Position numbers and translations under genes: made by a program. 64,000 nt of DNA, from assembly GCA_026413805.1 (NCBI GenBank), contig JAOAKE010000002.1:3599-67598 (forward strand). The letters are read 5' to 3'. Shown here piece by piece: positions 1 to 64,000 of this stretch. How positions within the stretch are numbered: the first letter of the stretch is position 1; the number at the start of each line of letters is the position of its first letter. The DNA comes from Candidatus Micrarchaeota archaeon (GTDB lineage: Archaea; Micrarchaeota; Micrarchaeia; Anstonellales; Anstonellaceae). The notes beneath the pieces are model-generated. The model had not been told where the DNA came from, ran no database searches, and saw only the letters and a list, made by a program, of their open reading frames with translations.

Positions 1-231
1 GTATTTGAGCACTCATCCTATTATTCGGAGTGGATGCAGCCGCTTATTTCAGGAGTGGTCGGGACATTCCATTCCCATCCAAATGGAGAGAAAACACCCT
101 CTAAGGCAGACAAGGAGCTTTTTTGGAAAAAAGGGGGAATAAACATGATAGCCGCTTATCCATATTCCTTGGATGATGTCGCCGCTTACCTCGGCGGCAG
201 AAAGATGGCCGAATTGAAGATAACAGATTGA
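1..231 (+). CDS. JAB/MPN (JAMM) metalloprotease domain protein, C-terminal fragment (5' end outside window)
   Basis: Frame 1 is open from base 1. The JAMM motif H-x-H-x7-S-x2-D is visible (FHSHPNGEKTPSKAD). Confidence 0.5.
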   Translation, partial: VFEHSSYYSEWMQPLISGVVGTFHSHPNGEKTPSKADKELFWKKGGINMIAAYPYSLDDVAAYLGGRKMAELKITD

Positions 232-286
232 ATTGCCTTTGTGTTTATTTAGTGGCAATAAATGGTCAAGAGGAAAAACGATCTAT

Positions 287-296
287 TTATAAATAT
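287..296 (+). promoter_or_regulatory. TATA-like box (TTTATAAATA) upstream of the 355 ORF, with a GGAGG-like SD at 344-351
   Basis: AT-rich archaeal promoter-like element about 60 nt upstream of the ATG. A purine-rich SD lies immediately before the start. Confidence 0.3.
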
Positions 297-354
297 TTGT
301 GGTAATAAAATAAAACAAGTGGTATAACTATAATAGTGTCCAGGGAGGGGTATA

Positions 355-2703
355 ATGGAAAATGAAGAAACTGCCCCCGAGGGGCAGGAAAAACAGGAAT
401 TGGGAAAGAACATCTACGATTACATTACTGAAAAGGAGCTTCGCCAGTACAGGAGCATGAATGCAGAGGAGCTTTTAGCCAAGCGAAGGTACTTTGAAGA
501 GGAGATTGAAAGGCTAGTGAAAGCAAGGAAAGAAGAACCAAGATATTACCTTGACCGAGATCGCGCCCGCCTTATTGAAGATTTTAAGAATAAGATGCAG
601 ATAATTGATTCCCTGCTTGCCCAGGCAGAAGCAGCCGATGCCGAGGAGCTTGACGCTGCTATTGTAGAAACCATCCAGAAGCACATTTCTTTGATTACCG
701 ATAAAATGAAGCAGAATGCAAAGGAGATAGAAGCCTTGCAGCTCGAGATAGAGCAGGCTCCCCAAGCAGCTAAAATAAAAGAGCAAGAGGAGGCCATAAA
801 GAAAAGGCAGAATAGGCTTGAAGCATGGGAAAAGGGATGGAAAGCAAAGCGGGAAGCTCTGAACAATGAGAAGGAAGAGCTCGAGGCTAAGCTTGAGAAG
901 CACCTTGCGTTCATCGCAAGGCTTGGCAAAAGAAAAATGCTTAGCGAGGATGAACTAATCGTAAAGCAAAATATTGAGGAGGAAGCAGAGGAAATAAAGG
1001 TGCAAATCGCCAAAGTTACTGCCAAAATAATCAAATTTGAAAAGAAAATAGAAGAAAAAACTCTTTCTTTAAACGAAGAGATAAGCAAGCTTGAAGCAGC
1101 GTTGTCCGCAATTAAGAAAGAAATAGAGAGCGAAGTAGCCAAAAAGAAAGAAAGGCTTCTCCAGCTGGAAGCTTTGAACGAAGAGCTCAATCGCCATCTT
1201 GAAGCAAAGGTGAGATTTCTACAAAGCCACGGGGTTGAAGTTGAAGAAACAAGCAAAGATGGTGCTAAAACAAGCAAAGATGGTGCTAAATTAATCCTTC
1301 CTAAAGAAGTTCCAAAAGAAGTCGAACCTAACCAAAAGGAGCCTAAATTACTCCCTCCCAAAAGAGTCCCAGAAGAAATTACGCCTGACCAAAAGGAGCC
1401 AGGCGAAACTGTCCCGACCAATAGCGCGGACCCGACTAGGGTAATTAGCGACTATGTTGCATTGCTTCGAGCAAAGGAAAAGTGGCGAAATCGCTTTAAG
1501 GGCAATTTCATGCGCAGAATTCTCTTAGTACGGAAGGACGATGCAGTTCTTGCAAACGAAAACCAGATTCGCCAAGACTTCCGAGAGCTTGTGCGAGAGA
1601 CTCTCAATGCTTCCCCCCAAAGAAATGCTGCCCTTAAATCAATCTACGAGGACATAGGAAATAGGCTGAACCGGGGAGACAACGTCACTAGCTTAGAAAA
1701 GACACTAAGGTGGCTGCGAAAGCCGGCAGTGGCAATCGGAAGGGTTGCGATAGGTGCCGGTCTAGTCGCTCTTGGCTCACTATCAGGAGGGGCAGTAGGA
1801 GTGGCAGCGATTGCCACAGGCGGCGTGCTAGGCGGAATCGGCCGCTTTGTTGGCGTAGATGCTGCATGGGATCGCATTCGGCATGCTTGGACTGGAAGGG
1901 AAAAGAACAAGCACGGGCTGGAATACGCAGCTTCTGCCCAAGTTTTCTACAACAATGTTTCTGGAGCTAAGCTAGAAGAACGCGTAAATGCAATTGGCAC
2001 AGAAAATGTTGAAGGCACTGCAAACAATGTAGACAACGCCTTCATAAAATACGCTGAGAACACAGGAAAGAACAGGATGTGGAAGAGGCTGGCTGCATTG
2101 GCAGCTGCATTCATTCCTCCAATTGCTCTGAAATACTTAGCTGGAGGAGAGGCGCATCCACAGGCAGGCACAGGCAAGGCAATACAACCCAGTGAAACTA
2201 ACGCCTCACCCAAGCCAGCAGCAAGCGAAGTTCAGCCACAGGCAGGCACAGGCAAGGTCATCCCACCAGAAAAGGCTACTGCTCCGCCCAAGCCCGCCTC
2301 TGAAGGCTTCACTGTTCCTGACAAAGGTGGCATTTGGCATATCAGCGAGCAGATCGCACAGAAGTACATACCTGAATTCAAGCACCTCCCATCTGCCGAT
2401 AAGAATGTCGTAGTTGATGCGATCAAAGACTACATAATCCAAGAAAAGGATAGGCTGTTTGAGCCACACGAGGTTATCCCCAGGCCGATTGAAAATGGCG
2501 GGCCATGGCTGAAGAAGGGAGCCGACATGGCCTTCAACAGAGAGGATCTATTAAAAGCAATAGAGAATGGGGTGCCAAAGAGGATTCGCGATATATTAGG
2601 CACAGACCTTAAGGGAGGCATTCCAAGGCCAAAGAGCCTCAGCAGTGACATTATAGGCAAAGGACACATAAAGGCAGGAAGGGTAGCAGCCGGCAGGGTA
2701 TAA
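355..2703 (+). CDS. large coiled-coil protein (782 aa) with Gly-rich putative membrane segment and low-complexity repeats; function unknown
   Basis: The N-terminal ~300 aa are strongly E/K/L-rich heptad-like sequence. A tandem TSKDGAK repeat is present. The segment AIGRVAIGAGLVALGSLSGGAVGVAAIATGGVLGGIG looks like a glycine-zipper transmembrane helix. A duplicated PQAGTGK(A/V)I.P motif follows. No recognisable catalytic motif. Confidence 0.6.
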   Translation: MENEETAPEGQEKQELGKNIYDYITEKELRQYRSMNAEELLAKRRYFEEEIERLVKARKEEPRYYLDRDRARLIEDFKNKMQIIDSLLAQAEAADAEELDAAIVETIQKHISLITDKMKQNAKEIEALQLEIEQAPQAAKIKEQEEAIKKRQNRLEAWEKGWKAKREALNNEKEELEAKLEKHLAFIARLGKRKMLSEDELIVKQNIEEEAEEIKVQIAKVTAKIIKFEKKIEEKTLSLNEEISKLEAALSAIKKEIESEVAKKKERLLQLEALNEELNRHLEAKVRFLQSHGVEVEETSKDGAKTSKDGAKLILPKEVPKEVEPNQKEPKLLPPKRVPEEITPDQKEPGETVPTNSADPTRVISDYVALLRAKEKWRNRFKGNFMRRILLVRKDDAVLANENQIRQDFRELVRETLNASPQRNAALKSIYEDIGNRLNRGDNVTSLEKTLRWLRKPAVAIGRVAIGAGLVALGSLSGGAVGVAAIATGGVLGGIGRFVGVDAAWDRIRHAWTGREKNKHGLEYAASAQVFYNNVSGAKLEERVNAIGTENVEGTANNVDNAFIKYAENTGKNRMWKRLAALAAAFIPPIALKYLAGGEAHPQAGTGKAIQPSETNASPKPAASEVQPQAGTGKVIPPEKATAPPKPASEGFTVPDKGGIWHISEQIAQKYIPEFKHLPSADKNVVVDAIKDYIIQEKDRLFEPHEVIPRPIENGGPWLKKGADMAFNREDLLKAIENGVPKRIRDILGTDLKGGIPRPKSLSSDIIGKGHIKAGRVAAGRV

Positions 2704-2783
2704 GGCAAGCCTCTTGAACTAACAGGCTGCCTGCCCTTTAGCATTTTTGCTTCAAGTGCTTATTTCCCTCCCTTGATGTCAAT

Positions 2784-3086
2784 TTATGGGTGCAGTGCAT
2801 TTTTCATTTTGACAACAAAAATATTTGCTTCCATCTCATCTGTGATTTTTTCAATCCACGAGTCAAGATATCTGTAAGGTGTTGGAAAATCCCTTTTTAT
2901 TTTTTCTACTTCTTCCTTGAACGCCTTTAAGATTCTTTCCTTCCCTTCAACAGTTCTTGCAGAAAAAAACTTTTTTTGGAGGCCATTGACTCTTGCCTCA
3001 ATTTGCAAGTATGTTGGCGAAATCAGCACCGCATCACAGCGTTTCCGTGCCTCTTTTGCTTTCATATCACATCCCCCGCCTTTCAT
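2784..3086 (-). CDS. hypothetical small protein (100 aa), last gene of the minus-strand cluster
   Basis: ORF overlaps the 3' end of the 1389-aa gene by 20 nt. It is charged and lysine-rich. Confidence 0.4.
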   Translation of the reverse strand: MKGGGCDMKAKEARKRCDAVLISPTYLQIEARVNGLQKKFFSARTVEGKERILKAFKEEVEKIKRDFPTPYRYLDSWIEKITDEMEANIFVVKMKNALHP

Positions 3087-6000
3087 ACATTATCCTTTCT
3101 ATCTCTTTTATTAGATTATCTGGGTCAACCTCAAACTCCATCCTTCTTTCCTCTATTGCCTTTGTGATGTAGGCCAGGGCCTCACCTGGCTTTTCAAAAC
3201 TGCATGCCTTTTTGAAGAAGCCCTCTCCGAACACACCATCTACCTTGGCCTCCAAAAGAGCATAGTCTCCGCTGAAATACGCCTCTCTAAATTCCTTCTC
3301 AGCATTCGCAGCCTTAACCATCCATATAGCTGCCTCTGAACCTATTTGGTGTTGCGGCGGTTTTCCTTCTTCAACAAAAGCCTTGACGTCCATCATCACA
3401 TCCCCTATCCACTTTGTCGGAGCATCAGCTACTGCAAGAGGGACTCCCAAGACTCGGTCAACAGTCTGGCGGCTGTCCTTGTTATAGTAAGTCCGTTCAG
3501 TTGGCATTGCGCGGATTATTTCTGCCATGGTTTCAACAAAAGGATCATTGAAGCCTATCCTTGCTTCCCCTACTACGAACTTTTTGGTCAATGGCTTCGC
3601 CCACGGGACCTCTTCGGCATCCCTGGTCCCAAGACAATCACTGACGTAATAAGAAACCTCAAAGTGGGCTGCTCGCCTCAGTATGTTTATATTATATGTG
3701 AAAGAGTGGTCGCTGCCATTTATGTATAGATTCCCATTGTTTTCAGTTACGCAGAATGGGTGGTCCCCTCTAACTTTGCGCAGGTGGGGTATAAGCTCCT
3801 TGTATTCGGCACTCTGGACATTAGTGCAAACAACAGAGTTTCTCTCAACCTGTTTCTTCAAATCATATGCAAAGAGCATTTGCGGGAGCATAATATTCTG
3901 GATATTTGAAAGGAGATGGCCCATGTCTCCAGTCGTTTTTGCATTTTTGAGAACATTCTTTAAGATAATAGAGATAAGCGCAAGGTCGCCAGTTATTCTA
4001 CTTGGAGCAAGGAGGTCGGCAGCGAGCCCTGCGTATTCTTCTCTCAGGGGCGCCATGTTCTTTTCGCTTTTCGTTATTATTGAAGAAGCTTCAAGCAAGT
4101 CTCTTTCCATCTCATCAATTTTCTTCATCTTTTCTTCGGTCTCAAATTTGTTTAGGACTTTTCTCATGTAGCTGCAGATACTTTTTATATATCCATCCAT
4201 GGCCTCTTTGATGCTGGCAGGGTCGCTTTTCCCCATTGCCTCTTCCAATTTCTGCCTGGCAGAATTCATCTCCCAAGTCATCTCCTCCGAGAAGTAGTCT
4301 TTCTGCAGCTCTACAACAGGCCGAGTCTGGAACCTTTTAGAATACTGCGCTACTGACCGCATCAGCGAGAGCCTGGCAATGAGAGCTCCATCGTGTTTTT
4401 CTTTAGTTTGGCCAACCAATTCTTTTTCAATATTCTTTTCAATTAGCTTAATCGCCTCTTTTAGCTCGAGATAGGCCAATCCCTTTGCCTTGAGCCTTTC
4501 ATAAATTGTAAAGGGCACTTCTATGGGCAGCGCCTTATTCTTAAGAAATTCTGCTGCAAATGTTGTCCCATTATCCAGGTCAAATCTCGCTATCTCTTCT
4601 ATATATGGGTAATAGTAGTCAAGGGCCGTTCGCCTTTCTGCTATTTTTTTCGCAATTGCATTAGTTATCCATTCAACTGCGATTAGCTCTGGTCTTGATG
4701 TCAATATGAGCTCGTCCAACCTTTTTCCGCCATCCACATTGCACAGCCGCAGTATCAGCTTGTTTTTAGTTGGGAAAGTGGACCAAATTTCGTTTAGAGC
4801 ATCCTCCCCAATATTCGGGTTTTCCTTAGCAATGCTCAACTCCGTCTTGGCCACTTCCATCTTCAATCTCCACCCGACATCGCGCCCAGAGCGGATAGAG
4901 CGGATTTCCATCAAGTCAGATTGGGTAAATGGGTAGCCCCCCTCAGCAAGTTTCCTTATCAGCCTTAGCAGATGTGGCTCTTTTTTTGCCGCTTCAAAAA
5001 GCTTCTTTTTTAGCCCCACATCCACCCAATCTCTAACTTCATGGCCACTAAGAGTTAGCATCCCTTCCAATTCAAAATAAGTTTTCTTGTTTCCGCCCAT
5101 CCATTCATCAAGGAGGTTTAGGAATCGTTTGCGCTTGCCAGTCAACTCCAAAAGTTCATCAGGAGTCTTTGTGGAAATTTGGGGAAGGAACAGCACTAAT
5201 TCCTCAATCGTCATCTTGCCAAGGAGGTCTACGCTTCGTAGGCACCTTGACTTTATCTCTTCAAAAGGGGTGCTAGGGAAAGCTTTCAGATACAGCTGTA
5301 CAAGTTCTTTGGCGATCATTCCCGCTATGCTATTTGAGTGCTTAGAGAGGGCAGCAACAACCCCCTCGTTCCCAAGTATGTCTAGGATTTCAATTACCCG
5401 GCCATCTTCTAGGAAAGAGAAGCAGACTTCATCCACAAGGCTAACAAGGCTTAGGTTATTTTTGTTCTTTTCAAAAACGCCCTTTGCTAGTCTTGCTATC
5501 TCTTGGTTGCGCCCCAAGGCTATCCTTTCTACTGTTTCTGCAGCATACTCCCAGTCCTCTTTGATTCTGGGCCTGCTATCAGGTGCTTCAACGATTTCAG
5601 GGCGTCTTTCTTTTATTGGTTGTGCGCTTGAAATGATCGATTCGTAACCTCTTTTTATCATTTCGCTTTTTATATGGTCTAAAACTTGCGGGGAGGACTT
5701 CTCAAGGGCGGCATAGTAAAGCTCTCTTAGGAACTTCTCTCTGCTCTCTTTTGACATTTCCTCAGCACCCTTTATCAGTTTTCCTATTTCTTCTACTAAG
5801 GCCGGTTCCTCACCTCGCTTTGAAGACTCTTCTAGCCGATTCAAGAAGAAATCAAAAAACGATTTCATCATGACTTGTGCGCCTTTTTCATCCATCGCTT
5901 TGGCGTACTTTTCCTGCGCAGGAGAAAGCCTTGGCTTTCCAGTTACTTCGCCCGGCTTGATTTTTAGGCCGGTTACTCCCTTTGAAACAATCCGAGGCAG

Positions 6001-7236
6001 GCCCAAAAGGCCCCCACTTACAAGCAGGTTAGTGACATCATCAGGGCTCAATCCATATTTTTCAGCATTCAGTGATAGGTAAGTGCCGCTTGTCCCAACC
6101 TCAATCAGGAGGAACTTGCCAGCTAATGAACTGATGCCCATGCCTGCCTTTCCAACTGCAGCAAGAGCCGCGCCGCTAGATTCGATGGCAGACATGCCAG
6201 CGGTTTGCCCTATAAAACTAAGCATTCTGCCAGCAGCTTTGACATAAGCAAAAAATGGGGCTGCCATGGTAGCCGCCATAAGAGCCCCATGGACCTTGTC
6301 CTCCCAGCTGCTCTCTTTTTTGAAAGAGTCCATTACATCCTTTCCAAAATAAAGATAGCCTGCAAGCTGGGTTGGGGGGTAGGCTAATGCAGCCACTGCA
6401 AGCAGAGTCGGAGCCGCGGTCACAAGAGGCTCTGCAGCATGATATACCTTGTCGCCGATGCCTTTGGCTTCCCTTACTTTTTTTCGATATAGGAAGCTTG
6501 AAAGCTGTTTTTGCTCAAATTGCAAATAAGCATTGTTGAATCTTTCAAGTGATTTGCGGTAATTTGCAACCTCTTCGGCAAATCTTGCGTTGCTGCTCCA
6601 CCTAATTTGTGGAAGATTGGACGGGAGGAGGGAAGCATATTCTCTTTCAAGCTGCTTATTCGTGCTGCTGATGTACTCCATCTTGCCATTTATTTTATCT
6701 TGCATGCTGTAGAGGTTGAAGAGTTTTGAATACGCAAGGTAAGTGTTGGCATCTCTCAGGACGTTAAACCTGCTTTGGCAGTCAGGCATCTTGCCAAACT
6801 GGGCTCCCCACAATATGTAAGGAGTAAAGCGGCTGAGCAAATAGCTTGCAAGGGCATTGGCCGCCTTGGCAAATTCTTCAGGATCTTTGAGCGCTTTTGA
6901 TACTCTTTCCAATCTTTTTATGGTCAGCTCAACTTCGGAATATTGCTTTTCAAATGTTGACAACTGCAAGCTGTTCAATACTGCTTTGGCGTTGGCGTAG
7001 CCCATCCTCTCAAGCAAAGCAACCTGCTCTTCTGCGCTTTTCGCCTCATTTATAAGACCTATTAGCTCCCTTTCGCATTTTTTTGCAAGAAGCAGCTTGT
7101 CCCACGCCCCCTTGAATGTAGGGTCAAATAAATGCTCTTCTCTCACTTCTCTTTCTTCAGGGGGCTCTCTTCTGCCTACAACCTTGACCTCAACCTCCTT
7201 AGAGAATGACTGGAATAAAAGCACCATGGGGTGCAC
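3067..7236 (-). CDS. giant hypothetical protein (1389 aa), no recognisable domain
   Basis: Uninterrupted 4.17-kb ORF. There is an internal hydrophobic/Ala-Gly-rich stretch (PFFAYVKAAGRMLSFIGQTAGMSAIESSGAALAAVGKAGMGISSLAGKF). It sits immediately downstream of the beta-helix/vWA/MoxR genes with small intergenic gaps. Confidence 0.65.
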   Translation of the reverse strand: MHPMVLLFQSFSKEVEVKVVGRREPPEEREVREEHLFDPTFKGAWDKLLLAKKCERELIGLINEAKSAEEQVALLERMGYANAKAVLNSLQLSTFEKQYSEVELTIKRLERVSKALKDPEEFAKAANALASYLLSRFTPYILWGAQFGKMPDCQSRFNVLRDANTYLAYSKLFNLYSMQDKINGKMEYISSTNKQLEREYASLLPSNLPQIRWSSNARFAEEVANYRKSLERFNNAYLQFEQKQLSSFLYRKKVREAKGIGDKVYHAAEPLVTAAPTLLAVAALAYPPTQLAGYLYFGKDVMDSFKKESSWEDKVHGALMAATMAAPFFAYVKAAGRMLSFIGQTAGMSAIESSGAALAAVGKAGMGISSLAGKFLLIEVGTSGTYLSLNAEKYGLSPDDVTNLLVSGGLLGLPRIVSKGVTGLKIKPGEVTGKPRLSPAQEKYAKAMDEKGAQVMMKSFFDFFLNRLEESSKRGEEPALVEEIGKLIKGAEEMSKESREKFLRELYYAALEKSSPQVLDHIKSEMIKRGYESIISSAQPIKERRPEIVEAPDSRPRIKEDWEYAAETVERIALGRNQEIARLAKGVFEKNKNNLSLVSLVDEVCFSFLEDGRVIEILDILGNEGVVAALSKHSNSIAGMIAKELVQLYLKAFPSTPFEEIKSRCLRSVDLLGKMTIEELVLFLPQISTKTPDELLELTGKRKRFLNLLDEWMGGNKKTYFELEGMLTLSGHEVRDWVDVGLKKKLFEAAKKEPHLLRLIRKLAEGGYPFTQSDLMEIRSIRSGRDVGWRLKMEVAKTELSIAKENPNIGEDALNEIWSTFPTKNKLILRLCNVDGGKRLDELILTSRPELIAVEWITNAIAKKIAERRTALDYYYPYIEEIARFDLDNGTTFAAEFLKNKALPIEVPFTIYERLKAKGLAYLELKEAIKLIEKNIEKELVGQTKEKHDGALIARLSLMRSVAQYSKRFQTRPVVELQKDYFSEEMTWEMNSARQKLEEAMGKSDPASIKEAMDGYIKSICSYMRKVLNKFETEEKMKKIDEMERDLLEASSIITKSEKNMAPLREEYAGLAADLLAPSRITGDLALISIILKNVLKNAKTTGDMGHLLSNIQNIMLPQMLFAYDLKKQVERNSVVCTNVQSAEYKELIPHLRKVRGDHPFCVTENNGNLYINGSDHSFTYNINILRRAAHFEVSYYVSDCLGTRDAEEVPWAKPLTKKFVVGEARIGFNDPFVETMAEIIRAMPTERTYYNKDSRQTVDRVLGVPLAVADAPTKWIGDVMMDVKAFVEEGKPPQHQIGSEAAIWMVKAANAEKEFREAYFSGDYALLEAKVDGVFGEGFFKKACSFEKPGEALAYITKAIEERRMEFEVDPDNLIKEIERIMYERRGM

Positions 7237-7318
7237 CTAATACAGATAGTTAGCCCCCGCACATTATTATTTCTTCTTCTATTTCCCTGCGCACCTAAAA
7301 GGAGCATGCCGTTTTGGC

Positions 7319-8260
7319 TTACCTAAAGATTATCTCGCCGCTTAATTTTTTATATCCAGTATAATGGCGGCTTTTCCCTCCTAAAAATATCGTTGCTCCT
7401 TGCAGTTCAAAGCCAGTGTAGTCTCGCACATCCCCAAATACGTGGATTTTGCCTCCGCTTGCGCGATAGCCCGTATAGTCCATTGCGTTTTTCAGCACAA
7501 AGATTTCCCCTCCTTTCATTTCGCACCCTACCCAGTTCCTTGCGTTCCCAACGACATTTAGCACCCCGCCCTCCATTTTTTCACCGCCGAAGTCCAGCAC
7601 GTCTCCAATGACGCTCACTTGCCCGCCAACCATCTGCGAGCCAGTGAAATTCCCACAGCTTCCTTCAACTACGAACCTTCCACAGACCATGCCCTTTGCG
7701 CTGTAGTCTCCTAAGTTGCCTTTGACCACGACATCCTTTTTGTTCCGGCATCCAAGGTAATTTATCCTCACATCAAGATGCCTCAAGCTTATTATGAACT
7801 CGTCGTCTTTGCAAGCGTTGATTAAATCCGAAAGGAATAGGCCCGCCCTATCGCTAAAATTCTTTTCGTGCTGGTATTTCCTCAGCAGCAAGACAAACTC
7901 GGCTATGTCAGCAGCTCCATAACCAGTGCGCGCTATGCTCTCGAGCAGGAGTTGGGCATGGGTTTTTGGCATGTGGTCTTTGCGTGGCACAGCCGTATAG
8001 TGGAAAGTGGAAAACAGGTCAGCAAAAAAGTCAGATGCAAATCCTTTCATCGGGGATTCAGCAGGGGCATAGTAGTCTTTCAGCTGCATTACTTTCAAGA
8101 ACGCCCTTTCCATCTCCCCTGCCTTTAAGCTATTTGTAGAAATGCCTTTGGCTTCTTCTAAGATTGGCGGCTGTGGGACAAACTTTCCAAGGAGCAAGCG
8201 CCCATTCCCATCTGGCAATAATTGCATTCTCCCATTCAAGTTCTTCTTAAATGACTGCAC
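7319..8260 (-). CDS. GXGXG-motif beta-helix protein (glutamate synthase C-terminal domain / FwdC-like fold) with unique N-terminal domain
   Basis: The C-terminal 150 aa show repeated G-x-G-x-x-G/V turns (GDYSAKGMVCGRFVVEGSCGNFTGSQMVGGQVSVIGDVLDFGGEKMEGGVLNVVGNARNWVGCEMKGGEIFV...). This is characteristic of the GXGXG right-handed beta-helix. Confidence 0.6.
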   Translation of the reverse strand: MQSFKKNLNGRMQLLPDGNGRLLLGKFVPQPPILEEAKGISTNSLKAGEMERAFLKVMQLKDYYAPAESPMKGFASDFFADLFSTFHYTAVPRKDHMPKTHAQLLLESIARTGYGAADIAEFVLLLRKYQHEKNFSDRAGLFLSDLINACKDDEFIISLRHLDVRINYLGCRNKKDVVVKGNLGDYSAKGMVCGRFVVEGSCGNFTGSQMVGGQVSVIGDVLDFGGEKMEGGVLNVVGNARNWVGCEMKGGEIFVLKNAMDYTGYRASGGKIHVFGDVRDYTGFELQGATIFLGGKSRHYTGYKKLSGEIIFR

Positions 8261-8269
8261 TTTCTCATC

Positions 8270-10174
8270 CTACCGTTTCCCCTTTGCAAGCTGCTGCCTC
8301 ATCCCTTTTTCTGCCTCTTGAATGATTATCCTTGCGCCTTCTGAAATGTCCTTGACAGAGTGATAGACCGTCAGCTTTCCAGAAGTTTCAATCCCCACCT
8401 CCCATGCAGGGGCGCTTGTTATGACCGCTACGCTGTTGGCTTCCTTTAGCTCTTCAAGCAGCTCAAGCATCTTGCGCTTGTTGTGAATTTTCATGTCGCT
8501 TACCAAATACACATGCAGGTCCTTCTCAGAGAAGTTTTCTGAAAGCCCGTTGCCTATTGCAGCCTCTTGCGCATGCTTTTTTGCAAACACCACATTCTCC
8601 AAAAGGCTTTGCAAATTGCCGCTGTTAAATGGGGCCTCTAATCGGGCCTGCATCCCAGAATTCTTTTTGAGCATCAGCCGCCCCATTGCAGTGTCTATCA
8701 AAGTGCCACCGCCCTGATACGCCAATATTGCGGCGCAGGCAAGGCGAAGGTCACAGGTGTATGGCAGGCAGTATGTTTTAGAGCCGAAGTTGATTACTCC
8801 TACTTTGCCGCCAAGCTGGATGGTCGTTTTGGCAATTCCAACCGCAATTGCAGCAAGCACAGAAGTTGACTTCTCAGGGTCGCCCATAGTCAGGCTGGCA
8901 TCCTGTATTATCAGGGAATTTTCAGGGGCATAATCAGTCTTGCGGAAAACCCTTGGGGCCTCGCCAACCATCATGGTGATGCCGGGCAAAACCTTTCCGC
9001 CAGAAGTCTCTGGCAAGGCCCTTTCCATCGGGTTGCCAAGGAAGAACCTATCAGTTCCGCTCATTCTTTTTTGCTCCGCGAGAATCTCTTTGGCGGGCTT
9101 GCCAGCCACTGCAGGATAGTTTTCAATAAGCTTCAAGTAATATTCAACAGTCTGCCTCTTTACCCAAAGCCCACCGCCAGAAGTCCCTGCGCCAAGGAAA
9201 GGGTTCATGAGCTCGCCTTTGCCTTCTCCCCCTTCAATTTCAATCCCTGCCCTTTTTGTTATCCTTTCAAGTTCCTCTTTTGAGGCAAAAGGCGCAATTT
9301 TTGAGAGGGCAATGTCAATGTCTGCGCGCCTGGCCTTTCGTATCATCTCGGTTGCGTCGCTGTCAATAGGTTCCATCTTTCCTTCATAGGCCTCTCCCAA
9401 GGAAAATCTGCCCTTGCCGATTCCAAATGACCTTGAAAAGTAACGCTCTCCCCAGAAGTTTCGCATCACCTCTAAGAACACCACTGCTGCATTTTCAAGT
9501 GCCCTAGGCTCAAACGGGGCATTCTTAAAGTCAATGCAAAATAGCCTTTCCAAGAAAGGCGCATGCTCTTTTTCAGAGGCTCCAGTTTCCCCCGCTTGCT
9601 TTTCAAGATAAGCAAGAATGAGGCTTGCAAACTCATCCTTGCTTGCTATTGCCTCTGCTTTGCGGAGGCATAAGACAAACCTGCTTCTTTGAGGGCAAAT
9701 GGCATTGTTTGCATCGTTTATCAAGCGCGAGAGCTTGCGGAAGGCAGCCTCTGCAAAGGCGATGCCATGCGAGTCCCCAGCATTCTCGTGTATATAGTGC
9801 TGCAAAAGCATGATATTTTGGTAGTTCCTTGGAAAGTTCATATACGATCCAATCACCCCTGTCATCATGCCAGCAAGCACTAAGTCAAGGTCAATGCCGC
9901 TGTTTTGGGAGAGGCGGAATGCAAATGCAGGGTCAATATATGGCCTGCCCGAGGCAAAGTCAAAGTGCATCCCACTGAAAGGAAAAGGGGGCTTTTCAAG
10001 CGCAGGATCTTTTATGACTGGAAGGTGGAATGTTGCCCTGCATTCCTCCCAAATCTTCAATGCCTTTTCCTTTGGGACAAGGGTTGCTTGCTCCAGCAGG
10101 GGTTCACTTTCAGTCTTGCCAGCCTTTCTATTTGTTTTGGAATATTGGGCAAGGAGGCTCCTGTTGCGCAGCAT
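8270..10174 (-). CDS. von Willebrand factor A (vWA) domain protein with long N-terminal region
   Basis: The C-terminal ~200 aa carry a MIDAS-like DxSxT motif (IQDASLTMGD). The hydrophobic core is typical of vWA (VLAAIAVGIA...VGVINFGSKTY...YQGGGT). It lies 11 nt downstream of the MoxR ATPase gene. Confidence 0.65.
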   Translation of the reverse strand: MLRNRSLLAQYSKTNRKAGKTESEPLLEQATLVPKEKALKIWEECRATFHLPVIKDPALEKPPFPFSGMHFDFASGRPYIDPAFAFRLSQNSGIDLDLVLAGMMTGVIGSYMNFPRNYQNIMLLQHYIHENAGDSHGIAFAEAAFRKLSRLINDANNAICPQRSRFVLCLRKAEAIASKDEFASLILAYLEKQAGETGASEKEHAPFLERLFCIDFKNAPFEPRALENAAVVFLEVMRNFWGERYFSRSFGIGKGRFSLGEAYEGKMEPIDSDATEMIRKARRADIDIALSKIAPFASKEELERITKRAGIEIEGGEGKGELMNPFLGAGTSGGGLWVKRQTVEYYLKLIENYPAVAGKPAKEILAEQKRMSGTDRFFLGNPMERALPETSGGKVLPGITMMVGEAPRVFRKTDYAPENSLIIQDASLTMGDPEKSTSVLAAIAVGIAKTTIQLGGKVGVINFGSKTYCLPYTCDLRLACAAILAYQGGGTLIDTAMGRLMLKKNSGMQARLEAPFNSGNLQSLLENVVFAKKHAQEAAIGNGLSENFSEKDLHVYLVSDMKIHNKRKMLELLEELKEANSVAVITSAPAWEVGIETSGKLTVYHSVKDISEGARIIIQEAEKGMRQQLAKGKR

Positions 10175-10185
10175 CTCATCTACCC

Positions 10186-11658
10186 TTACATTGGCAGGCT
10201 GTCCTCCATTATCTTCCCGTAGAATTCAGCTATTTTGACCTCGTTTTGAACCCTTCGTATTATTGCCTTGGCGGCAGGATGGTCGTAGTCTGACTCTCTC
10301 AGCGACTTTATCCTTTCTATGTCCCCACTTTCTTCAGCCTCCGATATTGCTGCAAGCAGCTTCTTGAGGGACGGAGCGGCCTTGTGGTAGTTTTCAAATA
10401 GCCTGTCTGCAAGCCTTTCTGCAAGATAAATGGGTAATGCATCTTTTCTCGCGTCGTTAATGTGCTTTTGCTTGAATTCCTCGGAAAATTCCATCTTATG
10501 CGCGAGGGCGTGCGGCAAAATATTGCGGATGTCCTTTGTATCTACATGGTCTCTGCCAGCAAGCCACGCCAGGCCTTTTGCATAGAAAACAACGTCATGA
10601 GAGCGGACGCTGAAGTTGTCCTTTACAAGAATGCCAACGTAGTTTCGGTCATGGGCGTCAGTGCTTATCCCATCCTCTGCCCTTTTCACCCCATATTTTT
10701 CAGACCAGTTTATTTCAGCCTCAAGGGCAGATATTATCAGCTGCGGGTCGTTTATTGCAATCTTCCCGTTATTCCCTTCTTTTACATATGCAAGGGGGAT
10801 GGCCTCGATTTCCCTAACAGCTTCTCTTCGCTCATCATCAGTCAGGGGCTCTACTGATTTTAGCAGGTTTGCCCTGTCGGAAATAAATCGCTTGAACTCC
10901 CCTACTGGGTCCTGCCTTGAATCATCAACCAATATCTGAAGCGCCTTTTCTGAAATTTGTGGATTGGAAAGGCGCATTGCAACAAGCTTCTCAGCGTTTT
11001 CGTAGCTCAAGCAGGCGATTGAGTTGTCCATTCCCGAGTATTTGGCTTCAAGCACAAGGGAGAAGCGGTCTTTCAGCTCCCTGGTCAGGGCAAGGGACCC
11101 ATCTTCCCCAAAATTCGCAGTTGCATTAGTCGGCCTGTTTCCAATGTGTTTGCTATAGAATGAGTATTCAGCCACTCCATACTCTATCATCTTGTAAAAG
11201 AGCACTTGGTCTTCTTTTGGCAGCTGTGCTATTTCATCTATGTTCAGCACAGGCACTGCGATTGCGCCTCCCCACACTACCCTCTCCTTCCCATCTTTGT
11301 TCATGCTGCCAAAGTGCAGCCTTGCAAACATTGTCTCTGGCCGCTGGTGGGGATGCCCATTAATCATGGTCGCTTCAAAAATCTCTATCGGTATCCCGGT
11401 GTATAGCGAAGAAAAAACGAGCATCTCACGGGTTTTCCCAGTTCCCCTTCCGCCAACAGAGATTATCGCATCCCCCCTTAGGAAGCTCAGGGCTCTAAGA
11501 GAGGAGTTTAGCGGAAGCGGGATTTTTTCATCAATCTTGTCAGTCAGCGGCTCTGCGGGATGCAGGGCCATGCCATGCACTATCTTTCGGATTACCTTCT
11601 CCCTTACCTTGCTATTTTGTGTATTTTGTGTTTGCTGTGGCTTTTCGGCGCATTGCAT
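10186..11658 (-). CDS. MoxR-family AAA+ ATPase (CbbQ/NorQ/GvpN-like)
   Basis: Walker A GGRGTGKT, Walker B-like VLNIDEI and an arginine-rich sensor region are present. The layout is the classic MoxR-vWA gene pair. Confidence 0.7.
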   Translation of the reverse strand: MQCAEKPQQTQNTQNSKVREKVIRKIVHGMALHPAEPLTDKIDEKIPLPLNSSLRALSFLRGDAIISVGGRGTGKTREMLVFSSLYTGIPIEIFEATMINGHPHQRPETMFARLHFGSMNKDGKERVVWGGAIAVPVLNIDEIAQLPKEDQVLFYKMIEYGVAEYSFYSKHIGNRPTNATANFGEDGSLALTRELKDRFSLVLEAKYSGMDNSIACLSYENAEKLVAMRLSNPQISEKALQILVDDSRQDPVGEFKRFISDRANLLKSVEPLTDDERREAVREIEAIPLAYVKEGNNGKIAINDPQLIISALEAEINWSEKYGVKRAEDGISTDAHDRNYVGILVKDNFSVRSHDVVFYAKGLAWLAGRDHVDTKDIRNILPHALAHKMEFSEEFKQKHINDARKDALPIYLAERLADRLFENYHKAAPSLKKLLAAISEAEESGDIERIKSLRESDYDHPAAKAIIRRVQNEVKIAEFYGKIMEDSLPM

Positions 11659-11717
11659 ACGACCTATCCCCCACCTTAGTTTTCACTAAGCGCTAATCAT
11701 CTTGCGCCCCTTGCAGC

Positions 11718-12437
11718 TTACTCTTTCTCTTGCCCTTTTCCTTCTGATGGCTGTTTTCCAAGGACTGCATTGACAGCGTGCTTTACTTCAAGGACTGCCC
11801 ACTTAACCGCGGCATTTCCAAAGGCAGCCACGCTTGCAAGTGATGCCCCTACTGCCAAGGGAGCTGCGGGCGAGCCCGAAACAATGGTCGCTACTGCTGC
11901 TGTGCCAGTGGCAACCACCGCGGCCCCGGACAGGGGCAGCACCTTCTTTTTCATAGAGCCTATGGCATTCCTGCTTTCATCGTTTAGTTTCCCCACAACA
12001 GCGGCGATGGGCGCAGCTTCAAATTTTTCTCCCAAGACGTCCTTTGCCATCCAAACCGCGTCTGATGCTTTCAGCAAATTATCTGTTTTTTTAAGCGGGC
12101 CCGAACCCCCTGCCCTGTTAACGACAAAATCGGCGCTTTCAATGAGTGCCAGTCCAAACTCCTTGCGCACCCTTTCAAACCTCTCCATTTCGTGGCGCAT
12201 CATCTTGTTTTGCTCATGCCCTTGCGAGGCAGGGAGCCCACCCATCACCATAAGGGATACGTCCCTCTCTTTTTTGTATTTAGCCCATTTTATAGCCACG
12301 TCTTTTTCCATCTGTGCTGGAAGATTCAGGCTGGCTAAAAACCTCTTCATCTCCTTGTCCTTCATCATTGCTGGATTTGGCTTGGCATTTGCTAACCTCA
12401 TATTATCTAACCTCCCTGGTGCCTTTTTTCTTTTCAT
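11718..12437 (-). CDS. hypothetical protein with Ala/Gly-rich C-terminal segment, first gene of the minus-strand cluster
   Basis: 239-aa ORF 59 nt upstream of the MoxR gene. The C-terminus LSGAAVVATGTAAVATIVSGSPAAPLAVGASLASVAAFG is a possible membrane or fibrous segment. Confidence 0.45.
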   Translation of the reverse strand: MKRKKAPGRLDNMRLANAKPNPAMMKDKEMKRFLASLNLPAQMEKDVAIKWAKYKKERDVSLMVMGGLPASQGHEQNKMMRHEMERFERVRKEFGLALIESADFVVNRAGGSGPLKKTDNLLKASDAVWMAKDVLGEKFEAAPIAAVVGKLNDESRNAIGSMKKKVLPLSGAAVVATGTAAVATIVSGSPAAPLAVGASLASVAAFGNAAVKWAVLEVKHAVNAVLGKQPSEGKGQEKE

Positions 12438-12513
12438 GCGGCTGTTTATTCCCGAGTAGAAATGCTTTTAAAACAAACGCGAGTCGCAGCTATGCTTTGG
12501 CAGGTTGGGCACA

Positions 12514-12528
12514 ATCTTTTATAAACTT
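12514..12528 (+). promoter_or_regulatory. TATA box (TTTTATAAA) of the rpoH-rpoB-rpoA operon in a divergent intergenic region
   Basis: AT-rich box about 45 nt upstream of the rpoH start. The intergenic region is shared with the oppositely oriented cluster. Confidence 0.3.
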
Positions 12529-12569
12529 TTTCTTGCTAATAACCCCCTACTGTCCCGATTAAGTTAGGT

Positions 12570-12800
12570 GTGGCTTTGCCCGAGCGTCAACCCCCATCAC
12601 ATGAATTGATACCTCAGCATAGGCTATTGAAAAAAGAAGAAGCCGAGAAAGTTTTGGCAGAGTTTAAAGTTTCAGCCCTGCAGATTCCAAAAATAAAGGC
12701 AAAAGACGCGGCTCTTATAGGCACCGGGGCAAAGGCGGGGCAGATAGTTGAGATTACAAGAAGCGATGGCTCGCGAAACTACAGGCTAGTAGTTGATTAG
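12570..12800 (+). CDS. rpoH: DNA-directed RNA polymerase subunit H (Rpb5 homolog)
   Basis: HELIPQHRLL..EEAEKVL...LPKIKAKD.ALIGTGAKAGQIVEITR.S...NYRLVV matches the RpoH family. It likely uses a GTG start. Confidence 0.85.
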   Translation: MALPERQPPSHELIPQHRLLKKEEAEKVLAEFKVSALQIPKIKAKDAALIGTGAKAGQIVEITRSDGSRNYRLVVD

Positions 12801-12808
12801 CCCAGCCC

Positions 12809-14302
12809 TTGCAAGGAAGTGATGTTTCAATGCGCGGAGAGCTCCTCACAGCATATTTCAAGGAAAACAGCCTGGTAAAGCAGCACCTCGACTCTTACAA
12901 CAAGTTCGTAGAACACGGCTTGCAAAGCATAGTAAATAGGGTGGGCGTGATCCAGCCATCGGTTGAGGGCTTTGAGCTGCGATTCGGGCAGATACGGCTT
13001 GAAAAGCCAAAGATAATAGAGGCTGACGGCTCGCAGCGGCCGATTTACCCCTCTGAGGCAAGGCTTCGCAACCTCACTTATGCTGCCCCTATTTTTCTTG
13101 AAATAATCCCTGTTTTTAACGGAGTTGAAAAGACAATCTTTTCAGAAGTCTTCATAGGCGAGCTTCCAGTAATGGTCAAGTCCAAGCTGTGCTACCTTGA
13201 CAACATGAGCGAAGAGGAGCTAATTGAGGCAGGCGAAGACCCCGCAGACCCTGGCGGCTATTTTATAATAAATGGCTCTGAGCGAGTCCTAACTTCAATA
13301 GAAGACCTTGCCCCAAACAGGATAATGTGCACGCGCGAAAAAGAAAACATGCTCGTCACTGCCAAGGTATTCTCCACACGCTTTGGGTTTCGCGCGAGGT
13401 GCGTTGTGGAGCGAACCAATGAAGGCTTCATGAGGGTGGTTTTCCCGGCTTCTCCAAAGGACCTGCCCCTGACAACAACCCTCCGCGCCTTGGGGCTTGA
13501 AAAGAAAGAGCAAATCCTCTCTGCCTTTTCACAAGAGAAGCACATACGAAATGACATTTTGCTCAATCTTGAGCTGGACACCACCAACAACAAGGAAAGC
13601 GCAATGGAATTCCTGGGCAAAAAGGCCGCCCCTGGCCAGGCGCAGGATTACCGCGAAAAGCGGGCTGAAATTCTTCTTGACACCTACCTTCTTCCACACA
13701 TAGGCACCACCCCTGAGGACAGGCTCAAAAAGGCGCATTACCTTTGCAAAATGGCAGAGCACGCAATAAGGGTGGCACACAGGGAGATACCCCAAGATGA
13801 CAAGGACCACTATGCAAACAAGAGAATCAAGCTGGCAGGGGACTTAATGGAAGACCTTTTCCGCTATGCCTTCCAGTTTTTGGTGAAAGACGTTGCATAC
13901 CAAGCAGGGAGGGCAGATGCCCGCGGAAGGCACTTGGCAGTGCAGACTCTTGTCCGCCCAGACGCGCTTTCCGACAGGATACGCTACTCAATGGCAACAG
14001 GAAACTGGATAGCCGGGCAGACAGGCGTTTCGCAGCTTCTTGACCGAACCAGCTTCCTTTCTTCTACCTCGCATCTTCGCCGCATCATTTCTCCCCTTTC
14101 AAGAAAGCACCCGCACTTCAAGGCACGCGACCTGCATGGCACTCACTGGGGGAAGCTCTGCCCAAATGAGTCGCCCGAAGGGCCATCGTGCGCCCTTGTA
14201 AAGAACATGTCGCTGCTTTGCGAGATTTCCATTGGCGAAGACGAACGCACCATAGAAGAGATGGTCAACAAGCTTGGGGTAAAGATGAGCCCAATAAGGT
14301 AA
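12809..14302 (+). CDS. rpoB2: RNA polymerase subunit B'' (N-terminal half of split RpoB)
   Basis: The N-terminal conserved RpoB regions and its position between rpoH and rpoB' support the call. The stop lies 6 nt before the rpoB' ATG. Confidence 0.9.
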   Translation: MQGSDVSMRGELLTAYFKENSLVKQHLDSYNKFVEHGLQSIVNRVGVIQPSVEGFELRFGQIRLEKPKIIEADGSQRPIYPSEARLRNLTYAAPIFLEIIPVFNGVEKTIFSEVFIGELPVMVKSKLCYLDNMSEEELIEAGEDPADPGGYFIINGSERVLTSIEDLAPNRIMCTREKENMLVTAKVFSTRFGFRARCVVERTNEGFMRVVFPASPKDLPLTTTLRALGLEKKEQILSAFSQEKHIRNDILLNLELDTTNNKESAMEFLGKKAAPGQAQDYREKRAEILLDTYLLPHIGTTPEDRLKKAHYLCKMAEHAIRVAHREIPQDDKDHYANKRIKLAGDLMEDLFRYAFQFLVKDVAYQAGRADARGRHLAVQTLVRPDALSDRIRYSMATGNWIAGQTGVSQLLDRTSFLSSTSHLRRIISPLSRKHPHFKARDLHGTHWGKLCPNESPEGPSCALVKNMSLLCEISIGEDERTIEEMVNKLGVKMSPIR

Positions 14303-14307
14303 TTCTT

Positions 14308-16182
14308 ATGCGCCGCAAAATAAAGAGAAAGAAAAAGAAGAAAATTTCACATCTTGGCGAGGCCATTTCATTTGCCCACACCAGTGTCTATGTCAATGGC
14401 AGGCTGGTTGGCTACCATGAAAATGGCGAAGTCCTTCTCGCCGAGCTTAAAAACAGGCGCAGGCAAGGGGCAATCTCGCAGCAAGTTAATTTCCACTACA
14501 GAAAAAGCACAGATGAGCTTTTCATCAACACAGACTCAGGCAGGGCAAGGCGCCCCTACATAGTAGTAGAAAATGGGCAGTCTCGCCTCACCCCTGCCCT
14601 CCTTGAGCAGCTCAAAAGAGGCGAAATATCCTGGAGCAGCCTAATCAAGCTCGGGGTAATTGAGTACCTGGACGCAGAAGAGGAGGAGGGAGCCTATGTC
14701 GCACTTCGCGAGGAAGACCTCACGCCAGAGCACACCCACCTTGAGCTTGACCCCGTCTCAATCTTCGGAGTCACTGTATCCATCCTTCCTTACCCAGAAT
14801 ACAACTCTTCTCCGAGGATTACCATGGCATGCGCCATGGCAAAGCAATCGCTTGGCACCTACCTTGTAAATTTCAACATGCGCAACGACTCGCGCGCCCA
14901 CATACTTTACTACCCCCAGCAGCCCCTTGTCCAGACACAGCCCTATCGCCTGCTTGGCTTTGCAGAGAGGGCAGCAGGCCAAAACTTTGTGGTGGCAATT
15001 ACCTCTTCTTACGGATACAATATCGGCGATGCAGTAGTAATGAACAAAAATGCAATTGACCGAGGGCTTGGCAGGAGCGTTTTTTACAAGTCTTATGAAA
15101 CAGAGGAGAGGCGCTATCCAGGCGGGCAGCGGGACACATTTGAAATACCGCCTCCAACTACTACCGGCTACCGAGAAGAAAGAGTATACCGCTTTTTGGG
15201 GGAAGATGGCATAATCTCCCCAGAATGCGAGGTGCAGGGCAAGGATGTGCTTGTTGGAAAGACCTCTCCGCCTCGCTTCTTGGAGGAAATAACAGTGTTC
15301 GGGGTTATTGAGGAAAAGAAGCGCGAGTCTTCCCTGGTATTAAAGTCAGGGGAAGAGGGCGTGGTAGATTCGGTAATGCTTACTGACTCTCTTGCAGGCA
15401 CCAAGCTGGTAAAAGTGCGCGTGCGCTCAATAAAGATACCTGAAGTTGGCGACAAGTTCGCATCTCGGCACGGCCAAAAAGGAGTCATCGGGCTGCTTCG
15501 CCCGCAGGAGGACATGCCATTTACTGCAGACGGCATAGTGCCTGACTTAATAATTAACCCACATGCAATTCCCTCCCGTATGACAATTGGGCACCTTCTT
15601 GAAATGCTGGGCGGCAAGGCAGCCTGCTTTAAGGGCAATTTTGTAGACGCCACGTCCTTCACAGGAGACAGGGAAGAAGAAATCCGCAAGATAATGAAGG
15701 AGTATGGGCTGGACGAATATGGCGAAGAGGTGCTCTATGATGGCATCACAGGAAAGCCCTGCAAGGCAAAAATCTTCATAGGAGTGATATATTACCAAAA
15801 GCTTCACCATCTTGTTTCAAACAAGATGCACGTGCGCTCGCGAGGGCCGGTCCAGCTGCTCACCCACCAGCCAACCGAAGGGCGCTCGCGGGAGGGCGGC
15901 TTGAGGTTCGGGGAAATGGAGCGCGACTGCCTCATCGGTTATGGCGCCTCCATGCTGCTCAAAGAGAGGCTGCTTGACGAGTCTGACAAAACTACCCTGC
16001 TAGTCTGTGAAAAATGCGGCTCAATCGGGTACCATGATTTTGTCAAGAATCGCGACCGCTGCCCCCTCTGTGACGATTCAAGGCTGGAGCCAATAGAAAT
16101 GAGCTATGCCTTCAAGCTCCTGCTTGACGAGATAGAGTCGCTTGGGATTTTCCCGCGGCTCATATTGAGGGATAAAGCATAG
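14308..16182 (+). CDS. rpoB1: RNA polymerase subunit B' (C-terminal half of split RpoB)
   Basis: Conserved RpoB C-terminal regions are present, including the Zn-ribbon CEKCGSIGYHDFVKNRDRCPLCDDS. The true start is the ATG at 14308. The listed ORF from 14188 is an upstream in-frame extension overlapping rpoB''. Confidence 0.9.
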   Translation: MRRKIKRKKKKKISHLGEAISFAHTSVYVNGRLVGYHENGEVLLAELKNRRRQGAISQQVNFHYRKSTDELFINTDSGRARRPYIVVENGQSRLTPALLEQLKRGEISWSSLIKLGVIEYLDAEEEEGAYVALREEDLTPEHTHLELDPVSIFGVTVSILPYPEYNSSPRITMACAMAKQSLGTYLVNFNMRNDSRAHILYYPQQPLVQTQPYRLLGFAERAAGQNFVVAITSSYGYNIGDAVVMNKNAIDRGLGRSVFYKSYETEERRYPGGQRDTFEIPPPTTTGYREERVYRFLGEDGIISPECEVQGKDVLVGKTSPPRFLEEITVFGVIEEKKRESSLVLKSGEEGVVDSVMLTDSLAGTKLVKVRVRSIKIPEVGDKFASRHGQKGVIGLLRPQEDMPFTADGIVPDLIINPHAIPSRMTIGHLLEMLGGKAACFKGNFVDATSFTGDREEEIRKIMKEYGLDEYGEEVLYDGITGKPCKAKIFIGVIYYQKLHHLVSNKMHVRSRGPVQLLTHQPTEGRSREGGLRFGEMERDCLIGYGASMLLKERLLDESDKTTLLVCEKCGSIGYHDFVKNRDRCPLCDDSRLEPIEMSYAFKLLLDEIESLGIFPRLILRDKA

Positions 16183-16196
16183 TTTGCGCTGATGGT

Positions 16197-18752
16197 GTGC
16201 ATATGATTGTAACAAAGATGATTGACCGAATAAAATTCTCCCTCTTCTCGCCAGAGATGATACGCAAAATGTCCAGCGCAAAAATCACGGTGCCAGACAC
16301 CTACAACGACGACTCCTACCCAATTGACGGAGGGCTGATGGACCTTCGCATGGGAGTAATTGACCCAGGGCTCAAATGCAAAGTCTGTGGCGGGACCATT
16401 CGCAGCTGCCCAGGCCACTACGGGCATATTGAGTTGGTCCGCCCAGTAATCCACCCTGAATTTGCAAAGACCATCCTTTTCATACTAAAATCTACCTGCC
16501 ATTCCTGCAAGCGGGTTTTGATACACCAAGAAGAAGCAGAGGAACTTGCGCAAAAGATTGAAAGAGACATAGAGGACGAGATGAAGAGCAAGACAAAGAA
16601 GAGGTCGCACTGCCCGCACTGCAAGACGAAAATACCGGAGATAAAGCTCCTGCGCCCGACTTCCTTCTTCAAAGACAACCAATCCATGCTCCCAACTGAA
16701 ATACGCGACTGGCTTGCAGCCATTTCAGACAGGGACTTGCGCGTGCTTGGGATTGACCCGCAATACGCGCGGCCTGAGTGGATGGTCCTTACCGCCCTGA
16801 TAGTCCCTTCAGTCTCAGTCCGCCCTTCAATAACCCTTGAAACAGGCGACCGCTCAGAAGACGACCTAACGCACAAGCTAGTGGACATAATGAGGATAAA
16901 CCAGCGGCTTGAGGCAAACATAAATGCCGGGGCTCCGCAGCTTATAATTGAAGACTTATGGGAGCTTGTCCAGTACCACGTTACAACCTACTTCAACAAC
17001 GAGACCTCCAACATCCCCCCTGCCCGCCACCGCTCAGGCAGGCCGCTCAAGACGCTGAGCCAGAGGCTAAAAGGAAAGGAGGGAAGGTTCAGGTACAACC
17101 TCTCAGGCAAAAGGGTCAATTTCTCGGCAAGGACAGTAATTTCTCCTGACCCCAATATCTCAATTTCAGAAGTCGGGGTTCCACAGCAAGTGGCAGAAGA
17201 AATGACAGTCCCAATCAGGGTGACCAGCTGGAACATAGAAGACTGCAAAAAGTTCATTTTGTCTGACAACTACCCGCGCGCCGAGTATGTCATAAGGCCA
17301 GATGGCAAAAGAATCCGAGTCACCCCCTCTGCGCGCGAGGAGATACTTGCCACCTTTGGCGCAGGCTATGTTGTGGAGCGCCAGCTCATGGACGGCGACA
17401 TTGTTCTTTTCAACAGGCAGCCGTCATTGCACAGGATATCTATAATGTGCCACACTGTAAAGGTGCTGCCTGGAAAGACCTTTAGGCTCAACCCAGTGGT
17501 TTGCCCACCATACAACGCCGACTTTGACGGCGACGAAATGAACCTGCACGTGATACAAAATGAGGAGGCAAGGGTAGAAGCAGAGATACTCATGAAAGTG
17601 CACCACCAGATAATTTCGCCTCGGCATGGGCATGCCATAATCAAGCCGCAGGAAGACTATGTTTCAGGGGCATACTTTTTCACCAAGCAGACAACTGAAT
17701 TTACAAAGAGCGAGGCATGCCAGCTTCTTGCTATGGCAGGGATTTCACGCCTGCCCAAGCCTGACCGAGGCGACAAATACTCCGGCAAGCTCATTTTTTC
17801 CATGCTCCTTCCAAAAGAGCTTAACATAAAGGTAAAAAGCAAGATGCAAAAGTCAAAGGACCCAGCCGAAGACCCAGATTCACTGATAGTCATCAAAAAT
17901 GGGATACTTGTCTCAGGCGCCCTTGAAAGCCGCTCTTATGAAAACGAAATACTTGAGCAGATATTCCACACAAGAGGGCCAGATGAGGCCAGGCGCTTCA
18001 TAGATACCTCTACCCACATGCTTCTTGAGGTCATTTCACAGCACGGGCTTTCAGTCTCCCTCAAAAACTACTCAATTGACCTAGAAAGCGCAAAGAAGCT
18101 TGCCGAGCTGCAGGATGACATGAAAAGAGAGATCGAGGCAGCCATCGTGCAATACAAAAACAAGACACTTGAGCGCTCGCCTGGCCTGTCGCTGCGCGAG
18201 TCGCTTGAGGAAAGGATAATGCAAATAACTTCCCGTGCAAGGGAGGCAGCGGGGGTGCTTGTGGAAAAATCCCTTGGCTTTGATAATACTGCTATCATTA
18301 TGGCAAAGATAGGGGCGCGAGGCTCCCTTCTCAATGCAATCCAGATGGCTGCCATGCTTGGCCAGCAAGCAGTGCGAAGCAAGAGGCTAACGCGCGGATA
18401 CCGGGGGCGCACCCTCATACACTTTAAGAAAAACGACCTTGGGGCTGCCTCGCGGGGCTTTATCTTCGGTTCATTCAAGACAGGGCTCTCCCCTACAGAA
18501 TTTTTCCACCACTCAATGGGCGGCCGCGAATCACTTGTCAATACTGCCATCAGGACTGCCCGCTCAGGCTACATGCAGCGCAGGTTGATAAACGCATTGC
18601 AGGACATGGTGGTTGCACAGGACTTGTCGGTGCGCGACTCGCGAGGCGTAATAGTCCAGTTCAAATATGGCGGTGACGGGTATGACCCGATAAAAGCAAA
18701 TGTCAAGACCGAGGCTCCAGAAGAAATCAGAAGGGAGGAGCACGAGGCATAA
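16197..18752 (+). CDS. rpoA1: RNA polymerase subunit A' (N-terminal part of split RpoA)
   Basis: The Zn-binding CKVCGG...CPGHYGHIEL motif and the NADFDGDEMN catalytic loop are present. Confidence 0.92.
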   Translation: MHMIVTKMIDRIKFSLFSPEMIRKMSSAKITVPDTYNDDSYPIDGGLMDLRMGVIDPGLKCKVCGGTIRSCPGHYGHIELVRPVIHPEFAKTILFILKSTCHSCKRVLIHQEEAEELAQKIERDIEDEMKSKTKKRSHCPHCKTKIPEIKLLRPTSFFKDNQSMLPTEIRDWLAAISDRDLRVLGIDPQYARPEWMVLTALIVPSVSVRPSITLETGDRSEDDLTHKLVDIMRINQRLEANINAGAPQLIIEDLWELVQYHVTTYFNNETSNIPPARHRSGRPLKTLSQRLKGKEGRFRYNLSGKRVNFSARTVISPDPNISISEVGVPQQVAEEMTVPIRVTSWNIEDCKKFILSDNYPRAEYVIRPDGKRIRVTPSAREEILATFGAGYVVERQLMDGDIVLFNRQPSLHRISIMCHTVKVLPGKTFRLNPVVCPPYNADFDGDEMNLHVIQNEEARVEAEILMKVHHQIISPRHGHAIIKPQEDYVSGAYFFTKQTTEFTKSEACQLLAMAGISRLPKPDRGDKYSGKLIFSMLLPKELNIKVKSKMQKSKDPAEDPDSLIVIKNGILVSGALESRSYENEILEQIFHTRGPDEARRFIDTSTHMLLEVISQHGLSVSLKNYSIDLESAKKLAELQDDMKREIEAAIVQYKNKTLERSPGLSLRESLEERIMQITSRAREAAGVLVEKSLGFDNTAIIMAKIGARGSLLNAIQMAAMLGQQAVRSKRLTRGYRGRTLIHFKKNDLGAASRGFIFGSFKTGLSPTEFFHHSMGGRESLVNTAIRTARSGYMQRRLINALQDMVVAQDLSVRDSRGVIVQFKYGGDGYDPIKANVKTEAPEEIRREEHEA

Positions 18753-18764
18753 GGAGGTTATGGC

Positions 18765-20107
<1,343 letters not shown>

Positions 20108-20168
20108 GGTGCTTCTTTTTATTGCTTATGTTTCATATTTGGAGGCTTTGTTGCCTTGGGTTGTTTTG

Positions 20169-20504
20169 ATGGCAAGAAAAAAATCAGCTTCATCGGAGAC
20201 GCGCGGGAGTGGTCTTGCGCGAGCCATCCGCCAGTGCGTAGATTCAGGAAGGGTGGAGTTTGGCGCCAATTCCAGCTTAAAAAGGGCTCTTATTGGGGCT
20301 GCCAAGCTCTTTGTATTGGCTTCAAACTGCCCAAGGGAAGTGGCACAGGACATCCAGAGATTTGCAAAGCTTTCAGGAGTCCCTGTGATAGTCTTCGAGG
20401 GCAGCGCAGTGGAGCTTGGGACCATCGCCGGAAGGCCCCATCCAGTAGCAGTGCTATCTGTCTTGGATGCTGGCACCTCTGAAATTATGGCATTTGCAAA
20501 ATAA
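20169..20504 (+). CDS. rpl30e: ribosomal protein L30e
   Basis: L30e/L7Ae-fold sequence in the canonical position after rpoA''. Start at the internal ATG (MARKKSAS...). Confidence 0.8.
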   Translation: MARKKSASSETRGSGLARAIRQCVDSGRVEFGANSSLKRALIGAAKLFVLASNCPREVAQDIQRFAKLSGVPVIVFEGSAVELGTIAGRPHPVAVLSVLDAGTSEIMAFAK

Positions 20505-20514
20505 AGTGAAATTG

Positions 20515-20937
20515 ATGGTTGAGCTTTCCAATGATGAAATGAAGTGCATTGCCTCGTTTGAGTCGGTCACAGGCGCAACAGTAAAAGACTGCCTGATAAC
20601 AGACGAGGCAGTTGCATTCATCGTAAAGGAGGGGGATTTGGGGAGGGCAATAGGCAGAAAGGGGGCAAACATCACCCGCGTGCGGCAGATGTTCGCGCGG
20701 CAGGTGCTTGTGTTTGAGGACTCTGAGAACATAGAGCAATTCATAAGAAACCTTTTCGGCAGCGTGCCGGTGAAGAATATAAACATTCATGAGAAAATGG
20801 AATCAAAGGTGGCATATGTATTGGTTGATGGGGCAGACAGGGGCGCAGCAATAGGAAAAGACGGCAACCGCATAAAGCTTGGCAGGGCCATCTTGCAGCG
20901 CCGGTTTGGCTGCGACCTTCGCCTGGTGTCAAAGTAA
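20515..20937 (+). CDS. nusA: transcription elongation factor NusA-like (archaeal, two KH domains)
   Basis: The KH GxxG motifs [11 protein letters not shown] and [11 protein letters not shown] are present. The L30e-NusA-S12-S7 order is conserved. Confidence 0.85.
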
Positions 20938-20948
20938 GAGTGGTTTTT

Positions 20949-21377
20949 ATGGGAAGAGGGGAGCTTTCAGGAAGGGCAATATACATGAAGCGCAAGCGCC
21001 AGCGGTGGCTTAAGAAAACCTGGAAGCGCAGGGCGCTGAGGCTCAAGGAAAAGCACGACCCGTTAGAAGGCGCGCCGATGGCAAAGGGCATTGTGATTGA
21101 AAAGAAGGCACTTGAGCAAAAGCAGCCGCATTCTGGGCTTATAAAATGCGTCAAGATACAGCTTGTGAAAAACGGAAAGTTCATTACTGCATTTGCGCCG
21201 CGCACAGGGGCAATCAACTACATAGACGAGCACGATGAGGTCACTGTTGATGGGCTTGGAGGCTCGCAGCGTGGGCAGATGGGCTCTATTCCCGGCGTGC
21301 GCTACAAGGTGATAAAAGTCAATGGCGTAGACCTTCAAATGCTGGTGCAAAAAAGAAAGGAGAAGCCGCGCAGGTAA
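20949..21377 (+). CDS. rps12: ribosomal protein S12
   Basis: Archaeal S12/S23e family (…[17 protein letters not shown]…[11 protein letters not shown]…). Confidence 0.88.
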
Positions 21378-21390
21378 GAGGTAATTTTGC

Positions 21391-22008
21391 ATGTCATCCC
21401 ATTCAGTTAAGCTATTTGGCAAATACGATTTAAGCGAAGTTAAGGTCTCAGACCCGTCCTTTTCCAACTACATAAGCCTATCGCCCGTCATTCTCCCCCA
21501 CTCACATGGCAGGCACGCAAAGAAGCAATTTGGCAAGAAATCAGTCAATCTGGTAGAGAGGCTTGCCAACAAGCTAATGCGCGGCGGGACTGGTGAAAAA
21601 ACATCTGGCAAAGTCATCAGGACAGACGGCAGAATGCAAGGAAAGAAGACAAAGGCCCTTGCAATAGTTGAAGAGGCATTTTCCATAATCGAAGGGCGGA
21701 CAAAGAAAAATCCAGTCCAGCTTCTTGTAGATGCTGCCCAGAATGCTGCCCCGCGCGAAGACTTCACTCGCGTTTCAATGGGCGGGGTTTCTTACCAGGT
21801 GGCAGTTGACATCTCTGCCTCGCGCAGGCTGGACATGGCGCTGCGCAACCTTGCACTTGCAGCTGTCATGGGCTCATTTGACAAGAAAAAGACGCTTGCA
21901 GAGGCACTGGCAGACGAGATAGAGTTCGCTGCAAAGGGAGACCCCAACTCCTCCTATGCCATCAAAAAGCGCGACGAAACCGAAAGGATGGCCCGCTCTG
22001 CAAGATAA
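21391..22008 (+). CDS. rps7: ribosomal protein S7
   Basis: S7/S5e family and its position. Confidence 0.88.
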   Translation: MSSHSVKLFGKYDLSEVKVSDPSFSNYISLSPVILPHSHGRHAKKQFGKKSVNLVERLANKLMRGGTGEKTSGKVIRTDGRMQGKKTKALAIVEEAFSIIEGRTKKNPVQLLVDAAQNAAPREDFTRVSMGGVSYQVAVDISASRRLDMALRNLALAAVMGSFDKKKTLAEALADEIEFAAKGDPNSSYAIKKRDETERMARSAR

Positions 22009-22030
22009 AGGCTTATTGCCCATTGTTGCC

Positions 22031-22060
22031 ACAGGGCAACAGCTTGAAAACTTTTATTAG
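22031..22060 (+). terminator. hairpin GTTGCC-ACAG-GGCAAC followed by a T-rich tract downstream of rps7
   Basis: Perfect 6-bp inverted repeat directly followed by CTTGAAAACTTTTATT. Confidence 0.35.
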
Positions 22061-22134
22061 CTTTCTTGGGATTAGGTGGGTGTATTTAGGTCTTGGGCAA
22101 CAGATATGGCCGCACCTCACCGATATTGCAAACT

Positions 22135-22860
22135 CTAATTTGGTTCGCAACACCTACTGTCACATCCACAACTAATGTTACAGACTTGATAGCTACAGCA
22201 AACATGGGTGTCAGGGAGGTAAATTGTCTCATTGTTACAGCACGCATAAGGAGGATAATATGTTTTCTCCCCACAGTTCCCGCGGGGCAGGCACCATTCC
22301 CCAAAGCACGGCATTTCTTGAATGCATTCTCCCACCAGCTTCACCGTGCCTGTCTGGTTTTCTTCAGGTCCAAAATAAATAGGATAAGAAGAGGCGCGAT
22401 AACTAAAAGCCAAGTCAAGCTGGTATCTTGATCCTTCTAAAAACACCTCTCCTGACTTGCAGGGATGTTTCTGAAGAGAGCTTAGATTTATGGAAATTAT
22501 CTTTACTGTGTTTGGATAAAAGTACAGAGAGCGAGCGGGAGCACCCTTATCCCATGAGAATCGAGTAGCCTCATGGACTCTAAACATTGAAAAATTTTGC
22601 CCATTGACATAAACTTTGGTTAGCGTAATTGCCTGCGGCTCCTCGTTTTTAATCTCCAGCAAAAGGTAATTTGGGCTTACGAAATTTGATTTTACTGCAA
22701 TTGGCCTTGCAGAAGACCAGTATTTGTCCGACCTCTCCTTTTCAACAGAGCTTGCAAAGCCAGGCCAAATCATCGCAAGCACTATTGCAATTATAACAAT
22801 GAGGAGGGCAACAGCATAAATCATCATGCTTTCAGATGCTGCCTGGCCGCGCAAAGCCAT
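22135..22860 (-). CDS. type IV pilin-like (class III signal peptide) secreted Cys-rich protein
   Basis: The N-terminus MALRGQAASESMMIYAVALLIVIIAIVLAMIW has the [KR]G-Q/A prepilin-peptidase-like site with Glu at +5 and a hydrophobic helix. The C-terminal 60 aa contain about 14 Cys (YACCNNE...VCCSYQVCNISCGCDSRCCEPN). It is encoded antisense between rps7 and EF-2. Confidence 0.55.
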   Translation of the reverse strand: MALRGQAASESMMIYAVALLIVIIAIVLAMIWPGFASSVEKERSDKYWSSARPIAVKSNFVSPNYLLLEIKNEEPQAITLTKVYVNGQNFSMFRVHEATRFSWDKGAPARSLYFYPNTVKIISINLSSLQKHPCKSGEVFLEGSRYQLDLAFSYRASSYPIYFGPEENQTGTVKLVGECIQEMPCFGEWCLPRGNCGEKTYYPPYACCNNETIYLPDTHVCCSYQVCNISCGCDSRCCEPN

Positions 22861-22979
22861 ATGCTCGCCTATTTGCCCATCTGCTTTCCGCCAATTATAA
22901 AAACGTTATGCATTATAAGGCTTCGCTGCTTGATGCCAGCTTTAGCTCAAGTAAGTTAGCAATTGCCAGGGGTTTTCAT

Positions 22980-25172
22980 ATGGTGCGAAAGGAATACGTT
23001 GTTGAAGAAGTAGTCAAAATGATGAACAAGGTTGAGAACATACGCAACATCGCCATAGTCGCGCATGTTGACCATGGAAAAACCACCATGACAGATTCTC
23101 TTGTCGCCAGGGCTGGGCTTATCTCAAAAGAGCTTGCAGGCGAGCAGCGCGTCATGGACTTTGATGAGCAAGAACAGGCGCGGGGGATTACCATCAAGGC
23201 AGCCAACATATCATTGGGCTTCCAATACAACAACGAAGACTACCTGATCAACCTGATTGACACTCCAGGCCATGTTGATTTTGGCGGCCATGTCACCCGC
23301 GCCATGAGGGCAGTAGACGGCGTGGTGCTGGTGGTAGATTCAGTAGAAGGAATAATGCCACAGACAGAGACCGTGCTTCGGCAGGCCCTAAAAGAAAAGG
23401 CAAAGCCCACTGTTTTTATTAATAAGATAGACAGGCTGATCAACGAGCTTCAGCTGGATGCAAATGCCATGCAAGCCAGGCTAATCAAGATAATTACGGG
23501 CTTGAACAAGATAATTGAGCAATATGCGCCCCCTGACAAGCGCGAGGAGTGGCAAATCGGCGTGGCAAAGGGCAATGTGGCTTTTGGCTCAGCATACCAC
23601 AAATGGGCAGTTTCAATAAAGAGCATGACCCGATTTAACATCAAGTTTCCTGAAATTTACCAGCATTGCAAGGCAGGTGACCACAAGACTTTGGTGGAAA
23701 AGTCTCCCCTTGATGATGTCTTGCTCCAGATGGTGATTGACCATCTGCCCAATCCAAAGGTGGCACAGCAATACCGAATCCCTGTGATTTGGAAGGGCGA
23801 GCTTGACTCCCCAGAGGGCAAATCCATGCTTGCCTGCGACCCAAGCGGCAAAACAATCGGAGTCTGCTTTGGGGTGGTAAATGACGAGCACGCCGGCGAG
23901 GTGGCAGTTGTTCGGCTCTTTTCAGGCACAGTGAAAAAAGGAGACGTGCTTTATCTTGCCTCCCGGCTTGCAAGCGAAAAGGTCCAGCAGGTGGCAATTT
24001 ACATGGGGCCTGACAGAGTAATGGTGGACAGCGTTCTTGCAGGAAACATCGTTGGGCTGGTGGGCTTGCGCGATGTTTATGTGGGCGAAACAGTCTCAGA
24101 CGGCCCAATAACCCCATTTGAGCAGATAAAGCACTACTCTGAGCCAGTTGTCACCAAGAGCATAGAGGCAAAGGATTCCAAGGACCTCTCCAAGCTCATC
24201 TTGGTGCTTCGCCAAATTGGAAAAGAAGACCCGACCTTGAAGGTGGAAATCAACCATGAAACAGGCGAGCACCTAATCTCTGGGATGGGCGAGCTCCACC
24301 TTGAAATAATAGAATACAAGATAACCAAGGAGCGTGGAATACCAATAGTAACCTCCCCGCCAATCGTGGTCTACCGTGAAACTATTCTTGGCAAGGCAGG
24401 GCCAGTTGAGGGCAAGTCCCCAAACAAGCACACCAAGCTCAAGTTCGTAGTTGAGCCCCTTGAAAAGTCTGTTTATGAAGCGATGGTTGAAGGCAGGATT
24501 CCAGAAGGAAGGCCAAAAGGAAAGTCGCTTGTTGAAACTCTGGTGGAGTGCGGCTTGCCACGCGAGGAGGCAAAGAGCGTGCTGGACATCCACAACCGCA
24601 ACATTTTCATAAACGACACGAGGGGAATCCAATACCTCAACGAGATTATGGAGCTGCTTATACAAGGTTTTGAGGAGGCCATGGACCTTGGCCCGCTTGC
24701 AAAGGAAAAGGTTGTAGGGGTAAAGGTCCGAATAGTAGATGCCCTGATTCACGAAGACCCAGTCCACCGAGGGCCTGCCCAGATAATACCTGCAACAAAA
24801 AGGCCAATATACGCAGCGATGATAATGGCGGGCGTAACCCTGCACGAGCCAAAGCAAAAGGTCACCATCCTCTGCCCGCAGGAATACATGGGCAATGTAA
24901 TTACGCTGATTCAAGGAAGGCGAGGCCAGCTTCTTGACATGCAGCAAGAAGGTGAGACCTCAACAATAATAGTAAAGCTGCCAGTTGCCGAGATGTTCGG
25001 CTTTGGGAACGACTTGCGCTCAGCCACGCAAGGAAGAGGGATTCCTTACCAAGAATATGCTGGCTATGAGCCTCTTCCAAAAGAGCTTCTTGCAAAGGTG
25101 GTTCGGCAAATCCGAGAGAGAAAAGGCGACAAGCCCGAGCCTCCAACAGCCCAAGATTTCTTGGACTTGTAA
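22980..25172 (+). CDS. fusA: elongation factor 2 (aEF-2)
   Basis: G-domain AHVDHGKTT, DTPGHVDF and NKIDR motifs. The listed ORF starts 144 nt earlier, but the conserved N-terminus begins at MVRKEYVVEEVVK. Confidence 0.92.
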   Translation: MVRKEYVVEEVVKMMNKVENIRNIAIVAHVDHGKTTMTDSLVARAGLISKELAGEQRVMDFDEQEQARGITIKAANISLGFQYNNEDYLINLIDTPGHVDFGGHVTRAMRAVDGVVLVVDSVEGIMPQTETVLRQALKEKAKPTVFINKIDRLINELQLDANAMQARLIKIITGLNKIIEQYAPPDKREEWQIGVAKGNVAFGSAYHKWAVSIKSMTRFNIKFPEIYQHCKAGDHKTLVEKSPLDDVLLQMVIDHLPNPKVAQQYRIPVIWKGELDSPEGKSMLACDPSGKTIGVCFGVVNDEHAGEVAVVRLFSGTVKKGDVLYLASRLASEKVQQVAIYMGPDRVMVDSVLAGNIVGLVGLRDVYVGETVSDGPITPFEQIKHYSEPVVTKSIEAKDSKDLSKLILVLRQIGKEDPTLKVEINHETGEHLISGMGELHLEIIEYKITKERGIPIVTSPPIVVYRETILGKAGPVEGKSPNKHTKLKFVVEPLEKSVYEAMVEGRIPEGRPKGKSLVETLVECGLPREEAKSVLDIHNRNIFINDTRGIQYLNEIMELLIQGFEEAMDLGPLAKEKVVGVKVRIVDALIHEDPVHRGPAQIIPATKRPIYAAMIMAGVTLHEPKQKVTILCPQEYMGNVITLIQGRRGQLLDMQQEGETSTIIVKLPVAEMFGFGNDLRSATQGRGIPYQEYAGYEPLPKELLAKVVRQIRERKGDKPEPPTAQDFLDL

Positions 25173-25227
25173 AAGGAGGAACCCCCAGCTCCTGCCAGTG
25201 GGTTGCAAGCACAGGCAGGCTCACAAG

Positions 25228-25737
25228 CTATCTGCCTATCTTTGCCTTTTTTACAAAGTAAAGGGAGTCAGCAGTCAATGGGGCGGATGCAAGTTTTTTG
25301 TTTTCTTTTTTTATCTTTTCGTCAGCCCCCGAAATGGCATAGATTCTTTTTATCATCTCAATTTTAATCGCAGAGAGCAAATTTTTGGCCTCGAGCCTTA
25401 TCCCTCCTCTGTCAATTTCCTGCATTATGCCACTTTCCCCATTTGAAATTTTTTCTGCTGCCTCGTCACTCACATGTATTATTACATTTGGCTTTTCTAC
25501 AGGGTGCATTTCAAATGAGTAGAGCCTTCCGTTTTTGACTTCCACCCCAATGACCTTCCCCCCTACATATACATTCATTTTTTCATTTCCAATAAGCATC
25601 TTGGCAGAAGAAGGTATCTTGTCTTCAATGTGAGAAAAGTAATAATCAAGCATCTCTTCCCTGCTTTGCTTTATCTCAAAAGAAAAAGCCAAGGTAAAAA
25701 GTGCCAGCAGCATAATGCCAACGGCAGCCGCCCTCAT
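25228..25737 (-). CDS. hypothetical secreted/membrane-anchored protein (169 aa)
   Basis: The N-terminal hydrophobic signal MRAAAVGIMLLALFTLAFSF is present. It is divergent from the GH5 gene. Confidence 0.45.
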   Translation of the reverse strand: MRAAAVGIMLLALFTLAFSFEIKQSREEMLDYYFSHIEDKIPSSAKMLIGNEKMNVYVGGKVIGVEVKNGRLYSFEMHPVEKPNVIIHVSDEAAEKISNGESGIMQEIDRGGIRLEAKNLLSAIKIEMIKRIYAISGADEKIKKENKKLASAPLTADSLYFVKKAKIGR

Positions 25738-25846
25738 TAAAAGACCGACTAATAATAAGCATACAAACTTATTTAAACTATAACTGGAAGAAATTTAATT
25801 TGTGCTGTTGGCAGCACAAATAGGAGAAATATACGGGGTTGGTGCT

Positions 25847-28765
25847 ATGGATAGGCGAATCATTTATGTCTTTTTGTTTGCTTTGTTTTCTGGGGCAATT
25901 TTTGCGTCAGACCCTTCTTTTGTAAGTGTTCAATCAGGCAGGTTTATGCTCAATAACCAACCGTTCTATTTCTCAGGCACCAACGCCTATTATCTAGTGA
26001 CTTATGAGAAACTTGACCCCGCATACGTCACCAACACACTTAATCTCTTTGCGAATAACAACGTGACTGTTGTAAGGATGTGGGGCTTCTTTGACGGCTA
26101 TCCAAAATCAAAGTGCAGTAACTATAGTGGCGCGTCCGACCCCTCGCTTCAGCCACTTCCCGGAGTTTATAATGAATCCGCCCTCCGCTTGATGGACTCA
26201 GTCGTAAAAAAGGCAAAAGACCGCAACATCAAACTTATAATCTCATTTGTGAATTTCTGGGGAGACTTGGGAGGAATCTGCCAATATAACCAATGGGCAA
26301 ATTATTCCGGCAGCTACCAACCCACCCATGATGAAGCAGTTTTCTTCTTTACCAACCCGACTACCAAGCAGTGGTATAAGAACTATGTTTCCATGATTTT
26401 AAACAGGGTGAATACCCAAACAGGAGTGGCATACAAAGATGAGCCTACTATAATGGCATGGGAGCTGATAAATGAAGGAAGGATTCCCCAAGAAAGTGAC
26501 ATCACAATCATTCGTAATTGGTATCAAGAGATGGCGCAGCACATAAAATCAATTGACAACAAGCACCTTGTTACTACTGGTGAAGAAGGATTTGAAAATG
26601 CCATGGACTACTCCGGCTCGCCATACAGCCGCAATCTTTCCAATACCTATGTCCTTCGTGCAGGGCAGGGCACAAGTTACATTGCCAACATACAAATCCC
26701 AGAAATTGACTTTGGGCAAATACACGTCTATCCCGATGCATTCGGCTTTTCCACGGCCAACAATTATTCTGCATGGTTCCCTGACTCGGTCACCTACATC
26801 AATGACCATGCAAGAATTACCCAGCAATACGGAAAACCCATGCTTATTGGAGAATACGGCTCAAGCTATGTTGAAGGGTGGGTCGAAGATTCATTATTCA
26901 AAAGGAATTTCTACTCTTATATCTGGGCCAACAACGAACAAAATCCAAATGTGGCAGGAGACCTGCACTGGCAATTTGTTATCGGTCCCAAGTGCACTGA
27001 ATACGGAGGCAACATATGTGCTACCCGCGACCCCATTCTTACCTCGATGTTCAACCAGCATGGCTACAACATGAAGATGAAGTCAGGAGGAACAACTCCA
27101 TCAGACACCACCCCGCCAACAGTTTCAATTACCCATTCACCTGCCAACCCAACCTCCACTCAAAATATCACCCTCACAGCAACTGCTTCTGATGCATCAG
27201 GAATAAAGCAAATCCAGATTTACCTAGATGGGGCGCTTGCCAAGACATGCACCTCAGCTACCTCCTGCACCCATATTGCAGGCCCATTTGCAGCAAACAC
27301 TGTGCACACCTACTATGCAACAGCCACTGATAACTCTGCCAATGCCAACACTGGCAGAGACCCAGCCTCTGGAACAAAGAACTTCACAATATCCCAAGCA
27401 GCCCAGCAAGACACCACCCCGCCAACAGTTTCAATTACCTCCCCAGCAAATGGCAGCACAGTAAATGGCACCATTACAATAACTGCAACTGCCTCTGACA
27501 ATGTAGCAGTTGCAGGGGTGCAGTTCAAGGTGGATGGGGCCAACCTTGGCTCAGAGGACACCACTGCGCCTTACTCAGTTGTGTGGAATTCCTCTTCAGT
27601 TTCACCAGGCCAGCACACAATATCAGCAGTGGCAAGGGACACCAGCAACAACACTGCCACTGCCACAATAGTGGTTAATGTAGCAGCAGAGGTCCCACCG
27701 GCAGACACCACCCCGCCAACAGTTTCAGTTTCCCACTCGCCTGCCAACCCAACAAGCCTAGACAGGGTTACTGTTACTGCAGAAGCCTATGATGCAAGCG
27801 GCATAGCTTACATCACCATAATGGTCGATAACAAGACCGCGGCAAACTGCACCACAAGCCCATGCAAGACAACCGCTGCTCGCTATGCGATAGGCACTCA
27901 CACCTACTCTGCAATTGCAGTTGATAAATCCAGCAATGCCAACAAAGGCTATTCTGCAGTCAAATCATTTGTCGTTGTTAAGAAGGGCACCAAGCCCACC
28001 ACTACTATACAAAGCACAGCTGCACTTGACGCAGCCAGCTCAATTACCTATACACGCGAGGTTTCAGGAGACGAGGAGACCACTACCGTGGCTCTCAGTG
28101 TAACCAACCCAACGGACACTGAGATGAAAAATGTCCTGCTAAAGGAAAAGATTCCCGCTGCCTTTGCCACAGACCCAACCAAGATATCCTTCAGCCAGAA
28201 GCCTTCCTACTTCGAGTCAGGCTCGATAGTCGCAGTTTGGGAGTTTGCAAAAATCAAGCCAAAGGAAAAAATCAGCATCACTTACAGCGTGGCGCGCGAG
28301 GCTTCGGTTAAGGCAAGCGACTTCAAGCTCTCAGCAGCATTTAAGGCGCCACCTGAGCCTGGCAAGGAAGCGGCCCTTTCTGTGCCCGCATCAGTTTCAG
28401 CCCCTGAAAAAGTCGTAATCGGAAAGGAAGTCTCAGTGCAGCTGACAGATGCAGCTGGCAAGCCCCTCAAGAACGTGCTGGTGTCAATAAAAGGACCTGA
28501 GGGAGAAACAGTCGATTACATGACTGACCAGCAAGGCACCCTGCGGTTCACTCCAGAGGTAAGTGGCAAATATTATTACCTCTCCAAGGAAGCGAAGCTT
28601 TCAGCCCCAGCAGCTACCGAGGTCCTTGTAGAGCCAGAAGAGAAAAAGCCAGCCGCCATTCTCTCCAAGGAGACATCTGACAACATAGGGCTGCTGATAG
28701 CTCTCTTCCTTGTGGTTATTGCGGGCGCGGTACTCTACCTCTCCACTCGCAAGAAAGGGAATTGA
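25847..28765 (+). CDS. cell-surface glycoside hydrolase family 5 (endo-beta-mannanase-like) with three Ig-like (Big-type) repeats and a C-terminal TM anchor
   Basis: Signal peptide MDRRIIYVFLFALFSGAIFA. GH5 hallmarks VVRMWGFFDG and WELINEGR (the NEP-like acid/base region) are present. Three ~100-aa repeats each begin TTPPTVS(I/V)(T/S)HSPANPTS. The C-terminal anchor is IGLLIALFLVVIAGAVLYLSTRKKGN. Confidence 0.7.
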   Translation: MDRRIIYVFLFALFSGAIFASDPSFVSVQSGRFMLNNQPFYFSGTNAYYLVTYEKLDPAYVTNTLNLFANNNVTVVRMWGFFDGYPKSKCSNYSGASDPSLQPLPGVYNESALRLMDSVVKKAKDRNIKLIISFVNFWGDLGGICQYNQWANYSGSYQPTHDEAVFFFTNPTTKQWYKNYVSMILNRVNTQTGVAYKDEPTIMAWELINEGRIPQESDITIIRNWYQEMAQHIKSIDNKHLVTTGEEGFENAMDYSGSPYSRNLSNTYVLRAGQGTSYIANIQIPEIDFGQIHVYPDAFGFSTANNYSAWFPDSVTYINDHARITQQYGKPMLIGEYGSSYVEGWVEDSLFKRNFYSYIWANNEQNPNVAGDLHWQFVIGPKCTEYGGNICATRDPILTSMFNQHGYNMKMKSGGTTPSDTTPPTVSITHSPANPTSTQNITLTATASDASGIKQIQIYLDGALAKTCTSATSCTHIAGPFAANTVHTYYATATDNSANANTGRDPASGTKNFTISQAAQQDTTPPTVSITSPANGSTVNGTITITATASDNVAVAGVQFKVDGANLGSEDTTAPYSVVWNSSSVSPGQHTISAVARDTSNNTATATIVVNVAAEVPPADTTPPTVSVSHSPANPTSLDRVTVTAEAYDASGIAYITIMVDNKTAANCTTSPCKTTAARYAIGTHTYSAIAVDKSSNANKGYSAVKSFVVVKKGTKPTTTIQSTAALDAASSITYTREVSGDEETTTVALSVTNPTDTEMKNVLLKEKIPAAFATDPTKISFSQKPSYFESGSIVAVWEFAKIKPKEKISITYSVAREASVKASDFKLSAAFKAPPEPGKEAALSVPASVSAPEKVVIGKEVSVQLTDAAGKPLKNVLVSIKGPEGETVDYMTDQQGTLRFTPEVSGKYYYLSKEAKLSAPAATEVLVEPEEKKPAAILSKETSDNIGLLIALFLVVIAGAVLYLSTRKKGN

Positions 28766-28832
28766 AAGCCTTCACGGGGCTTTTAATCCCCCTCTTTTTC
28801 TTTTTCATGCTCCCCTCCAAGCAGTGGTTGGC

Positions 28833-29276
28833 ATGCGCCTGTGGTCAATTCACCCCAAATACCTTGACACCAAAGGCCTTTTGGCAGTGTGGAGAGAGGC
28901 CTTGCTGGCAAAGAAGGTTTTAGAGAACAAAACAAAAGGCTACAAACACCACCCACAGCTTGCTAGATTTAGAGAATGCAGAAATCCGTTGGCTGCTATA
29001 AACTCCTACCTTTTCTGGATTTATAAAGAAGCAAAAAAGCGAGGCTACAATTTCAGCGCAAAAAAATTCCGCCACTGCAAAGGCAGGGGAATAATTCAAG
29101 TTTCAGAGGGGCAGCTGGAATTTGAGCGCAAGCACCTTGCAGCCAAGCTCAAAGAGAGGGACAAAGAGAGCCATCTGCGGCTTAAAAGCTCAAAAAGGGC
29201 TTGCCCACACCCAATTTTCAAGGTAGTGAGAGGGAAGGTTGAAGGCTGGGAAAAAGGGATTAGAAAACGTTTTTAA
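28833..29276 (+). CDS. pyrimidine-dimer DNA glycosylase (T4 endonuclease V / Pyr_excise family)
   Basis: The N-terminus MRLWSIHPKYLDTKGLLAVWREALLAKKVL is a near-canonical Pyr_excise signature. The listed ORF from 28710 is an upstream extension. Confidence 0.7.
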   Translation: MRLWSIHPKYLDTKGLLAVWREALLAKKVLENKTKGYKHHPQLARFRECRNPLAAINSYLFWIYKEAKKRGYNFSAKKFRHCKGRGIIQVSEGQLEFERKHLAAKLKERDKESHLRLKSSKRACPHPIFKVVRGKVEGWEKGIRKRF

Positions 29277-29286
29277 ATCCTTGTCT

Positions 29287-29296
29287 CAATATAAAG
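29287..29296 (+). promoter_or_regulatory. TATA-like box (CAATATAAAG) upstream of the rpl3 operon, followed by a ~90-nt structured leader
   Basis: AT-rich box lies ~120 nt upstream of the rpl3 ATG. The leader contains hairpin CCCTCGG...GAGGG and the palindrome GGTGA-A-TCACC. Confidence 0.3.
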
Positions 29297-29414
29297 CCTG
29301 CTTCTTACTTAAAGGTAAGATGACACTCACCGACACCCCTCGGCTTGATGCAAGAGGGCAGAAGCGCGGTGAATCACCTGCGGTTGCGTTCCACTGCAGA
29401 GGTTAGGTAATAAT

Positions 29415-30362
29415 ATGGGCAAGCGCTCTGGCTCAAAAAAAGGCTCCATGGCTTTCAGGCCGCGCAAGCGGGCAGATTCCCAAATGCCTACTGTCAAGTT
29501 TTGGCCATCGGTTGCTGAAAAAAGGCTATGCGGCTTTGCCTGCTACAAGGCAGGAATGACGCATATCGGCTATATTGATGACACCGAATCCCCCTCAAAG
29601 GGAAACGAGGTTTTTGCTTCTGCCACCGTGCTTGAATGCCCTCCAATGACTGTTTTCGGGGTGCGAGGCTACAAGGGCGGGAGATGTGTTGGGGAGATTT
29701 GGTGCCAGGATGAAAAAATCCTAAAAGAGCTTTCTATGAAGAAGAAAAAAGACTCAAAATTTTCTGCTTCTGATGTTGATGATGTATTTGCCTTGTGTTT
29801 TGCCCGCCCTGGCTTGGCTGGTTTTGGAAAGAAAACCCCTGAGAGGATGGAGATAGCTGTTGGGGGCAAGGACATAAATGAAAAATACGAATATGCAATG
29901 TCGCTTCTTGGAAAGGAAGTAAAAATTTCCGAAGTTTTCAAGCCAGGCGAGTTTGTGGATGCCATCATGATAACAACAGGCAAAGGCTGGCAGGGGACAG
30001 TCAAGCGTTTTGGGACTGCTGTCCAGAGGCGCAAGGCAACTGGAAAGCGCAGGCACATCGGGACTCTTGGGGCATGGCACCCTGGCTACGTCCAATACAC
30101 AGTGCCCATGCCAGGCCAGATGGGATACCACAAAAGGACCGAGCTCAACAAGAGAATAATGAAGATAGGCCAGCCAAATGAAATAAACCCAAAAGGAGGC
30201 TTTCCGCATTACGGGGTTGTCAAAAACGAATTCCTCCTATTGAAAGGCTCGGTTGGCGGCCCTGTCAAAAGGCTCATCCGCTTAAGAAAGGCTGTACGAA
30301 AGGCGCATTCAGCCCCAAAGGCGCCCGAAATAAAATATGTTTCACTTGAGTCAAAGCAATAA
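29415..30362 (+). CDS. rpl3: ribosomal protein L3
   Basis: L3 family. First gene of the conserved L3-L4-L23-L2-S19-L22-S3-L29 block. Confidence 0.92.
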   Translation: MGKRSGSKKGSMAFRPRKRADSQMPTVKFWPSVAEKRLCGFACYKAGMTHIGYIDDTESPSKGNEVFASATVLECPPMTVFGVRGYKGGRCVGEIWCQDEKILKELSMKKKKDSKFSASDVDDVFALCFARPGLAGFGKKTPERMEIAVGGKDINEKYEYAMSLLGKEVKISEVFKPGEFVDAIMITTGKGWQGTVKRFGTAVQRRKATGKRRHIGTLGAWHPGYVQYTVPMPGQMGYHKRTELNKRIMKIGQPNEINPKGGFPHYGVVKNEFLLLKGSVGGPVKRLIRLRKAVRKAHSAPKAPEIKYVSLESKQ

Positions 30363-30371
30363 GTGGTTTTG

Positions 30372-31151
30372 ATGAAAGCAACAGTCTATTCCATTGATGG
30401 AAAAGCGCTGCGCGAAGTGCAGCTTCCTCCCCAGTTCGAGTGTGAGGTGCGCTATGACTTAATCTCTCGCGCGGCAATTTCAGACCAGACCAAGCACTAC
30501 CAGCCAAAGGGCAACTACCCTCTGGCAGGGATGGAGACCTCTGCAAGATACCGGGGCAGGAAGGGCGATTTTGGCTCAGGCAAAAACAGGGGAATGGCAA
30601 TTCGCCCAAGAGAGGTGCTCCCAAAGGGAAGGCTTGGCCGGGTAAAAAGGATTCCCTCTGCAGTAAAAGGAAGGAGGGCGCACCCGCCACATGTAAATGA
30701 GAAAATACTCGAAAAAGTCAACAAAAAAGAATATCGCGCAGCCCTTCTCTCAGCCATCGCAGCAACTGCCAGCAGCGAGGCAGTGAAGAAGCGAGGCCAC
30801 AGAATCTCCAAGCAGCTTCCGATAGTTGTTGAAAATGCATTTGAGTCCCTCGCAAAGGCAAAGGAGGCATTTCGCGCCCTCTCCAGCTTAATAGCTGAGG
30901 ATTTGTCCCGCACAAGGAAGGGCAAGGCAAGAAGCGGAGTGGGCTGCAGGAGAGGCGGCAAGCGCTACCCAAAATCCGCGCTGGTGGTGGTCTCTTCCGA
31001 TGCCCCTGTTTTGAAGGCAGCGCGAAACATTCCAGGAATCGATGTCGTAAAGGCGAGCTCACTTTCAGTTGAGCTTCTTGCGCCTGGAGCAAAGGCAGGC
31101 AGGCTTGCCTTATACAGCGAGGCAGCCTTGGCAGAAATAGCAAAGCTATAA
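30372..31151 (+). CDS. rpl4: ribosomal protein L4
   Basis: L4/L1e family. ATG at 30372 (the listed ORF starts at an upstream GTG). Confidence 0.9.
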   Translation: MKATVYSIDGKALREVQLPPQFECEVRYDLISRAAISDQTKHYQPKGNYPLAGMETSARYRGRKGDFGSGKNRGMAIRPREVLPKGRLGRVKRIPSAVKGRRAHPPHVNEKILEKVNKKEYRAALLSAIAATASSEAVKKRGHRISKQLPIVVENAFESLAKAKEAFRALSSLIAEDLSRTRKGKARSGVGCRRGGKRYPKSALVVVSSDAPVLKAARNIPGIDVVKASSLSVELLAPGAKAGRLALYSEAALAEIAKL

Positions 31152-31160
31152 GTGGTATTT

Positions 31161-31412
31161 ATGGCGCCAATACTTTACCCTGTGACAAATGAGAAGGCAA
31201 TCGGGCTTATTGAGTCGCAGAACACCTTAACTTTCGTAGTTGAAAAAAATGCAACCAAGCCACAAATAAAAAAGGAAGTTGAAGAGCTCTTTGAAGTGAA
31301 GGTAGCTTCAGTGAACACCCTTATAACTCCCTCGGGGAAAAAACGTGCCTATGTTAAGCTCAAAGAGGGCTTCAAGGCAGATGATGTGGCAGCAAAACTA
31401 AAGATAGTATAG
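31161..31412 (+). CDS. rpl23: ribosomal protein L23
   Basis: L23 family. ATG at 31161. Confidence 0.9.
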   Translation: MAPILYPVTNEKAIGLIESQNTLTFVVEKNATKPQIKKEVEELFEVKVASVNTLITPSGKKRAYVKLKEGFKADDVAAKLKIV

Positions 31413-31440
31413 TGGTGACAGATACAAATTAGGTGCGAAA

Positions 31441-32202
31441 ATGGGGAAATTACTGCGGCAGCAAAGGAGAGGGAAAGGCTCGGTGGCATATCGCGCGCCA
31501 TCTCACCGCTACAAGGCAGACTTGGCTTTCAGGAAGCTTGATGAAATTGAGAGAAATGGCGCAGTGCGAGGGGAGGTTCTCTCTTTTGTAGATGACCCAG
31601 CCCGAGGCGCCATCCTGATGGACGTCCTTTTTGAAGACGGGCAAAAGCTCCACTTGCTTGCCCCAGAAGGAATTGCAGTGGGCCAGGAGGTTTGGAGCGG
31701 CGCACAGGCAAAGCTTTCGCTTGGAAGCTGCCTGCCGCTTTCAAAGATTCCCGAAGGCTCAATGATTTACAATATAGAAATGGTTCCAGGAGATGGAGGC
31801 AAGCTGGTCAGGGCGCCAGGCTCTTATGCCACTTTGGTCTCAAAAGAAAAGGACTTGGTTTTTGTCAAGCTTCCTTCAAGGCAGACGCTTACACTCTCAG
31901 GAGCATGCCGCGCCCAAATAGGCGTTGTCTGTGGTGGCGGAAGGCTGGAAAAGCCTCTTTTGAAGGCAGGGGCAAACTTTTACAAGAAGCATGCACAAAA
32001 CCGAAGATGGCCTGTCAACCGAGGCGTGCACATGTCTGCCTATAACCATCCCTTTGGTGGAAAGCAGCACCACAAGGGGCGCGGCAGCATGACAAGCAGG
32101 AATGCGCCGCCTGGAAGGAAAGTCGGCCACATCGCTGCCAGGAGCGTTGGCAGGAAGAAAGCGAAAGTTGAAGAGCAGAAAATGAATGAAACAACCCTAT
32201 AG
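31441..32202 (+). CDS. rpl2: ribosomal protein L2
   Basis: L2 signature (…GGGRLEKPLLKAGANFYK…HPFGGKQHHKGRGS…). Confidence 0.93.
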   Translation: MGKLLRQQRRGKGSVAYRAPSHRYKADLAFRKLDEIERNGAVRGEVLSFVDDPARGAILMDVLFEDGQKLHLLAPEGIAVGQEVWSGAQAKLSLGSCLPLSKIPEGSMIYNIEMVPGDGGKLVRAPGSYATLVSKEKDLVFVKLPSRQTLTLSGACRAQIGVVCGGGRLEKPLLKAGANFYKKHAQNRRWPVNRGVHMSAYNHPFGGKQHHKGRGSMTSRNAPPGRKVGHIAARSVGRKKAKVEEQKMNETTL

Positions 32203-32213
32203 GAGCTGTATTT

Positions 32214-32615
32214 ATGCCACGTGTTGACAAATACCGCGGAAAAACAAAGGAGGAATGTGCCAAGATGGGCATAGAGGAATTCATGCCGCTTCTTACCTCT
32301 CGGGCAAGGCGGGCGCTAAAGCGCGCCACTTCAAGGGCAAGCGAGGTAAAAAAGCTCATCAAAAAGGCAGCGAGAGTAAAGGCGACAAACCCATCTAAGG
32401 TAATCCGCACCCACCTGCGCGAGGCAGTCATAATCCCAGACTGGCTTGGTCTTACCTTTGCAGTGCATAACGGAAAGGAATGGAAGAATGTCCAGATAAC
32501 AATAGACAAGCTGGGCTATCGTTTGGGTGATTTCTCCCACAGCACGGGGAGGGTCATTCACTCTGGCCCAGGGGTTGGGGCAACAAGGGGCTCCAAGTTC
32601 ATCCCGCTTAAGTAG
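32214..32615 (+). CDS. rps19: ribosomal protein S19
   Basis: S19 family (…HNGKEWKNVQIT…GHRLGDFSHST…). Confidence 0.92.
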   Translation: MPRVDKYRGKTKEECAKMGIEEFMPLLTSRARRALKRATSRASEVKKLIKKAARVKATNPSKVIRTHLREAVIIPDWLGLTFAVHNGKEWKNVQITIDKLGYRLGDFSHSTGRVIHSGPGVGATRGSKFIPLK

Positions 32616-32623
32616 TGGTTTTT

Positions 32624-33109
32624 ATGAAGTATGCATACACTGAAAAAGAGGGCGTCCGAACGGCGCGTGCTCGCTTGGCTAGTGTAAATGCCTCATACAA
32701 AGACCTCTCCCAAGTATGCCGCAATGTTCGCGGCATGCCAACTGAAATGGCAATAAAGTTCCTTGAAGAGGCAGCTGAGAAAAAAAGGGCAGTCAGGTTT
32801 TTCACTCACAACGCAGGGATGGGCCATCGCCGCGAGCTTGGCGGGAAAAAAGGAGGTTACCCAATAAAAGCAGCCAGGCTGGTGCTCGGCTTGGTCAAAA
32901 GTGCGGAGGCAAACGCTGCAAAGCTTGGGCTTGGAGAAACAAAAATTGCGCACATAATGGCAAACAAGCAGGACATATTTCCTCGCCTCTCCCCAAAGGG
33001 AAGGCGCATCAGGCACGACTACGAGACAGCATTTGTAGAAGTGGTGCTTGAAGAGATGCAGCAGAAAGCTGAAAAGCAAGAAAAAAAGAAAAAAGGGGAG
33101 AAAAAGTAG
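32624..33109 (+). CDS. rpl22: ribosomal protein L22
   Basis: L22 family. ATG at 32624. Confidence 0.9.
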   Translation: MKYAYTEKEGVRTARARLASVNASYKDLSQVCRNVRGMPTEMAIKFLEEAAEKKRAVRFFTHNAGMGHRRELGGKKGGYPIKAARLVLGLVKSAEANAAKLGLGETKIAHIMANKQDIFPRLSPKGRRIRHDYETAFVEVVLEEMQQKAEKQEKKKKGEKK

Positions 33110-33118
33110 GTAGTTCCT

Positions 33119-33844
33119 ATGCCTGACAAGATGAAAGTTGAAGAAAAGTTCATAGAAGATGCAATCACTCGCTACAGGGTGTCCAAGTTCCTGGAGCGAG
33201 AGCTGGACAGGGCGGGCTTTTCACGGGTAGGGATACAGCGCACCCCCATGGTCACCAGGATAGCAGTTGAGGTGACCAACCCCGGAAGGGTAATTGGAAA
33301 GAAGGGCAAGTCAATACAGGACTTGACAGAGGCGATACAAAAAGAGTTCAAGATTGAAAACCCGCAGATTTCAGTGGTTGAAGCATCAAACCAGAACCTC
33401 GAGCCAAGGCTGGTGGCAAAGAAGATATGCCGCTACATTGAGATGGGGAAGAAAGTGCGGGCAATACTCCATGCCAGCCTTCGTGACATAATACGCGCAG
33501 GCGCCCTGGGTGCTGAGATAGTTGCCTCTGGAAAAATTGCCGCAAAGGGCGGGCGAAGCAAGTCCTGCCGCGTGATGTCAGGCTACATACCAAAAGCCGG
33601 CGAGCCAGCACGGCAAGTGGTTGAGGCGCACGTTACCGCCTATCCCAAGTCAGGCGCAATCGGCGTCCTGGTCAGAATTGTGCTTCCAGGCACAAAGTTC
33701 CCAGACAAGGTTGAGGGTGCAAAGATAGAAATTCCAAAAGTGATATCCGCAGCCGAAGATGTCACTGCCGCAACTCCGATGGAAGTTGCGCCGAAGGAGG
33801 AGCCAGCGCCAAAGCGAAAAAGGCCTCCGCACAGGAGGAAATAG
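33119..33844 (+). CDS. rps3: ribosomal protein S3
   Basis: KH domain GRVIGKKGKSIQDL and an S3 C-domain are present. Confidence 0.92.
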   Translation: MPDKMKVEEKFIEDAITRYRVSKFLERELDRAGFSRVGIQRTPMVTRIAVEVTNPGRVIGKKGKSIQDLTEAIQKEFKIENPQISVVEASNQNLEPRLVAKKICRYIEMGKKVRAILHASLRDIIRAGALGAEIVASGKIAAKGGRSKSCRVMSGYIPKAGEPARQVVEAHVTAYPKSGAIGVLVRIVLPGTKFPDKVEGAKIEIPKVISAAEDVTAATPMEVAPKEEPAPKRKRPPHRRK

Positions 33845-33853
33845 GAGGGAAAG

Positions 33854-34114
33854 ATGGCAATCTTAAAGCCGAGCAGGGCACGGGAGCTTTCTGATGCCGA
33901 GCTTCAGACCAAGCTCTTTGAATACCAAAAGGAGCTAAATTCCGAGCGAGGTCTGTTGGCAGCAGGAGGAAGGACTAGCAACCCCGGCAAGCTTCGCGAG
34001 CTTCGCAAGGCAATCGCGCGCATAATGACGATAATTCATGAAAGGAAGCTTGGGCTTTTGCGAGGCGCAAAAACCAAGGCGCAAGAGCAGCAGCCCAAAG
34101 AGGAGAAAAAATGA
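33854..34114 (+). CDS. rpl29: ribosomal protein L29
   Basis: L29 family (LSDAELQTKLFEYQKEL). Confidence 0.88.
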   Translation: MAILKPSRARELSDAELQTKLFEYQKELNSERGLLAAGGRTSNPGKLRELRKAIARIMTIIHERKLGLLRGAKTKAQEQQPKEEKK

Positions 34115-34152
34115 TGAAATATTTCCACAATTTGTGGAGGAGGTAAAGGCAA

Positions 34153-34470
34153 TTGGCTGATATCTGTCCGAAATGCGGTCTGATAATGGAGATTTGCTCC
34201 TGCGACATCCTCGAAAAAGAGGAAACGCAGAAGATCCGCGTCTACGCGACAAAGGAAAAGTTCCGCAAGCTGGTGACAATTGTTGAGGGAATCGACGAGT
34301 CAAAGCTCGAGCAGACCAGCAGCGAACTTAAGCACAAGCTCGCGTGCGGAGGGACAGCCAAGAACGGAGTGATTGTGTTGCAGGGAGACCAGCGCAAGAA
34401 CATAAAGAAGTTTTTGGTGCAGTTTGGCTTTCCCGAATCATCAATCACCGTGCTTGACGCAATCCAGTGA
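34153..34470 (+). CDS. sui1: translation initiation factor SUI1 (aIF1)
   Basis: SUI1 family, with an N-terminal Zn-ribbon-like CPKCGL...CSC. It sits in the conserved position after L29. Confidence 0.85.
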   Translation: MADICPKCGLIMEICSCDILEKEETQKIRVYATKEKFRKLVTIVEGIDESKLEQTSSELKHKLACGGTAKNGVIVLQGDQRKNIKKFLVQFGFPESSITVLDAIQ

Positions 34471-34475
34471 ATCCC

Positions 34476-34748
34476 ATGATAACGCCGCAGAACATAAAAT
34501 TGCATGAGCTCATCGGCCTTCAGGTGCGGGTGGTGGAAAGCCTCTCGCTTCCATACAGGAAGATAGAAGGCCGCATAGTTGACGAGACAAAAAACACCTT
34601 TGTAATTGAAGGGCAGGACGGAATTGAAAGGCGCGTGCCAAAGCGCGGCTGCGTCTTTGAGTTTGTCCTGCCAAGCAAAAGAAGGGTGAGGCTGGACGGA
34701 GAAACAATTGCATTTCGGCCTTATGACAGGCCAAAGAAGTTGCGCTGA
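34476..34748 (+). CDS. rnp1: RNase P protein component Rpp29 (Pop4)
   Basis: Rpp29 family (LIGLQVRVVES...GRIVDETKNTFVIE). In the conserved position before rps17. Confidence 0.8.
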   Translation: MITPQNIKLHELIGLQVRVVESLSLPYRKIEGRIVDETKNTFVIEGQDGIERRVPKRGCVFEFVLPSKRRVRLDGETIAFRPYDRPKKLR

Positions 34749-34762
34749 AAGAGGTAGCATTT

Positions 34763-35176
34763 ATGGAAGAAAAAAAACCAACTGCCATTTCCTTGCCAAG
34801 AAACAGGAAAGGCCCGCTCGTCCCTCGCGGAAGAGTGCTTCGGGGAATAGTAGTTTCCGACAGGTCAAAGAAGACAGTAATTGTCCAGCGCGAGGTGCTG
34901 GAGAGGTTTCCAAAATATCGGCGCTTTGCCCGTGCTCACTCCCGCATTCCAGCGCACAACCCTGAGGAGATAGGGGCAAAGACCGGGGATTTGGTGGAAA
35001 TTTCAGAGTGCAGAAAGATTTCAAAGACAAAGGCGTGGATGGTAACAAAGATAATAAAGCGCGCAGAAGGCGCCGTTGTCCTTGAGCAAAAAGGAGGCAG
35101 GGCGCTTGAGGAAGAGGCAGAGCGGCTCAAAAAATCAGAGGTGAAGCGCGCGGAGATTCCTGCCAAGAAAGAATAG
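34763..35176 (+). CDS. rps17: ribosomal protein S17
   Basis: S17 family (GRVLRGIVVSDRSKKTVIVQRE). Confidence 0.9.
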   Translation: MEEKKPTAISLPRNRKGPLVPRGRVLRGIVVSDRSKKTVIVQREVLERFPKYRRFARAHSRIPAHNPEEIGAKTGDLVEISECRKISKTKAWMVTKIIKRAEGAVVLEQKGGRALEEEAERLKKSEVKRAEIPAKKE

Positions 35177-35191
35177 CAAGGGGTAGTCTTC

Positions 35192-35590
35192 ATGAAAGGG
35201 CTTGGTGGCCACATCACAAAGGGCTTGCAGACTGGCTCGCTTCTGGTCTGCAACGACAACTCTGGCGCAAAGGTAGTTGCCATAATAGGGGTGGCTGGAG
35301 CAAAGGCAAGAAGGGGCAGGTACCCAAAAGTAGGGGTTGGCGATGTGGTAACCGTTGCAGTCAAGAAAGGGACAGCAGCGCAGAAGAAAAAGGTCCTCAA
35401 AGCCGTGATAATCCGCCAAAAGCAGCCGTTCAGGAGGCCAAATGGAATGAGGATTTCCTTCGAGGACAACGCCTGCGTGATAATTGACGAGCAGGGGCTG
35501 CCTGTTGGAAGCGAAATAAAGGGAGTCATTGCCCGCGAGGTAGCGGCAAGGTTTCCAAAAGTTGCCGCAATAGCTGCGGCTGTCATATAG
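35192..35590 (+). CDS. rpl14: ribosomal protein L14
   Basis: L14 family (LLVCNDNSGAK). Confidence 0.92.
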   Translation: MKGLGGHITKGLQTGSLLVCNDNSGAKVVAIIGVAGAKARRGRYPKVGVGDVVTVAVKKGTAAQKKKVLKAVIIRQKQPFRRPNGMRISFEDNACVIIDEQGLPVGSEIKGVIAREVAARFPKVAAIAAAVI

Positions 35591-35598
35591 TGGTTTTT

Positions 35599-35973
35599 AT
35601 GGTTTCAGCAAAGCCAAGGAAGCAAAGGAAGCTGCGCTACAGCGCGCCTATGCACATTCGCAAGAAGATGGTAAGCGCACACCTCTCGCCCGAGCTTCGC
35701 GCAAAGCTTGGGACAAAGAAGCGCAGCATTCCTCTGAGAAAGGGAGACACTGTCAAAATCATGCGCGGCGATAAGAAGGGCCATAAGGGCAAGGTAATGG
35801 AGGTTTCGCTCAATGACTTGAAAGCTTATGTTGAAGGGGTTGTATCCCGCACTGCGAAGGGAGTGGAGAAGCTCATTCCAATTGACCCTTCAAACCTTCT
35901 GATAATTGATGGGGACTTTTCCAAAGACAGGCTGAGAATTCTTGAAAGGTCAAAAGGAGGCAATAAGGGTTGA
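35599..35973 (+). CDS. rpl24: ribosomal protein L24
   Basis: L24/KOW family (KGDTVKIMRGDKKGHKGKV). Confidence 0.9.
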   Translation: MVSAKPRKQRKLRYSAPMHIRKKMVSAHLSPELRAKLGTKKRSIPLRKGDTVKIMRGDKKGHKGKVMEVSLNDLKAYVEGVVSRTAKGVEKLIPIDPSNLLIIDGDFSKDRLRILERSKGGNKG

Positions 35974-36677
35974 TGCTTATGGCGAAAAAAGGCGGCTCGC
36001 ACCACATGGTAAGGCTGGTTGCAAAGAAAAGGACAGGGGCAGTTGCAAGAAAAAAGCTCAAGTGGCTGCTTGTGCCTTCCCCTGGGCCGCACCCCAAGGC
36101 AGACAGCATCCCAGTCGGAGTGCTCATTCGCGACACTTTCAAGTGGGCTCGCAACCTTGCAGAGGCAAAACGAATACTCAAAAGCGGCGCGCTGCTGATA
36201 GATGGGCGAAAGGTCTCTGACCCCCACTTTCCAGTTGGACTCATGGACATCGTCTCAAGCCCTGCCCAAAACAAGTTCTACCGCATTTCCCTGAAAGGCC
36301 CAAGCCTCTTCCCCAAGGAAATCAAGCCAGAAGAAGCCAAGTCCAAGTACCTCAAAGTAATCCGCAAGCACACCATAAAAGGAGGAAAAATCAACCTTAC
36401 CTTCCACGATGGAAGGAATTACGTTTCAGACGCCCACATAAATACAGGGGACACATGCATCCTTTCAGTCCCAGAGTTTAAGCTGCAGTCCCACATAAGG
36501 CTTGCCCCCGGCGCCCAATGCTTGGTGGTGGAAGGCAAGCACCGAGGCGAGAAGGCAAGGCTCGAAAAAATAATTGAGAGGCCTGGTTCGCATGAAAGCG
36601 AAGCCTTATTGTCTGGCCCTGAAGGGGAATTCATTACAGTGCTGAAATACCTCTTCCCGATTGACGAAAATTATTGA
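35973..36677 (+). CDS. rps4e: ribosomal protein S4e
   Basis: S4e family. The ATG overlaps the rpl24 stop (TGATG). Confidence 0.9.
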   Translation: MLMAKKGGSHHMVRLVAKKRTGAVARKKLKWLLVPSPGPHPKADSIPVGVLIRDTFKWARNLAEAKRILKSGALLIDGRKVSDPHFPVGLMDIVSSPAQNKFYRISLKGPSLFPKEIKPEEAKSKYLKVIRKHTIKGGKINLTFHDGRNYVSDAHINTGDTCILSVPEFKLQSHIRLAPGAQCLVVEGKHRGEKARLEKIIERPGSHESEALLSGPEGEFITVLKYLFPIDENY

Positions 36678-36692
36678 TAATGGTGCAATAAA

Positions 36693-37268
36693 ATGAGCAG
36701 TGAAAGCGAAAGCAAAATTGGGCAATCCCTTCCAACCGAAGAGAGCGCAAGCAAGGCAAAGGAAAACAGGATGCTTGAGGTCATTGTTGATAAGGTAACC
36801 CTGAACATAGGAGTTGGCAGGGGCGGCCAGGAGCTTGAAAATGCCCGCACCCTGCTTGAAAGGCTTGCAGGGGCGAAGGCAGTGCCAACCCGCGCCAAGG
36901 TCCGCAACCCAGTCTTTCGCATCAAGAAAGGCGACATAATCGGGACAAAGACCACCCTCCGCGGGCCCGCTGCTGTAGATTTTGTAAGAAAAGCCCTCAA
37001 GGCAAAGAACTTCACCCTGCCTTCCCGTTCCTTTGACAAGGAAGGCAACTTTTCATTTGGGGTGCCAGAATACATTGAGTTTCCAGGGGCAAAATATGAC
37101 CCGCAAATTGGGATGCTTGGCTTTGATGTTTGCGTCACCCTCCGCAGGCGCGGATTTAGGGTCGGGAAAAGAAGGCGCGCCAAGGCAAAGATAGGGCGAG
37201 CGCACCGATTGACCAAAAAAGATGGAATAGAATTTGCAAAGAGGGTTTTTCAGATAAACGTAGTGTAG
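36693..37268 (+). CDS. rpl5: ribosomal protein L5
   Basis: L5 family. Confidence 0.9.
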   Translation: MSSESESKIGQSLPTEESASKAKENRMLEVIVDKVTLNIGVGRGGQELENARTLLERLAGAKAVPTRAKVRNPVFRIKKGDIIGTKTTLRGPAAVDFVRKALKAKNFTLPSRSFDKEGNFSFGVPEYIEFPGAKYDPQIGMLGFDVCVTLRRRGFRVGKRRRAKAKIGRAHRLTKKDGIEFAKRVFQINVV

Positions 37269-37277
37269 GGGTATTGC

Positions 37278-37457
37278 ATGGCTGAAAAAGAAAACAAAAA
37301 GCGCGGGATACCTCCGCAGCACCGCTGGCAGGGGAAAGGGGCGCGCAAGTGCCGTTTTTGTGGCTCGGCGCGTGCGCTTATCCGCTCCTACGGCCTTCGG
37401 ATATGCAGGAGATGTTTCCGGGAAGTTGCAGAGGAAATAGGCTTTCGCAAGTATTAG
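37278..37457 (+). CDS. rps14: ribosomal protein S14 (Zn-binding type), 59 aa, missed by the ≥60-aa ORF track
   Basis: Own translation: [59 protein letters not shown]. It has the C-x2-C...C-x2-C Zn-ribbon and sits in the canonical L5-S14-S8 position. Confidence 0.85.
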
Positions 37458-37468
37458 GATGTGATGTT

Positions 37469-37855
37469 ATGGCTAACGATCCACTGGCAGACGCTCTCAA
37501 TACCATAAAGACCCATGAGAGGTTCGCCAAGCCAAGCTGCAGCATAAAGCCCTCAAAGCTTATCCGCGAAACCCTGAAAATATTGCAAAGAAAGGGATAC
37601 ATAGGCGATTTTGAGTTCGTAGATGACGGGCTGAGCGGTTATTTCAAGGTGCAGCTTCTTGGAAGGATAAATGAGTGCGGTGCAGTTAAGCCAAGGTTTG
37701 CAGTCAAAAAATCCGAGTGGGGAGAATGGGAGAGCAAATACCTGCCAGGGATAGGGTTTGGGATTTTCATAGTTTCAACCCCGCAAGGCCTGATGACCAA
37801 CGAAGAAGCAAAAGAAAAGGGGCTTGGCGGAAGGCTTATAGCCTACATATATTGA
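37469..37855 (+). CDS. rps8: ribosomal protein S8
   Basis: S8 family. ATG at 37469 (the listed ORF from 37349 overlaps rps14). Confidence 0.9.
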
Positions 37856-37867
37856 CGCGGTGAAATA

Positions 37868-38353
37868 ATGAAATTGCCAGAAGGAGTCAAGGCATCGGTT
37901 GAAGGCAGGCGCCTCACCATTAGCGGGCCAAAGGGCACAGTGTCCAAGGTTTTCAACCATCCCGATGCCCGAATCAGCATCCAAAACGGGGAGGTTGAAA
38001 TCGGCGGCGGGAAAAAGATAGAGGCGACAATAGAGGCGCATATAAGAAACATGGCAATAGGTGTAACTGAAGGCTACACCAAAAAGCTAAAGGCAGTTTA
38101 CTCTCACTTTCCAATTTCTGTGGAGGTGAAAGGAAAGGAGCTCCTGATAAAAAACTTTCTTGGCGAAAAGCAGCCAAGAAGGGCGCGGATAGCTGGCGAA
38201 ACCAAGGTGGAAGCCAAGGGGCAGGAGCTTACGGTTTCAGGCCCATCAAAAGAGGATGTTGGGCAGACCATTGCAAATATTCGCTCTGCCACAAAGATAA
38301 GGAACCGCGATTCGCGGGTTTTCCAAGATGGCTTTTACATAGTTGAACAATGA
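37868..38353 (+). CDS. rpl6: ribosomal protein L6
   Basis: L6 family. Confidence 0.9.
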   Translation: MKLPEGVKASVEGRRLTISGPKGTVSKVFNHPDARISIQNGEVEIGGGKKIEATIEAHIRNMAIGVTEGYTKKLKAVYSHFPISVEVKGKELLIKNFLGEKQPRRARIAGETKVEAKGQELTVSGPSKEDVGQTIANIRSATKIRNRDSRVFQDGFYIVEQ

Positions 38354-38370
38354 TATGGCGCGGTGTGCTT

Positions 38371-38835
38371 ATGGTCAAAAAAAGAAAACACCCCAAATTC
38401 CTTCGGCCTAACTTCGGGCGCTCCAGCAGGAAGAGGGTAAAGCGCTCGTGGAGGAGCCAGCGAGGGATTGACAATAAAAAGAGGCTGAAGATAAAGTATA
38501 TGGGCGCCTCGCCATCAATCGGGTACGGCCAGCCTGCTCAATTGAGGCACAAGCACCCAATTGGCCTGCCAGAAGTCCTTGTTGACTCTGCCTCAAAGCT
38601 TGAGGGGCTAAAGGAAGTGGCAGTCCGCATAGCAGGAGGGGTAGGCAGAAAGAAGCGGGAAGAAATAGTCAAAAAGGCAGAAGCGCTCGGGCTTGCAGTC
38701 CTAAATAAGGCAAAAAAATATTCCGCACCTGAAAAGAAAAAGCCCGAGGAAAAAAAGGCAGAAGCACCCGCCTTAAAGCAAGAAGAAAAGCCCCAAGGGC
38801 AAAAGCCTGATGAGACTAAAGAGAGCAAAAGCTAA
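38371..38835 (+). CDS. rpl32e: ribosomal protein L32e with Lys/Glu-rich C-terminal extension
   Basis: L32e family. The start could also be the ATG at 38350 overlapping the rpl6 stop. Confidence 0.85.
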   Translation: MVKKRKHPKFLRPNFGRSSRKRVKRSWRSQRGIDNKKRLKIKYMGASPSIGYGQPAQLRHKHPIGLPEVLVDSASKLEGLKEVAVRIAGGVGRKKREEIVKKAEALGLAVLNKAKKYSAPEKKKPEEKKAEAPALKQEEKPQGQKPDETKESKS

Positions 38836-38838
38836 GTG

Positions 38839-39339
38839 ATGCTTATGGCAATGGCAACTGTAAAAAGGATTGCATCAGAGCTGCTGGGAGTTGGAAAGTC
38901 CCAGATACGCTTTAAGCCAGACTCACTGCAGAAGATTGAAGAGGCGCTTACCAGGGAGGACGTCCGCAGCCTCATAAAAGAAGGGGCAGTATATGCCCTC
39001 AGCCCAAGAGGGGCATGCCGCCTTCGCAGAAAGAAAAAGGCAGGGCAGCTCAGAAAGGGGAGAAGAAGCGGAACTGGGACGCGCAAGGGCTCTGCTGGCG
39101 CAAGGATGGGAAATAAAAAATTTTGGATTGCGCGCGTCCGTGCGCAGCGCAAGTATCTGCGGATTCTTGTCTCTGAAAATAGGCTGCCTCCAAAAGAAGC
39201 GCGAAGGATGTATTGGATGATAAAAGGCAATGCCTTCAGGGGAGTGCGCGCCCTTGAGACATTCTTGCATGAGAACAAGCTCTTGCAAGAGGAAAGGAAA
39301 AAGGCAAGTGAATCTAACAGGCATCAAGTGGAGAAGTGA
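38839..39339 (+). CDS. rpl19e: ribosomal protein L19e
   Basis: L19e family (TVKRIASELLGVGKSQIRF). Confidence 0.88.
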   Translation: MLMAMATVKRIASELLGVGKSQIRFKPDSLQKIEEALTREDVRSLIKEGAVYALSPRGACRLRRKKKAGQLRKGRRSGTGTRKGSAGARMGNKKFWIARVRAQRKYLRILVSENRLPPKEARRMYWMIKGNAFRGVRALETFLHENKLLQEERKKASESNRHQVEK

Positions 39340-39929
39340 TTGAAGTGCCAAAGGCAACAAGTGCGATTTACAAGGTGGCGTTTCGCCGAAGGAGGCTCAA
39401 CCTTACAAATTATTCCAAGAGGCTTTCGCTAGTGAAGGGCGCGCTTCCAAGAATGGTAGTGCGCAAGTCTTCTCGCGGAGTCTTGGTGCAGTTTATCTCG
39501 TTTTCTCCAAAGGGGGACCAGGTATTGGCCTGTGCAGCCTCTGGCAGCCTAAAAGAATATGGATGGGTCCCGCACTGCAATTCCCCGACAGCTTACCTCT
39601 GCGGGCTGCTTGCCGGAAAAAATGCGGCAGCAAAGGGGCTCAAAGAGTTCAACCTTGACATTGGGATGCACACCCCCTCCAAAGGCTCCTTGGTTTTTGC
39701 GGCACTAAAAGGGGCGCTTGATGCTGGGCTAAAAACAAATTACTCTGAGGAAATGATTAGCGAAGATAGGATTCAGGGGGCTCAAATTGCGCAGTTTGCC
39801 AAGAAGCTGCGCTCCGAAGACGAGTCGAGATACAAAAGGGTGTTTTCATCTTACTTAAAAGAGAACTTTGCCCCTGAAAACATTGTGGAGCAGTTCAATT
39901 TAGTTAAGGAAAAGATACAGCGATCGTGA
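39336..39929 (+). CDS. rpl18: ribosomal protein L18 (L5e)
   Basis: L18/L5e family. GTG start overlapping the rpl19e stop. Confidence 0.88.
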   Translation: MIEVPKATSAIYKVAFRRRRLNLTNYSKRLSLVKGALPRMVVRKSSRGVLVQFISFSPKGDQVLACAASGSLKEYGWVPHCNSPTAYLCGLLAGKNAAAKGLKEFNLDIGMHTPSKGSLVFAALKGALDAGLKTNYSEEMISEDRIQGAQIAQFAKKLRSEDESRYKRVFSSYLKENFAPENIVEQFNLVKEKIQRS

Positions 39930-39941
39930 CGGTGAAGCAAT

Positions 39942-40631
39942 ATGGCAAGGGTTAGTAACGAAGTTGGCGGGCAGCAGGAAGATGAAAAGCCAGAGTGGAT
40001 TCCAAAGACCGAGATAGGCAGGATGGTAAAATCAGGCCAGATAACCTCTGTAGAAGAGATATTCTTCATGGGCAAAAAGATACTTGAGCACGAAATCGTT
40101 GATTACCTTTACCCCAATTTAATTGAAGAAACCCTAGAAGTTTCAAGCACCCAGAGGATGACTGACAATGGCAGAAAGGCGCAGTTTAGGGCAGTTGTCC
40201 TTGTTGGCGACAAAAATGGGCATGTGGGCGTGGGCGTAGGAAAATCCGAGGAAGTAAAGCCTGCCATTGAATCTGCGATTAAAAATGCAAAGAGAAACAT
40301 CATCTCAGTTCCGCTTGGAAAGACTGGCAAGTACAAGCACACCTTGCCAATAAAGGTGGTTGGAAAGTCAGGGAGCGTAGAAGTGACCCTTAAGCCTGCC
40401 CCGCTTGGAATTGGGCTGGTGGCAAACGAAGTAGTCAAAAAGGTGCTGGCAGCTGCTGGAGTAAAGGACATCTGGAGCTTCTCACGTGGGCATACTCGCA
40501 ACGTGTATAACACCGCCATGGCAGTAATTGACGCTATTGAGAAGCTAAACACCATGAGGCTAAAAGAGGGCTGGGAATCCATTGTAGAGGTGCAGGCTAA
40601 ATTAAAGTCTGGTGAAAAGGTGCATTCATGA
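39942..40631 (+). CDS. rps5: ribosomal protein S5
   Basis: S5 dsRBD plus C-domain. Confidence 0.92.
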   Translation: MARVSNEVGGQQEDEKPEWIPKTEIGRMVKSGQITSVEEIFFMGKKILEHEIVDYLYPNLIEETLEVSSTQRMTDNGRKAQFRAVVLVGDKNGHVGVGVGKSEEVKPAIESAIKNAKRNIISVPLGKTGKYKHTLPIKVVGKSGSVEVTLKPAPLGIGLVANEVVKKVLAAAGVKDIWSFSRGHTRNVYNTAMAVIDAIEKLNTMRLKEGWESIVEVQAKLKSGEKVHS

Positions 40632-41062
40632 AGCTCGCAGTAATAAGGCTAAAAGGAAGGTTTTCACTTTCCCCAAAGGTAGAAGACACTCTTTGCAGGC
40701 TGAGGCTGCAAAAGACCTACTCTTGCACCCTTGTGGAGGAAAAAGAGGTCGGCATGCTCCGAGCCTGCAAAGATGCAATATCCTTTGGGCAGCTGGACGC
40801 AGACACCCTCGCCTTGCTACTTGCAAAGCGAGGCAAAACAACTGATGGGAAAAGGCTGTCCGAAGAAAAAAAGCCAGACCAGATACACAAAATAGCCGAA
40901 GAGATTATTTCATCTTCCAAGGGGCTTGAGGAGCACGGAGTCTTCCCAGTTTTCTTTCTCTCTCCCCCAAAAGGCGGGTTTGGAAGCAAGAAGGCCCATG
41001 CGCCGCGCGGGCCAGTGGGCAACAACCCAGAAATAGCCAAGCTTATAAAAAAGATGGTTTGA
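40628..41062 (+). CDS. rpl30: ribosomal protein L30
   Basis: L30/L7e family. ATGA overlap with rps5. Confidence 0.88.
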   Translation: MKLAVIRLKGRFSLSPKVEDTLCRLRLQKTYSCTLVEEKEVGMLRACKDAISFGQLDADTLALLLAKRGKTTDGKRLSEEKKPDQIHKIAEEIISSSKGLEEHGVFPVFFLSPPKGGFGSKKAHAPRGPVGNNPEIAKLIKKMV

Positions 41063-41509
41063 ATGGCAAGACTAAAAAAGCGAAACCGGAAGTTTTTAGG
41101 AAGCCGAAGCCACGGCAAAGGCAACGCCAAAAACAGGCGTGGAAAGGGCAATAAGGGCGGCTGGGGCAGGGCAGGGATGCACAAGCACCGCTATTCCTAC
41201 ATTACTGCCTATGAGCCTGATTTCTTCGGAGTCCATGGGTTTGTCCCTCCTAAAAAGCAAAAGCCAAAATGCATCAACTTGTGGCAAATTGACAGATATG
41301 CCGCCTTGGGCAAGCTACAAAAAAAGGACGGCAAGGATTACTTTGAGTTTAGCGGGAAAGTGCTTGGGACAGGAAGCATAAACCACCCAGTTATAATAAA
41401 AGCACTTTCTTTCTCAAGGGGGGCAGAAGAGAAAATAAGGGCAGCTGGAGGAAGGGCAGAGAAGCTTTCTTCCAGCGAGAAAGGCCTCAACACAATGGAA
41501 AAGAATTAA
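41063..41509 (+). CDS. rpl15: ribosomal protein L15
   Basis: L15 family (Gly/Arg-rich N-terminus). Confidence 0.9.
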   Translation: MARLKKRNRKFLGSRSHGKGNAKNRRGKGNKGGWGRAGMHKHRYSYITAYEPDFFGVHGFVPPKKQKPKCINLWQIDRYAALGKLQKKDGKDYFEFSGKVLGTGSINHPVIIKALSFSRGAEEKIRAAGGRAEKLSSSEKGLNTMEKN

Positions 41510-41517
41510 AATTTATG

Positions 41518-41527
41518 CTATAAAATA
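41518..41527 (+). promoter_or_regulatory. TATA-like box (CTATAAAATA) immediately upstream of the small membrane-protein gene
   Basis: An AT-rich box lies ~21 nt before the ATG. AAGGTGGT lies directly before the ATG. Confidence 0.3.
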
Positions 41528-41547
41528 TTTGTAAAAGGTGGTAATAA

Positions 41548-41907
41548 ATGCTAAATAGAAAAATAGCCATTTTGTCAGTTGCACTGCTGATGCTGGTTGC
41601 ATTGGCAAGTGCCCAGCGCAGCGGGCTTTCTGCGCTGGAGAACGCCATCAGGACATTATGCAGCAGCCTAAATGCCCTGCTTCCAGTAGTGGCAATGCTG
41701 ATGGTCTTGGTGGCAGGAGTAATATATGCTGCTGGGCAGATAATGGGTGCTGAAACCCGTGCAAGGGCAAATGTCTGGGCAACTGCTGCCCTGACAGGCG
41801 CACTAATAGCCCTTCTTATCTACTCTATCGCCCCGCAGATACTCTTCCAGCTTTATAACACAGGCAGTGCCACCAGCACAGACTGGATAAACCAATACTG
41901 CAGATAA
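41548..41907 (+). CDS. small secreted double-TM protein (119 aa), VirB2/TrbC-pilin-like architecture
   Basis: Signal peptide MLNRKIAILSVALLMLVALASA. Two hydrophobic helices (LLPVVAMLMVLVAGVIYAAG and AALTGALIALLIYSIAPQILF) are separated by a short polar loop. It is inserted between rpl15 and secY. Confidence 0.45.
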   Translation: MLNRKIAILSVALLMLVALASAQRSGLSALENAIRTLCSSLNALLPVVAMLMVLVAGVIYAAGQIMGAETRARANVWATAALTGALIALLIYSIAPQILFQLYNTGSATSTDWINQYCR

Positions 41908-41995
41908 ACCAATACTGCACTGCAACCGTTCCATAAAGCCTTCTTTTTTTGTTTTTCTTTTTCAGGCTTGCCTTATTTGAGTTCCCCAAAGCTAA

Positions 41996-42009
41996 TTATA
42001 TATAAATAT
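41996..42009 (+). promoter_or_regulatory. TATA-like element (TTATATATAAATAT) upstream of secY
   Basis: AT-rich box about 40 nt before the secY ATG. Confidence 0.3.
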
Positions 42010-42046
42010 TTTCACCATAAGCAGTGCGAGTTTAACTGCTGATTTT

Positions 42047-43555
42047 ATGGGCTCGCTTGATTTCATCCAGCCTGTTATGCGCTTTTTGCCAGAGGTTGCA
42101 CCGCCTTCTAGACCACCTACCCTTTCAGAAAAGCTGATGTGGACTTCTCTGGCGCTTGGAATATTTTTTGTCATGTACAATGTAGTGGCTGTCGGGGTGG
42201 AGCAGCACGCTGCAGGAATGGACTTTTTGCAGGTGGTGACTGCCAGCCGCATAGGCTCTCTGATTACTGTTGGAATCGGTCCAATTGTGCTTGCAAGCAT
42301 TTTCTTGCAGCTTTTTGCTGGAGCGAAGATAATTAACGTGGACATGTCCAATCCAGAAGAAAAGCGCAAGTTCCAAGCTACGCAGAAGCTTCTTGCCATA
42401 CTGCTTTGCTTTTTAGAGGCCACAATATTTGTGGTATTTGCGAGGGTGGCACTGATGCCCCTTTTCCCCGGAGAGGGCTATACCACAAACCTAGACGGTT
42501 CGCAAAGCCTTCATGCCCCACTTACCATGGCTATAGTGATATTCCAAATAGCCCTTGGCTCGCTCATTCTTCTTTATCTTGACGAAGTGGTTTCAAAGCA
42601 CGGAATAGGCAGCGGCATTTCCCTTTTCATCGCTGCCGGTGTCTCCATGGCAATAGTTGGAGGCACAATTGCGCTTTTTACAGGCCCTGGCGGGGTAATC
42701 GAAGCCCTTTCCTCTGGAAGCTCAGAGGCTCTTCCAAATGCCATTCTTGCCCTTCTCCCACTTTTCTTTACAATTGCAGTCTTCTTGGTAGTTTCGTATG
42801 CAGAAGGAATAAAAGTGGAAATACCTCTTGCATTTGACCGAGCGCGCGGGTTTGGAAGCCGGTTTCCAATAAAGCTTTTGTATGTCTCAAACATCCCAGT
42901 CATACTTGCCTCTGCCCTTCTTATGAACCTTCATCTTTTTGCAGTTGGCCTGCAAGACAAGCACCTCTGCATTACAGGGGAGTTTGACCCTACAAGCCAG
43001 GAGCTTAACAAGTGCAAAGGAGGAATAGACTTAGTGCAGCTGATAGCATTTGTTGATTCCAGCCATCAGATAAGGGATGGAGCGCTTTATTTGATATCGC
43101 CCATCTATCGCCCGCTGCAAGGAAACTACGGCGCTTACTTTAACCACATAATTTCAGGCCAAACCCCGGTATATGGCTTGCCAGAGTGGCTTCACGTAAT
43201 CGTGTATATTCTCTTCATGATGGGGCTTTGCATTCTTTTTGGCCAGTTCTGGATTGAGACCACGGGAATGAACGCGCAGGAAGTGGCAAAGCAGCTGGAC
43301 AAGTCTGGGCTTCAAATTCCAGGATTTCGCCGCGACCCGAGAGTAGTAGAAAAAAAGCTCAACGACTATATACCTTACATTACAGTAATCGGCAGCGCAT
43401 TTGTCGGCCTGCTTGCAGCACTTGCAGACATGTCAGGGGCGCTTGGCAGCGGGACAGGAATACTCCTGACAGTGGGCATCCTTTATAGGATGTACCAAGA
43501 CCTCGAGAACCAGCGGCTCTTTGAATCATATTCCCTCCTGAGCAAATTTGCATGA
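42047..43555 (+). CDS. secY: preprotein translocase subunit SecY
   Basis: 10-TM SecY family, in the conserved position after rpl15. Confidence 0.92.
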   Translation: MGSLDFIQPVMRFLPEVAPPSRPPTLSEKLMWTSLALGIFFVMYNVVAVGVEQHAAGMDFLQVVTASRIGSLITVGIGPIVLASIFLQLFAGAKIINVDMSNPEEKRKFQATQKLLAILLCFLEATIFVVFARVALMPLFPGEGYTTNLDGSQSLHAPLTMAIVIFQIALGSLILLYLDEVVSKHGIGSGISLFIAAGVSMAIVGGTIALFTGPGGVIEALSSGSSEALPNAILALLPLFFTIAVFLVVSYAEGIKVEIPLAFDRARGFGSRFPIKLLYVSNIPVILASALLMNLHLFAVGLQDKHLCITGEFDPTSQELNKCKGGIDLVQLIAFVDSSHQIRDGALYLISPIYRPLQGNYGAYFNHIISGQTPVYGLPEWLHVIVYILFMMGLCILFGQFWIETTGMNAQEVAKQLDKSGLQIPGFRRDPRVVEKKLNDYIPYITVIGSAFVGLLAALADMSGALGSGTGILLTVGILYRMYQDLENQRLFESYSLLSKFA

Positions 43556-43571
43556 GGCTGAGGTGTTGAGG

Positions 43572-44123
43572 ATGGCGATTACCATTGTTATGGGCGTCCC
43601 AGGCGCAGGAAAATCCACTGTCCTTGAAGCCATCAAAAGCAACCCCAAATGCAGGCTCGTAAATTATGGAGACCTGATGTTTGAAATAGCCGCAAAAGAA
43701 AAGTTGGCTTCTCATCGCGATGAGCTTAGGAGGCTTTCCCCTGGCAAGCAGCTTGAGCTGCAATCAAAAGTTGCTTCAGCCCTTTCTAAAATGGGCGGGA
43801 AGGTCGTCCTTGACACCCACTGCTCAATCGCCACTCCAAAAGGCTACCTCCCCGGCCTGCCATTTCATGTCATATCGCAGCTGAAAGTGGAACAGCTCAT
43901 TCTGATTGTAGCCCCAGTTGAAGAGATAATCGCAAGGCGCAAGAATGACACCTCGCGCCAGAGAGACTATGACAGCATCTCCTCTCTTAAGGCCCATGAA
44001 GAGTGGAACAAATTCCTGCTTGCCACTTATTCAGCCCTCTGCGGGGCACCTGCAAAAATAATTGTAAATTCAAACGGCAAGCTCAAAGAGGCGCAAGAAG
44101 AGCTCCTTTCCACTCTTGGTTAG
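43572..44123 (+). CDS. adkA: adenylate kinase, archaeal type
   Basis: P-loop GVPGAGKST. Conserved secY-adk order. Start chosen at MAITIVMG... Confidence 0.82.
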   Translation: MAITIVMGVPGAGKSTVLEAIKSNPKCRLVNYGDLMFEIAAKEKLASHRDELRRLSPGKQLELQSKVASALSKMGGKVVLDTHCSIATPKGYLPGLPFHVISQLKVEQLILIVAPVEEIIARRKNDTSRQRDYDSISSLKAHEEWNKFLLATYSALCGAPAKIIVNSNGKLKEAQEELLSTLG

Positions 44124-44133
44124 CGGTGCAGAA

Positions 44134-45213
44134 ATGATTTTTGATTTGTCAAATTTCTGGATATTTGTCCTAATCGTTGCTTCGCTTTATTTGCTAATCT
44201 TGAATTTTGTGCAGGATAGGCTTGGCTGGAAGTCTCGCCTCCAATCTCTTCAAAAAGAGATGGCTGAAAACCAAAAAAAGATGATTGAGGCTGCAAAGGC
44301 CAGGCGGGATGAAGAATACCAGCAGTGCACTGAGAAATACAACAAGCAAACGATTGAACTTATGAAGCTTCAGCTTAAGCTGACTGCCCTTTTCCTTGCC
44401 CTTTACTATCCTATAACTGCCATTATCTTTCCGGCATTTGAGCCAGGGTTTGGCGACGATGTTCACCTAAGGCTTTATGATGATGGGCTCGGGGCGCACT
44501 GCGACTTAGCGGCAGGAGACGGCATTTTTTCAGTATGCTATTCCCTGCCGCAGCAAGCAACGAAAGGAGCATGGGTAATAGACGGCTACCTAAACAGCAG
44601 CAGCGATTTTCTTGCAAGAGAAGGGACAGCAATCTATGTTGAGGAGGGCAAAAAAGAGGACGTTTGGCTCCAGTCGCTATCTGCAAAAGGCCCTTTGGAC
44701 TTTGCATTTGGAAAGGAGGCATATTCACTTTACATCTCAACAGACAAGGAGAAATATGCGGCAGGCGAGCAGGTCCAGATAGTTGCAATCCCGCAAAAAC
44801 AGGTTGCCTCGTGCGGCAAGACTCTCAGCGAAATAGTGCGCGCTTTCAGGCAAAAGGGGGCTGAACTTTCTGAAAAGGAAATAGGCGAAGTTGCAAACTT
44901 CACCCTCTCTTCGTCTGATTGGAAGCCTCTTTCAATAGGCAACAAAAGCTATTTTCTAAAAAGGCACCCCACTTTATTCGGAGAAGAGGCCCTAATTTTT
45001 GAGCCAGCGCTTCCTTCCAACCCCGCGGTTGAAGCAGTCCTCAACTCCGGCACCTTTTTCCACATTGACCTTCCCTTTGCGCTACCTTTATTAAACATCC
45101 GCCGCATAATCGGCTCTACCGGCGTATTCATATTCTTTGTCTTCGTGATAGGGCTGGGGTATAGCATTGCAAGCTCAGCCTACAAAAAATTCATGAAGAG
45201 CAGGGGTGCATAA
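44134..45213 (+). CDS. DUF106/EMC3/Oxa1-superfamily membrane insertase-like protein with a ~200-aa inserted extracytoplasmic domain and extra C-terminal TM
   Basis: TM1, then the coiled-coil LQSLQKEMAENQKKMIEAAKARRDEEYQQ...ELMKLQLK, then TM2 (LTALFLALYYPITAIIFPAF). This matches archaeal DUF106, which conventionally follows adk. The protein is 365 aa versus the usual ~200. Confidence 0.5.
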   Translation: MIFDLSNFWIFVLIVASLYLLILNFVQDRLGWKSRLQSLQKEMAENQKKMIEAAKARRDEEYQQCTEKYNKQTIELMKLQLKLTALFLALYYPITAIIFPAFEPGFGDDVHLRLYDDGLGAHCDLAAGDGIFSVCYSLPQQATKGAWVIDGYLNSSSDFLAREGTAIYVEEGKKEDVWLQSLSAKGPLDFAFGKEAYSLYISTDKEKYAAGEQVQIVAIPQKQVASCGKTLSEIVRAFRQKGAELSEKEIGEVANFTLSSSDWKPLSIGNKSYFLKRHPTLFGEEALIFEPALPSNPAVEAVLNSGTFFHIDLPFALPLLNIRRIIGSTGVFIFFVFVIGLGYSIASSAYKKFMKSRGA

Positions 45214-45544
45214 TGTGACTCTCCCAAAAAATCGTTCAAATTCGGTGCGCAAGGTAAAAAGGCGCGCTCCATCAGGCGAAGTGCACACGCTTTACAGAAG
45301 GAGGCAGAAGGGAAAGAGGCATACCTGCCCAATAAGCGGAAAGCCGCTTCAGGCAGTGAGCTCCTTGGAAGGCAACCTTTCAAGGCGCAGGCCTAACCGA
45401 AAATTCGGCGGGCAGCTTTCATCTGGCGCAGCCTCACGCATAATAGTCCTTGCCACGCGCGTCAAGGAAGGAGTCATGAAACTTCAAGACATAGACATCA
45501 AGCTTCTTCCTTATGTCAAGCGCTACCTTGCAAGAAAGAAGTAA
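45206..45544 (+). CDS. rpl34e: ribosomal protein L34e
   Basis: L34e family (RRRQKGKRHTCPISGKPLQAV). GTG start. Confidence 0.75.
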   Translation: MHNVTLPKNRSNSVRKVKRRAPSGEVHTLYRRRQKGKRHTCPISGKPLQAVSSLEGNLSRRRPNRKFGGQLSSGAASRIIVLATRVKEGVMKLQDIDIKLLPYVKRYLARKK

Positions 45545-45560
45545 GCAAAAGGAGGAGCAG

Positions 45561-46151
45561 ATGATAATAACAATCTCTGGCTTGTCAGGAAGCGGCAAAA
45601 ATACAATCGGCAGCATAGTTGCAAAAAGGCTGAAGCTTAGGCATGTCAACCCCACATTCAAGAAGCTGGCAGAAGAGCGCCGCATGGACCTGCTGGAATT
45701 CCAAAAAAAGGCAGAGGCAGAGCCCAGGATTGACAAGGAATTTGACGCAGCTTTGATAAAAGAAGTTGAGAAAGGCCCATGCGTTGTGACGACCTGGCTT
45801 GGCCCATGGATGATACTAAATGCAGACCTGCGTGTCTGGATAGATGCCTCGCAACAGACACGGGCCCAGAGAATTGCAAAAAGAGACGGCATGACTTTGG
45901 AAAAGGCGCTTGAGCACATAAGCGCACGCGACTCCTCAAACCGCTCAAGGTACCTCTCAATATACAATATAGACATCTGCGACCATTCGGGCTTTGACTT
46001 GGTGATAAATTCAGAGAAGTTCAAGCCAGAGCAATCTGCCCAGGTAATCATTAATGCTGCCTTGTTAAAGGCTGGAAAGCCAAAAAAAGGAAGGCCCGCT
46101 TTGCAGAAAAAGGTCCAAAGGAAGGCGGGCAAGAAAGTGAAAGGAAAATAA
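45561..46151 (+). CDS. cmk: cytidylate kinase (archaeal)
   Basis: P-loop GLSGSGKNT. Conserved L34e-cmk-L14e order. Confidence 0.82.
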   Translation: MIITISGLSGSGKNTIGSIVAKRLKLRHVNPTFKKLAEERRMDLLEFQKKAEAEPRIDKEFDAALIKEVEKGPCVVTTWLGPWMILNADLRVWIDASQQTRAQRIAKRDGMTLEKALEHISARDSSNRSRYLSIYNIDICDHSGFDLVINSEKFKPEQSAQVIINAALLKAGKPKKGRPALQKKVQRKAGKKVKGK

Positions 46152-46178
46152 GCAGTTTTTTGCAACGGAGGAATTTTT

Positions 46179-46367
46179 ATGGCGGCTATATCTGTTGGGC
46201 GCGTGTGCGTAAAGTTAAAGGGGCGAGACGCAGGCGAAAAGGTAGTCATAACAAAGATAATAGACAAGAATTTCGTCATGGTTCGCTCGGCTGCGAGGAA
46301 GAAAAACCCTGAGAGGCGCTGTGCCATTGTCCATCTTGAGCCAACCGAAACAGTAGTTAGCGCCTGA
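46179..46367 (+). CDS. rpl14e: ribosomal protein L14e
   Basis: KOW-type L14e (ISVGRVCVKLKGRDAGEKVVI). Confidence 0.85.
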   Translation: MAAISVGRVCVKLKGRDAGEKVVITKIIDKNFVMVRSAARKKNPERRCAIVHLEPTETVVSA

Positions 46368-46401
46368 TTTTTCAAAGCGCCTGCCGGCAAGGGTATTATA
46401 G

Positions 46402-47295
46402 ATGGCGCACCCAGAACTTGGCGAGCTTTTAAAATGCTCCTTTTTAATAGTTGACAAGCCCATCGGCCCTTCTTCTCACGAGGTCACTTCCTTTGTGCGC
46501 AAGATGCTTGGCGTTAAAAAGGCAGGGCATTCTGGCACCCTTGACCCGCAGGTTTCAGGCGTGCTTCCTGTCGGGGTTGGAAAAGCTACCCGCCTGCTTC
46601 AATACCTTGCGGCCAAGGACAAAAAATATGTCTGCCTGATGAAGACAGGGAGGAAGATGGGCAAAGAAGAGATAGAGCAGCTGTTTGAGTCATTCACAGG
46701 AACCATCGTGCAGACTCCCCCAAAAGAGAGCGCGGTCAGCAAAAAGCCCCGCCAACGCAAGGTTTTTTATATCCATCTCCTCCAATTACAGTCCACGAAG
46801 GTGCTTTTCGAGGTGCACTGCGAGGCTGGGACCTATATTCGTGTCCTGGTCTCGGATTTTGCTCCGCATTGCGGCGGTGCAAAGATGCTTGAGTTGAGGC
46901 GGATATCAGTTGGCCCGATAACTGAATCCTCTGCTCACACTTTGCAAGAGATATCTGACGCGATGTGGCTTGCACAAGAAAAGCGCGACGAGTCGGCAAT
47001 AAGAAAAATGCTTTTGCCGGCGTCTGAGGCGCTCTCCCTTCCGAAGATGGTGCTGCAGGACTCCGCTGTGGAGTCGGTCTGCGCAGGCTCAGGGCTTTAT
47101 CGCCCAGGGCTTCTTGGCTTTGACCAAGGCATCAATGAGGGGGAAGAGGTCGCCCTCATGACGAGGAAGGGGGAGCTGGTTGGCGTTGGGCGCGCAACAG
47201 CTTCTTCTTCGGAAATCACGAAAATGAAAAGCGGCTGTGTTGCATCGCCGCTTACAATAGTAATGGAGCGCGGAACTTACCCGCGAAAATGGTAA
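46402..47295 (+). CDS. cbf5: tRNA/rRNA pseudouridine synthase Cbf5 (TruB family, with PUA domain)
   Basis: The catalytic motif HSGTLDPQVSGVLPVGV and a C-terminal PUA domain are present. Confidence 0.88.
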   Translation: MAHPELGELLKCSFLIVDKPIGPSSHEVTSFVRKMLGVKKAGHSGTLDPQVSGVLPVGVGKATRLLQYLAAKDKKYVCLMKTGRKMGKEEIEQLFESFTGTIVQTPPKESAVSKKPRQRKVFYIHLLQLQSTKVLFEVHCEAGTYIRVLVSDFAPHCGGAKMLELRRISVGPITESSAHTLQEISDAMWLAQEKRDESAIRKMLLPASEALSLPKMVLQDSAVESVCAGSGLYRPGLLGFDQGINEGEEVALMTRKGELVGVGRATASSSEITKMKSGCVASPLTIVMERGTYPRKW

Positions 47296-47500
47296 TGGGA
47301 GGCGAGTGAGCCGGGATCGCATAACCTGGTAGTGCGCATGCCTGGAGTGTTTTTCCCGATAGCATGTGGTCGCAAGGCCGTATGGGTTCCGGCAGGTGCC
47401 CCTGAGTTTGTTGTTCTTGGGGCGTGTGCCGCCCAAAAAAGCTCAGGCGGGGAAAACGCCTGCCACAGGGCTGAAAGTCCCATTCCCGGCGCTTCCCTTT
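47296..47500 (+). ncRNA. candidate structured ncRNA (~200 nt) between cbf5 and rps13; possibly a reduced RNase P RNA (alternatively SRP RNA)
   Basis: The terminal helix GGGAGGCG(47297-304)/CGCUUCCC(47490-97) extends to CCGGGA(47311-16)/UCCCGG(47484-89). GNRA-like hairpin CAGGCG-GGGAAAA-CGCCUG. GCAAGGCCGUAUGGGUUCC resembles the RNase P J11/12 motif AGCAAGGCCAAAUAGGGGUUC. CCGGGAUCGCAUA is reminiscent of CR-I (GUCCGGGCUCCAUA). ACAG precedes the 3' strand. It is GC-rich and has no ORF. Confidence 0.35.
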
Positions 47501-47555
47501 ACTAAAGGAGCAATCATGGCAGAGGCTCGGAATTGCCAAGAATTAAGGTGAAAAA

Positions 47556-48239
47556 ATGCCTGAAGACTTCAAGAAAGCAGAGAAATATGAAGAGAAGAAA
47601 AAGGACAGGTCAGCTCCTGCGCAGCGCAAGCCGCCGCAGCAGGCAGGAAAGCCGATCATTTCCCCTTCGGGAAAAGAAGTGCGGGGAGTGGTTCGGCTTG
47701 CAGGAAAAGACCTCCGCGGAACTCTTCCAATCAACCGCGCCATCGTTGCTGTAAAGGGGGTTGGGATTAACCTTGGCACAGTCCTCTCTTCAATTGCAAT
47801 TGAGAAGCTGCAAGTGAATGACAAAACCCTCCTTGGCGAGCTTTCAGAGGAGCAGATTCACCAGCTAGAGCACATACTGGCGCATCCCAAAGAATACGGA
47901 GTTCCCTCGTGGATGCTAAACAGGCAAAAGGACTTGCTCTCTGGGGAAGACCTGCACCTGATAGGCTCTGATTTAACGTTTGCCGTAAAGCAGGACATTG
48001 AGCATGAAAAGGAAATTAACAGCTGGAGAGGGTTCCGCCACGCCTACGGGCAAAAGGTGCGCGGCCAGCACACCCGCAGCACCGGCAGGACAGGCATGAC
48101 CGTAGGAGTTCTTAGGAAATCTGTGCTTGCAAAGGCAGGTGCAGCCGCCCAGGCAACTGGGGCAAAGGCACAGCAGGCTTCTGCAGCTGCGGCAAAGCCC
48201 TCTGCTGCACCGCAAAAGAAAGAGGAGGCTAAAAAGTGA
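47556..48239 (+). CDS. rps13: ribosomal protein S13 with ~70-aa N-terminal low-complexity extension
   Basis: S13 core (GKDLRGTLPINRAIVAVKGVGINLG...). Ala/Gln-rich C-terminal tail. Confidence 0.88.
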   Translation: MPEDFKKAEKYEEKKKDRSAPAQRKPPQQAGKPIISPSGKEVRGVVRLAGKDLRGTLPINRAIVAVKGVGINLGTVLSSIAIEKLQVNDKTLLGELSEEQIHQLEHILAHPKEYGVPSWMLNRQKDLLSGEDLHLIGSDLTFAVKQDIEHEKEINSWRGFRHAYGQKVRGQHTRSTGRTGMTVGVLRKSVLAKAGAAAQATGAKAQQASAAAAKPSAAPQKKEEAKK

Positions 48240-48265
48240 GCAAATGATTGCTAAGAGGTTTTTCA

Positions 48266-48805
48266 ATGGGTGACCCACGAAGGATAAAAAACAAATATGA
48301 AACCCCGCGCAAGGTCTGGGATGCAGAAAGGATAAAGACTGAAAAGAAGCTTGCCAGCACCTATGGGCTGAAAAACACCCGCGAGGTTTGGATTGCCCTG
48401 CAGCATCTTAAAAAGGCAAGGCGCAATGCCATTCGCCTGATTGCCTTGGGAAAAGAGGGCATGGAAAAGGGAAAGCCGCTCCTTTCGCGCCTGGCAAAGC
48501 TTGGCTTGCTTTCAGAAAATGCCACCTTGGAAGACGTGCTTTCCATCACTGTTGAAAACTTCCTGGACAGGCGCCTTCAAACTCGGGTTGTGAAAAAGGG
48601 GCTTGCAAGAACGATGGCACAGGCACGCCAGCTAATAACCCATGGCTTCATTGCCATAAGAGGAAGGCGCGTCACCGTTCCATCCTACCTTGTCAATGCT
48701 GAAGAGGACGCCTACATTTCCTATTATCGCCCAATTGACATCTCTCCACAAGAGGCGAAGCCTGAGAGGTCTGCCGCACAGGCAGGGGCTCAAAGAGAAT
48801 CTTAA
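48266..48805 (+). CDS. rps4: ribosomal protein S4
   Basis: S4 family ([18 protein letters not shown]...). Confidence 0.88.
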
Positions 48806-49341
48806 TGGTGGTTTTTGTGGTTGACAAAAAAGAAGCAGCTCAAAGCGAGGCAAAAACCGAGGCACCAAAAGCCGCAAAAGAGGCTCCAGAGGCAGTTGCT
48901 TCCCCCCCTCCGCAGCAGCCTGCTGCCCAAGAACATGCTGAGGCACCAAAGCCGCGCGTGCAGAGGTGGGCAGTAGCGCATGTTTACTCTTCCAAGAATG
49001 ACACGATAATAACCGTTACTGACCTGTCTGGCGCAGAGACGATAGCAAAGGCTTCAGGAGGAATGATTGTAAAGGCAGACCGAGAAGAAGGAAAGCCATA
49101 TGCTGCCATGCAGGCTGCCATGCGCGTGGCAAACGAGGTAAAAAACAAGGGGATTACTGGCCTGCACATCCGAATTCGCGCACCCGGAGGCAATGGGGCA
49201 AAAACGCCTGGGGCAGGGGCGCAGGCAGTAGTCCGCTCGCTTGCAAGGATGGGGCTGAAAATAGGCAAAATAGAAGACGTTACCCCCATTCCAACTGATA
49301 CTACCAAAAGGCCAGGCGGCAGAAGGGGACGAAGGGTTTGA
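48805..49341 (+). CDS. rps11: ribosomal protein S11 with ~50-aa Ala/Pro/Glu-rich N-terminal extension
   Basis: S11 core ([20 protein letters not shown]...). Confidence 0.88.
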
Positions 49342-49353
49342 GCCGGTGATAGC

Positions 49354-49929
49354 ATGGATATTGAGATATTGCGCGAAAAGGAGAACAGGCTGGAGTTTTT
49401 GCTTAAAGGAACCTCTGTTCCGTTCTCCAACTTGGTAAGAAGGTATGTTTTAGGGCAGCTTCCAACCTTTGCAATTGACCGAGTGACCTTTTATGAGAAT
49501 TCCTCCGCGCTCTTTGACGAATACATTGCCCACAGGCTTGGGCAAATCCCAATTGTTTCAGACGTTGCCCGCCCAACAGATGAAATCACCTTCATGCTTG
49601 ACGCAGAGGGGCCAGCCACAGTTTATTCCAAGCACCTCAAAAGCAGTGACCCGAAAATAAAAGTGGCTTATGAGAACATCCCTATCCTGCGCCTGCTTGA
49701 AGGGCAAAACATACGCCTTGAGGCAAAGGCTCGGCAGGGGATAGGGCGAGCCCATGCAAAGTTCCAACCAGGCTTAATCTCCTATGAGATGCTCTCTGAA
49801 AGCGAGTTTCGTTTCAAGCTTGAAAGCTTCATGCAAATTCCGCCTCGCAAGATGCTTATGCAAACAGCGGATATCATAATTGAAAAATGCGAGGAGCTTG
49901 AACGCAAGCTTTCGGAGTTAAAAGAATAA
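49354..49929 (+). CDS. rpoD: RNA polymerase subunit D (Rpb3 homolog), short form (191 aa) lacking the Cys-rich Fe-S domain
   Basis: Rpb3 dimerisation-domain sequence. Conserved S11-rpoD order. No cysteine cluster. Confidence 0.82.
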   Translation: MDIEILREKENRLEFLLKGTSVPFSNLVRRYVLGQLPTFAIDRVTFYENSSALFDEYIAHRLGQIPIVSDVARPTDEITFMLDAEGPATVYSKHLKSSDPKIKVAYENIPILRLLEGQNIRLEAKARQGIGRAHAKFQPGLISYEMLSESEFRFKLESFMQIPPRKMLMQTADIIIEKCEELERKLSELKE

Positions 49930-49996
49930 CTAGCTAAAAATTGCATGCGCAAAAGAAATAAAAAGGGGGCGATGTAGCAAGTTGAAATTAGAGGTT

Positions 49997-50120
49997 GTGG
50001 GGGTGGCAGAGCCAGGTCAAATGCGCCAGCTTGAGGGGCTGGTGCCTTAGGGCTTCGAGGGTTCAAAAAAAATCCGCCCTTGTCTGGTGCGGGTTTGGAG
50101 AACAAATCCCTTCCCCCACA
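49997..50120 (+). tRNA. tRNA-Leu(GAG) with a ~39-nt non-canonical intron in the T-loop (between positions 56/57)
   Basis: Acceptor GTGGGGG/CCCCCAC, then discriminator A. D-arm GCA-GAGCCAGGTCAAA-TGC. Anticodon arm CCAGC-TTGAGGG-GCTGG. Long variable arm. The T-stem GAGGG-TTC is interrupted by AAAAAAAATCCGCCCTTGTCTGGTGCGGGTTTGGAGAAC before AAAT-CCCTT. Confidence 0.75.
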
Positions 50121-50141
50121 CTTAACCGCTCGGTGTTGTTT

Positions 50142-50495
50142 ATGAGGAAAGCAAAATTCTCTGAGAAAAACTTAAAGATATCCGCGGGCCTTCCGCCAGA
50201 GGCAAGGAAGACGCCATTTTGGAAAAGGGTCCTTGGGCTTCTTTCAGCCCCATCCAGGAAAAAGCCAGGAGTAAACGTAAGCAAGATTGCAAAGTTTGCA
50301 GGAAACGGCCAGCTGGTGGTTGTCCCTGACAAGGTGCTCGGCGCAGGAAGGCTGACCTCAGCAGTCAACGTTGCAGCAGTTTCATTCTCGCAGTCTGCCA
50401 AGTCCATGATAGAAGCCGCAGGCGGAAAGGCAATCTCAATAGTTGAGGCAGCTAAAAAAAGCCCAACTGGCAAGGGCCTAATAATCATAAAATAA
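50142..50495 (+). CDS. rpl18e: ribosomal protein L18e
   Basis: L18e family. Start at the ATG at 50142 (the listed ORF from 49995 overlaps the tRNA). Confidence 0.85.
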   Translation: MRKAKFSEKNLKISAGLPPEARKTPFWKRVLGLLSAPSRKKPGVNVSKIAKFAGNGQLVVVPDKVLGAGRLTSAVNVAAVSFSQSAKSMIEAAGGKAISIVEAAKKSPTGKGLIIIK

Positions 50496-50508
50496 ATTGG
50501 GTGAAGGA

Positions 50509-50925
50509 ATGGTAGTGATTGATGCCAACGGAGCGGTTGTTGGAAGGCTGGGGGCAAGGGTGGCGAAGCTTTTGCTCTCTGGGCAGGAAGTTCAAATAAT
50601 AAACGCTGACAAGGCAATCATGGTGGGCTCCCTTTCTGCTGCTCGCGACAAGTATTTTTCCCGCAGGCAGCAGAAAAACAAGCGCCAGCCTGAAAACTCG
50701 CCCCGCTGGCCTCGTGTCCCACACCTCCTCTTGCGCAGGATAATCAGGGGCATGCTGCCCTGGAAGAGCCAGCGCGGAAGAGAAGCGTATCGGAGGCTGA
50801 AAGTATTTTCAGGTGAAGCCGGCGAAGGCAAGAAGCTCTCCATACCCGAGGCCTCAGGGAGCGGAAAGCACAGGGCATTTACCCTTTCGCAGCTTTGCTT
50901 GGCGCTTGGCGGCAAGCCAAATTAG
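50509..50925 (+). CDS. rpl13: ribosomal protein L13
   Basis: L13 family (VVIDANGAVVGRLGARVAK). Confidence 0.9.
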   Translation: MVVIDANGAVVGRLGARVAKLLLSGQEVQIINADKAIMVGSLSAARDKYFSRRQQKNKRQPENSPRWPRVPHLLLRRIIRGMLPWKSQRGREAYRRLKVFSGEAGEGKKLSIPEASGSGKHRAFTLSQLCLALGGKPN

Positions 50926-50943
50926 AGGAATAAGGTGCATATT

Positions 50944-51381
50944 ATGGCAACTCCAAAAAAGAAGGCAAAACCAAAACAAAAAAAGGAGGCAAATGTATTC
51001 CGCGGAAAAAGAAAAGAGAGCGTGGCCCGTGCCACAATCAAAAAAGGCAAGGGAGTTGTAAGGATAAACAGCGTCCTTCTGCAAGCCATTGACAACAAGT
51101 ATGTGCGCGAGACAATTGCCGAGCCGCTTCATCTCGCCCCAGAAATTGCTTCGCAAGTTGACATATCCGTAAATGTCTATGGCGGAGGGGCGATGGGGCA
51201 GGCGCAGGCAAGCCGCCTGGCAATTGCCAGGGCATTAATTGGCTTTTCAAATGACCCTGCCCTCAAGCAAAAGTTCTTGTCATACGACCGCTCAATGGTC
51301 GCTGAGGACTCAAGGCGCATTGAGCCGAAGAAGTACAAAGGGCCAAAGGCTCGCGCAAGATTCCAAAAGTCATACAGGTAA
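50944..51381 (+). CDS. rps9: ribosomal protein S9
   Basis: S9 family, with the C-terminal ...[11 protein letters not shown]. Confidence 0.9.
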
Positions 51382-51412
51382 ATAGGATATTGGGTTGGCA
51401 AGGGGTGTGCGT

Positions 51413-51610
51413 ATGTTCTTTCCAATAAGATGCTTCACATGCGGGGCAGTGATAGGGCACCAGTGGGAAGAATACCAAAAGCAGGTTAAAGAGGGCAAAA
51501 GCCCTGCAGAGGTGCTGGATTCATTGGAGATTGAGCGTTACTGCTGCCGCAGGATGTTTCTTTCGCACGTAGAAGTGATGGACAAGGTGATGCGCTACAG
51601 GAAATTTTAG
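51413..51610 (+). CDS. rpoN: RNA polymerase subunit N (Rpb10 homolog)
   Basis: Zn-binding motif PIRCFTCG...CCRRM. Confidence 0.85.
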   Translation: MFFPIRCFTCGAVIGHQWEEYQKQVKEGKSPAEVLDSLEIERYCCRRMFLSHVEVMDKVMRYRKF

Positions 51611-51632
51611 GAGGATATTGGCTTGCGGTATT

Positions 51633-51770
51633 GGGGCCATGGGGTAACCTGGCTATCCTTCCGGCTTGGGGTGCCGGCGATCCGAGTGAGGTTGAAGTGG
51701 CCTTCGGGAATTCAACTCTTTGCAAGGTGGCAAGAATCCACCTGCAAAAGGACAAATCTCGGTGGCCCCA
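51633..51770 (+). tRNA. tRNA-Pro(GGG)-like gene with a ~65-nt insertion in the T-arm and no canonical TTC half (intron-containing tRNA or pseudogene)
   Basis: Acceptor GGGGCCA/TGGCCCC plus A, then a T-rich tract. D-arm GGGT-AACCTGGCT-ATCC. Anticodon arm CCGGC-TTGGGGT-GCCGG (GGG, G37). T-stem CCGAG...CTCGG flanks TGAGGTTGAAGTGGCCTTCGGGAATTCAACTCTTTGCAAGGTGGCAAGAATCCACCTGCAAAAGGAC before AAAT. The region between rpoN and rps2 often carries tRNA-Pro in archaea. Confidence 0.4.
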
Positions 51771-51845
51771 TTTTATTTTAACGAAAGGGAAATTTCGAGA
51801 GTGGCGTCAACAAGTGCCTGCGAAATCCCGGACAGAGGTTGTATC

Positions 51846-52604
51846 ATGAGCGAGAGTTTCTTGATAAAGCAGGAGGCATACCTTGAAGCAGGGGTGCATA
51901 TCGGCACAAAGCTCAAAGTAATTGACATGAGCCAATTCATCTACCGAATGCGAAATGACGGCCTGTATATACTTGACCTGCGCAAGATAGATGAGCGGAT
52001 AAGGCTTGCAGGAAAGCTTCTTTCTCAATATGCCCCAAACGAAATCCTCGTTGTTGCCTCGCGCACCTACTCTGGCAATGCCGCTTCGGTTTTTTCCCAG
52101 CAGACAGGCATCAAGATTTTTCAGGGGAGGTTTATCCCAGGCATTTTCACAAACGTCTCACGCTCAGATTTCATGGAGCCCAAGCTGCTTCTAATCTGCG
52201 ACCCAAAAGGCGAGCGGCAGGCCGCCATTGAAGCAGGAAAAATGGGCATCCCCACAATAGGGCTTTGCGACACCGACAACTCAACTTCATTTATAGACTG
52301 GGTAGTGCCCTGCAACAACAAAGGGAGGCGCTCACTTGCCCTTATTTTCTACCTTCTAACCCGCGAGTATCTAATGGGAAGGGGCAGGATTTCTTCATAT
52401 GACGAGTTTAGCGTGCCTCTTTCTGCATTTGAGGCAGAGCCGCAGATGCAGGAAAGCCCTGCGCAGGAAAAAGAGGGAGCTGCCGAAGAAGGCGCCCCTG
52501 CGCAGCAGCCAAGCGTTCCTCAACAGGAAGACCTACCAGATAAAGCAGCAGAACAGGAGGCTGGCACTAAAAAGGAGAAAAAGGGCCGAAAAAAAGAAGA
52601 ATAG
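51846..52604 (+). CDS. rps2: ribosomal protein S2 with acidic/Lys-rich C-terminal extension
   Basis: S2 family (LEAGVHIGTKLKV...). Start at MSESFLIK (the listed ORF extends upstream over the RNA element). Confidence 0.88.
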   Translation: MSESFLIKQEAYLEAGVHIGTKLKVIDMSQFIYRMRNDGLYILDLRKIDERIRLAGKLLSQYAPNEILVVASRTYSGNAASVFSQQTGIKIFQGRFIPGIFTNVSRSDFMEPKLLLICDPKGERQAAIEAGKMGIPTIGLCDTDNSTSFIDWVVPCNNKGRRSLALIFYLLTREYLMGRGRISSYDEFSVPLSAFEAEPQMQESPAQEKEGAAEEGAPAQQPSVPQQEDLPDKAAEQEAGTKKEKKGRKKEE

Positions 52605-52605
52605 T

Positions 52606-53811
52606 CTAATCAGGGAACGCCGCATAGCAGTTCCTTGCGTCATCACTGGCTTGGCTTATAAATTTGCAAATCTCCTTGTCATAAGCCACTATGGCTGCCC
52701 GGTAATAGCACTTGTCTTTCCAAGCAGTGTCCGACACCTTTCCGCAGTCGTCTGCAACAGGCCCTTCTTCTACATGCAGGATGCTGTTTGCATAGCACTC
52801 CGTCCTTTGCGAGCCTGTCTCAAGCCCGTTGCAAAGAGAAGGCATCCTGTTAGCCATTGCAGCAGCGTAGTAGCATCCTGCCTTGAGAAGGCTGATTTTT
52901 ATCTTGGTGCAAACTGAAACATCTGCTGTCTCTTTTGCAAACTCTGAGTAACACCAGTTCCTGTCTGTGCCGCTTCCCACAGCCATCTCGGGTTCTACCT
53001 TTTCGCAGAACCTTTCATCCTTTCTTTCAGCTGCAAAATGCAAGTAACACCTGTTTCGGTAGTCGCTGCCAGCAGTGGCAAGGTCGCAGCCTGATGGGTC
53101 GCCCAGCCTCTTTGAGGCAAGCTCCAAGCAATAGTCTTGCACAGCCGCAAAGCTTGCAAGCTTGCACTCCAAAAAGTCCCTTTTCACCACTGCCCTGCAC
53201 GCATGCCTTTCAGCAGGCGTGCTTATTTTCTCACAGGCACTTGTGTCGCTTTTGTTTTTTGCATATTCATAATAGCACCAGTCGCTTGAGCAATACGAGT
53301 AATCCTCCTTTTCCAATGCGATGCACAAGCCCCTTTTTTCCAAGTCAAGCAAAAGCATGCACTCTGGCAGCACGTTCTTGAGGCAGACCAGCCTTTTGTC
53401 ATAGTCTGCAATGAGGTTGCATATCTCTTCTGACTTTTCCCTTCTTGCATTTTCAGTCAGGCATTCTACCCTTAATTCAGGGTTGCTTATCTTCCTGCAC
53501 ACCTCCAGGCTTTTGTTTGCAAAAAGCGAATAGCACCAGTCAATCTTCTCCACCGAATAGATATTTTTGCACAGTTCAACGTCCCCCCTTTCGCGCGCAA
53601 GGTTGTAGAAGCACTCATCGCGCTGGAGAACGTTGCCTTCTTTGCACGGGGAAAGAGCAGTCTCGTTCTTTTCAGAGCCATTCCTGCTAGCATTTTCTGC
53701 AACCTCTTCCCCCACAATAGGAGCCGGTTTTTTTTCCGTGCAGCCTGCAATAAGGATTAACAGGAAAACTGCTGCTGCCATTGCAAAGGCTAGCCATCGT
53801 GCCGTGCCCAT
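52606..53811 (-). CDS. secreted Cys-rich repeat lipoprotein (putative), ~400 aa
   Basis: Signal plus lipobox-like MGTARWLAFAMAAAVFLLILIAGC. At least 6 copies of a ~35-aa module [DN]xCY..[FY]A....D..C.KI are present. The longer start at 54036 would overlap a tRNA on the other strand. Confidence 0.5.
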   Translation of the reverse strand: MGTARWLAFAMAAAVFLLILIAGCTEKKPAPIVGEEVAENASRNGSEKNETALSPCKEGNVLQRDECFYNLARERGDVELCKNIYSVEKIDWCYSLFANKSLEVCRKISNPELRVECLTENARREKSEEICNLIADYDKRLVCLKNVLPECMLLLDLEKRGLCIALEKEDYSYCSSDWCYYEYAKNKSDTSACEKISTPAERHACRAVVKRDFLECKLASFAAVQDYCLELASKRLGDPSGCDLATAGSDYRNRCYLHFAAERKDERFCEKVEPEMAVGSGTDRNWCYSEFAKETADVSVCTKIKISLLKAGCYYAAAMANRMPSLCNGLETGSQRTECYANSILHVEEGPVADDCGKVSDTAWKDKCYYRAAIVAYDKEICKFISQASDDARNCYAAFPD

Positions 53812-53874
53812 TTTATGCACCACTGCCCTTTCGAATGCAGCATTTTTAATGATATTCGCCAAAACTATCCTTTT

Positions 53875-53995
53875 GCGGAGATGGCAGAGCCTGGTCAAAT
53901 GCGCGAGGCTTAGGACCTCGTGCCTTAGCGGCTGCGGGGGTTCTGGCTTTTTTGGCATAGCCCAAAATTGCCGCCTATAAATCCTCCTCTCCGCA
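53875..53995 (+). tRNA. tRNA-Leu(UAG) with a 35-nt intron in the T-loop (56/57)
   Basis: Acceptor GCGGAGA/TCTCCGC plus A, then a T-tract. D-arm GCA-GAGCCTGGTCAAA-TGC. Anticodon arm CGAGG-CTTAGGA-CCTCG. Long variable arm. GGGGG-TTC, then TGGCTTTTTTGGCATAGCCCAAAATTGCCGCCTAT, then AAAT-CCTCC. Confidence 0.72.
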
Positions 53996-54019
53996 CCTTT
54001 TTTATTAACAAGCTTCGAT

Positions 54020-55090
54020 ATGATGGGCATGCTCATTTTTCAATCATATGCACAAAAGCAAGAAAGCTCCCACGAGGAAGACGAACGCCGCTTCGGAATA
54101 AGGATGCGAAAGCCATTTTATGAAATATCAAGTGTGTTTAGCGAAGAAATCCAGACTGCTCTGCCCGAGATAGAAAAAATATTCCAAAAGAAGGGCCTGT
54201 CCGAGTTTATTTCTACCCTGACGCCTGGCACCCAAAATGCAATATACGCGGCATCATTTGCGTGGGGCTATGAAAATGCGGTGCGCTATGTCAAAAGCGC
54301 CATGAAGCTTGAGGAGGTGAAGAACGCCGCTGATTCTGAGGAGCGAAGCAAGGCAGTGATGGAAAGCATCTGCTCGCAGGCGCAAAGCGAAAAGCCCGCG
54401 GAATACAAGGAAAGCGCCAGCTTTGTTTGGGGCTTCTACAACGAAGACTTGAAAGAAACGCAGGCCCAAAAGGCAAAGACCGAGCGCATTCTAAAAAGCA
54501 GTGAAAAGACGAAGGAAGAAATTGAGCTGCCCTCTAGCTCTCAAGCAGCCGTTTCTCTTTCCATAGAGCACGACTCCACCACCCCCTCCCTCCTATATTG
54601 CGCTTCATCGCTGCAAGCAGAGGAAGAACAAAAGGAGCAGCAGGCAATCGCACAAAAGAGAGAGGAGCTTGCGCGCTTGATTGAAGCCCCGCAGGCCAAA
54701 CTCATCATCCAAGAAGCAAAAAAAGAAGGAAGCGCTGAAAAAGAAGAGGAGATGGAAAAGGCAAGGCAGATAGCCCTCCAAAGAAAAGAAGAGCTAATTG
54801 AAGAGTACCAGCGGACAGAAAAGAAAATAGCAGAGGCCATAAAAGTCCTTGACAAGCTTGAAAGCGACAAAAAAGAAGAGCTGCAGCGAATTGCGTCCAT
54901 GCTCCCCAGGGAGCTGGAAGCAGTTGTGCTGCGCCGCGGCCATCTTCTTGCAAGCCGCAAAGCCCTAAAAGCGCAGCTTGTAAAGTGGCTGGCGTTTTCC
55001 TCTGCAACTCGCTATGCCCTCAAAAACATGCCTCCAGAAAGGCTATTTAAGCTCATCTCCCTTTCCTCTCTTTTCAGGTTTGGAAGGTAG
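54020..55090 (+). CDS. hypothetical coiled-coil protein (356 aa)
   Basis: Long ORF, E/K/A-rich, no motif recognised. Confidence 0.45.
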   Translation: MMGMLIFQSYAQKQESSHEEDERRFGIRMRKPFYEISSVFSEEIQTALPEIEKIFQKKGLSEFISTLTPGTQNAIYAASFAWGYENAVRYVKSAMKLEEVKNAADSEERSKAVMESICSQAQSEKPAEYKESASFVWGFYNEDLKETQAQKAKTERILKSSEKTKEEIELPSSSQAAVSLSIEHDSTTPSLLYCASSLQAEEEQKEQQAIAQKREELARLIEAPQAKLIIQEAKKEGSAEKEEEMEKARQIALQRKEELIEEYQRTEKKIAEAIKVLDKLESDKKEELQRIASMLPRELEAVVLRRGHLLASRKALKAQLVKWLAFSSATRYALKNMPPERLFKLISLSSLFRFGR

Positions 55091-55108
55091 TTAGCTAAAG
55101 GTGTTTTA

Positions 55109-56824
55109 GTGCATGATGGTAGCAGCGCAGTGGTGCAGTTTTCCTTTTTCATAATATTTGCCCTTCTTGGCACCCTCCTTTCAATGAAGCTTCGCCAGCC
55201 ATATGTAGTGGGGCTGCTACTGCTTGGAATGATTGCTGGTCCAAATGCCTTGGGAATAATCTCAGACACAGGGCTTATCGCCACCCTTTCAGACCTTGGG
55301 GCCATCTTGCTCCTTTTCACAGTGGGGATTGAGTTTTCAATAGCCAGGATACTAAAGTCAAGCTTCCGCGCACTATTTATCACAGCGTTCAAAATGTCCC
55401 TTCTTTTCATATTTGGCTACGAAGCCGCTCTTTATTTCGGGCTTGACCTGACCTCTGCGCTATTTGTTGGCGCAATGCTTTCAATCACCAGCACTGCCCT
55501 GCTTTTCAAGATAGTTGAGCAAAAAAACATGCACAAGAACCGCGTCCTGCCCCTCCTCTTCTCCATGCTCATATTTGAAGACATTGCCGCAGTGGCTGCG
55601 CTTACCTTCTTTTCAAGCTTGGGCAGTGGCGCCCCAACTTATGAGGACAAGGTCTATTCCATCTTGGTTTCGCTGGGGTTGCTTGGCGCCTTCTATATAC
55701 TTGTGCGCAAGGCAGCAGCAGACATGATAACTCGGCTCACCTCCACCTTTTCACAGGAGGTCATGATCTTTGTCTCATTTTCCCTCTGCCTTGCACTCTC
55801 AATGGTCTCTTCATTCCTTGGCCTTTCGCCAGCAATAGGGGCTTTCTTGGCAGGCAGCATTGTAGCCTCATTGAAAAATTCCCGCCAGATTGAGCGAGAG
55901 ATAAAGCCCCTCCTTTTGACATTTGCATCGCTTTTCTTCCTCTCCCTTGGAATGCAGATAAGCCCAGCGGTGATACTTGCCAACTTTCCCTTCGCCTTCA
56001 CAATCACAGCGCTATTCGTCCTCATCTGCTTTTCTTCAGTCTATTTCTTCCTTTATACTACTGGGGCAAGCTCACGGACCGCACTTTTCGGAGCCTCGGC
56101 GATGGTGGTGCTTGGAGAGTTCTCACTCCTCATTGCCTCGCTTGCCAGAGGTGAATTTGGCTCTCTTCTAATATCCACAGCCTCTTTTGGAGTAGTGGCC
56201 ACCTCCATCCTCTCTTCTTTCCTTCTTGACAACCAAGAGCGCCTTTTCGGGGTGGGGCAGAGGCTCATGCCAAGGATGTTGCGCCGCTCAGCCCATTCAC
56301 TTTCTTGGTATTTCAGCGGGCTGATGCGCGATTTTTCTCCGACAGGCAGCTTCTGGAAAATCTCCATTGTATGCTGGCAGTGCATCAGAAATGAACTTGG
56401 CAAAATTGCCCTGCTGGGCATCATCCTGGTATTTTTGCGCTTCGCTATCCGAGCAGCAGGGCTTTCTCCTCAGGCTGCTGCCCAGCTCATGGCTGCCCTT
56501 TTTGTTCTTGCAGCCGTCCCATTTCTATTGATACTACGGCGCATAATACAAGAGCTGCACCCAATATTAGATGCCCTTTCAAAGTCAATAGTCCGCCACC
56601 GCAGAACTGCAAAGAGCCGCTCTATAATTTTGCGAGATATGGCTTCTGCCCTCATCCTAATATTAACATCAATCATCCTTCCAGAGGTTATTTCCTTTTT
56701 GAGGCTGCCACCACTATTCCTCTGGGCAGACGAGCTTCTAATCCTCCTTGCCCTCGTATTCCTATGGGACGTCTACCGCCATTCGCGCCAGCTATCGCTG
56801 CCCCCAGCAAAAAGATCAACCTGA
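55109..56824 (+). CDS. monovalent cation:proton antiporter (CPA2 / Kef-type Na+/H+ exchanger family)
   Basis: About 12 TM helices, with typical CPA2 N-terminal segments (GLLLLGMIAGPNALGII...LFTVGIEFS...). Confidence 0.75.
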   Translation: MHDGSSAVVQFSFFIIFALLGTLLSMKLRQPYVVGLLLLGMIAGPNALGIISDTGLIATLSDLGAILLLFTVGIEFSIARILKSSFRALFITAFKMSLLFIFGYEAALYFGLDLTSALFVGAMLSITSTALLFKIVEQKNMHKNRVLPLLFSMLIFEDIAAVAALTFFSSLGSGAPTYEDKVYSILVSLGLLGAFYILVRKAAADMITRLTSTFSQEVMIFVSFSLCLALSMVSSFLGLSPAIGAFLAGSIVASLKNSRQIEREIKPLLLTFASLFFLSLGMQISPAVILANFPFAFTITALFVLICFSSVYFFLYTTGASSRTALFGASAMVVLGEFSLLIASLARGEFGSLLISTASFGVVATSILSSFLLDNQERLFGVGQRLMPRMLRRSAHSLSWYFSGLMRDFSPTGSFWKISIVCWQCIRNELGKIALLGIILVFLRFAIRAAGLSPQAAAQLMAALFVLAAVPFLLILRRIIQELHPILDALSKSIVRHRRTAKSRSIILRDMASALILILTSIILPEVISFLRLPPLFLWADELLILLALVFLWDVYRHSRQLSLPPAKRST

Positions 56825-56841
56825 CTAGGGCATTCTTCTGT

Positions 56842-57714
56842 TCAGAACCCCAAAAGGTAAATTTCACTCCCGTCAGGGAGGAGGATGCTTGAAGGCCATT
56901 TGAACAGCTCTTCTTTTTTTCCATCACTCTTCTTTGCATTCTCAGCAGTGCATTTTTCTTTTTGCATGGCGAATATCTCCATTTTAGAATTCCTAATCGC
57001 AGAGTTAATGTCCCTGATTAAGCCTTCGCAAAAGCTAGCCAGCCTTTCAAGATTTGCCTCTGACAGGCGAGCCATCCTGTCTATGAATAAATAGCCTGTC
57101 TTCTTTTTGCCAGTTGCCACTTCTATATTCCACCTGCTCCAGCGGTAAGTGGAGTATAGCGAATGTGCCAAGAATGCCGATGCCGCCCCAAGCCCTATTG
57201 CAGTGATTGGGGAGGGAAAAGCTGCAAAAAATGCTCCTGCTATCGCCATTGTCCAGAAAGCCGCAGAATCTTTTAGCAAGTATTCTCCTTCTTTTGAAGG
57301 TGGCAGCTCAAGAAAAGTGCCAAAAGCAATCTTGGCATATCTTTCGGCATTTCTTGCAAGCAGCCTTTTTTCGGCATTGCCTCTGATCTCTTCTATCTTT
57401 TGCTCAACGCGACCATTTTTTATAGACATTGCAATCTCTTGCACCAGCCTGAGGGTTTTGGCAGAATACTCCAAGTATCTTATTTTCTCTTCTATTTCCT
57501 CTTTTGTCTTTTCCTTTTCCAAAAGAGGCATTCTACGGCGTATAGCTACATTGTTTTCATCCACTACCCATTCCTTTGTTGCCAGGTTTCTTACTGTCCT
57601 GAGGCATCCCAAAAAAGAGTAGCTCTCAACCCTTCTGAAAAATTTCTCGCGCCTGCCTTCTTTTCCTGCGACAGGGCTTGCGCTGGACTTTGAATCCCTA
57701 AGAAGGAGCTCCAT
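56842..57714 (-). CDS. hypothetical membrane protein (290 aa)
   Basis: ORF with a central hydrophobic segment (FWTMAIAGAFFAAFPSPITAIGLGAASAFLAHSLY). Confidence 0.4.
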   Translation of the reverse strand: MELLLRDSKSSASPVAGKEGRREKFFRRVESYSFLGCLRTVRNLATKEWVVDENNVAIRRRMPLLEKEKTKEEIEEKIRYLEYSAKTLRLVQEIAMSIKNGRVEQKIEEIRGNAEKRLLARNAERYAKIAFGTFLELPPSKEGEYLLKDSAAFWTMAIAGAFFAAFPSPITAIGLGAASAFLAHSLYSTYRWSRWNIEVATGKKKTGYLFIDRMARLSEANLERLASFCEGLIRDINSAIRNSKMEIFAMQKEKCTAENAKKSDGKKEELFKWPSSILLPDGSEIYLLGF

Positions 57715-57867
57715 CCCATCACCCGGGCGTGTGCACTACGCCCATTTATAAAATTCGCCCGGCAAACCTTATACAGCTTTCCCCTCTCTTTTCACGCCAG
57801 TTGCCAGCAGGACACAGAAGCAAACCTTTAAATAATGCTGTTATAATAAGTATAAATAGGTGTATTT

Positions 57868-58500
57868 ATGTCTTGGTTTAAAAAGAACCCCAAGGGGACG
57901 AATGGCGAGGTTTACCAAGCCCTCAGAGAAGGGCTTGATAAGATGAAAAGGCTGCAAATTGAGCGCATTCCTTTAATGGTAGAGGAAGCAGGCCCATCAG
58001 GGGAATCAAAAAAGGCGGTGGGCTGGTCGCCAATAAACAGGCTCAATCTCGGCTATTATCCGTATGCAACTCTGCACGAAATAGAAAAGGAGAAGATAGA
58101 CGAAAATAAGCACTACATAGTGGCATCCCTTTTTTATAGGAAAGGGGTTGGGGGCGAACCAGACATAGAAAGAGTAGAGGTCGTGCACCGGACACGCATC
58201 TTTCCGCTATTTCCAGCTTCCGGCAAGCATTACTATTCTGTCGCTTATCATTACGACGGCGACAGCATAAAAATTTTCGCAGACGACAACCAAAAGATAG
58301 AAGGCTGGAAGGGCGCAGAGGTTGAAGAAGCTATTAACAAAGGCATCCGCGAATATCTTGCAATAACAAAAGAACTGATGGAAAAGGCAGGAGTATTCAA
58401 GGCACTTGAAAAAATCGCAAACCGGGCAGTTTCTCCCTTTGATCAGATTTTGTCCGATATGCGCAATAGCATTGAGAAGGCAAAAAAACACCCCCTATAA
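57868..58500 (+). CDS. hypothetical protein (210 aa)
   Basis: ORF with good coding appearance, no motif recognised. Confidence 0.4.
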   Translation: MSWFKKNPKGTNGEVYQALREGLDKMKRLQIERIPLMVEEAGPSGESKKAVGWSPINRLNLGYYPYATLHEIEKEKIDENKHYIVASLFYRKGVGGEPDIERVEVVHRTRIFPLFPASGKHYYSVAYHYDGDSIKIFADDNQKIEGWKGAEVEEAINKGIREYLAITKELMEKAGVFKALEKIANRAVSPFDQILSDMRNSIEKAKKHPL

Positions 58501-58513
58501 ATATGGTGGTTTT

Positions 58514-59467
58514 ATGCAGGGAACCCAAGCAGCCATGCGCCCCACCCTCCAAGAGGCTCTAGGCAGTGTTAATTCCGAAGTTAAAAACCGCATAAGAGGT
58601 GCACAGGTACTCATTAAGCCCAATTTTGTGGATCCACAAATACCAAGGGCGTGTTCAACACCAGCAGCAATAGGCACGGTTGCACGCTGGGCTTTTTTTC
58701 ACGGTGCGGACCGTGTCCTTGTAGGAGACGATGGATGCCTGCATTCCCAGGAAAAAATGCTTGGGAGTGGGATAAAAACCTTCTCAAGCCGAGCCGGTGA
58801 TCTTTTAGGAGTTACAGATGAACTGCGAAAAGTCGTGGCTGAAACTGGAAAAAAGGCTGGCTATATCGAGATGGCTTCTTTGCGCACAGTAGAGTTTGAA
58901 GGAATTCTGCTCAGGGACACTTCGGAGTTTATGGTGGTCAATCTCACTCTTCCAAAAGTGCATGGCGAATATGAGTTCAGCGGAGTTTGCAAAAACCTCA
59001 TCGGGCTAATACCTCCTGAAAAAAGGTCGGAAACAGTACACCCATCAAGCGGTAGAGAGATAGGCTTGGAGTTGAAATATGCTGTATCCTCCGACACCAG
59101 CATCAAGCCTTTGTGCTCCCCGCAGATTGTGTATGTGGATGAAAGCAACCGCCAAAAGCAATTTGACGTTATGCAAAAGCTGATAAATTACGCAAGGACT
59201 GCCGGAAACTTCCTGCTCCATGTGATAGATGGAAGCATGGGCCTGATTCTCCACGAACATTTTGGGCCCAGAGTCAAGCTGGGCTTCGCAGCGGCAGGCA
59301 CCGACCCCGTCCAAGTTGATAGCATATGCTACAAGTACCTTAACATACCTTCAGTCTTTTACCTTCCAGGCGGCCAAGTTGGCAAAATGGCAGGTAAGCA
59401 AGTTCTGATATACGACAGCGATAGCCAAGGTCTTTGGACCGGGCTTGAATTATCTAATAAAAAATAA
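58514..59467 (+). CDS. DUF362-domain protein
   Basis: GAQVLIKPNFVDPQIP...AAIGTVARW is a DUF362-like signature. Start at the ATG at 58514, preceded by the GTGGTTTTATG junction motif. Confidence 0.5.
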   Translation: MQGTQAAMRPTLQEALGSVNSEVKNRIRGAQVLIKPNFVDPQIPRACSTPAAIGTVARWAFFHGADRVLVGDDGCLHSQEKMLGSGIKTFSSRAGDLLGVTDELRKVVAETGKKAGYIEMASLRTVEFEGILLRDTSEFMVVNLTLPKVHGEYEFSGVCKNLIGLIPPEKRSETVHPSSGREIGLELKYAVSSDTSIKPLCSPQIVYVDESNRQKQFDVMQKLINYARTAGNFLLHVIDGSMGLILHEHFGPRVKLGFAAAGTDPVQVDSICYKYLNIPSVFYLPGGQVGKMAGKQVLIYDSDSQGLWTGLELSNKK

Positions 59468-59472
59468 GTTCA

Positions 59473-59697
59473 AGCCCCCGGCGAGGATCGAACTCGCTAC
59501 CTGTTGTTTTCTTGTTGTTACTTCTCAGGCTTCCCTTGGGAAGTAACGTAGAAACCCGCCCGCAGTTTCGCAAGGGGGTTTCTCGCCCAGTTCCGCTCTG
59601 TTTGGTGTTCGGGAGGAAGTAACGTAGAAACCCGCCCGCAGTTTCGCAAGGGGGTTTCTCGTACAAGACAACCGCTCTACCAATGAGCTACGGGGGC
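59473..59697 (-). tRNA. tRNA-Thr(UGU) with a 153-nt canonical-position (37/38) intron containing a tandem 46-nt direct repeat
   Basis: Minus-strand exon 1 (59697-59662): GCCCCCG-TA-GCTC-ATTGGTA-GAGC-G-GTTGT-CTTGTA. Exon 2 (59508-59473): A-ACAAC-AGGTA-GCGAG-TTCGATC-CTCGC-CGGGGGC-T. The acceptor, D, anticodon and T stems all pair perfectly. The intron is 59509-59661. Confidence 0.8.
59540..59661. repeat. two copies of a 46-nt direct repeat (GAAGTAACGTAGAAACCCGCCCGCAGTTTCGCAAGGGGGTTTCTCG) at 59540-59585 and 59616-59661, inside the tRNA-Thr intron
   Basis: The copies are exactly identical and start 76 nt apart (30-nt spacer). Each contains an internal inverted repeat GAAACCC...GGGTTTC. Confidence 0.85.
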
Positions 59698-59768
59698 CCA
59701 CAGAAAACTTAGCACATATCATTTTAAAGGTTGGTCGGAAGAAAACCAAGCTAACAAGGGTGCAGTCT

Positions 59769-59921
59769 ATGGGCAAATTTCCAGAAGCAGACGCATACAT
59801 CTCAAATATTTTTATCTGCCGCAAGTGCAAGGCACGTAACAAGCGAGGGGCAGAGAAGTGCCGAAAATGCGGTTCTCCTTATATGCGCCCCAAGCGCAAG
59901 GACATCAGGGTCAAGAAGTGA
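59769..59921 (+). CDS. rpl40e: ribosomal protein L40e (50 aa), missed by the ORF track
   Basis: Own translation: MGKFPEADAYISNIFICRKCKARNKRGAEKCRKCGSPYMRPKRKDIRVKK. It has the C4 zinc-ribbon pattern of L40e. Confidence 0.75.
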   Translation: MGKFPEADAYISNIFICRKCKARNKRGAEKCRKCGSPYMRPKRKDIRVKK

Positions 59922-59939
59922 AGGTGGAGGCAGAGGGCC

Positions 59940-60386
59940 ATGGCAGAGGGCGAAGTAGTTTTCACCGCACGCTACAAGGACTGGGTGGTAATAAAGAAGA
60001 TGTCTATTGACTCTTCTACCACCCCGCAGGAAGTGGCAGCGATACTAGCATCAATAGAAGCCACTCTCTCCCGCAAGAGCTATGAATTTGCAGGCATAAA
60101 CCAGCAGAAAATAGACGAAATCGCAGAAAGGATGGTAAAAGGTAAGCGCAAGAGCTACTCCTCTTTGGCAGAGGCGATTTCGTCAATCAAGCCAAGCGAG
60201 CTTCGCCAAGAGCTGCTTGCAGCCTGCCCCACTGAAAAACACCTGCCAATCGCAGAAAATTACCTTCTAAAAATGGTGCTTGATAAGCTCGGGTTTCGCA
60301 CTAACCTAGATACCGAGACGCTTCAAGAGGTATACCCTGAAATAAAGGTGGCAAAGCCACGCGGCAACTTCGGCAAAAAGAAGTAG
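59940..60386 (+). CDS. hypothetical protein (148 aa) upstream of tuf
   Basis: ORF with coding appearance, no motif recognised. Confidence 0.4.
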   Translation: MAEGEVVFTARYKDWVVIKKMSIDSSTTPQEVAAILASIEATLSRKSYEFAGINQQKIDEIAERMVKGKRKSYSSLAEAISSIKPSELRQELLAACPTEKHLPIAENYLLKMVLDKLGFRTNLDTETLQEVYPEIKVAKPRGNFGKKK

Positions 60387-60513
60387 CATGCCAATTGGCG
60401 CAATTCGGAAAGCTTTATAAAATCAATCTCTAATATATTGCCGCTTCGACTTAATGAACGACGTAGGATTTCGTTCAGTCAGGCGTAATTTTGCACTATG
60501 GAGGTGTGTTTGA

Positions 60514-61782
60514 ATGGCAGAAAAGGAGCACATTAACCTGATATTCATAGGCCACGTGGACCATGGCAAGTCCACGACAGTAGGGCGGATACTTTACGAG
60601 ACAGGTGCACTCACAGAGCAGCAGCTTAGAAAGCTCAAGGAAGAGGCAGAAAAGGTTGGCAAGGCCACCTTTGAATTTGCCTTTACCATGGACACCTTGA
60701 AAGAAGAGAGGGAGCGAGGAGTGACAATTGACCTCTCCCACAAGGAATTCCAAACCCAAAAATACTACTTCACCATAATAGACGCCCCTGGCCACAGGGA
60801 CTTTGTAAAAAACATGATTACCGGAGCATCGCAGGCAGATGCCGCTGTCTTGGTCTGCTCTGCAAAAGAAGGGGTGCAGGCACAGACAAAGGAACACGCC
60901 TTCCTTGCAAAAGTGCTGGGGGTAAACCAGCTTATAGTTGCAATAAACAAGATGGATGCAGTCAATTATGACCATGTCAAGTTTGACGAAACCAAGATGG
61001 CACTTCAAAATCTGCTCAAGAACATCGGATACAAAGTAGACACAATACCATTCATCCCAATTTCAGGCTATGCCGGGGCAAACATAAAGACCAAGTCGCC
61101 TGAAACTCCTTGGTACGCAGGTCCAACTCTTATTGAGGCATTTGACAAGCTCACTCCTCCTGCCAAGCCAATTGACAAGCCCCTTAGGCTTCCAATCCAA
61201 GATGTATTTACAATTACAGGCCATGGCACTGTGCCAGTAGGCAGGGTAGAAACAGGCGTAATGAAAGTCAATGACAGCGTGGTATTCATGCCTTCTGGGG
61301 CAAAGGGAGAGGTAAAAAGCATTGAGATGCACCACCAACCCCTGCAGCAAGCAGTGCCTGGCGACAACATCGGCTTCAACGTGAAGAACGTTGACAAGAA
61401 AGACATCAAGCGAGGCGAGGTAGTGGGCCCAGCCAACAACCCGCCAAAGGTAGCTTCAGAATTCACTGCCCAGATTGTTGTGCTTGAGCACCCAACTGCA
61501 ATTGGAAAGGGCTATACTCCTGTCTTCCACATTCACACTGCCCAGGTAGCATGCACAATAACTGAGATAATGGAAAAGAAAGACCCCAAGACCGGGCAAG
61601 TGCTCCAAAAGAACCCTGACTTTATAAAATCAGGAGATGTGGCAGTGGTAAAGGTCAAGCCCCTCAAGCCAGTGGTCGTTGAAAAGTTCCAAGAATTCCC
61701 TCCACTTGGCAGGTTTGCCATTAGGGACATGGGGCAGACAGTCGCGGCAGGAGTGGTGCTTGACGTTGTGCCGAAAGCATAA
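60514..61782 (+). CDS. tuf: elongation factor 1-alpha (aEF-1α)
   Basis: [17 protein letters not shown] and NKMD motifs. Confidence 0.95.
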
Positions 61783-61861
61783 ATTCTCTTTTGTTTTTAT
61801 GAAAATTTATGGCGAGCGAAGTATCCGGTCCGCAAGAATCGGAACAAAACAGGTGCATTGA

Positions 61862-62167
61862 TTGGGTAAGGCAAGGATTAAGCTGATCGGCAAAAGCCCA
61901 GAGGACTTGGAAGAAGTTTGCAAGCAAATCCTTGAAATCACAAAAATGACCGGAGTTGAAGTAAAAGGGCCAATTCCCCTGCCTACCCGCCGCCTTGTTG
62001 TTACCACCCGCCGCTCTCCGTGTGGAGACGGCTCGGACACCTACGAGCACTGGGAAATGCGCATCCACAAGCGAATCATTGATGTTGCAGGCGACGAGCG
62101 CACCCTGAGGCAAATCATGCGCGTGCGCGTTCCTGAAAATGTGCAGGTAAAAATATCGCTTGAATAA
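61862..62167 (+). CDS. rps10: ribosomal protein S10
   Basis: S10 family, following tuf as is usual in archaea. Confidence 0.92.
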   Translation: MGKARIKLIGKSPEDLEEVCKQILEITKMTGVEVKGPIPLPTRRLVVTTRRSPCGDGSDTYEHWEMRIHKRIIDVAGDERTLRQIMRVRVPENVQVKISLE

Positions 62168-62229
62168 CCTATCTTTTAGAAATCCTGCAAATCTCCTGCG
62201 CAAAATTCAAAACTAACGCCGCCACTGAA

Positions 62230-62420
62230 GAATAAAACGCCGAGGAGGAGATCTTGCGCGAAAGCGCGAGAGATTTGGAGCGGAAACGCCGCTCCAAACC
62301 GACGAGGGCATTTTAAAAATAAAGCGCCGAGGAGGAGATTTGTTCATGCGCCCTCCATGTTCTGTTTGGGAGGAAGCAGGGAAACCCTCTTTCAGAAAAG
62401 CAGAGGGGTTTTCCTATTGA
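62230..62420 (+). other. structured intergenic region with a duplicated AATAAA(A/G)CGCCGAGGAGGAGAT cassette, GNRA hairpins and two possible SD-led mini-ORFs (21 and 26 codons)
   Basis: Cassette copies at ~62231-62251 and ~62319-62339. Hairpins GCGC-GAAA-GCGC and GGAGCGG-AAACG-CCGCTCC. An imperfect inverted repeat GGGAAACCCTCT...AGAGGGGTTTTCC. GGGA-GGAAGCAG is reminiscent of the SRP RNA helix-8 motif. Confidence 0.3.
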
Positions 62421-62539
62421 ACTCCTAAGCCCCGAAGGGCACCAGATTGCCTTCCCATATAGAGGCTCAAGTCTGGCGCATTACCAGGTTCTGCCACCTC
62501 GGCATGTTAAAGAAATAGCCTGAATAGAATTTAAAGCAA

Positions 62540-62827
62540 TCAGGGGTTTTCAATTTCCACTTCGCCTTTCAATACCTTGCACTGGCAAGCCAGCCTCTGG
62601 TTTGGCTTTGCCCCAAACCCTTCCAACGTAGCCTTCTCATTCTCCGTTTTTTCGCTTAAATTCTCCATCCCCTTATTTACGTTTACAAGGCACGAAAGGC
62701 AAACCCCTGCCTTGCACGAAAATGATATTGATGCGCCGTTGTCTTCAGCAACCTGCACCAGGTCTGAGCCATCAGGCACCTCAACTGTTTTGTTGTCTGA
62801 CTTGAAAATTACTTTTGCCATCGCCAT
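62540..62827 (-). CDS. 2Fe-2S ferredoxin (plant-type fold)
   Basis: Cys pattern C-x4-C-x2-C...C (SCKAGVCLSCLV...ACQC). Confidence 0.7.
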   Translation of the reverse strand: MAMAKVIFKSDNKTVEVPDGSDLVQVAEDNGASISFSCKAGVCLSCLVNVNKGMENLSEKTENEKATLEGFGAKPNQRLACQCKVLKGEVEIENP

Positions 62828-62944
62828 CGCCTCGCATCTAATTGCCGCAAAAAGTTTATATTTGCTAACCGAAGTTTATCCGTCAATTTGCGAAGGGGCG
62901 CATAAATTAAAAACAAGCTCGTCGCATCTTTTGTTGGTGATAAT

Positions 62945-63562
62945 ATGCCCTCCAATCTTCCATCAAGTTTTTCCCATTCCTCCCATGGCGCTGCCCAAAA
63001 GCAGCAGCCTTCCCATGAAGAAGAAAAGCCCAAAGTGACGCAGGCAGACTCTACCCCGGCAATAATAATCAGCATATTGGCGCTCATGATTTCCATTGCC
63101 AGCTTCTATGTTGCCTTCTTTATGGAAAAGCCGCTTACCCAATCGCAAAAAGAATCCCTCAAAGAAATAGCCCAGCAACTTCGGGAATTGCAAAACAAAG
63201 ACATAATGCTTGGCGCACCTGTTGAAACGCGCCTATATTTGGACCAAGTATACCCTGCCAAAGACATGTTCCCTGAAACCTTCAACGTTACAATTGACTT
63301 TGCCATTCCTATTGAGGGCCAGCTTGTTGGGCTTGGCACGACAGGCCAGCCAGTCTATATCAAAGTCAAAGACGAGCTTCCTGTAAAATCAACAATACCT
63401 CTTTCCAACAAGGTCTTTGGGAACACCACAATAAGAATAGCAAAAGAATTTCCAGTTGAGGCGAGGTTTTCCTCAGTGGTCAAGGTCCGCTCGGCATATG
63501 GAAAAGAGCTAAACGCCATAATAGACAAGCTGGAAGCGCTGGCAGCAGATTCACCCTCTTGA
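62945..63562 (+). CDS. hypothetical N-terminally membrane-anchored protein (205 aa)
   Basis: TM helix AIIISILALMISIASFYVAFF after a polar N-terminus. Confidence 0.4.
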   Translation: MPSNLPSSFSHSSHGAAQKQQPSHEEEKPKVTQADSTPAIIISILALMISIASFYVAFFMEKPLTQSQKESLKEIAQQLRELQNKDIMLGAPVETRLYLDQVYPAKDMFPETFNVTIDFAIPIEGQLVGLGTTGQPVYIKVKDELPVKSTIPLSNKVFGNTTIRIAKEFPVEARFSSVVKVRSAYGKELNAIIDKLEALAADSPS

Positions 63563-64000
63563 AAGCGAGGCTATCTCTGCCACTCCCCTTGCCCCATCCC
63601 ACCTTTTTTTCCAGCCATTTATTTTCAATGCCTTCTTAAAGAAAGGGGCGTCAGCAACAAAGGTCTCCCCTTCTCCTCCCTCAAGGTTCAAGCTTACCTT
63701 GTGCTTCAGCCCAGCCAAATGCCGCACAAAGCCTCGGTCAAACCTCCTGCCAAGCATGTTTTCTGCCAATCCCTCTGCCGACACAGCAACAACATAGGTC
63801 TCCAAATATTCCAGCTGCTCTTCCAAAAGCTTCTTTTTGCACCTCCAAAGAGGGGCGAAGCTTCTTATTCCAAGTTCCCCTGCCAGCACATCTATCCTCT
63901 CCTTTTGATACTCAGACTCAATGGCGCCTGATACCACCCCATCCACTTTCATTTTTTTCAAAGCCTCTCCAATCTCATTCAGCTCGTCCCTTTCGCTTTT
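63551..64000 (-). CDS. diphthine-ammonia ligase-like PP-loop ATPase (DUF71/Dph6 family), partial (N-terminus beyond window end)
   Basis: VDGVVSGAIESEYQKERIDVLAGELGIRSFAPLW...GEGGEGETFVADAPFF matches the central part of the MJ0570/Dph6 family. The reading frame is open to position 64000. Confidence 0.6.
   Translation of the reverse strand, partial: KSERDELNEIGEALKKMKVDGVVSGAIESEYQKERIDVLAGELGIRSFAPLWRCKKKLLEEQLEYLETYVVAVSAEGLAENMLGRRFDRGFVRHLAGLKHKVSLNLEGGEGETFVADAPFFKKALKINGWKKRWDGARGVAEIASLSRG

Follow-up and report, generated by a model that had tools for sequence, protein, structure and literature searches.

A VirB2/TrbC-like membrane protein family of Micrarchaeota with a paralogue between the L15 and secY genes

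Introduction

The pilins TrwL, VirB2 and TrbC of bacterial MPF_T conjugative T4SS are small proteins of about 100–120 residues that share a simple plan. A signal peptide ending in small-x-small|Q precedes an N-terminal helix. A first transmembrane helix (TM1) with a conserved proline follows, then a short charged turn and a second transmembrane helix (TM2). In this class the peptide is cyclised. The trwL gene lies on plasmids and is directly followed by virB3.

VirB2-like genes also occur in Patescibacteria (CPR), where they form tandem arrays of 2–11 genes with variable sequences. Members of these arrays have an average identity of 25%, and 1135 of 1948 assemblies have a pilin gene close to virB4 (Quinonero-Coronel et al. 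2025, PMC12102498). Among Archaea, the Ced and Ted systems use the VirB2-like hairpin pilins CedA1 and TedC, which form lipid-containing tubes from a single membrane. Their genes accompany VirB6-like (CedA/TedA) and VirB4-like (CedB/TedB) genes (Beltran et al. 2023, PMC9905601). The hosts of Ced and Ted are Sulfolobales and Thermoproteales, not DPANN.

Here we analyse a small gene of a Candidatus Micrarchaeota archaeon. A sequence-only reading of the window (the whole 64,000-nucleotide stretch of DNA that was analysed) had seen in it a VirB2/TrbC-like mini-pilin gene, inserted with its own promoter between rpl15 and secY. The gene belongs to a family that shares the TrwL/VirB2/TrbC plan, from the small-x-small|Q signal peptide and N-terminal helix through the TM1 proline and charged turn to TM2, as well as the length. 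The host differs, being archaeal (DPANN) rather than bacterial. Unlike trwL, the family genes are chromosomal, multi-copy and found at housekeeping loci, with no adjoining virB3, virB4 or virB6. A full-text literature search found nothing linking Micrarchaeota with VirB2, T4SS or a similar pilin type. Within the literature searched, comparative-genomics papers on Micrarchaeota leave VirB2-like proteins and conjugative-type pili unmentioned and speak of type IV pili at most. A VirB2-like family in this phylum is apparently undescribed.

We favour, with moderate confidence, the reading that the ORF is a functional paralogue of this multi-copy VirB2/TrbC-like family. It would have landed with its own signals in the L15|secY junction, and its product would form a stapled hairpin that serves as a pilus subunit.

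Results

The window is a typical archaeal information-processing supercluster. It holds RNA polymerase subunits, S7, EF-2 and a run of ribosomal-protein genes (about 29.4–41.5 kb), together with secY, a putative adenylate kinase, an EMC3/TMCO1-like gene, Cbf5/TruB, S13, S2 and probably EF-1α. The small ORF lies where the sequence-only reading had placed it. It starts with ATG, encodes a 119-aa membrane protein and occupies 41548..41907 on the + strand. Pfam identifies both neighbours, rpL15 (uL15) upstream (41063..41509, +; Ribosomal_L27A, 1.3e-10) and secY downstream (42047..43555, +; SecY, 6.5e-69). At NCBI the ORF is N3G22_00800, a 'hypothetical protein' with a 100% identical product. On the 3' side of secY come a 191-aa ORF that matches the post-secY gene of related loci (putative adenylate kinase) and then the EMC3/TMCO1-like gene. 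The order secY, adenylate kinase, EMC3/TMCO1-like is the usual one in archaea.

An alignment of 49 family members divides the 119-aa protein (all coordinates on the + strand) into a near-invariant core and variable ends. Residues 1–22 are a predicted Sec signal peptide made up of MLNRK, a hydrophobic core and ASA|Q (41548..41613; column identity 0.39). The N-terminal helix of the mature protein, residues 23–43, is variable (41614..41676; column identity 0.49) and carries the invariant Cys38. The core follows at residues 44–99 (41677..41844). Within it lie TM1 (residues 44–62; column identity 0.87) with the invariant Pro46, the turn or loop GQIMGAETRARANVW (residues 63–76; column identity 0.96) and TM2 (residues 77–99; column identity 0.86). 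The loop motif GAETRARANVWAT hardly varies among the aligned members. Such constancy would also be expected of a loop that docks a cytoplasmic partner in a membrane protein that forms no filaments. The C-terminal tail, residues 100–119, varies most around its invariant Cys118 (41845..41904; column identity 0.34).

Structure prediction agrees with the architecture first proposed, a signal peptide, a TM helix, a short loop and a second TM helix. The full-length AlphaFold2 model has helices at residues 3–21, 26–65 and 68–103, with a 2-residue turn between the last two (mean pLDDT 81.7; 81–82 across the models). A simple -3/-1 heuristic recognises the signal-peptide pattern in 49 of 49 members: a K/R n-region, a hydrophobic core of 12–16 residues and small residues at -3 and -1. 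After this predicted cleavable signal peptide come two hydrophobic helices joined by the short charged turn GAETRARAN. Cleavage probably falls after ASA22, because both the sequence rules and the alignment with the TrwL cleavage site point there.

Longer relatives help to orient the hairpin. In proteins of 342–1276 aa the domain is N-terminal and its tail has grown into Cys/Gly-rich repeats or ectodomains of up to about 1,150 residues. Since such tails are large Cys-rich ectodomains, a C-terminus outside the cell is supported. With the C-terminus outside, the positive-inside rule would make the Arg-rich turn cytoplasmic while the protein is membrane-embedded. On the sequence analysis as a whole we consider the family assignment and the topology reasonably well supported.

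Conservation also singles out a pair of cysteines. Cys38 is invariant in 49 of 49 aligned members, as is Cys118. The N-helix cysteine is accompanied by a tail cysteine in 124 of the 125 distinct copies that the fetched loci contain, and the number of tail cysteines is odd in 118 of the 125. We infer that the two residues pair, so that a predicted disulfide would staple the exposed ends. This conserved pair sets the family apart from the TrwL/VirB2/TrbC class, with its peptide cyclisation.

The same hairpin could serve another purpose. The main rival to a pilus subunit is a VirB2-like hairpin that stays in the membrane for good, a small integral module that would anchor or scaffold surface proteins or belong to a membrane complex as one subunit. 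Its loop would bind a conserved partner in the cytoplasm, and the short forms would be paralogues consisting of the anchor alone. We regard this as possible, though the less probable choice. It explains just as well why fused forms exist and why the loop is invariant, as the long relatives use the domain as the N-terminal anchor of their ectodomains and the loop is the most conserved part of the protein. At one locus, L169, the domain is instead C-terminal and also occurs as four tandem repeats within one protein, which again suits an anchor. An origin of conjugative pilins from genuine membrane proteins akin to VirB6/CedA has moreover been proposed (Beltran et al., PMC9905601).

At the level of sequence, the best match in Pfam, NCBIfam and PDB alike is to TrwL/VirB2/TrbC. 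The window protein matches Pfam TrbC (PF04956) with an E value of 2.9e-5 and 24.6 bits, below the curated cut-off of 27.9. It matches T4SS_pilin (PF18895) at 0.0031 (18.0 bits; cut-off 26.6), DUF4134 at 0.019 and the NCBIfam model TrwL (NF033899) at 0.0019 (18.6 bits; cut-off 100). Across the alignment, TrbC is matched at E<=1e-3 by 21 of the 49 members (best, 1.4e-6) and T4SS_pilin by 14 (best, 9.6e-7). Some relatives carry a precomputed PF04956 match. The Patescibacteria arrays match the same two Pfam models, PF04956 and PF18895.

Structures and plasmid proteins point the same way. When the family profile was run against 177,635 PDB sequences, the top match was the R388 pilin TrwL (8s6h; E 0.043). 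The alignment begins at residue 2 of the mature pilin, in register with the mature N-terminus. Four TrwL/VirB2 proteins from plasmids made up the comparison set for hhalign, and a homologue search with a 48-aa TrwL fragment gave no candidates. Against these four, hhalign gave a probability of 72% (P 3.3e-5; 31% identity) over 55 columns, which cover the signal-peptide end, N-helix, TM1 and loop only. It pairs ASA|Q with AAA|Q of TrwL and likewise pairs the N-helix, the TM1 proline and a G-x-x-Y-A motif. Resemblance to pilins that includes the processed N-terminus, and not to VirB6, speaks against a permanent membrane protein.

Several searches returned no pilin. Foldseek against PDB, with both full-length and mature-only AlphaFold2 models, gave a best E value of 2.5 and no pilin; the method does not discriminate among helical hairpins. 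The PDB profile search at E<=10 did not retrieve CedA1, TedC, VirB2 or TraA chains. A tblastn search of the mature protein against 72,556 PLSDB plasmids gave nothing at E<=1.

Spurious profile matches come easily to hydrophobic proteins with two helices. The VirB2 resemblance might be convergent or compositional, and the family an unrelated, Micrarchaeota-specific secreted protein with two TM helices, for instance one that serves in envelope or S-layer anchoring or is a membrane protein related to stress. The matches are all sub-threshold or marginal, the hhalign alignment is short, the fold search is non-discriminating and the plasmid search came back empty, all of which favours convergence. 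Against this, the only families to recur among 24,736 Pfam models are the two VirB2-type pilin families, TrbC and T4SS_pilin, every other match being a singleton, and out of all the PDB sequences a pilin came first, aligned in register. We consider convergence unlikely. Distant homology to VirB2/TrbC, short of formal membership, is in our judgement probable. The pilin-like identity first proposed is partly supported, by the recurrent TrbC and T4SS_pilin matches, the TrwL match in PDB and hhalign, and falls short in the sub-cut-off Pfam scores, the absence of a pilin in the Foldseek results and the absence of a linked T4SS (below).

The window protein is one of many. In a collection of 5.8 billion proteins, 848 or more are homologous to it at E<=0.01. 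Searched exhaustively with HMMER against 1.84 billion representatives, the family profile retrieved 411 clusters (50% identity), 303 of them at E<=1e-10. Because of these 848 homologues, and because the window protein retains all 28 invariant residues of the 49-sequence alignment, the 119-aa ORF can be taken as a real gene and not a chance ORF. A scan of one genome per GTDB species gave 134 encoding sites, of which 80 were retained, giving 77 loci. Nearly all of these are labelled Micrarchaeota, Micrarchaeia, Anstonellaceae or Bilamarchaeaceae, and a few just 'archaeon'; the scan patterns were the family's own conserved peptides, so the scan speaks for presence in Micrarchaeota and not for absence elsewhere.

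Copy number varies among the 81 loci compared. There is one copy in 52, two in 16, three in 6, four in 5, five in one and seven in one. Copies in the 29 multi-copy loci form co-directional tandem arrays of 2–7; the window copy is solitary. Genomes of about 1 Mb hold several family loci, and the N3G22 MAG has at least one more paralogue (N3G22_03685). The neighbours are syntenic housekeeping genes, with PAC2 in 17 loci, a Pfam-confirmed superoxide dismutase at L001 and, by Pfam annotation, eRF1 and a Yip1-like protein at L082.

Within arrays, paralogues are 90% identical in the core and 47% identical in the 20 residues preceding it. Between loci, 43% of codons are identical at conserved residues. 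Since so few codons are shared there, the pattern indicates purifying selection on the core and not recent copying, while the exposed parts diversify. The near-invariance of the TM-loop-TM core among the members examined is a further difference from TrwL/VirB2/TrbC. A permanent membrane anchor would leave this strong diversification of the exposed ends within arrays unexplained. It would equally leave unexplained why 1–7 near-identical cores per locus are kept up, at several loci per genome, in genomes of about 1 Mb.

The sequence-only reading had proposed looking for other T4SS components, and we found none in the window or around any copy examined. The 64-kb window showed no VirB4-, VirB6- or coupling-protein-like genes, and neither did the Pfam-annotated surroundings of seven loci. 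Similarly, no VirB4-, VirB6- or T4CP-like protein is among the conserved neighbours within 6 kb in 81 loci. Neither in the window nor among the neighbours in the 81 family loci was the hairpin found to be encoded together with VirB4, VirB3 or VirB6 of a T4SS. The family also lacks what marks the Ced and Ted pilins: it shows no CedA1 or TedC similarity in the PDB profile search, and no VirB6-like (CedA/TedA) or VirB4-like (CedB/TedB) genes are linked to it. TedC and the window protein do have a predicted SPase I site in common (AVA|QA in TedC).

To cover T4SS ATPases, the family loci (1.2 Mb in all) were scanned for Walker A motifs in ORFs of 400 aa or longer, and every such ORF was run against Pfam, NCBIfam and PDB. 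The screen returned housekeeping AAA+ proteins and GTPases plus generic T2SSE ATPases, the latter in 5 of 81 loci. Secretion ATPases lie nearby only at L010 and the L063 group and are generic members of the ArlI/PilB/VirB11 superfamily. That examined copies have no dedicated assembly ATPase or VirB6-like gene nearby is in keeping with a hairpin that stays in the membrane.

Two candidate assembly systems were considered. The T2SSE ATPases were rejected as evidence of a linked system, being generic and present at a frequency that, in our judgement, chance could produce. The L169 operon has four polytopic membrane proteins 3' of its pilin-like multi-domain proteins; considered as a VirB6-containing apparatus, these gave no Pfam matches and had no homologues among the other loci.

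The junction around the window copy is peculiar to this genome. Adjacency of rpl15 and secY had been called nearly universal, which is wrong for Micrarchaeota. With the window L15 we fetched 80 metagenome loci, and the comparison was limited to those with sequence downstream. L15 of the related contigs is 51–73% identical to that of the window. At L090, secY starts 2 nt past the L15 stop, and at L089 and L095 it directly follows L15 after a spacer of 100–130 nt. The closest relative, L087 (L15 66% and SecY 74% identical), has a different insert of about 1 kb, with a 220-aa glycosyltransferase-like ORF and a 97-aa membrane ORF. No secY lies within 4 kb of L15 at L083, L088, L099 or L101, and the genes 3' of L15 at L083 and L088 are unrelated. 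The insertion, whose conservation in relatives had been raised as a check, is thus absent from this position in the relatives' loci. None of the 81 other family loci has L15, L30, secY, adk or an EMC3-like gene. Because the family loci lack L15 and secY and the relatives' junctions differ, the L15–secY position of the pilin-like gene is unique to the window genome and derived, and the gene is a lineage-specific arrival there. By the same comparison, the L15|secY junction is a variable, rearrangement-prone breakpoint in Micrarchaeota.

The insert bears no marks of a mobile element among those sought. Its flanks have no target-site duplication, no meaningful terminal inverted repeats and no boundary repeats. 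GC content is unremarkable, and an Rfam search gave no matches. We rejected a one-off insertion of foreign DNA, as the family is native to Micrarchaeota and the 119-aa gene is one of its paralogues.

A holin-like or small membrane toxin gene on a mobile insertion had been offered as another identity for the ORF. A small protein with two TM helices, an atypical position and its own promoter would suit such a gene, and the single PHROG match is to a holin family. That match is at E=0.021 and for the window protein only; three homologues gave no PHROG holin match. The predicted cleavable signal peptide, the N-out/C-out topology and the Cys-rich ectodomain variants are unlike holins. No phage, integrase or antitoxin genes were found around the ORF, whose context is ribosomal and Sec genes, and family members occur throughout the phylum, in multiple copies at housekeeping loci, and are under purifying selection. 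The holin or toxin reading was not borne out, and we give it almost no weight.

Signals for separate expression surround the ORF. Two A/T-rich boxes can be read upstream on the + strand: TTAAAA at 41506..41511, which is at -42 from the ATG and overlaps the L15 stop, and TATAAA inside CTATAAAATA (41518..41527; -29 from the ATG). A Shine-Dalgarno-like AAGGTGG lies at 41535..41541 (+), from -13 to -7 relative to the ATG. In the family, a TATA-like hexamer is present in 75 of 112 distinct upstream regions, mostly at -36 to -55, and GGAGG or GGTG starts at -8 to -13 in 91 of 112. With its Shine-Dalgarno motif at -11 and an A/T box at -42, the window copy has the family's typical layout. The promoter first ascribed to the inserted gene is consistent with this layout and with the sequence itself, and the A/T-rich boxes probably act as such. 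The typical layout suggests that the whole expression cassette moved with the gene.

The region ahead of secY is likewise as the sequence-only reading had described it, with an AT-rich spacer and a second TATA-like element. The spacer is 139 nt long (41908..42046; about 39% GC). Transcription termination at oligo-T is established in archaea, and runs of T7, T5 and T5 at 41944..41962 (+) are likely the terminator of the 119-aa gene. The A/T-rich, TATA-like element TTATATATAAATATTTT lies at 41997..42013 (+), about 35 nt ahead of the secY ATG, and comparable A/T boxes precede secY in L087 and L089. A scan for sigma-70 promoters and hairpin terminators gave no matches; its models are bacterial and not applicable to archaea.

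Discussion

The preferred reading, a pilus subunit, can be set out as a pathway. The Sec signal peptide would target the precursor to the membrane, where SPase I would cut after ASA22 (step 1). The mature protein of about 97 aa is predicted to form a membrane-embedded helical hairpin whose two ends face outwards and whose Arg-rich GAETRARANVW turn faces the cytoplasm (step 2). A disulfide between Cys38 of the N-terminal helix and Cys118 of the tail would then staple the two exposed ends (step 3). This staple may be the functional counterpart of the head-to-tail cyclisation in TrbC, VirB2 and TrhA. By analogy with the F, T, R388, Ced and Ted pili (PMC9905601), subunits would then be drawn out of the membrane and assemble, probably together with lipid, into a tube of the conjugative type or a fibre on the cell surface (step 4). 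The lumen of such a fibre would be lined by the invariant loop, and its outer surface would consist of the variable ends or of adhesin tails. The outer surface would gain diversity from tandem arrays and from variants with adhesin tails. That filaments form, and that they serve host contact or transfer of DNA or other cargo in DPANN, are hypotheses drawn from this analogy. The polymerisation step is weakened because no assembly machinery is linked to the genes.

A pilus fits the conservation pattern, with its conserved loop and TM helices against a variable N-helix and tail. It also fits the arrays, the ectodomain tails and the parallel arrays of episymbiotic Patescibacteria. These hosts and those of the window family are alike in being ultrasmall with reduced genomes, many of them host-dependent, and in carrying arrays of small VirB2-like genes (1–7 in the window family). 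The two groups differ in that no VirB4 lies near the copies examined here, in core identities of about 90% against 25%, and in the domain of life. A further, more tentative idea is that Micrarchaeota have, throughout the phylum and in multiple copies, disulfide-stapled VirB2-type pilins that build tubes or fibres with lipid, no canonical T4SS gene cluster being linked to them. Cell contact or exchange would run through surface-variable and adhesin-tailed forms, as an archaeal counterpart of the Patescibacteria VirB2 arrays; we put this forward as a speculation.

To our knowledge, the molecular basis of DPANN attachment to and exchange with partner cells is largely unknown. The family is perhaps one of few candidates for a surface structure that the Micrarchaeota phylum has in common. 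As a VirB2-like family of DPANN it appears distinctive in having no T4SS linkage, a hyper-conserved core, paired cysteines, and adhesin-tailed and multi-repeat forms. Should tubes form, they would be a conjugative-type pilus in Archaea beyond Sulfolobales and Thermoproteales, possibly assembled without a linked VirB4. The family would then give work on Micrarchaeota co-cultures by cryo-ET, proteomics and genetics something concrete to aim at.

A single paralogue between L15 and secY is a modest finding, and the interest lies in the family behind it. The placement itself is of lesser importance. It marks the junction as a site of rearrangement in the phylum and puts one paralogue in a region of probably high expression. 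The window copy also has an unusual 3' end, where a perfect 17-bp tandem duplication (GATAAACCAATACTGCA x2; 41886..41919, +; TRF score 68, 100% match) spans the stop codon. Without the second copy the frame would end not in ...NQYCR* but in ...NQYCTATVP*, which resembles the endings of the homologues (C followed by 3–6 residues).

We examined the genes around the pilin-like family, the multi-copy Micrarchaeota homologues of the VirB2/TrbC-like ORF that lies between the L15 and secY genes in the window. A PAC2-family gene (proteasome assembly chaperone-like) lies directly 3' of the pilin-like array in 17 loci of relatives (L001, L079 and 15 more), and an Fe/Mn superoxide dismutase gene often comes next. 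This looks like an ancestral home locus of the family. In a few loci (L010, L063 and three similar ones), genes for T2SSE-superfamily (ArlI/PilB/TadA/VirB11) secretion ATPases are found 4-5 kb from pilin-like genes, at 2100-3464 in L010 and at 14846-17383 in L063. The L063-type ATPase is unusually long at 845 aa, with an N-terminal extension of about 300 aa in which Pfam gave no match.

Some members of the family carry far more than the hairpin. Six homologous proteins of 429-1276 aa (P0199, P0209, P0126, P0197, P0210 and P0213) have an N-terminal pilin-like domain followed by an ectodomain. These ectodomains are strongly enriched in Cys, Gly, Ala and Asn, and the C-terminal end of P0210 is a Gly_rich_2 domain. 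The genes of the long members adjoin further giant surface-protein genes (Laminin_G_3) in loci L163 and L164.

A divergent pilin-like cluster occupies positions 10001-21899 of locus L169 (GCA_027310085.1, DAIDBN010000002.1). Here, four pilin-like hairpin domains are arranged in tandem within a single 632-aa protein. Three proteins with a signal peptide, an ectodomain and C-terminal TM segments follow, one of which (668 aa) matches the pilin-like profile. Next come a pilin-like protein of 137 aa and then four polytopic membrane proteins (243, 433, 410 and >342 aa) whose genes all run in the same direction. The proteins of this cluster gave no Pfam match and contain no Walker A motif; the cluster may represent an uncharacterised membrane apparatus.

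The L15–secY junction differs across the phylum, as seen at the relatives' loci fetched through the window's L15 (L083, L087, L088, L089, L090, L095, L099 and L101). The two genes are closely coupled in L090 and separated by a spacer in L089 and L095, and the L087 junction contains a glycosyltransferase-like ORF and a 97-aa membrane ORF. On several of these contigs, secY was not found for at least 4 kb 3' of L15.

In the window itself, the pilin-like ORF has its stop codon inside a perfect 17-bp tandem duplication (GATAAACCAATACTGCA x2; 41886-41919). The predicted C-terminus is ...NQYCR* with the duplication and ...NQYCTATVP* without it. Recent slippage could explain the duplication, as could variation within the population or an error of assembly.

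Several other genes in the window stand out. The gene at 25802-28765, between EF-2 and the ribosomal-protein cluster, encodes a protein of 987 aa that carries three Ig-like Big_7 domains and gives a weak match to a glycosyl hydrolase; it is a second surface-type gene inside the translation supercluster. An EMC3/TMCO1-like (DUF106) membrane protein of 365 aa is encoded 3' of a putative adenylate kinase gene (44116-45213). Its Pfam profile match is limited to residues 12-109; between this stretch and the C-terminal hydrophobic segment lie some 200 residues that match an MG2 domain weakly. A block of large co-directional ORFs on the minus strand (3067-12437) includes ORFs of 1388, 633 and 238 aa without a Pfam match. 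These flank two further ORFs, one for a 312-aa protein with a GXGXG motif and the other for a 489-aa protein whose sole Pfam match is AAA_lid_2.

On a related Micrarchaeota contig (L082, 227-2845), precomputed Pfam annotation places an intein containing a LAGLIDADG homing-endonuclease domain within the eRF1 gene.

Follow-up and report, generated by a model that had tools for sequence, protein, structure and literature searches.

The segment at 47310-47491 (+) of the 64,000-nucleotide stretch of Micrarchaeota (DPANN) DNA analyzed here (hereafter, the window) is, with a probability of about 0.97, a gene for tRNA-Ser(GGA). In our model, the gene is divided into four exons of 38, 29, 3, and 14 nt by three protein-spliced archaeal introns of the bulge-helix-bulge (BHB) type, of 13, 47, and 38 nt, located at tRNA positions 37/38, 56/57, and 59/60. 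We consider this combination of gene identity and intron architecture highly probable, and the presence of three introns rather than two very likely. Standard tRNA finders miss the gene because the three short introns split it into four pieces; disruption of tRNA genes is already known from this lineage.

The gene lies within a segment (47296-47500, + strand) between cbf5 (46402-47295; Pfam TruB_N, PUA, and TruB_C_2, with a weak match to DKCLD) and rps13 (47556-48239; Pfam Ribosomal_S13) that the initial annotation had singled out as GC-rich and ORF-free. Its GC content is ∼60%, compared with ∼50% in the surroundings, and the only ORFs crossing it are short (57-115 aa), overlapping, mechanical calls. 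The predicted fold is a closed structure of several helices with an MFE of -89 kcal/mol, which is only modestly better than the folds of dinucleotide shuffles (z = -2.2; 7 of 200 shuffles fold equally well). The opposite strand folds more weakly (z = -1.3) and lacks tRNA features, and a gene on that strand was rejected. No TATA-like box was found upstream of the tRNA gene. On the downstream side, in the interval 47498-47555, ∼55 nt separate the trailer TTTACTAAAGG from the rps13 start codon, and AAGGTGA precedes that codon.

By eye, the 5' part of the gene can be read as GCCGGGA-UC followed by a typical archaeal D-arm, GCAU-AACCUGGUA-GUGC, and the 3' end as CCCAU-UCCCGGC-G. ARAGORN finds 0 tRNAs in the raw window. 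When 47390-47474 is removed in silico, ARAGORN run with the -i option calls a tRNA-Ser(gga) with a 13-nt anticodon-loop intron, i(39,13), and when both inserts are removed the same tRNA is called without the need for -i. In-silico splicing leaves an 84-nt class-II tRNA in which all four stems and a long variable arm are present: the acceptor stem has 7 bp, the D stem 4 bp (including U13.G22), the anticodon stem (CAUGC/GCAUG) 5 bp, and the T stem (AUGGG/CCCAU) 5 bp, and the variable arm reads GGUC-GCAA-GGCC. The anticodon GGA is at 47344-46, the discriminator base G73 is G47491, and CCA is not encoded. The tertiary nucleotides, read from the spliced sequence GCCGGGAUCGCAUAACCUGGUAGUGCG...GGGUUCAAAUCCC, are all present (U8, A14, G18 G19, U33, G53, U54 U55 C56, A58, and C61), as are the long variable arm, G73, and the serine anticodon, which are serine identity elements in archaea. 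The unspliced sequence does not match the Rfam tRNA model RF00005, either at the gathering score or in a local search at E<=10, as expected for a gene carrying 98 nt of inserts; an orthologue with near-identical exons and no T-loop intron (L032) scores 50.1 bits, compared with a gathering score of 29.

A protein search with Cbf5 identified 15 genome loci, all from Micrarchaeota MAGs with 60-77% identity, and the same tRNA gene is found directly downstream of cbf5 in 15/15 of them. A metagenome scan based on an exon 2 pattern contributed a further 34 loci, of which one is a false match and several are truncated; altogether there are 41 fully parsed loci besides that of the window, 15 from genomes and 26 from metagenomes. 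ARAGORN calls tRNA-Ser(gga) in all 17 of the in-silico spliced sequences submitted to it. Counting that of the window, there are 12 distinct mature sequences, each exactly 84 nt long, and the window sequence differs from that of two relatives (L002/L003) only at nt 37. Across these 12 sequences, 99.3% of the cloverleaf cells are paired, compared with 32-57% when the partner strand is slid by 1-3 columns, and there are four compensatory pairs (5:68, 7:66, 29:41, and 49:65 in tRNA numbering). The initial proposal of a structured non-coding RNA, as opposed to an untranslated region of a neighboring gene, is upheld, in the form of a conserved tRNA gene with compensatory stem changes.

The exon boundaries rest on ARAGORN calls on the spliced sequence and on pair counts and, for exon 1, also on the orthologues. 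Exon 1 (nt 1-37; 47310-47347) contains GCCGGGA, U8, the D-arm, CAUGC, and the loop nucleotides C32 U33 G34 G35 A36 G37, and is identical or almost so in the 41 orthologous loci. Exon 2 (nt 38-56; 47361-47389) contains A38, GCAUG, the variable arm, the T-stem 5' strand AUGGG, and U54 U55 C56, and exon 4 (nt 60-73; 47478-47491) contains U60, the T-stem 3' strand CCCAU, the acceptor 3' strand UCCCGGC, and G73. Exon 3 (nt 57-59; 47437-47439) is a putative 3-nt micro-exon, AAA, defined by the two BHB motifs that flank it; with it, the T-loop becomes UUCAAAU, which is invariant across all orthologues. Among the orthologues, the inserts are hypervariable in both length and sequence, with lengths of 0-142 nt for the anticodon-loop insert and 33-130 nt for the T-loop insert.

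The structure of the ARMAN-2 endonuclease with RNA shows cleavage by the 2'-OH of the second of three bulged nucleotides (PMC12397907), and we used this rule to place the cuts at each insert. Every insert is flanked by a BHB-type motif, and in each case the conserved mature sequence is obtained when the cuts are placed behind the second nucleotide of the bulge. Intron 1 (47348-47360; UGUUUUUCCCGAU), located by ARAGORN -i, the precursor MFE, and the orthologues, has a relaxed hBH (bulge-helix-loop) motif in which C32 U33 G34 G35 face CCCG 47355-58 in helix H (3 pairs and a U33.C mismatch), the 3' splice site lies inside a 3-nt bulge (A47359 U47360 | A38) beside the anticodon stem, and the remaining intron nucleotides make up the loop. 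The 3-nt bulge and the helix are both part of the MFE structure of the unspliced precursor. Intron 1 is missing from several orthologues (L008, L009, L014, and others) and measures 16-142 nt in the remaining ones. The long 37/38 introns (56-142 nt; L001/L029, L003, L007/L035, L010, L012, L017-L019, L025, L028, L036, and L048) share a common start (NNCCCUUUU..CGCCUCC...) and repeated CGGAAAA motifs, suggesting a single intron family that grows and shrinks by insertion of internal hairpins; one of these loci, L025, also has an unusually long and unrelated T-loop intron of 130 nt.

Intron 2 (47390-47436) is supported by the precursor MFE, by covariation, and by its absence from L032, in which GGGTTCAAATCCCAT is contiguous and the intron is precisely lacking. 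Its motif is a relaxed HBh' without an outer helix h: helix H pairs GGGU 47384-87 (nt 51-54) with GCCC 47431-34 (4/4), the bulges are U55 C56 | C47390 and A47435 A47436 | A57, and helix h' pairs GGCA 47391-94 with UGCC 47427-30 and is lengthened into a hairpin. The H / 3-nt bulge / h' arrangement appears in the MFE structure of the unspliced precursor. We tabulated the motif for the window and the 15 genome loci, and in the 25 distinct sequences taken from the full set of parsed loci, pairing in H is complete (100%) and 5 pairs of h' are changed on both sides; the covariation score is 0.314, compared with 0.165 in shuffles, and 0 of 500 shuffles score as high.

Intron 3 (47440-47477; AGCUCAGGCGGGGAAAACGCCUGCCACAGGGCUGAAAG), which was located by a splice-site scan and by comparison with the orthologues, is found only in the window and is precisely absent from all 41 other loci. 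The conserved 56/57 motif ends at 47436 in the window, leaving 38 extra nt relative to the 41 orthologues. On the intron-2-spliced intermediate, these can be drawn as a strict hBHBh' motif, with the T stem AUGGG/CCCAU as h (3 pairs scored, 3/3), U54 U55 C56 A57 paired with UGAA 47472-75 as H (4/4), bulges A58 A59 | A47440 and A47476 G47477 | U60, and GCUC 47441-44 paired with GGGC 47468-71 as h' (4/4). Of all the pairs of splice sites compatible with a T-loop of 7 nt, only 59/60 yields H 4/4, h' 4/4, and h 3/3, and with these cuts the T-loop again reads UUCAAAU, as it does in every orthologue. Shuffling the insert reproduces the motif at 59/60 in 4 of 100000 cases and at any site in 57 of 100000. 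No copies of the intron 3 hairpin (<=3 mismatches) are found elsewhere in the window.

Two readings of the T-loop region compete with the three-intron model. In the first, the gene has only two introns, the canonical 13-nt intron and a single 85-nt T-loop intron (47390-47474) whose removal leaves the T-loop UUCAAGU; the product is also accepted by ARAGORN, and UUCAAGU is compatible with the general T-loop consensus. However, no BHB links 47389/90 to 47474/75 (H 3/4, h' 0/4), the conserved 56/57 BHB stops at 47436 just as it does in the orthologues, and the orthologues all have UUCAAAU, and we therefore regard the single T-loop intron as improbable. In the second, the gene is a tRNA-Ser(GGA) pseudogene, inactivated by the window-specific 38-nt T-loop insertion. 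This would fit with the presence of the insertion in 0 of the 41 other loci and with the fact that its BHB is not the MFE structure of the intermediate, in which RNAfold favors AGCUC/GGGCU with a 6x6 internal loop; for the local T-arm fragment, the preference is -27.6 compared with -17.6 kcal/mol for the intron 3 BHB drawing. Bulged, AU-rich BHB motifs are usually not MFE structures. The support for the structure assigned to intron 3 accordingly comes from the match to the motif rather than from folding energies. Against a pseudogene stand the full hBHBh' motif at exactly the position where the conserved T-loop is restored, a coincidence seen at the shuffle frequency given above for 59/60, and the exons themselves, in which all stems are intact and only one loop position differs from the orthologues, making inactivation slightly less probable still than the two-intron reading.

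Outside the mature tRNA, the leader and trailer form a second conserved helix, identified by RNAduplex and from the orthologous loci, with its 5' strand at 47290-47303 (+) and its 3' strand at 47491-47504 (+). The core pairs GGGAGGC 47297-303 with GCUUCCC 47491-97, starting at the discriminator G73, and the outer part pairs UGGUAA 47290-95, which includes the cbf5 stop codon (UAA, 47293-95), with UUACUA 47499-504; U47296 and U47498 are mismatched, and GAGUGA 47304-09 is left unpaired between the leader strand and G1 of the tRNA. The duplex energy is -19.7 to -22.1 kcal/mol. A GGUAA-N-GGGxxxx / xxxxCCC-N-UUAC arrangement is present in most orthologous loci, with core sequences that differ but remain complementary (GGGAAG/CUUCCC, GGGGCAC/GUGCCCC, GGAAUAC/GUAUUCC, and GGGGAAC/GUUCCC), and the mean duplex energy is -14.7 kcal/mol for cognate leader-trailer combinations, compared with -10.9 kcal/mol for non-cognate ones. 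Among the orthologues, the 3' strand always starts at or beside G73, and the 5' strand is located 2-124 nt upstream of G1. Stacked on the acceptor stem, the helix probably clamps the ends of the long, insert-laden precursor. A BHB within the helix, through which the splicing endonuclease could cut out the tRNA in the way known for rRNA, was considered and rejected, there being no staggered 3-nt bulges: by eye, the helix in the window and in several relatives contains only 1x1/2x1 internal loops and a variable 5'-side bulge. Most orthologous trailers keep a TTTAC sequence that belongs to the leader-trailer helix, so the helix and a promoter-like element for rps13 may overlap.

In ∼17 relatives (L009-L012, L015-L019, L023, L024, L028, L031, L036, L037, and L047), a partial copy of the tRNA 5' end (GCCGGGGUCGC) lies 50-115 nt ahead of the 5' end of tRNA-Ser. 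Next come a covarying hairpin of 7-9 bp (CAACUUC/GAAGUUG, CAAAUCUG/CAGAUUUG, CAGCAUC/GAUGCUG), GGGAACUCGGC, which can pair with the copy, and a small hairpin with a GAA loop. The entire element is placed after the leader strand of the leader-trailer helix and before the real tRNA; the window lacks it. A BHB intron at 7/8 (H = CCGG/CCGG) was tried as an account of the duplicated 5' end and rejected, the fit being partial and limited to some loci.

Taken together, the tRNA-Ser(GGA) cloverleaf, the three BHB introns, and the leader-trailer stem explain every helix that had been listed in the initial annotation, and the cloverleaf, the 56/57 BHB, and the leader-trailer helix are all kept and covary in relatives. 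What had been described as one long terminal helix does pair, but is really the acceptor stem plus the separate leader-trailer helix. Its CCGGGA/UCCCGG portion is a real helix and part of the tRNA acceptor stem (GCCGGGA 47310-16 / UCCCGGC 47484-90); its GGGAGGCG/CGCUUCCC portion corresponds to the leader-trailer helix with G73, although the eighth pair quoted competes with G1-C72. Likewise, the proposed GNRA-capped hairpin CAGGCG-GGGAAAA-CGCCUG exists (47444-47462), but it has a 7-nt loop instead of a GNRA tetraloop and lies within an intron.

The initial identification of the segment as a reduced RNase P RNA or SRP RNA can be given almost no weight. The segment shares with archaeal RNase P RNA (types A, M, and T) and SRP RNA a high GC content, a length of the order of ∼200-300 nt, and a closed terminal helix, short strings in it resemble CR-I and J11/12, and Rpp29 is, according to the initial annotation, encoded in the window. 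We searched the whole window against Rfam 15 with cmscan at gathering thresholds, without a match, and rescanned 47150-47650 permissively at E<=10, where the only matches were chance ones (mir-646 and SOX2OT_exon1); neither search matched RNaseP_arch, RNaseP-T, Archaea_SRP, or any other relevant model. There is, moreover, no P4 pseudoknot, and the CR-I and J11/12 resemblances have no covariance-model support: the strings are the tRNA 5' end plus D-arm (the supposed CR-I string is tRNA nt 1-14) and the variable arm plus T-stem, such that the "conserved" strings are tRNA exons. The interior, in contrast, is not conserved among the orthologues, and inner parts that vary between 0 and 142 nt and between 33 and 130 nt do not fit a catalytic or SRP core. 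An H/ACA guide RNA hidden in the insert (GGCAGG 47392-97 ... CCUGCC 47460-65, a 6-bp helix directly followed by ACA, downstream of the gene for the H/ACA pseudouridine synthase Cbf5), or a C/D-box guide, is equally negligible, since the helix would extend from intron 2 across exon 3 into intron 3, would be incompatible with the conserved BHB helices with which it competes, and is missing from all orthologues, and since there is no H/ACA or C/D match in the two Rfam searches, no C box, and no K-turn or K-loop.

The arrangement of the tRNA-Ser(GGA) motifs suggests how the precursor may be processed. By analogy with ARMAN-2, it would be cut by a broad-specificity splicing endonuclease of the lineage (of the epsilon2 type in ARMAN-2) and rejoined by an RNA ligase. 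In the primary transcript, G51-U54 would pair with the intron 2 sequence GCCC, a decoy of the T-stem 3' strand, and thereby display the 56/57 sites; once exons 2 and 3 had been ligated, the true T stem would form and U54-A57 would pair with UGAA to display the 59/60 sites, such that a refolding step would separate the removal of intron 2 from that of intron 3. Because the H(a) element of intron 3 spans the exon 2/exon 3 junction, it can exist only after removal of intron 2 and ligation; together with the decoy pairing, this leads to the prediction that intron 2 is removed before intron 3. Removing intron 2 first would also avoid release of the 3-nt exon as a free trinucleotide. From the modeled pairings, we lean toward ordered splicing of the T-loop. 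The tRNA is probably co-transcribed with cbf5, and its release from the transcript would be carried out by RNase P and RNase Z. The full scenario, in which two-step T-loop splicing via the micro-exon is obligatory and a conserved clamp marks the tRNA between cbf5 and rps13, probably within one transcript, is a tentative one, to which we give slightly less than even odds. If true, it would be a clear natural case, in a DPANN archaeon, of a splice site created by a preceding tRNA splicing event. The reviews consulted make no mention of a splicing order in archaeal tRNAs, and the 3-nt exon makes this order testable in vitro with the already crystallized ARMAN-2 endonuclease.

The window contains a second disrupted tRNA gene, at 59473-59697 (-), that is likewise missed by ARAGORN with default settings and by Rfam at the gathering score. 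With the -i option, ARAGORN reports it as "Ser(tga) i(36,153)"; according to our own parse of the sequence, it is a putative tRNA-Thr(UGU) gene, reading GCCCCCG / D-arm GCUC-AUUGGUA-GAGC / GUUGU-CUUGUA|...|A-ACAAC / GCGAG-UUCGAUC-CUCGC / CGGGGGC-U and interrupted by a canonical 37/38 intron of 153 nt (59509-59661). Unlike the serine gene, it is preceded at ∼30 nt by a TTTAAAA box of its own, and a T-run follows it. The intron contains two exact 46-nt direct copies of GAGAAACCCCCTTGCGAAACTGCGGGCGGGTTTCTACGTTACTTCC, 30 nt apart (59539-59584 and 59615-59660, - strand), which look like an internal duplication within a tRNA intron.

A real and probably essential tRNA gene can thus be invisible to ARAGORN and to Rfam at the curated threshold because of its non-canonical introns. 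Where tRNAs appear to be "missing" from DPANN genomes, or where GC-rich intergenic "novel RNAs" are found, disrupted tRNAs should be checked for first. The ∼41 orthologous loci provide a compact natural record of how introns have been gained, lost, and resized at three sites within a single gene.

The closest known system is that of ARMAN-2, also a member of the Micrarchaeota, in which 56% of the tRNA genes are disrupted, the epsilon2 endonuclease cuts both strict and relaxed BHB motifs, including in vitro a 13-nt hBH intron, and tRNA-Pro(GGG) has two T-loop introns, at 53/54 and 59/60 (PMC3239211). Besides the phylum, the window gene has in common with this system the non-canonical T-loop BHB introns, the placement of two introns in one T-loop, the short introns with relaxed motifs, and the intron at 59/60 (PMC3239211). 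It differs from the ARMAN-2 tRNA-Pro(GGG) gene in being a Ser GGA gene with 56/57, 59/60, and canonical introns (i.e., three in total), in having an exon of 3 nt rather than 6 nt between the T-loop introns, and in having a second T-loop motif that spans the first splice junction. In the Thermoproteales, tRNA genes may contain up to three introns (PMC4033280). As summarized in PMC4033280 and PMC4090602 from Sugahara et al. 2007/2008, these multi-intron genes share with the window gene the relaxed HBh'/hBH motifs and are missed by standard finders, but the Thermoproteales are Crenarchaeota with an (alpha-beta)2 endonuclease whereas the window organism belongs to the DPANN, and in the series analyzed here introns come and go in a lineage-specific way at three sites within one orthologous gene. 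Multi-intron tRNAs, including those with two introns per T-loop, are already described for ARMAN-2, and in the tRNA-Ser(GGA) gene the 56/57 plus 59/60 pair with its 3-nt exon, and the junction-dependent second motif, amount to a neat but modest variation.

Follow-up and report, generated by a model that had tools for sequence, protein, structure and literature searches.

Positions 49997–50120 (+ strand) of the window, by which we mean the whole 64-kb (64,000-nt) stretch of DNA analysed here, hold a genuine tRNA-Leu(GAG) gene with a 39-nt intron in its T-loop. The gene lies in the order Cbf5-S13-S4-S11-RpoD-[tRNA]-L18e-L13-S9-...-S2, and its slot between rpoD and L18e belongs to the conserved archaeal ribosomal-protein/RNA-polymerase cluster. 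The upstream neighbour, RpoD (49354–49929, + strand), is short (191 aa) and matches the Rpb3 insert and dimerisation domains only. Six other ORFs of the window, spanning 239–476 aa (52606–54036, −; 54020–55090, +; 45434–46390, −; 56842–57714, −; 11718–12437, −; 22135–22860, −), returned no Pfam family at E ≤ 0.001. The parts of the tRNA gene are given below in the 58/59 register, which was chosen by the central-helix test described further on.

49956..49964, + strand: A/T-rich AAATAAAAA, possible archaeal TATA box, by inspection
49997..50066, + strand: tRNA-Leu(GAG) 5′ exon, tRNA positions 1–58
50061..50064, + strand: central helix strand H, G53 T54 T55 C56, followed by A57 A58 and the predicted 5′ cut
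50067..50105, + strand: T-loop intron, 39 nt, register from the central-helix test
50100..50103, + strand: central helix strand H′, intron GAAC, followed by AA (50104–50105) and the predicted 3′ cut before A59
50106..50120, + strand: tRNA-Leu 3′ exon, tRNA positions 59–73, including A59 and T60

Read directly from the sequence, the gene comprises a GTGGGGG/CCCCCAC acceptor stem, a 3-bp D-arm (GCA...TGC), a CCAGC/GCTGG anticodon stem closing the loop TTGAGGG (anticodon GAG, 50033–50035), a long variable arm and the T-stem strands GAGGG (50057–50061) and CCCTT (50108–50112). The discriminator A73 is position 50120, and CCA is not encoded in the gene. The T-loop, TTC...AAAT, is interrupted by 39 nt, within which an h′-like hairpin with a 6-nt loop spans 50070–50096 (AAATCCGC(CC)/(GG)TGCGGGTTT, i.e. 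AAATCCGCCC/GGTGCGGGTTT). Some 35 nt before the position at which the mature tRNA starts, AAATAAAAA is a possible candidate for an archaeal TATA element.

Standard searches overlook this gene. ARAGORN returned 0 tRNAs for the whole window, and Rfam, run on the whole window at the gathering threshold with default filters, gave no tRNA match; at the Leu locus itself, ARAGORN reported no tRNA even with anticodon-loop introns allowed, because these are the only introns that it models. The Rfam result is attributable to the filters, as the same tRNA model (RF00005) scored above threshold once these were relaxed: it matched 49997–50120 over its full length (model positions 1–71) with 37.6 bits (gathering threshold 29; E = 1.4e-6 locally and 2.5e-4 over the whole window), placing a 40-nt insertion in the T-loop. 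When the 39-nt block was removed in silico, ARAGORN recognised the 85-nt product as tRNA-Leu(gag) with a normal cloverleaf (its drawing comprises 86 bases, i.e. the spliced product and one following base). This product has the 7-nt anticodon loop with GAG, long variable arm, A73 and 7-nt T-loop of a class II tRNA-Leu, and the stability of the precursor fold beats that of dinucleotide shuffles (z = −3.0). These data bear out the sequence-only reading in its tRNA-Leu(GAG) identity, in its placing of approximately 39 nt inside the T-loop TTC|AAAT, and in the hairpin that it had ascribed to the insert (CCGC...GCGG), which is contained in the 50070–50096 hairpin and present in the minimum free energy (MFE) structure.

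Taking all of the evidence together, we consider it highly probable (roughly 0.88) that 49997–50120 represents a functional tRNA-Leu(GAG) gene, single-copy at this locus, whose T-loop intron is spliced by proteins. The closest relatives of the window RpoD, drawn from GTDB contigs with one genome per species, are from Candidatus Anstonellaceae/Micrarchaeota MAGs and are at most 66 % identical to it, suggesting that the window organism is a Micrarchaeota-like DPANN archaeon. ARAGORN detected tRNA-Leu(GAG) just downstream of rpoD at 16 of 24 related loci, and a further three rpoD-adjacent tRNA-Leu loci (L002, L013 and L022) were recovered using Rfam or manual inspection. A metagenome scan for Leu(GAG) exons split by a T-loop insert contributed three more loci (L025, L026 and L027). 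The arrangement rpoD-[tRNA-Leu GAG]-L18e, our mark of orthology, is shared by the window with the majority of loci L001–L027.

In the Micrarchaeota/Anstonellaceae MAGs, the tRNA at the rpoD site is mostly uninterrupted, with a T-loop insert in five. The insert is absent from syntenic orthologues L003–L005, L007, L010, L011 and L018, and the intronless genes of L003, L004 and L005 are 96.5 % identical to the spliced window product. Among the five insert-bearing lineages (the window, L002, L025, L026 and L027), the exons are 98.8–100 % identical, RpoD and L18e are 66–80 % identical and the introns are 40–68 % identical; the exons of L002 are identical to those of the window, with a 41-nt insert in the same place. 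The insert is thus polymorphic for presence and absence, with conserved exons and a fast-evolving intron, and the conservation of the one together with the divergence of the other points to purifying selection acting on the exons, with constraint relaxed on an insert that can be removed. The window shares a homologous Leu intron with L002, L026 and L027, the window intron displaying 63–68 % identity to the other three, above shuffles. No homology to the window intron was detectable for that of L025 (38.9 % identity against a shuffle mean of 41.6 %), which is at a different position.

The same comparison bears on the idea that the gene is a decaying pseudogene, inactivated by the 39-nt insertion, with CUC/CUU decoding performed by another tRNA. 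Rejection of the locus by standard tRNA finders would fit such a gene, and a second copy could lie outside the 64-kb window; however, the exons are far better conserved over five lineages than the flanking proteins while the insert diverges, the pairing of the insert tail with GTTC is maintained, and the location between rpoD and L18e is the conserved one in which intact orthologues reside. Moreover, three further tRNA genes in the window are similarly interrupted, and decoding would be lost if all were pseudogenes. We regard this explanation as very improbable.

Several related loci carry introns of other kinds. At 615–698 (− strand) of L025, a syntenic tRNA-Leu(GAG) has a 56/57 intron with an apparently clean 10-bp h′ and HBh′ motif, assigned by inspection rather than by folding. 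The syntenic Leu gene of the Iainarchaeum-labelled L022 (3131–3249) has a 59/60 intron with a near-canonical hBHBh′, also by inspection, and that of L013 (3073–3172), a tRNA-Leu(GAG), has an anticodon-loop insertion. L020 (804–901) encodes a different gene, tRNA-Ser(GGA), with a 16-nt T-loop intron at 59/60. The varied introns of L025, L022, L013 and L020 give the impression that one gene acquired introns independently on several occasions, or that introns slid within it.

We then come to the exact position of the window intron. Deleting 39 nt from any start between 50064 and 50068 yields the identical 85-nt sequence, giving five equivalent registers from 55/56 to 59/60. On each strand, cleavage reportedly falls two bulge bases beyond the 3′ end of the central helix, as described by Xue and colleagues in 2006. 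Our helix test, a 4-bp central helix with the cut two bases 3′ on each strand, was applied to every sequence-equivalent register. For the window Leu gene, it returned 0/4 pairs at 55/56, 1/4 at 56/57, 2/4 at 57/58, 4/4 at 58/59 and 1/4 at 59/60; we rejected all registers other than 58/59 (0–2 of 4 pairs), as 58/59 alone combines a 4-bp helix and a cut two bases 3′ of each of its strands with restoration of the mature sequence.

A single 4/4 register was likewise identified in all nine T-loop introns (9/9: window Leu, Ser and Pro intron 2; L002, L026, L027, L025, L022 and L020), and also in three tRNA-Pro 53/54 introns and the tRNA-Thr 37/38 intron. This register is 58/59 for window Leu, L002, L026, L027, window Ser and window Pro intron 2, with the tails GAACAA, GGACAA, GAACAA, GAATAA, GAACAA and GGACAA, respectively; the pattern G[A/G]A[C/T]AA is therefore kept in six 58/59 introns from three different tRNAs. 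For L025, it is 56/57 (GGGT/GCCT), and for L022 (helix TTCA/TGAA) and L020, it is 59/60. The chance of one fixed random 4-mer tail pairing with GTTC is 1/32, and chance pairing is negligible because three independent tRNAs and the other intron positions agree.

An intron that is real yet cut elsewhere, either at 59/60 as an hBH (bulge-helix-loop) motif with the T-stem intact or at 56/57, has several points in its favour. Every register from 55/56 to 59/60 yields the same mature tRNA from the window sequence, the published T-loop positions of Micrarchaeota are 53/54 and 59/60 (PMC3239211), 4/4 helices are found at 59/60 in the introns of L022 and L020 and at 56/57 in that of L025, and G53-C61 stays paired in the MFE and RNAalifold structures. 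However, the window sequence forms just one of four pairs at either position, as opposed to four of four at 58/59. The base following TTCAA in otherwise identical Leu genes is A, T, G and A (T in L002 and G in L026), and it is T in window Ser and C in window Pro, whereas every intronless orthologue has A59. The 58/59 register gives A59 in all, and 59/60 is disfavoured because position 59 would vary among otherwise identical tRNAs. Only the helix test speaks against 56/57, which in these precursors cannot be told from 58/59 by sequence. Overall, a cut at either position seems unlikely. The cut sites of the putative splicing reaction are predicted from 58/59, the best register.

Folding of the Leu T-arm with its intron gave an unconstrained MFE structure in which the T-stem is fully kept and GAAC is unpaired, helix-containing folds lying 0.3–0.9 kcal/mol above it. 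For Ser, the helix-containing fold is the MFE, and for the others, it is 0.3–4.3 kcal/mol above. The MFE and every near-optimal fold contain the 50070–50096 hairpin, equivalents of which occur in the L002, L026 and L027 introns. RNAalifold, applied to the four homologous precursors, predicted TTC/GRA pairing, favouring a 3-bp helix that leaves the T-stem intact; completion of the 4-bp helix requires G53 to leave C61. No pair changed on both sides in this alignment, which comprises four sequences only and in which the L002 hairpin is misaligned, so RNAalifold revealed no true compensatory covariation. The helix changes are one-sided (G-C to G-U and A-U to G-U) because T54-T55-C56 is invariant.

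When the helix is enforced, the 5′ cut is positioned in a 5×3 internal loop preceding an 8–10-bp intron hairpin. On the 3′ side, next to what is left of the T-stem (4 bp), five nucleotides bulge out: AAAUC, or CAAAU when G53 stays paired with C61. The Leu precursor does not form the strict hBHBh′ motif, with two 3-nt bulges directly flanked by h and h′. As its bulges are not the strict 3 nt, the modelled structures class it as a relaxed, non-strict bulge-helix-bulge (BHB) substrate. The sequence-only reading had anticipated both a boundary ambiguous by a few A residues and the need for a relaxed BHB, and each is upheld, the latter by folding and the helix test, in which the strict 3-4-3 motif is absent and a relaxed one can be drawn. 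Its 56/57 position was correct in respect of the T-loop but is not the best register. It had also stated that the lack of any BHB or hBH motif, together with rejection by tRNA finders, would speak against it; a relaxed BHB was drawn, and RF00005 scored the locus above its cut-off.

All four tRNA genes in the window bear introns (4/4), three of them (Leu, Pro and Ser) in the T-loop, and all four were missed by default ARAGORN and gathering-threshold Rfam. T-loop introns had been described as rare at the outset; this holds across archaea but not in this lineage, given three of the four window tRNA genes and ARMAN-2 (PMC3239211). In its loose version, a stem-based tRNA scanner produced mostly false positives, and a stricter version returned only the four real tRNAs. 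The three genes in addition to tRNA-Leu are as follows.

51633–51770, + strand: tRNA-Pro(GGG), T-loop introns 51687–51710 (24 nt, 53/54) and 51716–51755 (40 nt, 58/59, tail GGACAA)
59473–59697, − strand: tRNA-Thr(UGU), 153-nt intron at 37/38 with a perfect CTTG/CAAG central helix
62325–62503, − strand: tRNA-Ser(UGA), discriminator G, introns 62465–62448 (18 nt, 37/38) and 62416–62340 (77 nt, 58/59, tail GAACAA)

tRNA-Pro(GGG), missed by ARAGORN and by every Rfam run on the window, was found using BLASTn with intronless orthologues; its spliced product was accepted by ARAGORN, and both introns display 4/4 central helices. The tRNA-Pro genes of L002 and L008 have the 53/54 intron only. The longest S2 ORF (51720–52604, + strand, TTG start, 294 aa) overlaps tRNA-Pro, and its Pfam S2 match starts far inside; translation probably begins at an ATG further downstream, and an automatic gene call with the misplaced start would therefore mask tRNA-Pro.

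tRNA-Ser(UGA) scored 30.0 bits with RF00005 (gathering threshold 29) under lax filters only, and its spliced product was also accepted by ARAGORN. Its 58/59 intron has 4/4 helix pairs and its 37/38 intron has 3/4; inspection of the 77-nt intron by eye for a C/D-box sRNA revealed no C box. The tRNA-Thr intron contains two perfect 46-nt copies (59615–59660 and 59539–59584), 76 nt apart, each of which folds as a hairpin. ARAGORN set to allow long introns (-i0,300) detects this gene, mislabelled as Ser(tga). Neither tRNA-Thr nor tRNA-Pro was found in any Rfam run, with Thr represented by a 14.8-bit fragment at most, and two of the window tRNA genes were above the RF00005 gathering threshold yet dropped by the default filter pipeline. 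A comparison of the Leu, Ser and Pro introns gave no evidence of transposition, as beyond the 6-nt tail, they are 30–47 % identical, i.e. at shuffle level.

Returning to tRNA-Leu, the features above suggest the following route from gene to mature tRNA. The 124-nt core precursor would be transcribed, and within the last six intron bases, GAAC-AA, GAAC would pair with the universally conserved G53-T54-T55-C56, forming the 4-bp central helix. Both helix strands would then be followed by A-A and a cut, giving a pseudo-symmetric BHB core. The tRNA splicing endonuclease is predicted to cut after A58 (50066|50067) and before A59 (50105|50106), and an RtcB-type ligase would presumably join 50066 to 50106 (...GGGTTCAA|ATCCCTT...), restoring the T-loop TTCAAAT. 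CCA, of which none is encoded, would be added after splicing, and the T-loop would then fold and become modified. Because the helix ties up T54, Ψ55 and C56, T-loop/D-loop tertiary contacts and T-loop modifications would take place only after splicing. Recognition by the archaeal splicing endonuclease involves a 4-bp helix with flanking bulges (Marck & Grosjean 2003; Xue et al. 2006; summarised in PMC4090602). As the flanks of the central helix are relaxed here, a broad-specificity endonuclease would be needed, probably either ε2 (as in ARMAN-1/-2 and Mancarchaeum) or a loop-bearing α4/(αβ)2 enzyme. No splicing endonuclease (tRNA_int_endo) or RtcB gene was present among the 30 window ORFs scanned.

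It could instead be supposed that the 39 nt are retained in the mature tRNA as an expanded T-loop or extra arm, or that they are the integration scar of a mobile element. The insert does form a stable hairpin of its own, as a retained arm might. However, the T-loop is needed for tRNA elbow formation and for ribosome and EF binding, and the insert varies in both length and sequence (33–43 nt in Leu genes and 77 nt in the Ser T-loop) while its ends keep the splice-motif geometry. No repeats or mobile-element genes were seen flanking the Leu insert, and neither group I/II introns nor IS elements are as short as 39 nt. Both versions are scarcely credible in comparison with a protein-spliced intron.

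The Leu(GAG) intron represents no novel type of system, since T-loop introns and the ε2 endonuclease have already been published for ARMAN-2, and a case such as this is expected in the lineage. One detail alone may be new, namely the recurrence of the 58/59 register, with its helix on G53-C56 and 5-nt 3′ bulge. It does not feature among the example positions ('53/54, 56/57, 59/60, etc.') listed in the review consulted (PMC4090602). A bolder proposal, which we consider doubtful, is that 58/59 introns constitute a distinct, undescribed relaxed-BHB sub-type of one Micrarchaeota clade, in which the tail GRAYAA would guide the intron onto G53-T54-Ψ55-C56 and open G53-C61. Such a sub-type, near-palindromic in its core (GUUCAA/GAACAA) and with 5 nt in its 3′ bulge, would make any tRNA a potential landing site, since all carry GTΨC, and would explain the 58/59 introns, unseen by tRNA finders, in three of the four window tRNA genes (Leu, Pro and Ser).

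The main value of the locus lies in the annotation of tRNA genes in such DPANN MAGs: all four window tRNA genes are invisible to default ARAGORN and standard Rfam, and the tRNA complements of these MAGs will therefore look falsely incomplete. In addition, the one syntenic tRNA-Leu(GAG) offers a comparative series of intronless, 56/57, 58/59, 59/60 and anticodon-loop variants, useful for studying the gain, loss and sliding of tRNA introns and the tolerance limits of an ε2-like endonuclease.

Among known systems, the window gene is most reminiscent of those of ARMAN-2 (Ca. Micrarchaeum acidiphilum), in which 56 % of tRNA genes are disrupted and pre-tRNA-Cys(GCA) has a 13-nt T-loop intron at 59/60 (PMC3239211). 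In vitro, the ε2 EndA of ARMAN-2 cuts strict BHB substrates as well as the relaxed 59/60 pre-tRNA-Cys, and the ε2 EndA of ARMAN-1/-2 and Mancarchaeum (Micrarchaeota) has a lineage-specific loop (Fujishima 2011, PMC3239211; Kaneta 2018, PMC5829648; PMC12397907). The window gene resembles ARMAN-2 pre-tRNA-Cys in its Micrarchaeota host, T-loop intron, relaxed BHB and need for a broad-specificity endonuclease; however, it is a Leu(GAG) gene, its intron is 39 nt and is positioned one base upstream (58/59), and its helix is on G53-C56 rather than 54–57, with G53-C61 opened and a 3′ bulge of 5 nt. The ARMAN-2-type 59/60 hBH (BHL; 54–57 helix, intact T-stem) is not formed in the window but is found in L022 and L020. 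ARMAN-2 tRNA-Pro(GGG) has two T-loop introns, at 53/54 and 59/60 (PMC3239211), and the window tRNA-Pro(GGG) has the same two-intron layout, differing in that its second intron is at 58/59 by the helix test and shares its GGACAA tail class with the Leu introns.

T-arm introns at 53/54, 56/57 and 59/60 are also known in Crenarchaeota and Nanoarchaeota, as described by Marck & Grosjean (2003) and Sugahara (2008) and reviewed in PMC4090602. Like the introns of Thermoproteales/Crenarchaeota and Nanoarchaeota described there, those of the window lie in the T-arm, would be spliced by proteins through relaxed hBH/HBh′ motifs, co-occur with other introns in a gene and are rapidly gained and lost between relatives. 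In contrast, that account assigns the crenarchaeal and nanoarchaeal systems (αβ)2 endonucleases with the crenarchaeal loop and similar introns shared between tRNAs by transposition (PMC4090602), whereas the window Leu, Ser and Pro introns show no detectable similarity outside the 6-nt tail. Finally, the window Leu intron has in common with the canonical 37/38 strict hBHBh′ (3-4-3) intron, of which the window tRNA-Thr is an example, the 4-bp helix and the cut after the second base 3′ on each strand; it differs in lying in the T-loop, in having bulges other than 3 nt and in forming its helix on the invariant GTΨC rather than on the anticodon.

Follow-up and report, generated by a model that had tools for sequence, protein, structure and literature searches.

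The spacer between rpoN and rps2 in this genome holds most of a tRNA-Pro(GGG), yet the two strands of its T-stem, CCGAG and CTCGG, are separated by 71 nt. Can a working tRNA arise from such a locus? An earlier note on this DNA had offered two answers: either an intron is unusually placed or processed, or the tRNA is decaying. We analyzed the element within the window, the whole 64-kb stretch of DNA, and compared it with the corresponding locus in relatives. The evidence described below makes it very likely that the element works as a tRNA-Pro(GGG) gene in a member of the Micrarchaeota (Anstonellaceae-like, DPANN), with a T-arm interrupted by two protein-spliced BHB introns. The first answer of the note was thus right in kind, although there are two BHB introns, placed around a 5-nt micro-exon; decay is unsupported.

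The tRNA-Pro(GGG) gene and its predicted spliced product

The sequence and the list of open reading frames show that positions 51611..51845 are the entire spacer, which sits in the archaeal block cbf5-rps13-rps4-rps11-rpoD-rpl18e-rpl13-rps9-rpoN-rps2. The upstream neighbor, rpoN (RNA polymerase subunit N/Rpo10; 51413..51610, plus strand), was named from the characteristic motif of its ORF (MFFPIRCFTCG...CCRRMF) and is also found upstream of tRNA-Pro in the loci of relatives. The downstream neighbor is the ORF of rps2 (ribosomal protein uS2; 51846..52604, plus strand). Between them, the tRNA gene occupies 138 nt (51633..51770, plus strand). An A/T-rich box, GGAAATTTTA (51600..51609, plus strand), precedes the tRNA start by about 25-33 nt and is a possible archaeal TATA box.

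The acceptor stem GGGGCCA/TGGCCCC, the D-stem GGGT/ATCC, and the anticodon stem CCGGC/GCCGG can be read directly in the sequence, as can the anticodon loop TTGGGGT with anticodon GGG and G37. The earlier note had listed these arms and the T-stem within a 138-nt element and had quoted two hairpins from the T-loop region; all of them are present. Exon 1 (51633..51686, plus strand), delimited by a hand parse and by ARAGORN on the spliced product, comprises the acceptor 5' strand, D-arm, anticodon arm, variable loop, and the T-stem 5' strand CCGAG, through position 53. It aligns with the intron-less genes of two related loci (L008, 1764..1837; L012, 3873..3945). T-loop positions 54-58 are supplied by the 5-nt micro-exon TTCAA (51711..51715, plus strand). 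Exon 3 (51756..51770, plus strand) contributes AT (positions 59-60), the T-stem 3' strand CTCGG, the acceptor 3' strand TGGCCCC, and the discriminator A. CCA is not encoded; the discriminator is followed by the oligo-T tract TTTTATTTT (51771..51779, plus strand), a probable archaeal transcription terminator that may have a second role as the A/T box of the rps2 promoter.

Deletion of 51687..51710 and 51716..51755 in silico leaves 74 nt that ARAGORN accepts as a cloverleaf tRNA-Pro(ggg) with T-loop TTCAAAT. In the spliced T-arm, CCGAG-TTCAAAT-CTCGG, the loop is assembled from TTCAA (51711..51715) and AT (51756..51757). All four stems are intact, and G18/G19, U33, G37, and U54-U55-C56 are in place, so removal of the introns restores a canonical cloverleaf with the conserved T-loop residues. 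The view of the earlier note that no canonical TTC 5' half can be assembled is therefore wrong, and a BHB-compatible fold giving TTCAAAT, which it had said would mean a plain intron-containing tRNA, was found.

Standard tools do not see the gene. ARAGORN reported no tRNA genes over the whole window, and Rfam gave no matches at the gathering threshold; at E<=10, the spacer drew only chance matches to miRNA and riboswitch families. When every single-interval deletion was submitted to ARAGORN, 24 different deletions of about 58-64 nt were accepted as tRNA-Pro(ggg). The program is thus too lenient to define junctions, and we relied instead on an explicit test of BHB geometry and on relatives.

The gene shares this invisibility with its neighbors. 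Introns split each of the four tRNA genes found in the window, and ARAGORN and Rfam with default filters missed all four. The gene for tRNA-Leu(GAG) (49997..50121), which scored 37.6 bits against the Rfam tRNA model with relaxed filters, carries a 39-nt intron at 58/59 (50067..50105) that ends GAACAA|AT; relatives have a tRNA-Leu(GAG) gene that lacks this intron. tRNA-Ser(UGA) (62325..62503, minus strand) is interrupted twice, by an intron of 18 nt at 37/38 and by one of 77 nt at 58/59, the latter also ending GAACAA|AT. A probable tRNA-Ser(GGA) (47310..47491) combines a 13-nt intron at 37/38 with an 85-nt T-loop intron for which no single junction is fixed. A scan of the whole window by BHB splicing and ARAGORN also returned a 'tRNA-Leu(tag)' at 53799..53959; we regard it as spurious, as it falls within an ORF on the minus strand and its junction sits 5 nt into the acceptor stem.

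Splice-site helices and the probable order of intron removal

In the BHB geometry applied here, each strand reads, 5' to 3', outer helix, 4-nt central-helix strand, and a bulge of 3 nt in which the cut follows the second nucleotide. Intron 1 (51687..51710, plus strand; 24 nt, position 53/54) was identified as a strict hBHBh' motif by a BHB scan. Its central helix, TCCG/CGGG, pairs U48-C49-C50-G51 with CGGG at the 3' end of the intron. The bulges are AG|T and AA|T, the outer helix has 2 bp, and the inner helix has 7 bp (GAGGTTG/TGGCCTT). Apart from 51687..51710, the strict scan of the window tRNA gave two chance matches that restore no tRNA, and in relatives it chose the equivalent interval in L002, L003, L004, L005, L007, L009, L015, and L016.

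Compensatory changes in the splice-site helices of intron 1 support this assignment. They were scored by aligning 21 distinct 53/54 introns in a fixed register, with the junctions deduced from the mature sequence as the sole anchors; in this set L003 has a 58/59 intron too, the others have the 53/54 intron alone, and L034 is outside the count. Across the 21 sequences the central helix is 96% paired. Its C49:G pair appears as CG in 10, as UG in 4, and as the compensatory UA in 6, and all four pairs scored in the inner helix show double changes. None of 500 shuffles reached the observed covariation score, and moving the partner strand by 1-3 columns lowered pairing from 84% to 23-60%.

Intron 2 (51716..51755, plus strand; 40 nt, position 58/59) has a relaxed BHB, a recognized variant of the strict motif of intron 1. 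Within +/-3 nt, 58/59 is the only junction pair that has four central pairs, and it yields TTCAAAT. The central helix joins G53-U54-U55-C56 to GGAC, flanked by bulges AA|C and AA|A and an outer helix of 2 bp. One U:A pair and a bulged C separate the inner hairpin, TTTGCA-A-GGTGG/CCACC-TGCAAA, from the bulge. For covariation, this intron offers three tRNA-Pro examples only, in which the central strand reads GGAC, GAAC, and GAAT and the changes are one-sided. Introns of the same type ending GRACAA|AT are present in the tRNA-Leu and tRNA-Ser(UGA) genes of the window and in L001, and that of L003 tRNA-Pro ends GAATAG|AT. Intron 2 of the window aligns moderately with its counterparts in L001 and L003; a common origin of the three is possible on the basis of this resemblance.

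Removal of intron 1 takes the central helix of intron 2 from 3 of its 4 bp to all 4. The fourth pair, G53:C, needs G53 beside U54, which suggests that intron 1 is probably removed before intron 2. In the unspliced precursor, CGGGA at the 3' end of intron 1 can also pair with the T-stem 3' strand (UCUCG) through 6 consecutive pairs. It is conceivable, though we think it rather unlikely, that this alternation imposes an obligate order through a conformational relay, in which CGGGA would switch between the T-stem 5' strand, forming the BHB of intron 1, and the 3' strand, forming the outer helix of intron 2. If such a relay were true, splicing of this gene would naturally proceed in two steps, with the first BHB passing a 5-nt micro-exon on to the second. 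For the precursor, minimum-free-energy folding produced neither a cloverleaf nor the BHBs; folding of the precursor and half-spliced forms is uninformative here because the mature tRNA sequence itself likewise gave no cloverleaf.

Orthologous loci and alternative readings

Relatives were gathered by Rps2, whose tblastn matches are Micrarchaeota contigs at 56-90% identity; an exact-sequence look-up of Rps2 in the assembly collection found no record. They comprise 16 loci from species-representative genomes, nearly all labeled Micrarchaeota, Micrarchaeia, or Anstonellaceae MAGs, and 25 more loci from metagenome contigs. tRNA-Pro(GGG) lies upstream of rps2 in nearly all of them, and on about 30 related Micrarchaeota contigs its introns number from zero to three. 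A shared gene at a shared locus in about 30 relatives argues that the element is more than a chance resemblance.

The intron states vary. No intron is present in L012, L037, and L008, the last with its gene about 2 kb upstream of rps2. About 20 distinct sequences have 53/54 only (e.g. L002, L004, L005, L007, L009, L015, L016, L019-L032, and L041). The layout of the window, 53/54 with 58/59, recurs in L001/L017 and L003, again with the TTCAA micro-exon between the two introns. The remaining states are 37/38 only, about 200 nt long (L011, L035, L036), 37/38 with 59/60 (L010), a D-loop intron with 58/59 (L040), and a D-loop intron with 37/38 and 53/54 (L034). In every relative with 53/54 as its sole intron, TTCAAATCTCG follows the intron directly, which identifies TTCAA as exon sequence. 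The intron-less genes of L008, L012, and L037 match the spliced product of the window almost base for base, with compensatory differences in stems. Outside the splice-site helices, the introns of relatives show no conserved sequence.

Two oddities are confined to relatives. In L015, a 104-nt unit that ends in the 3' piece of tRNA-Pro is repeated 3.2 times in tandem. In several relatives the promoter and the first ~7-9 nt of the tRNA (GGGGCCA/GGGGTCA) are duplicated upstream of the real gene and followed by a short hairpin.

Could the T-loop instead have been destroyed by an insertion of ~64 nt, leaving a decaying pseudogene from which no working tRNA is made? The failure of ARAGORN and Rfam to detect the gene and the non-strict BHB of intron 2 would fit such a history. 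We nevertheless consider it very improbable, as the cloverleaf is perfect and its T-loop canonical once two BHB-bounded segments are taken out, and the stems are all intact and match those of intron-less orthologues. Stem pairing and conserved residues have not been lost, nor does the locus look free of purifying selection: locus and intron motifs are conserved across about 30 relatives, and the 53/54 intron occurs in 21 distinct relatives with compensatory changes at its splice-site helix. Most related loci have a T-rich stretch with TTT directly after CCCCA (e.g. CCCCATTTTATTGT and CCCCATTTATC), with few exceptions (L012, CCCCATGTTG; L037, CCCCATATGTT), so the oligo-T terminator, too, has been kept in most relatives. 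Interrupted genes are moreover the norm for this genome, judging by the four of four in the window, and a two-intron layout is documented for the tRNA-Pro of ARMAN-2. Together, the canonical spliced cloverleaf, near-identity to intron-less orthologues, covarying splice helices, and conserved oligo-T leave the pseudogene reading unsupported.

A single long intron combined with a non-canonical T-loop, such as one deletion that leaves TGCAAAT or GACAAAT, would account for the 24 single deletions of about 58-64 nt that ARAGORN takes as tRNA-Pro(ggg). That reading is scarcely credible: ARAGORN is lenient on the T-loop, none of the 24 products keeps U54-U55-C56, no single T-arm interval that restores a tRNA passes the BHB test, and TTCAA is exon sequence right after the 53/54 intron in relatives.

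Introns can carry other functional RNAs, as the haloarchaeal tRNA-Trp intron carries a C/D-box guide RNA. The long, stable 11-bp hairpin of intron 2 might point to such a cargo or to the remnant of a mobile element, and the tandem copies in L015 hint at recombination at the tRNA-Pro gene. We find this hardly plausible either, since the C box (RUGAUGA) and the D box (CUGA) are absent from both introns as read from the sequence, the intron sequences of relatives are unconserved beyond the splice-site helices, and the window has neither a direct repeat of tRNA sequence nor an integrase nearby. A split or permuted tRNA gene is ruled out, as the exons all follow one another in order on a single strand, within 138 nt.

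Surroundings, processing, and known systems

The earlier note had also remarked on the lack of rpoK and eno between rpoN and rps2, the spot that we take them to occupy in other archaea (Haloarcula, Methanococcus). Their absence was borne out: tblastn of the 64-kb window with RpoK and enolase query sequences gave no significant match, and the best RpoK match, a weak one, is spurious, lying within EF-2. The absence is real in the window but not peculiar to this locus. Of about 35 related Micrarchaeota loci that were examined, about 28 have rps2 directly after tRNA-Pro, which makes the missing rpoK/eno typical of the lineage. A literature search for rpoN-tRNA-rpoK-eno-rps2 synteny gave nothing usable.

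Between tRNA-Pro and rps2 lies a separate element, a conserved and covarying structured leader of rps2 (51785..51831, plus strand). It consists of an outer helix in two parts (GGGA..TTTCG/CGAAA..TCCC), an asymmetric internal loop AGAGU/UG, and a hairpin GGCG..TGCC. Across loci the loop is invariant, A-R-A-G-U on the 5' side and U-G on the 3' side, and the hairpin GGCG...CGCC has a variable tip. The leader is found in about 25 loci and is absent from more distant ones. RNAalifold reported compensatory changes in 8 of 11 pairs. In a fixed-register count, which leans slightly to structure since best pairing partly guided the choice of the 3' anchor, 84% of pairs form against 70% in shuffles, none of 500 shuffles reaches the observed value, and double changes occur in 9 of 11 pairs. 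A covariance model gave one match per locus, always just upstream of rps2, including two loci outside model building, and no match elsewhere in the 64-kb window. The loop AGAGU/UG fits the geometry of neither a K-turn nor a BHB. With no Rfam match and no description found in a literature search, the leader is apparently undescribed; it could be an archaeal uS2 autoregulatory RNA, which is the simplest hypothesis.

In archaeal tRNA splicing, a splicing endonuclease cleaves in the bulges, an RtcB-type ligase joins the exons, and CCA is added after transcription. Applied to the tRNA-Pro(GGG) gene, this scheme would begin with a 138-nt precursor, probably transcribed from the A/T box some 28 nt upstream and terminated at the oligo-T tract. 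An enzyme that is presumably the archaeal tRNA splicing endonuclease would then cut in the 3-nt bulges of the BHB motifs. At 53/54, CGGG at the 3' end of intron 1 would mimic the T-stem 3' strand in pairing with U48-C49-C50-G51, and at 58/59, GGAC at the 3' end of intron 2 would pair with G53-U54-U55-C56. A ligase, probably of the RtcB type, would join exon 1, the micro-exon UUCAA, and exon 3. Post-transcriptional addition of CCA to the 74-nt tRNA, with T-loop UUCAAAU, would give a tRNA reading CCC/CCU. When EndA of M. jannaschii was used as a tblastn query, no endonuclease match appeared in the 64-kb window, a fraction of the genome, or in the loci of relatives, and no ligase gene was found in the window. 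The endonuclease described for ARMAN-2 is of the three-unit epsilon2 type and cleaves both strict and relaxed BHB motifs in vitro (PMC3239211).

The closest published case is also from ARMAN-2 (Candidatus Micrarchaeum acidiphilum), in which 56% of tRNA genes are given as disrupted (PMC3239211) and the pre-tRNA-Pro(GGG) is drawn with T-loop introns at 53/54 and 59/60 (Fujishima et al. 2011, NAR 39:9695, PMC3239211, Fig. 1C). Phylum and isoacceptor are the same as here, and in both genes two adjacent BHB introns interrupt the T-arm, the first at 53/54 (PMC3239211). Set against the published description, the second intron of ARMAN-2 is at 59/60 and leaves a 6-nt micro-exon, whereas that of the window is at 58/59 and leaves 5 nt (PMC3239211); the relative L010 has the 59/60 position, as ARMAN-2 does. 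Both BHBs of ARMAN-2 are called strict there, in contrast to the relaxed second motif of the window (PMC3239211). The lineages also differ, the nearest relatives of the window being Anstonellaceae MAGs. The window gene is an orthologue, in another Micrarchaeota family, of the published ARMAN-2 case, and is ordinary for its lineage.

More distant systems share some of these features. Thermoproteales and other Crenarchaeota are described as having up to three introns per tRNA gene, with non-canonical BHB motifs cut by an (alpha-beta)2 endonuclease (PMC3239211, PMC4033280). As in the window, these are protein-spliced introns at non-canonical positions including the T-arm, with relaxed BHB variants, in genes that standard tRNA finders miss. 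However, the phylum is another one, and the endonuclease described for Micrarchaeota is the three-unit epsilon2 rather than the (alpha-beta)2 type. The canonical archaeal 37/38 intron, with its strict hBHBh', has the 3-4-3 geometry and the cut after the second bulge nucleotide that intron 1 obeys exactly; it differs in position, since in the two tRNA-Pro introns it is the T-stem or T-loop, and not the anticodon loop, that supplies the exon-side strand of the central helix. Ectopic and multiple tRNA introns are also reported in the red alga Cyanidioschyzon merolae (PMC3728597, PMC9602550), but there they belong to a eukaryotic nuclear genome with different splicing machinery.

As the ARMAN-2 architecture was published in 2011, the present finding leaves the known biology as it was. 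The series of orthologous loci, from no intron to D-loop+37/38+53/54, is a compact data set for asking how Micrarchaeota gain and lose non-canonical tRNA introns. Without BHB-aware tools, genomes of this lineage look poor in tRNAs or seem to lack a decoder of CCC/CCU.

A conserved structured RNA in the rps2 leader

The leader of rps2, the uS2 gene that follows tRNA-Pro(GGG), contains a conserved structured RNA (window positions 51785..51831, + strand). The fold is built from a two-part outer helix and a GGCG..CGCC hairpin whose tip varies, together with an asymmetric loop, AGAGU/UG, that is invariant. The RNA is found 5' of rps2 in ~25 Micrarchaeota loci and displays strong covariation. The covariance model gives one match per locus and no further match within the window. 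An Rfam search returned no match to this RNA, and a literature search turned up no paper on it. The element is a putative leader through which uS2 may regulate its own synthesis.

The tRNA locus 5' of rps2 in related Micrarchaeota

Searches with Rps2 yielded related Micrarchaeota loci, designated here by L numbers. In the more distant relatives (L013, L034, and L040), the tRNA genes at this locus are still more fragmented. The L034 tRNA carries three introns, located in the D-loop, at 37/38, and at 53/54 (tRNA positions flanking the insertion), and the L040 tRNA has introns in the D-loop and at 58/59. Positions 3350..3550 of L013 hold a candidate multi-intron tRNA.

In L001 (~3680..3765), L017, L019, L024, and L007/L025/L026, the promoter-proximal sequence occurs a second time just 5' of the real tRNA-Pro. 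This extra copy extends into the initial ~7-9 nt of the tRNA (for instance GGGGCCATT.. or GGGGTCATT..) and is followed by a short hairpin. Because this hairpin closes with an acceptor-complement at its 3' end (GGCCC in L019 and L024; GCCCC in L001/L017 and L007/L025/L026), the arrangement resembles a minihelix. Unlike these relatives, the window lacks the duplicated 5' end.

Directly 3' of its tRNA-Pro gene, L015 contains a 104-nt unit repeated 3.2 times in tandem (3506..3840). Each unit closes with the 3' piece of the tRNA, ATCTCGGTGGCCCCA, and a GC-rich, intron-like hairpin stands before this piece. Possible origins of the repeat are duplication, repeated integration, and recombination at the 58/59 site.

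Intron-disrupted tRNA genes across the window

A tRNA-Leu(GAG) gene between rpoD and rpl18e (49997..50121, + strand) scores 37.6 bits against the Rfam tRNA model with relaxed filters and is not called by ARAGORN or default Rfam. Its 39-nt intron (50067..50105) is located at 58/59, with the 3' end GAACAA|AT. The gene in relatives has no intron. The tRNA-Ser(UGA) gene (62325..62503, - strand), which scores 30 bits against the same Rfam model with relaxed filters only, harbors an 18-nt intron at 37/38 and a 77-nt intron at 58/59; splicing in silico produces an 84-nt canonical class II cloverleaf. A probable tRNA-Ser(GGA) gene lies between cbf5 and rps13 (47310..47491, + strand), with introns of 13 nt at 37/38 and 85 nt within the T-loop, and its spliced forms pass ARAGORN. 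A search for a strict bulge-helix-bulge splice motif at the T-loop intron found none; the T-loop after splicing is most likely TTCAAGT.

Each of the four tRNA genes identified within the 64 kb window is interrupted by one or more introns, and both ARAGORN and Rfam at its default filters miss every one of them. Gene catalogues of this lineage that are built with standard tools will under-count tRNAs.
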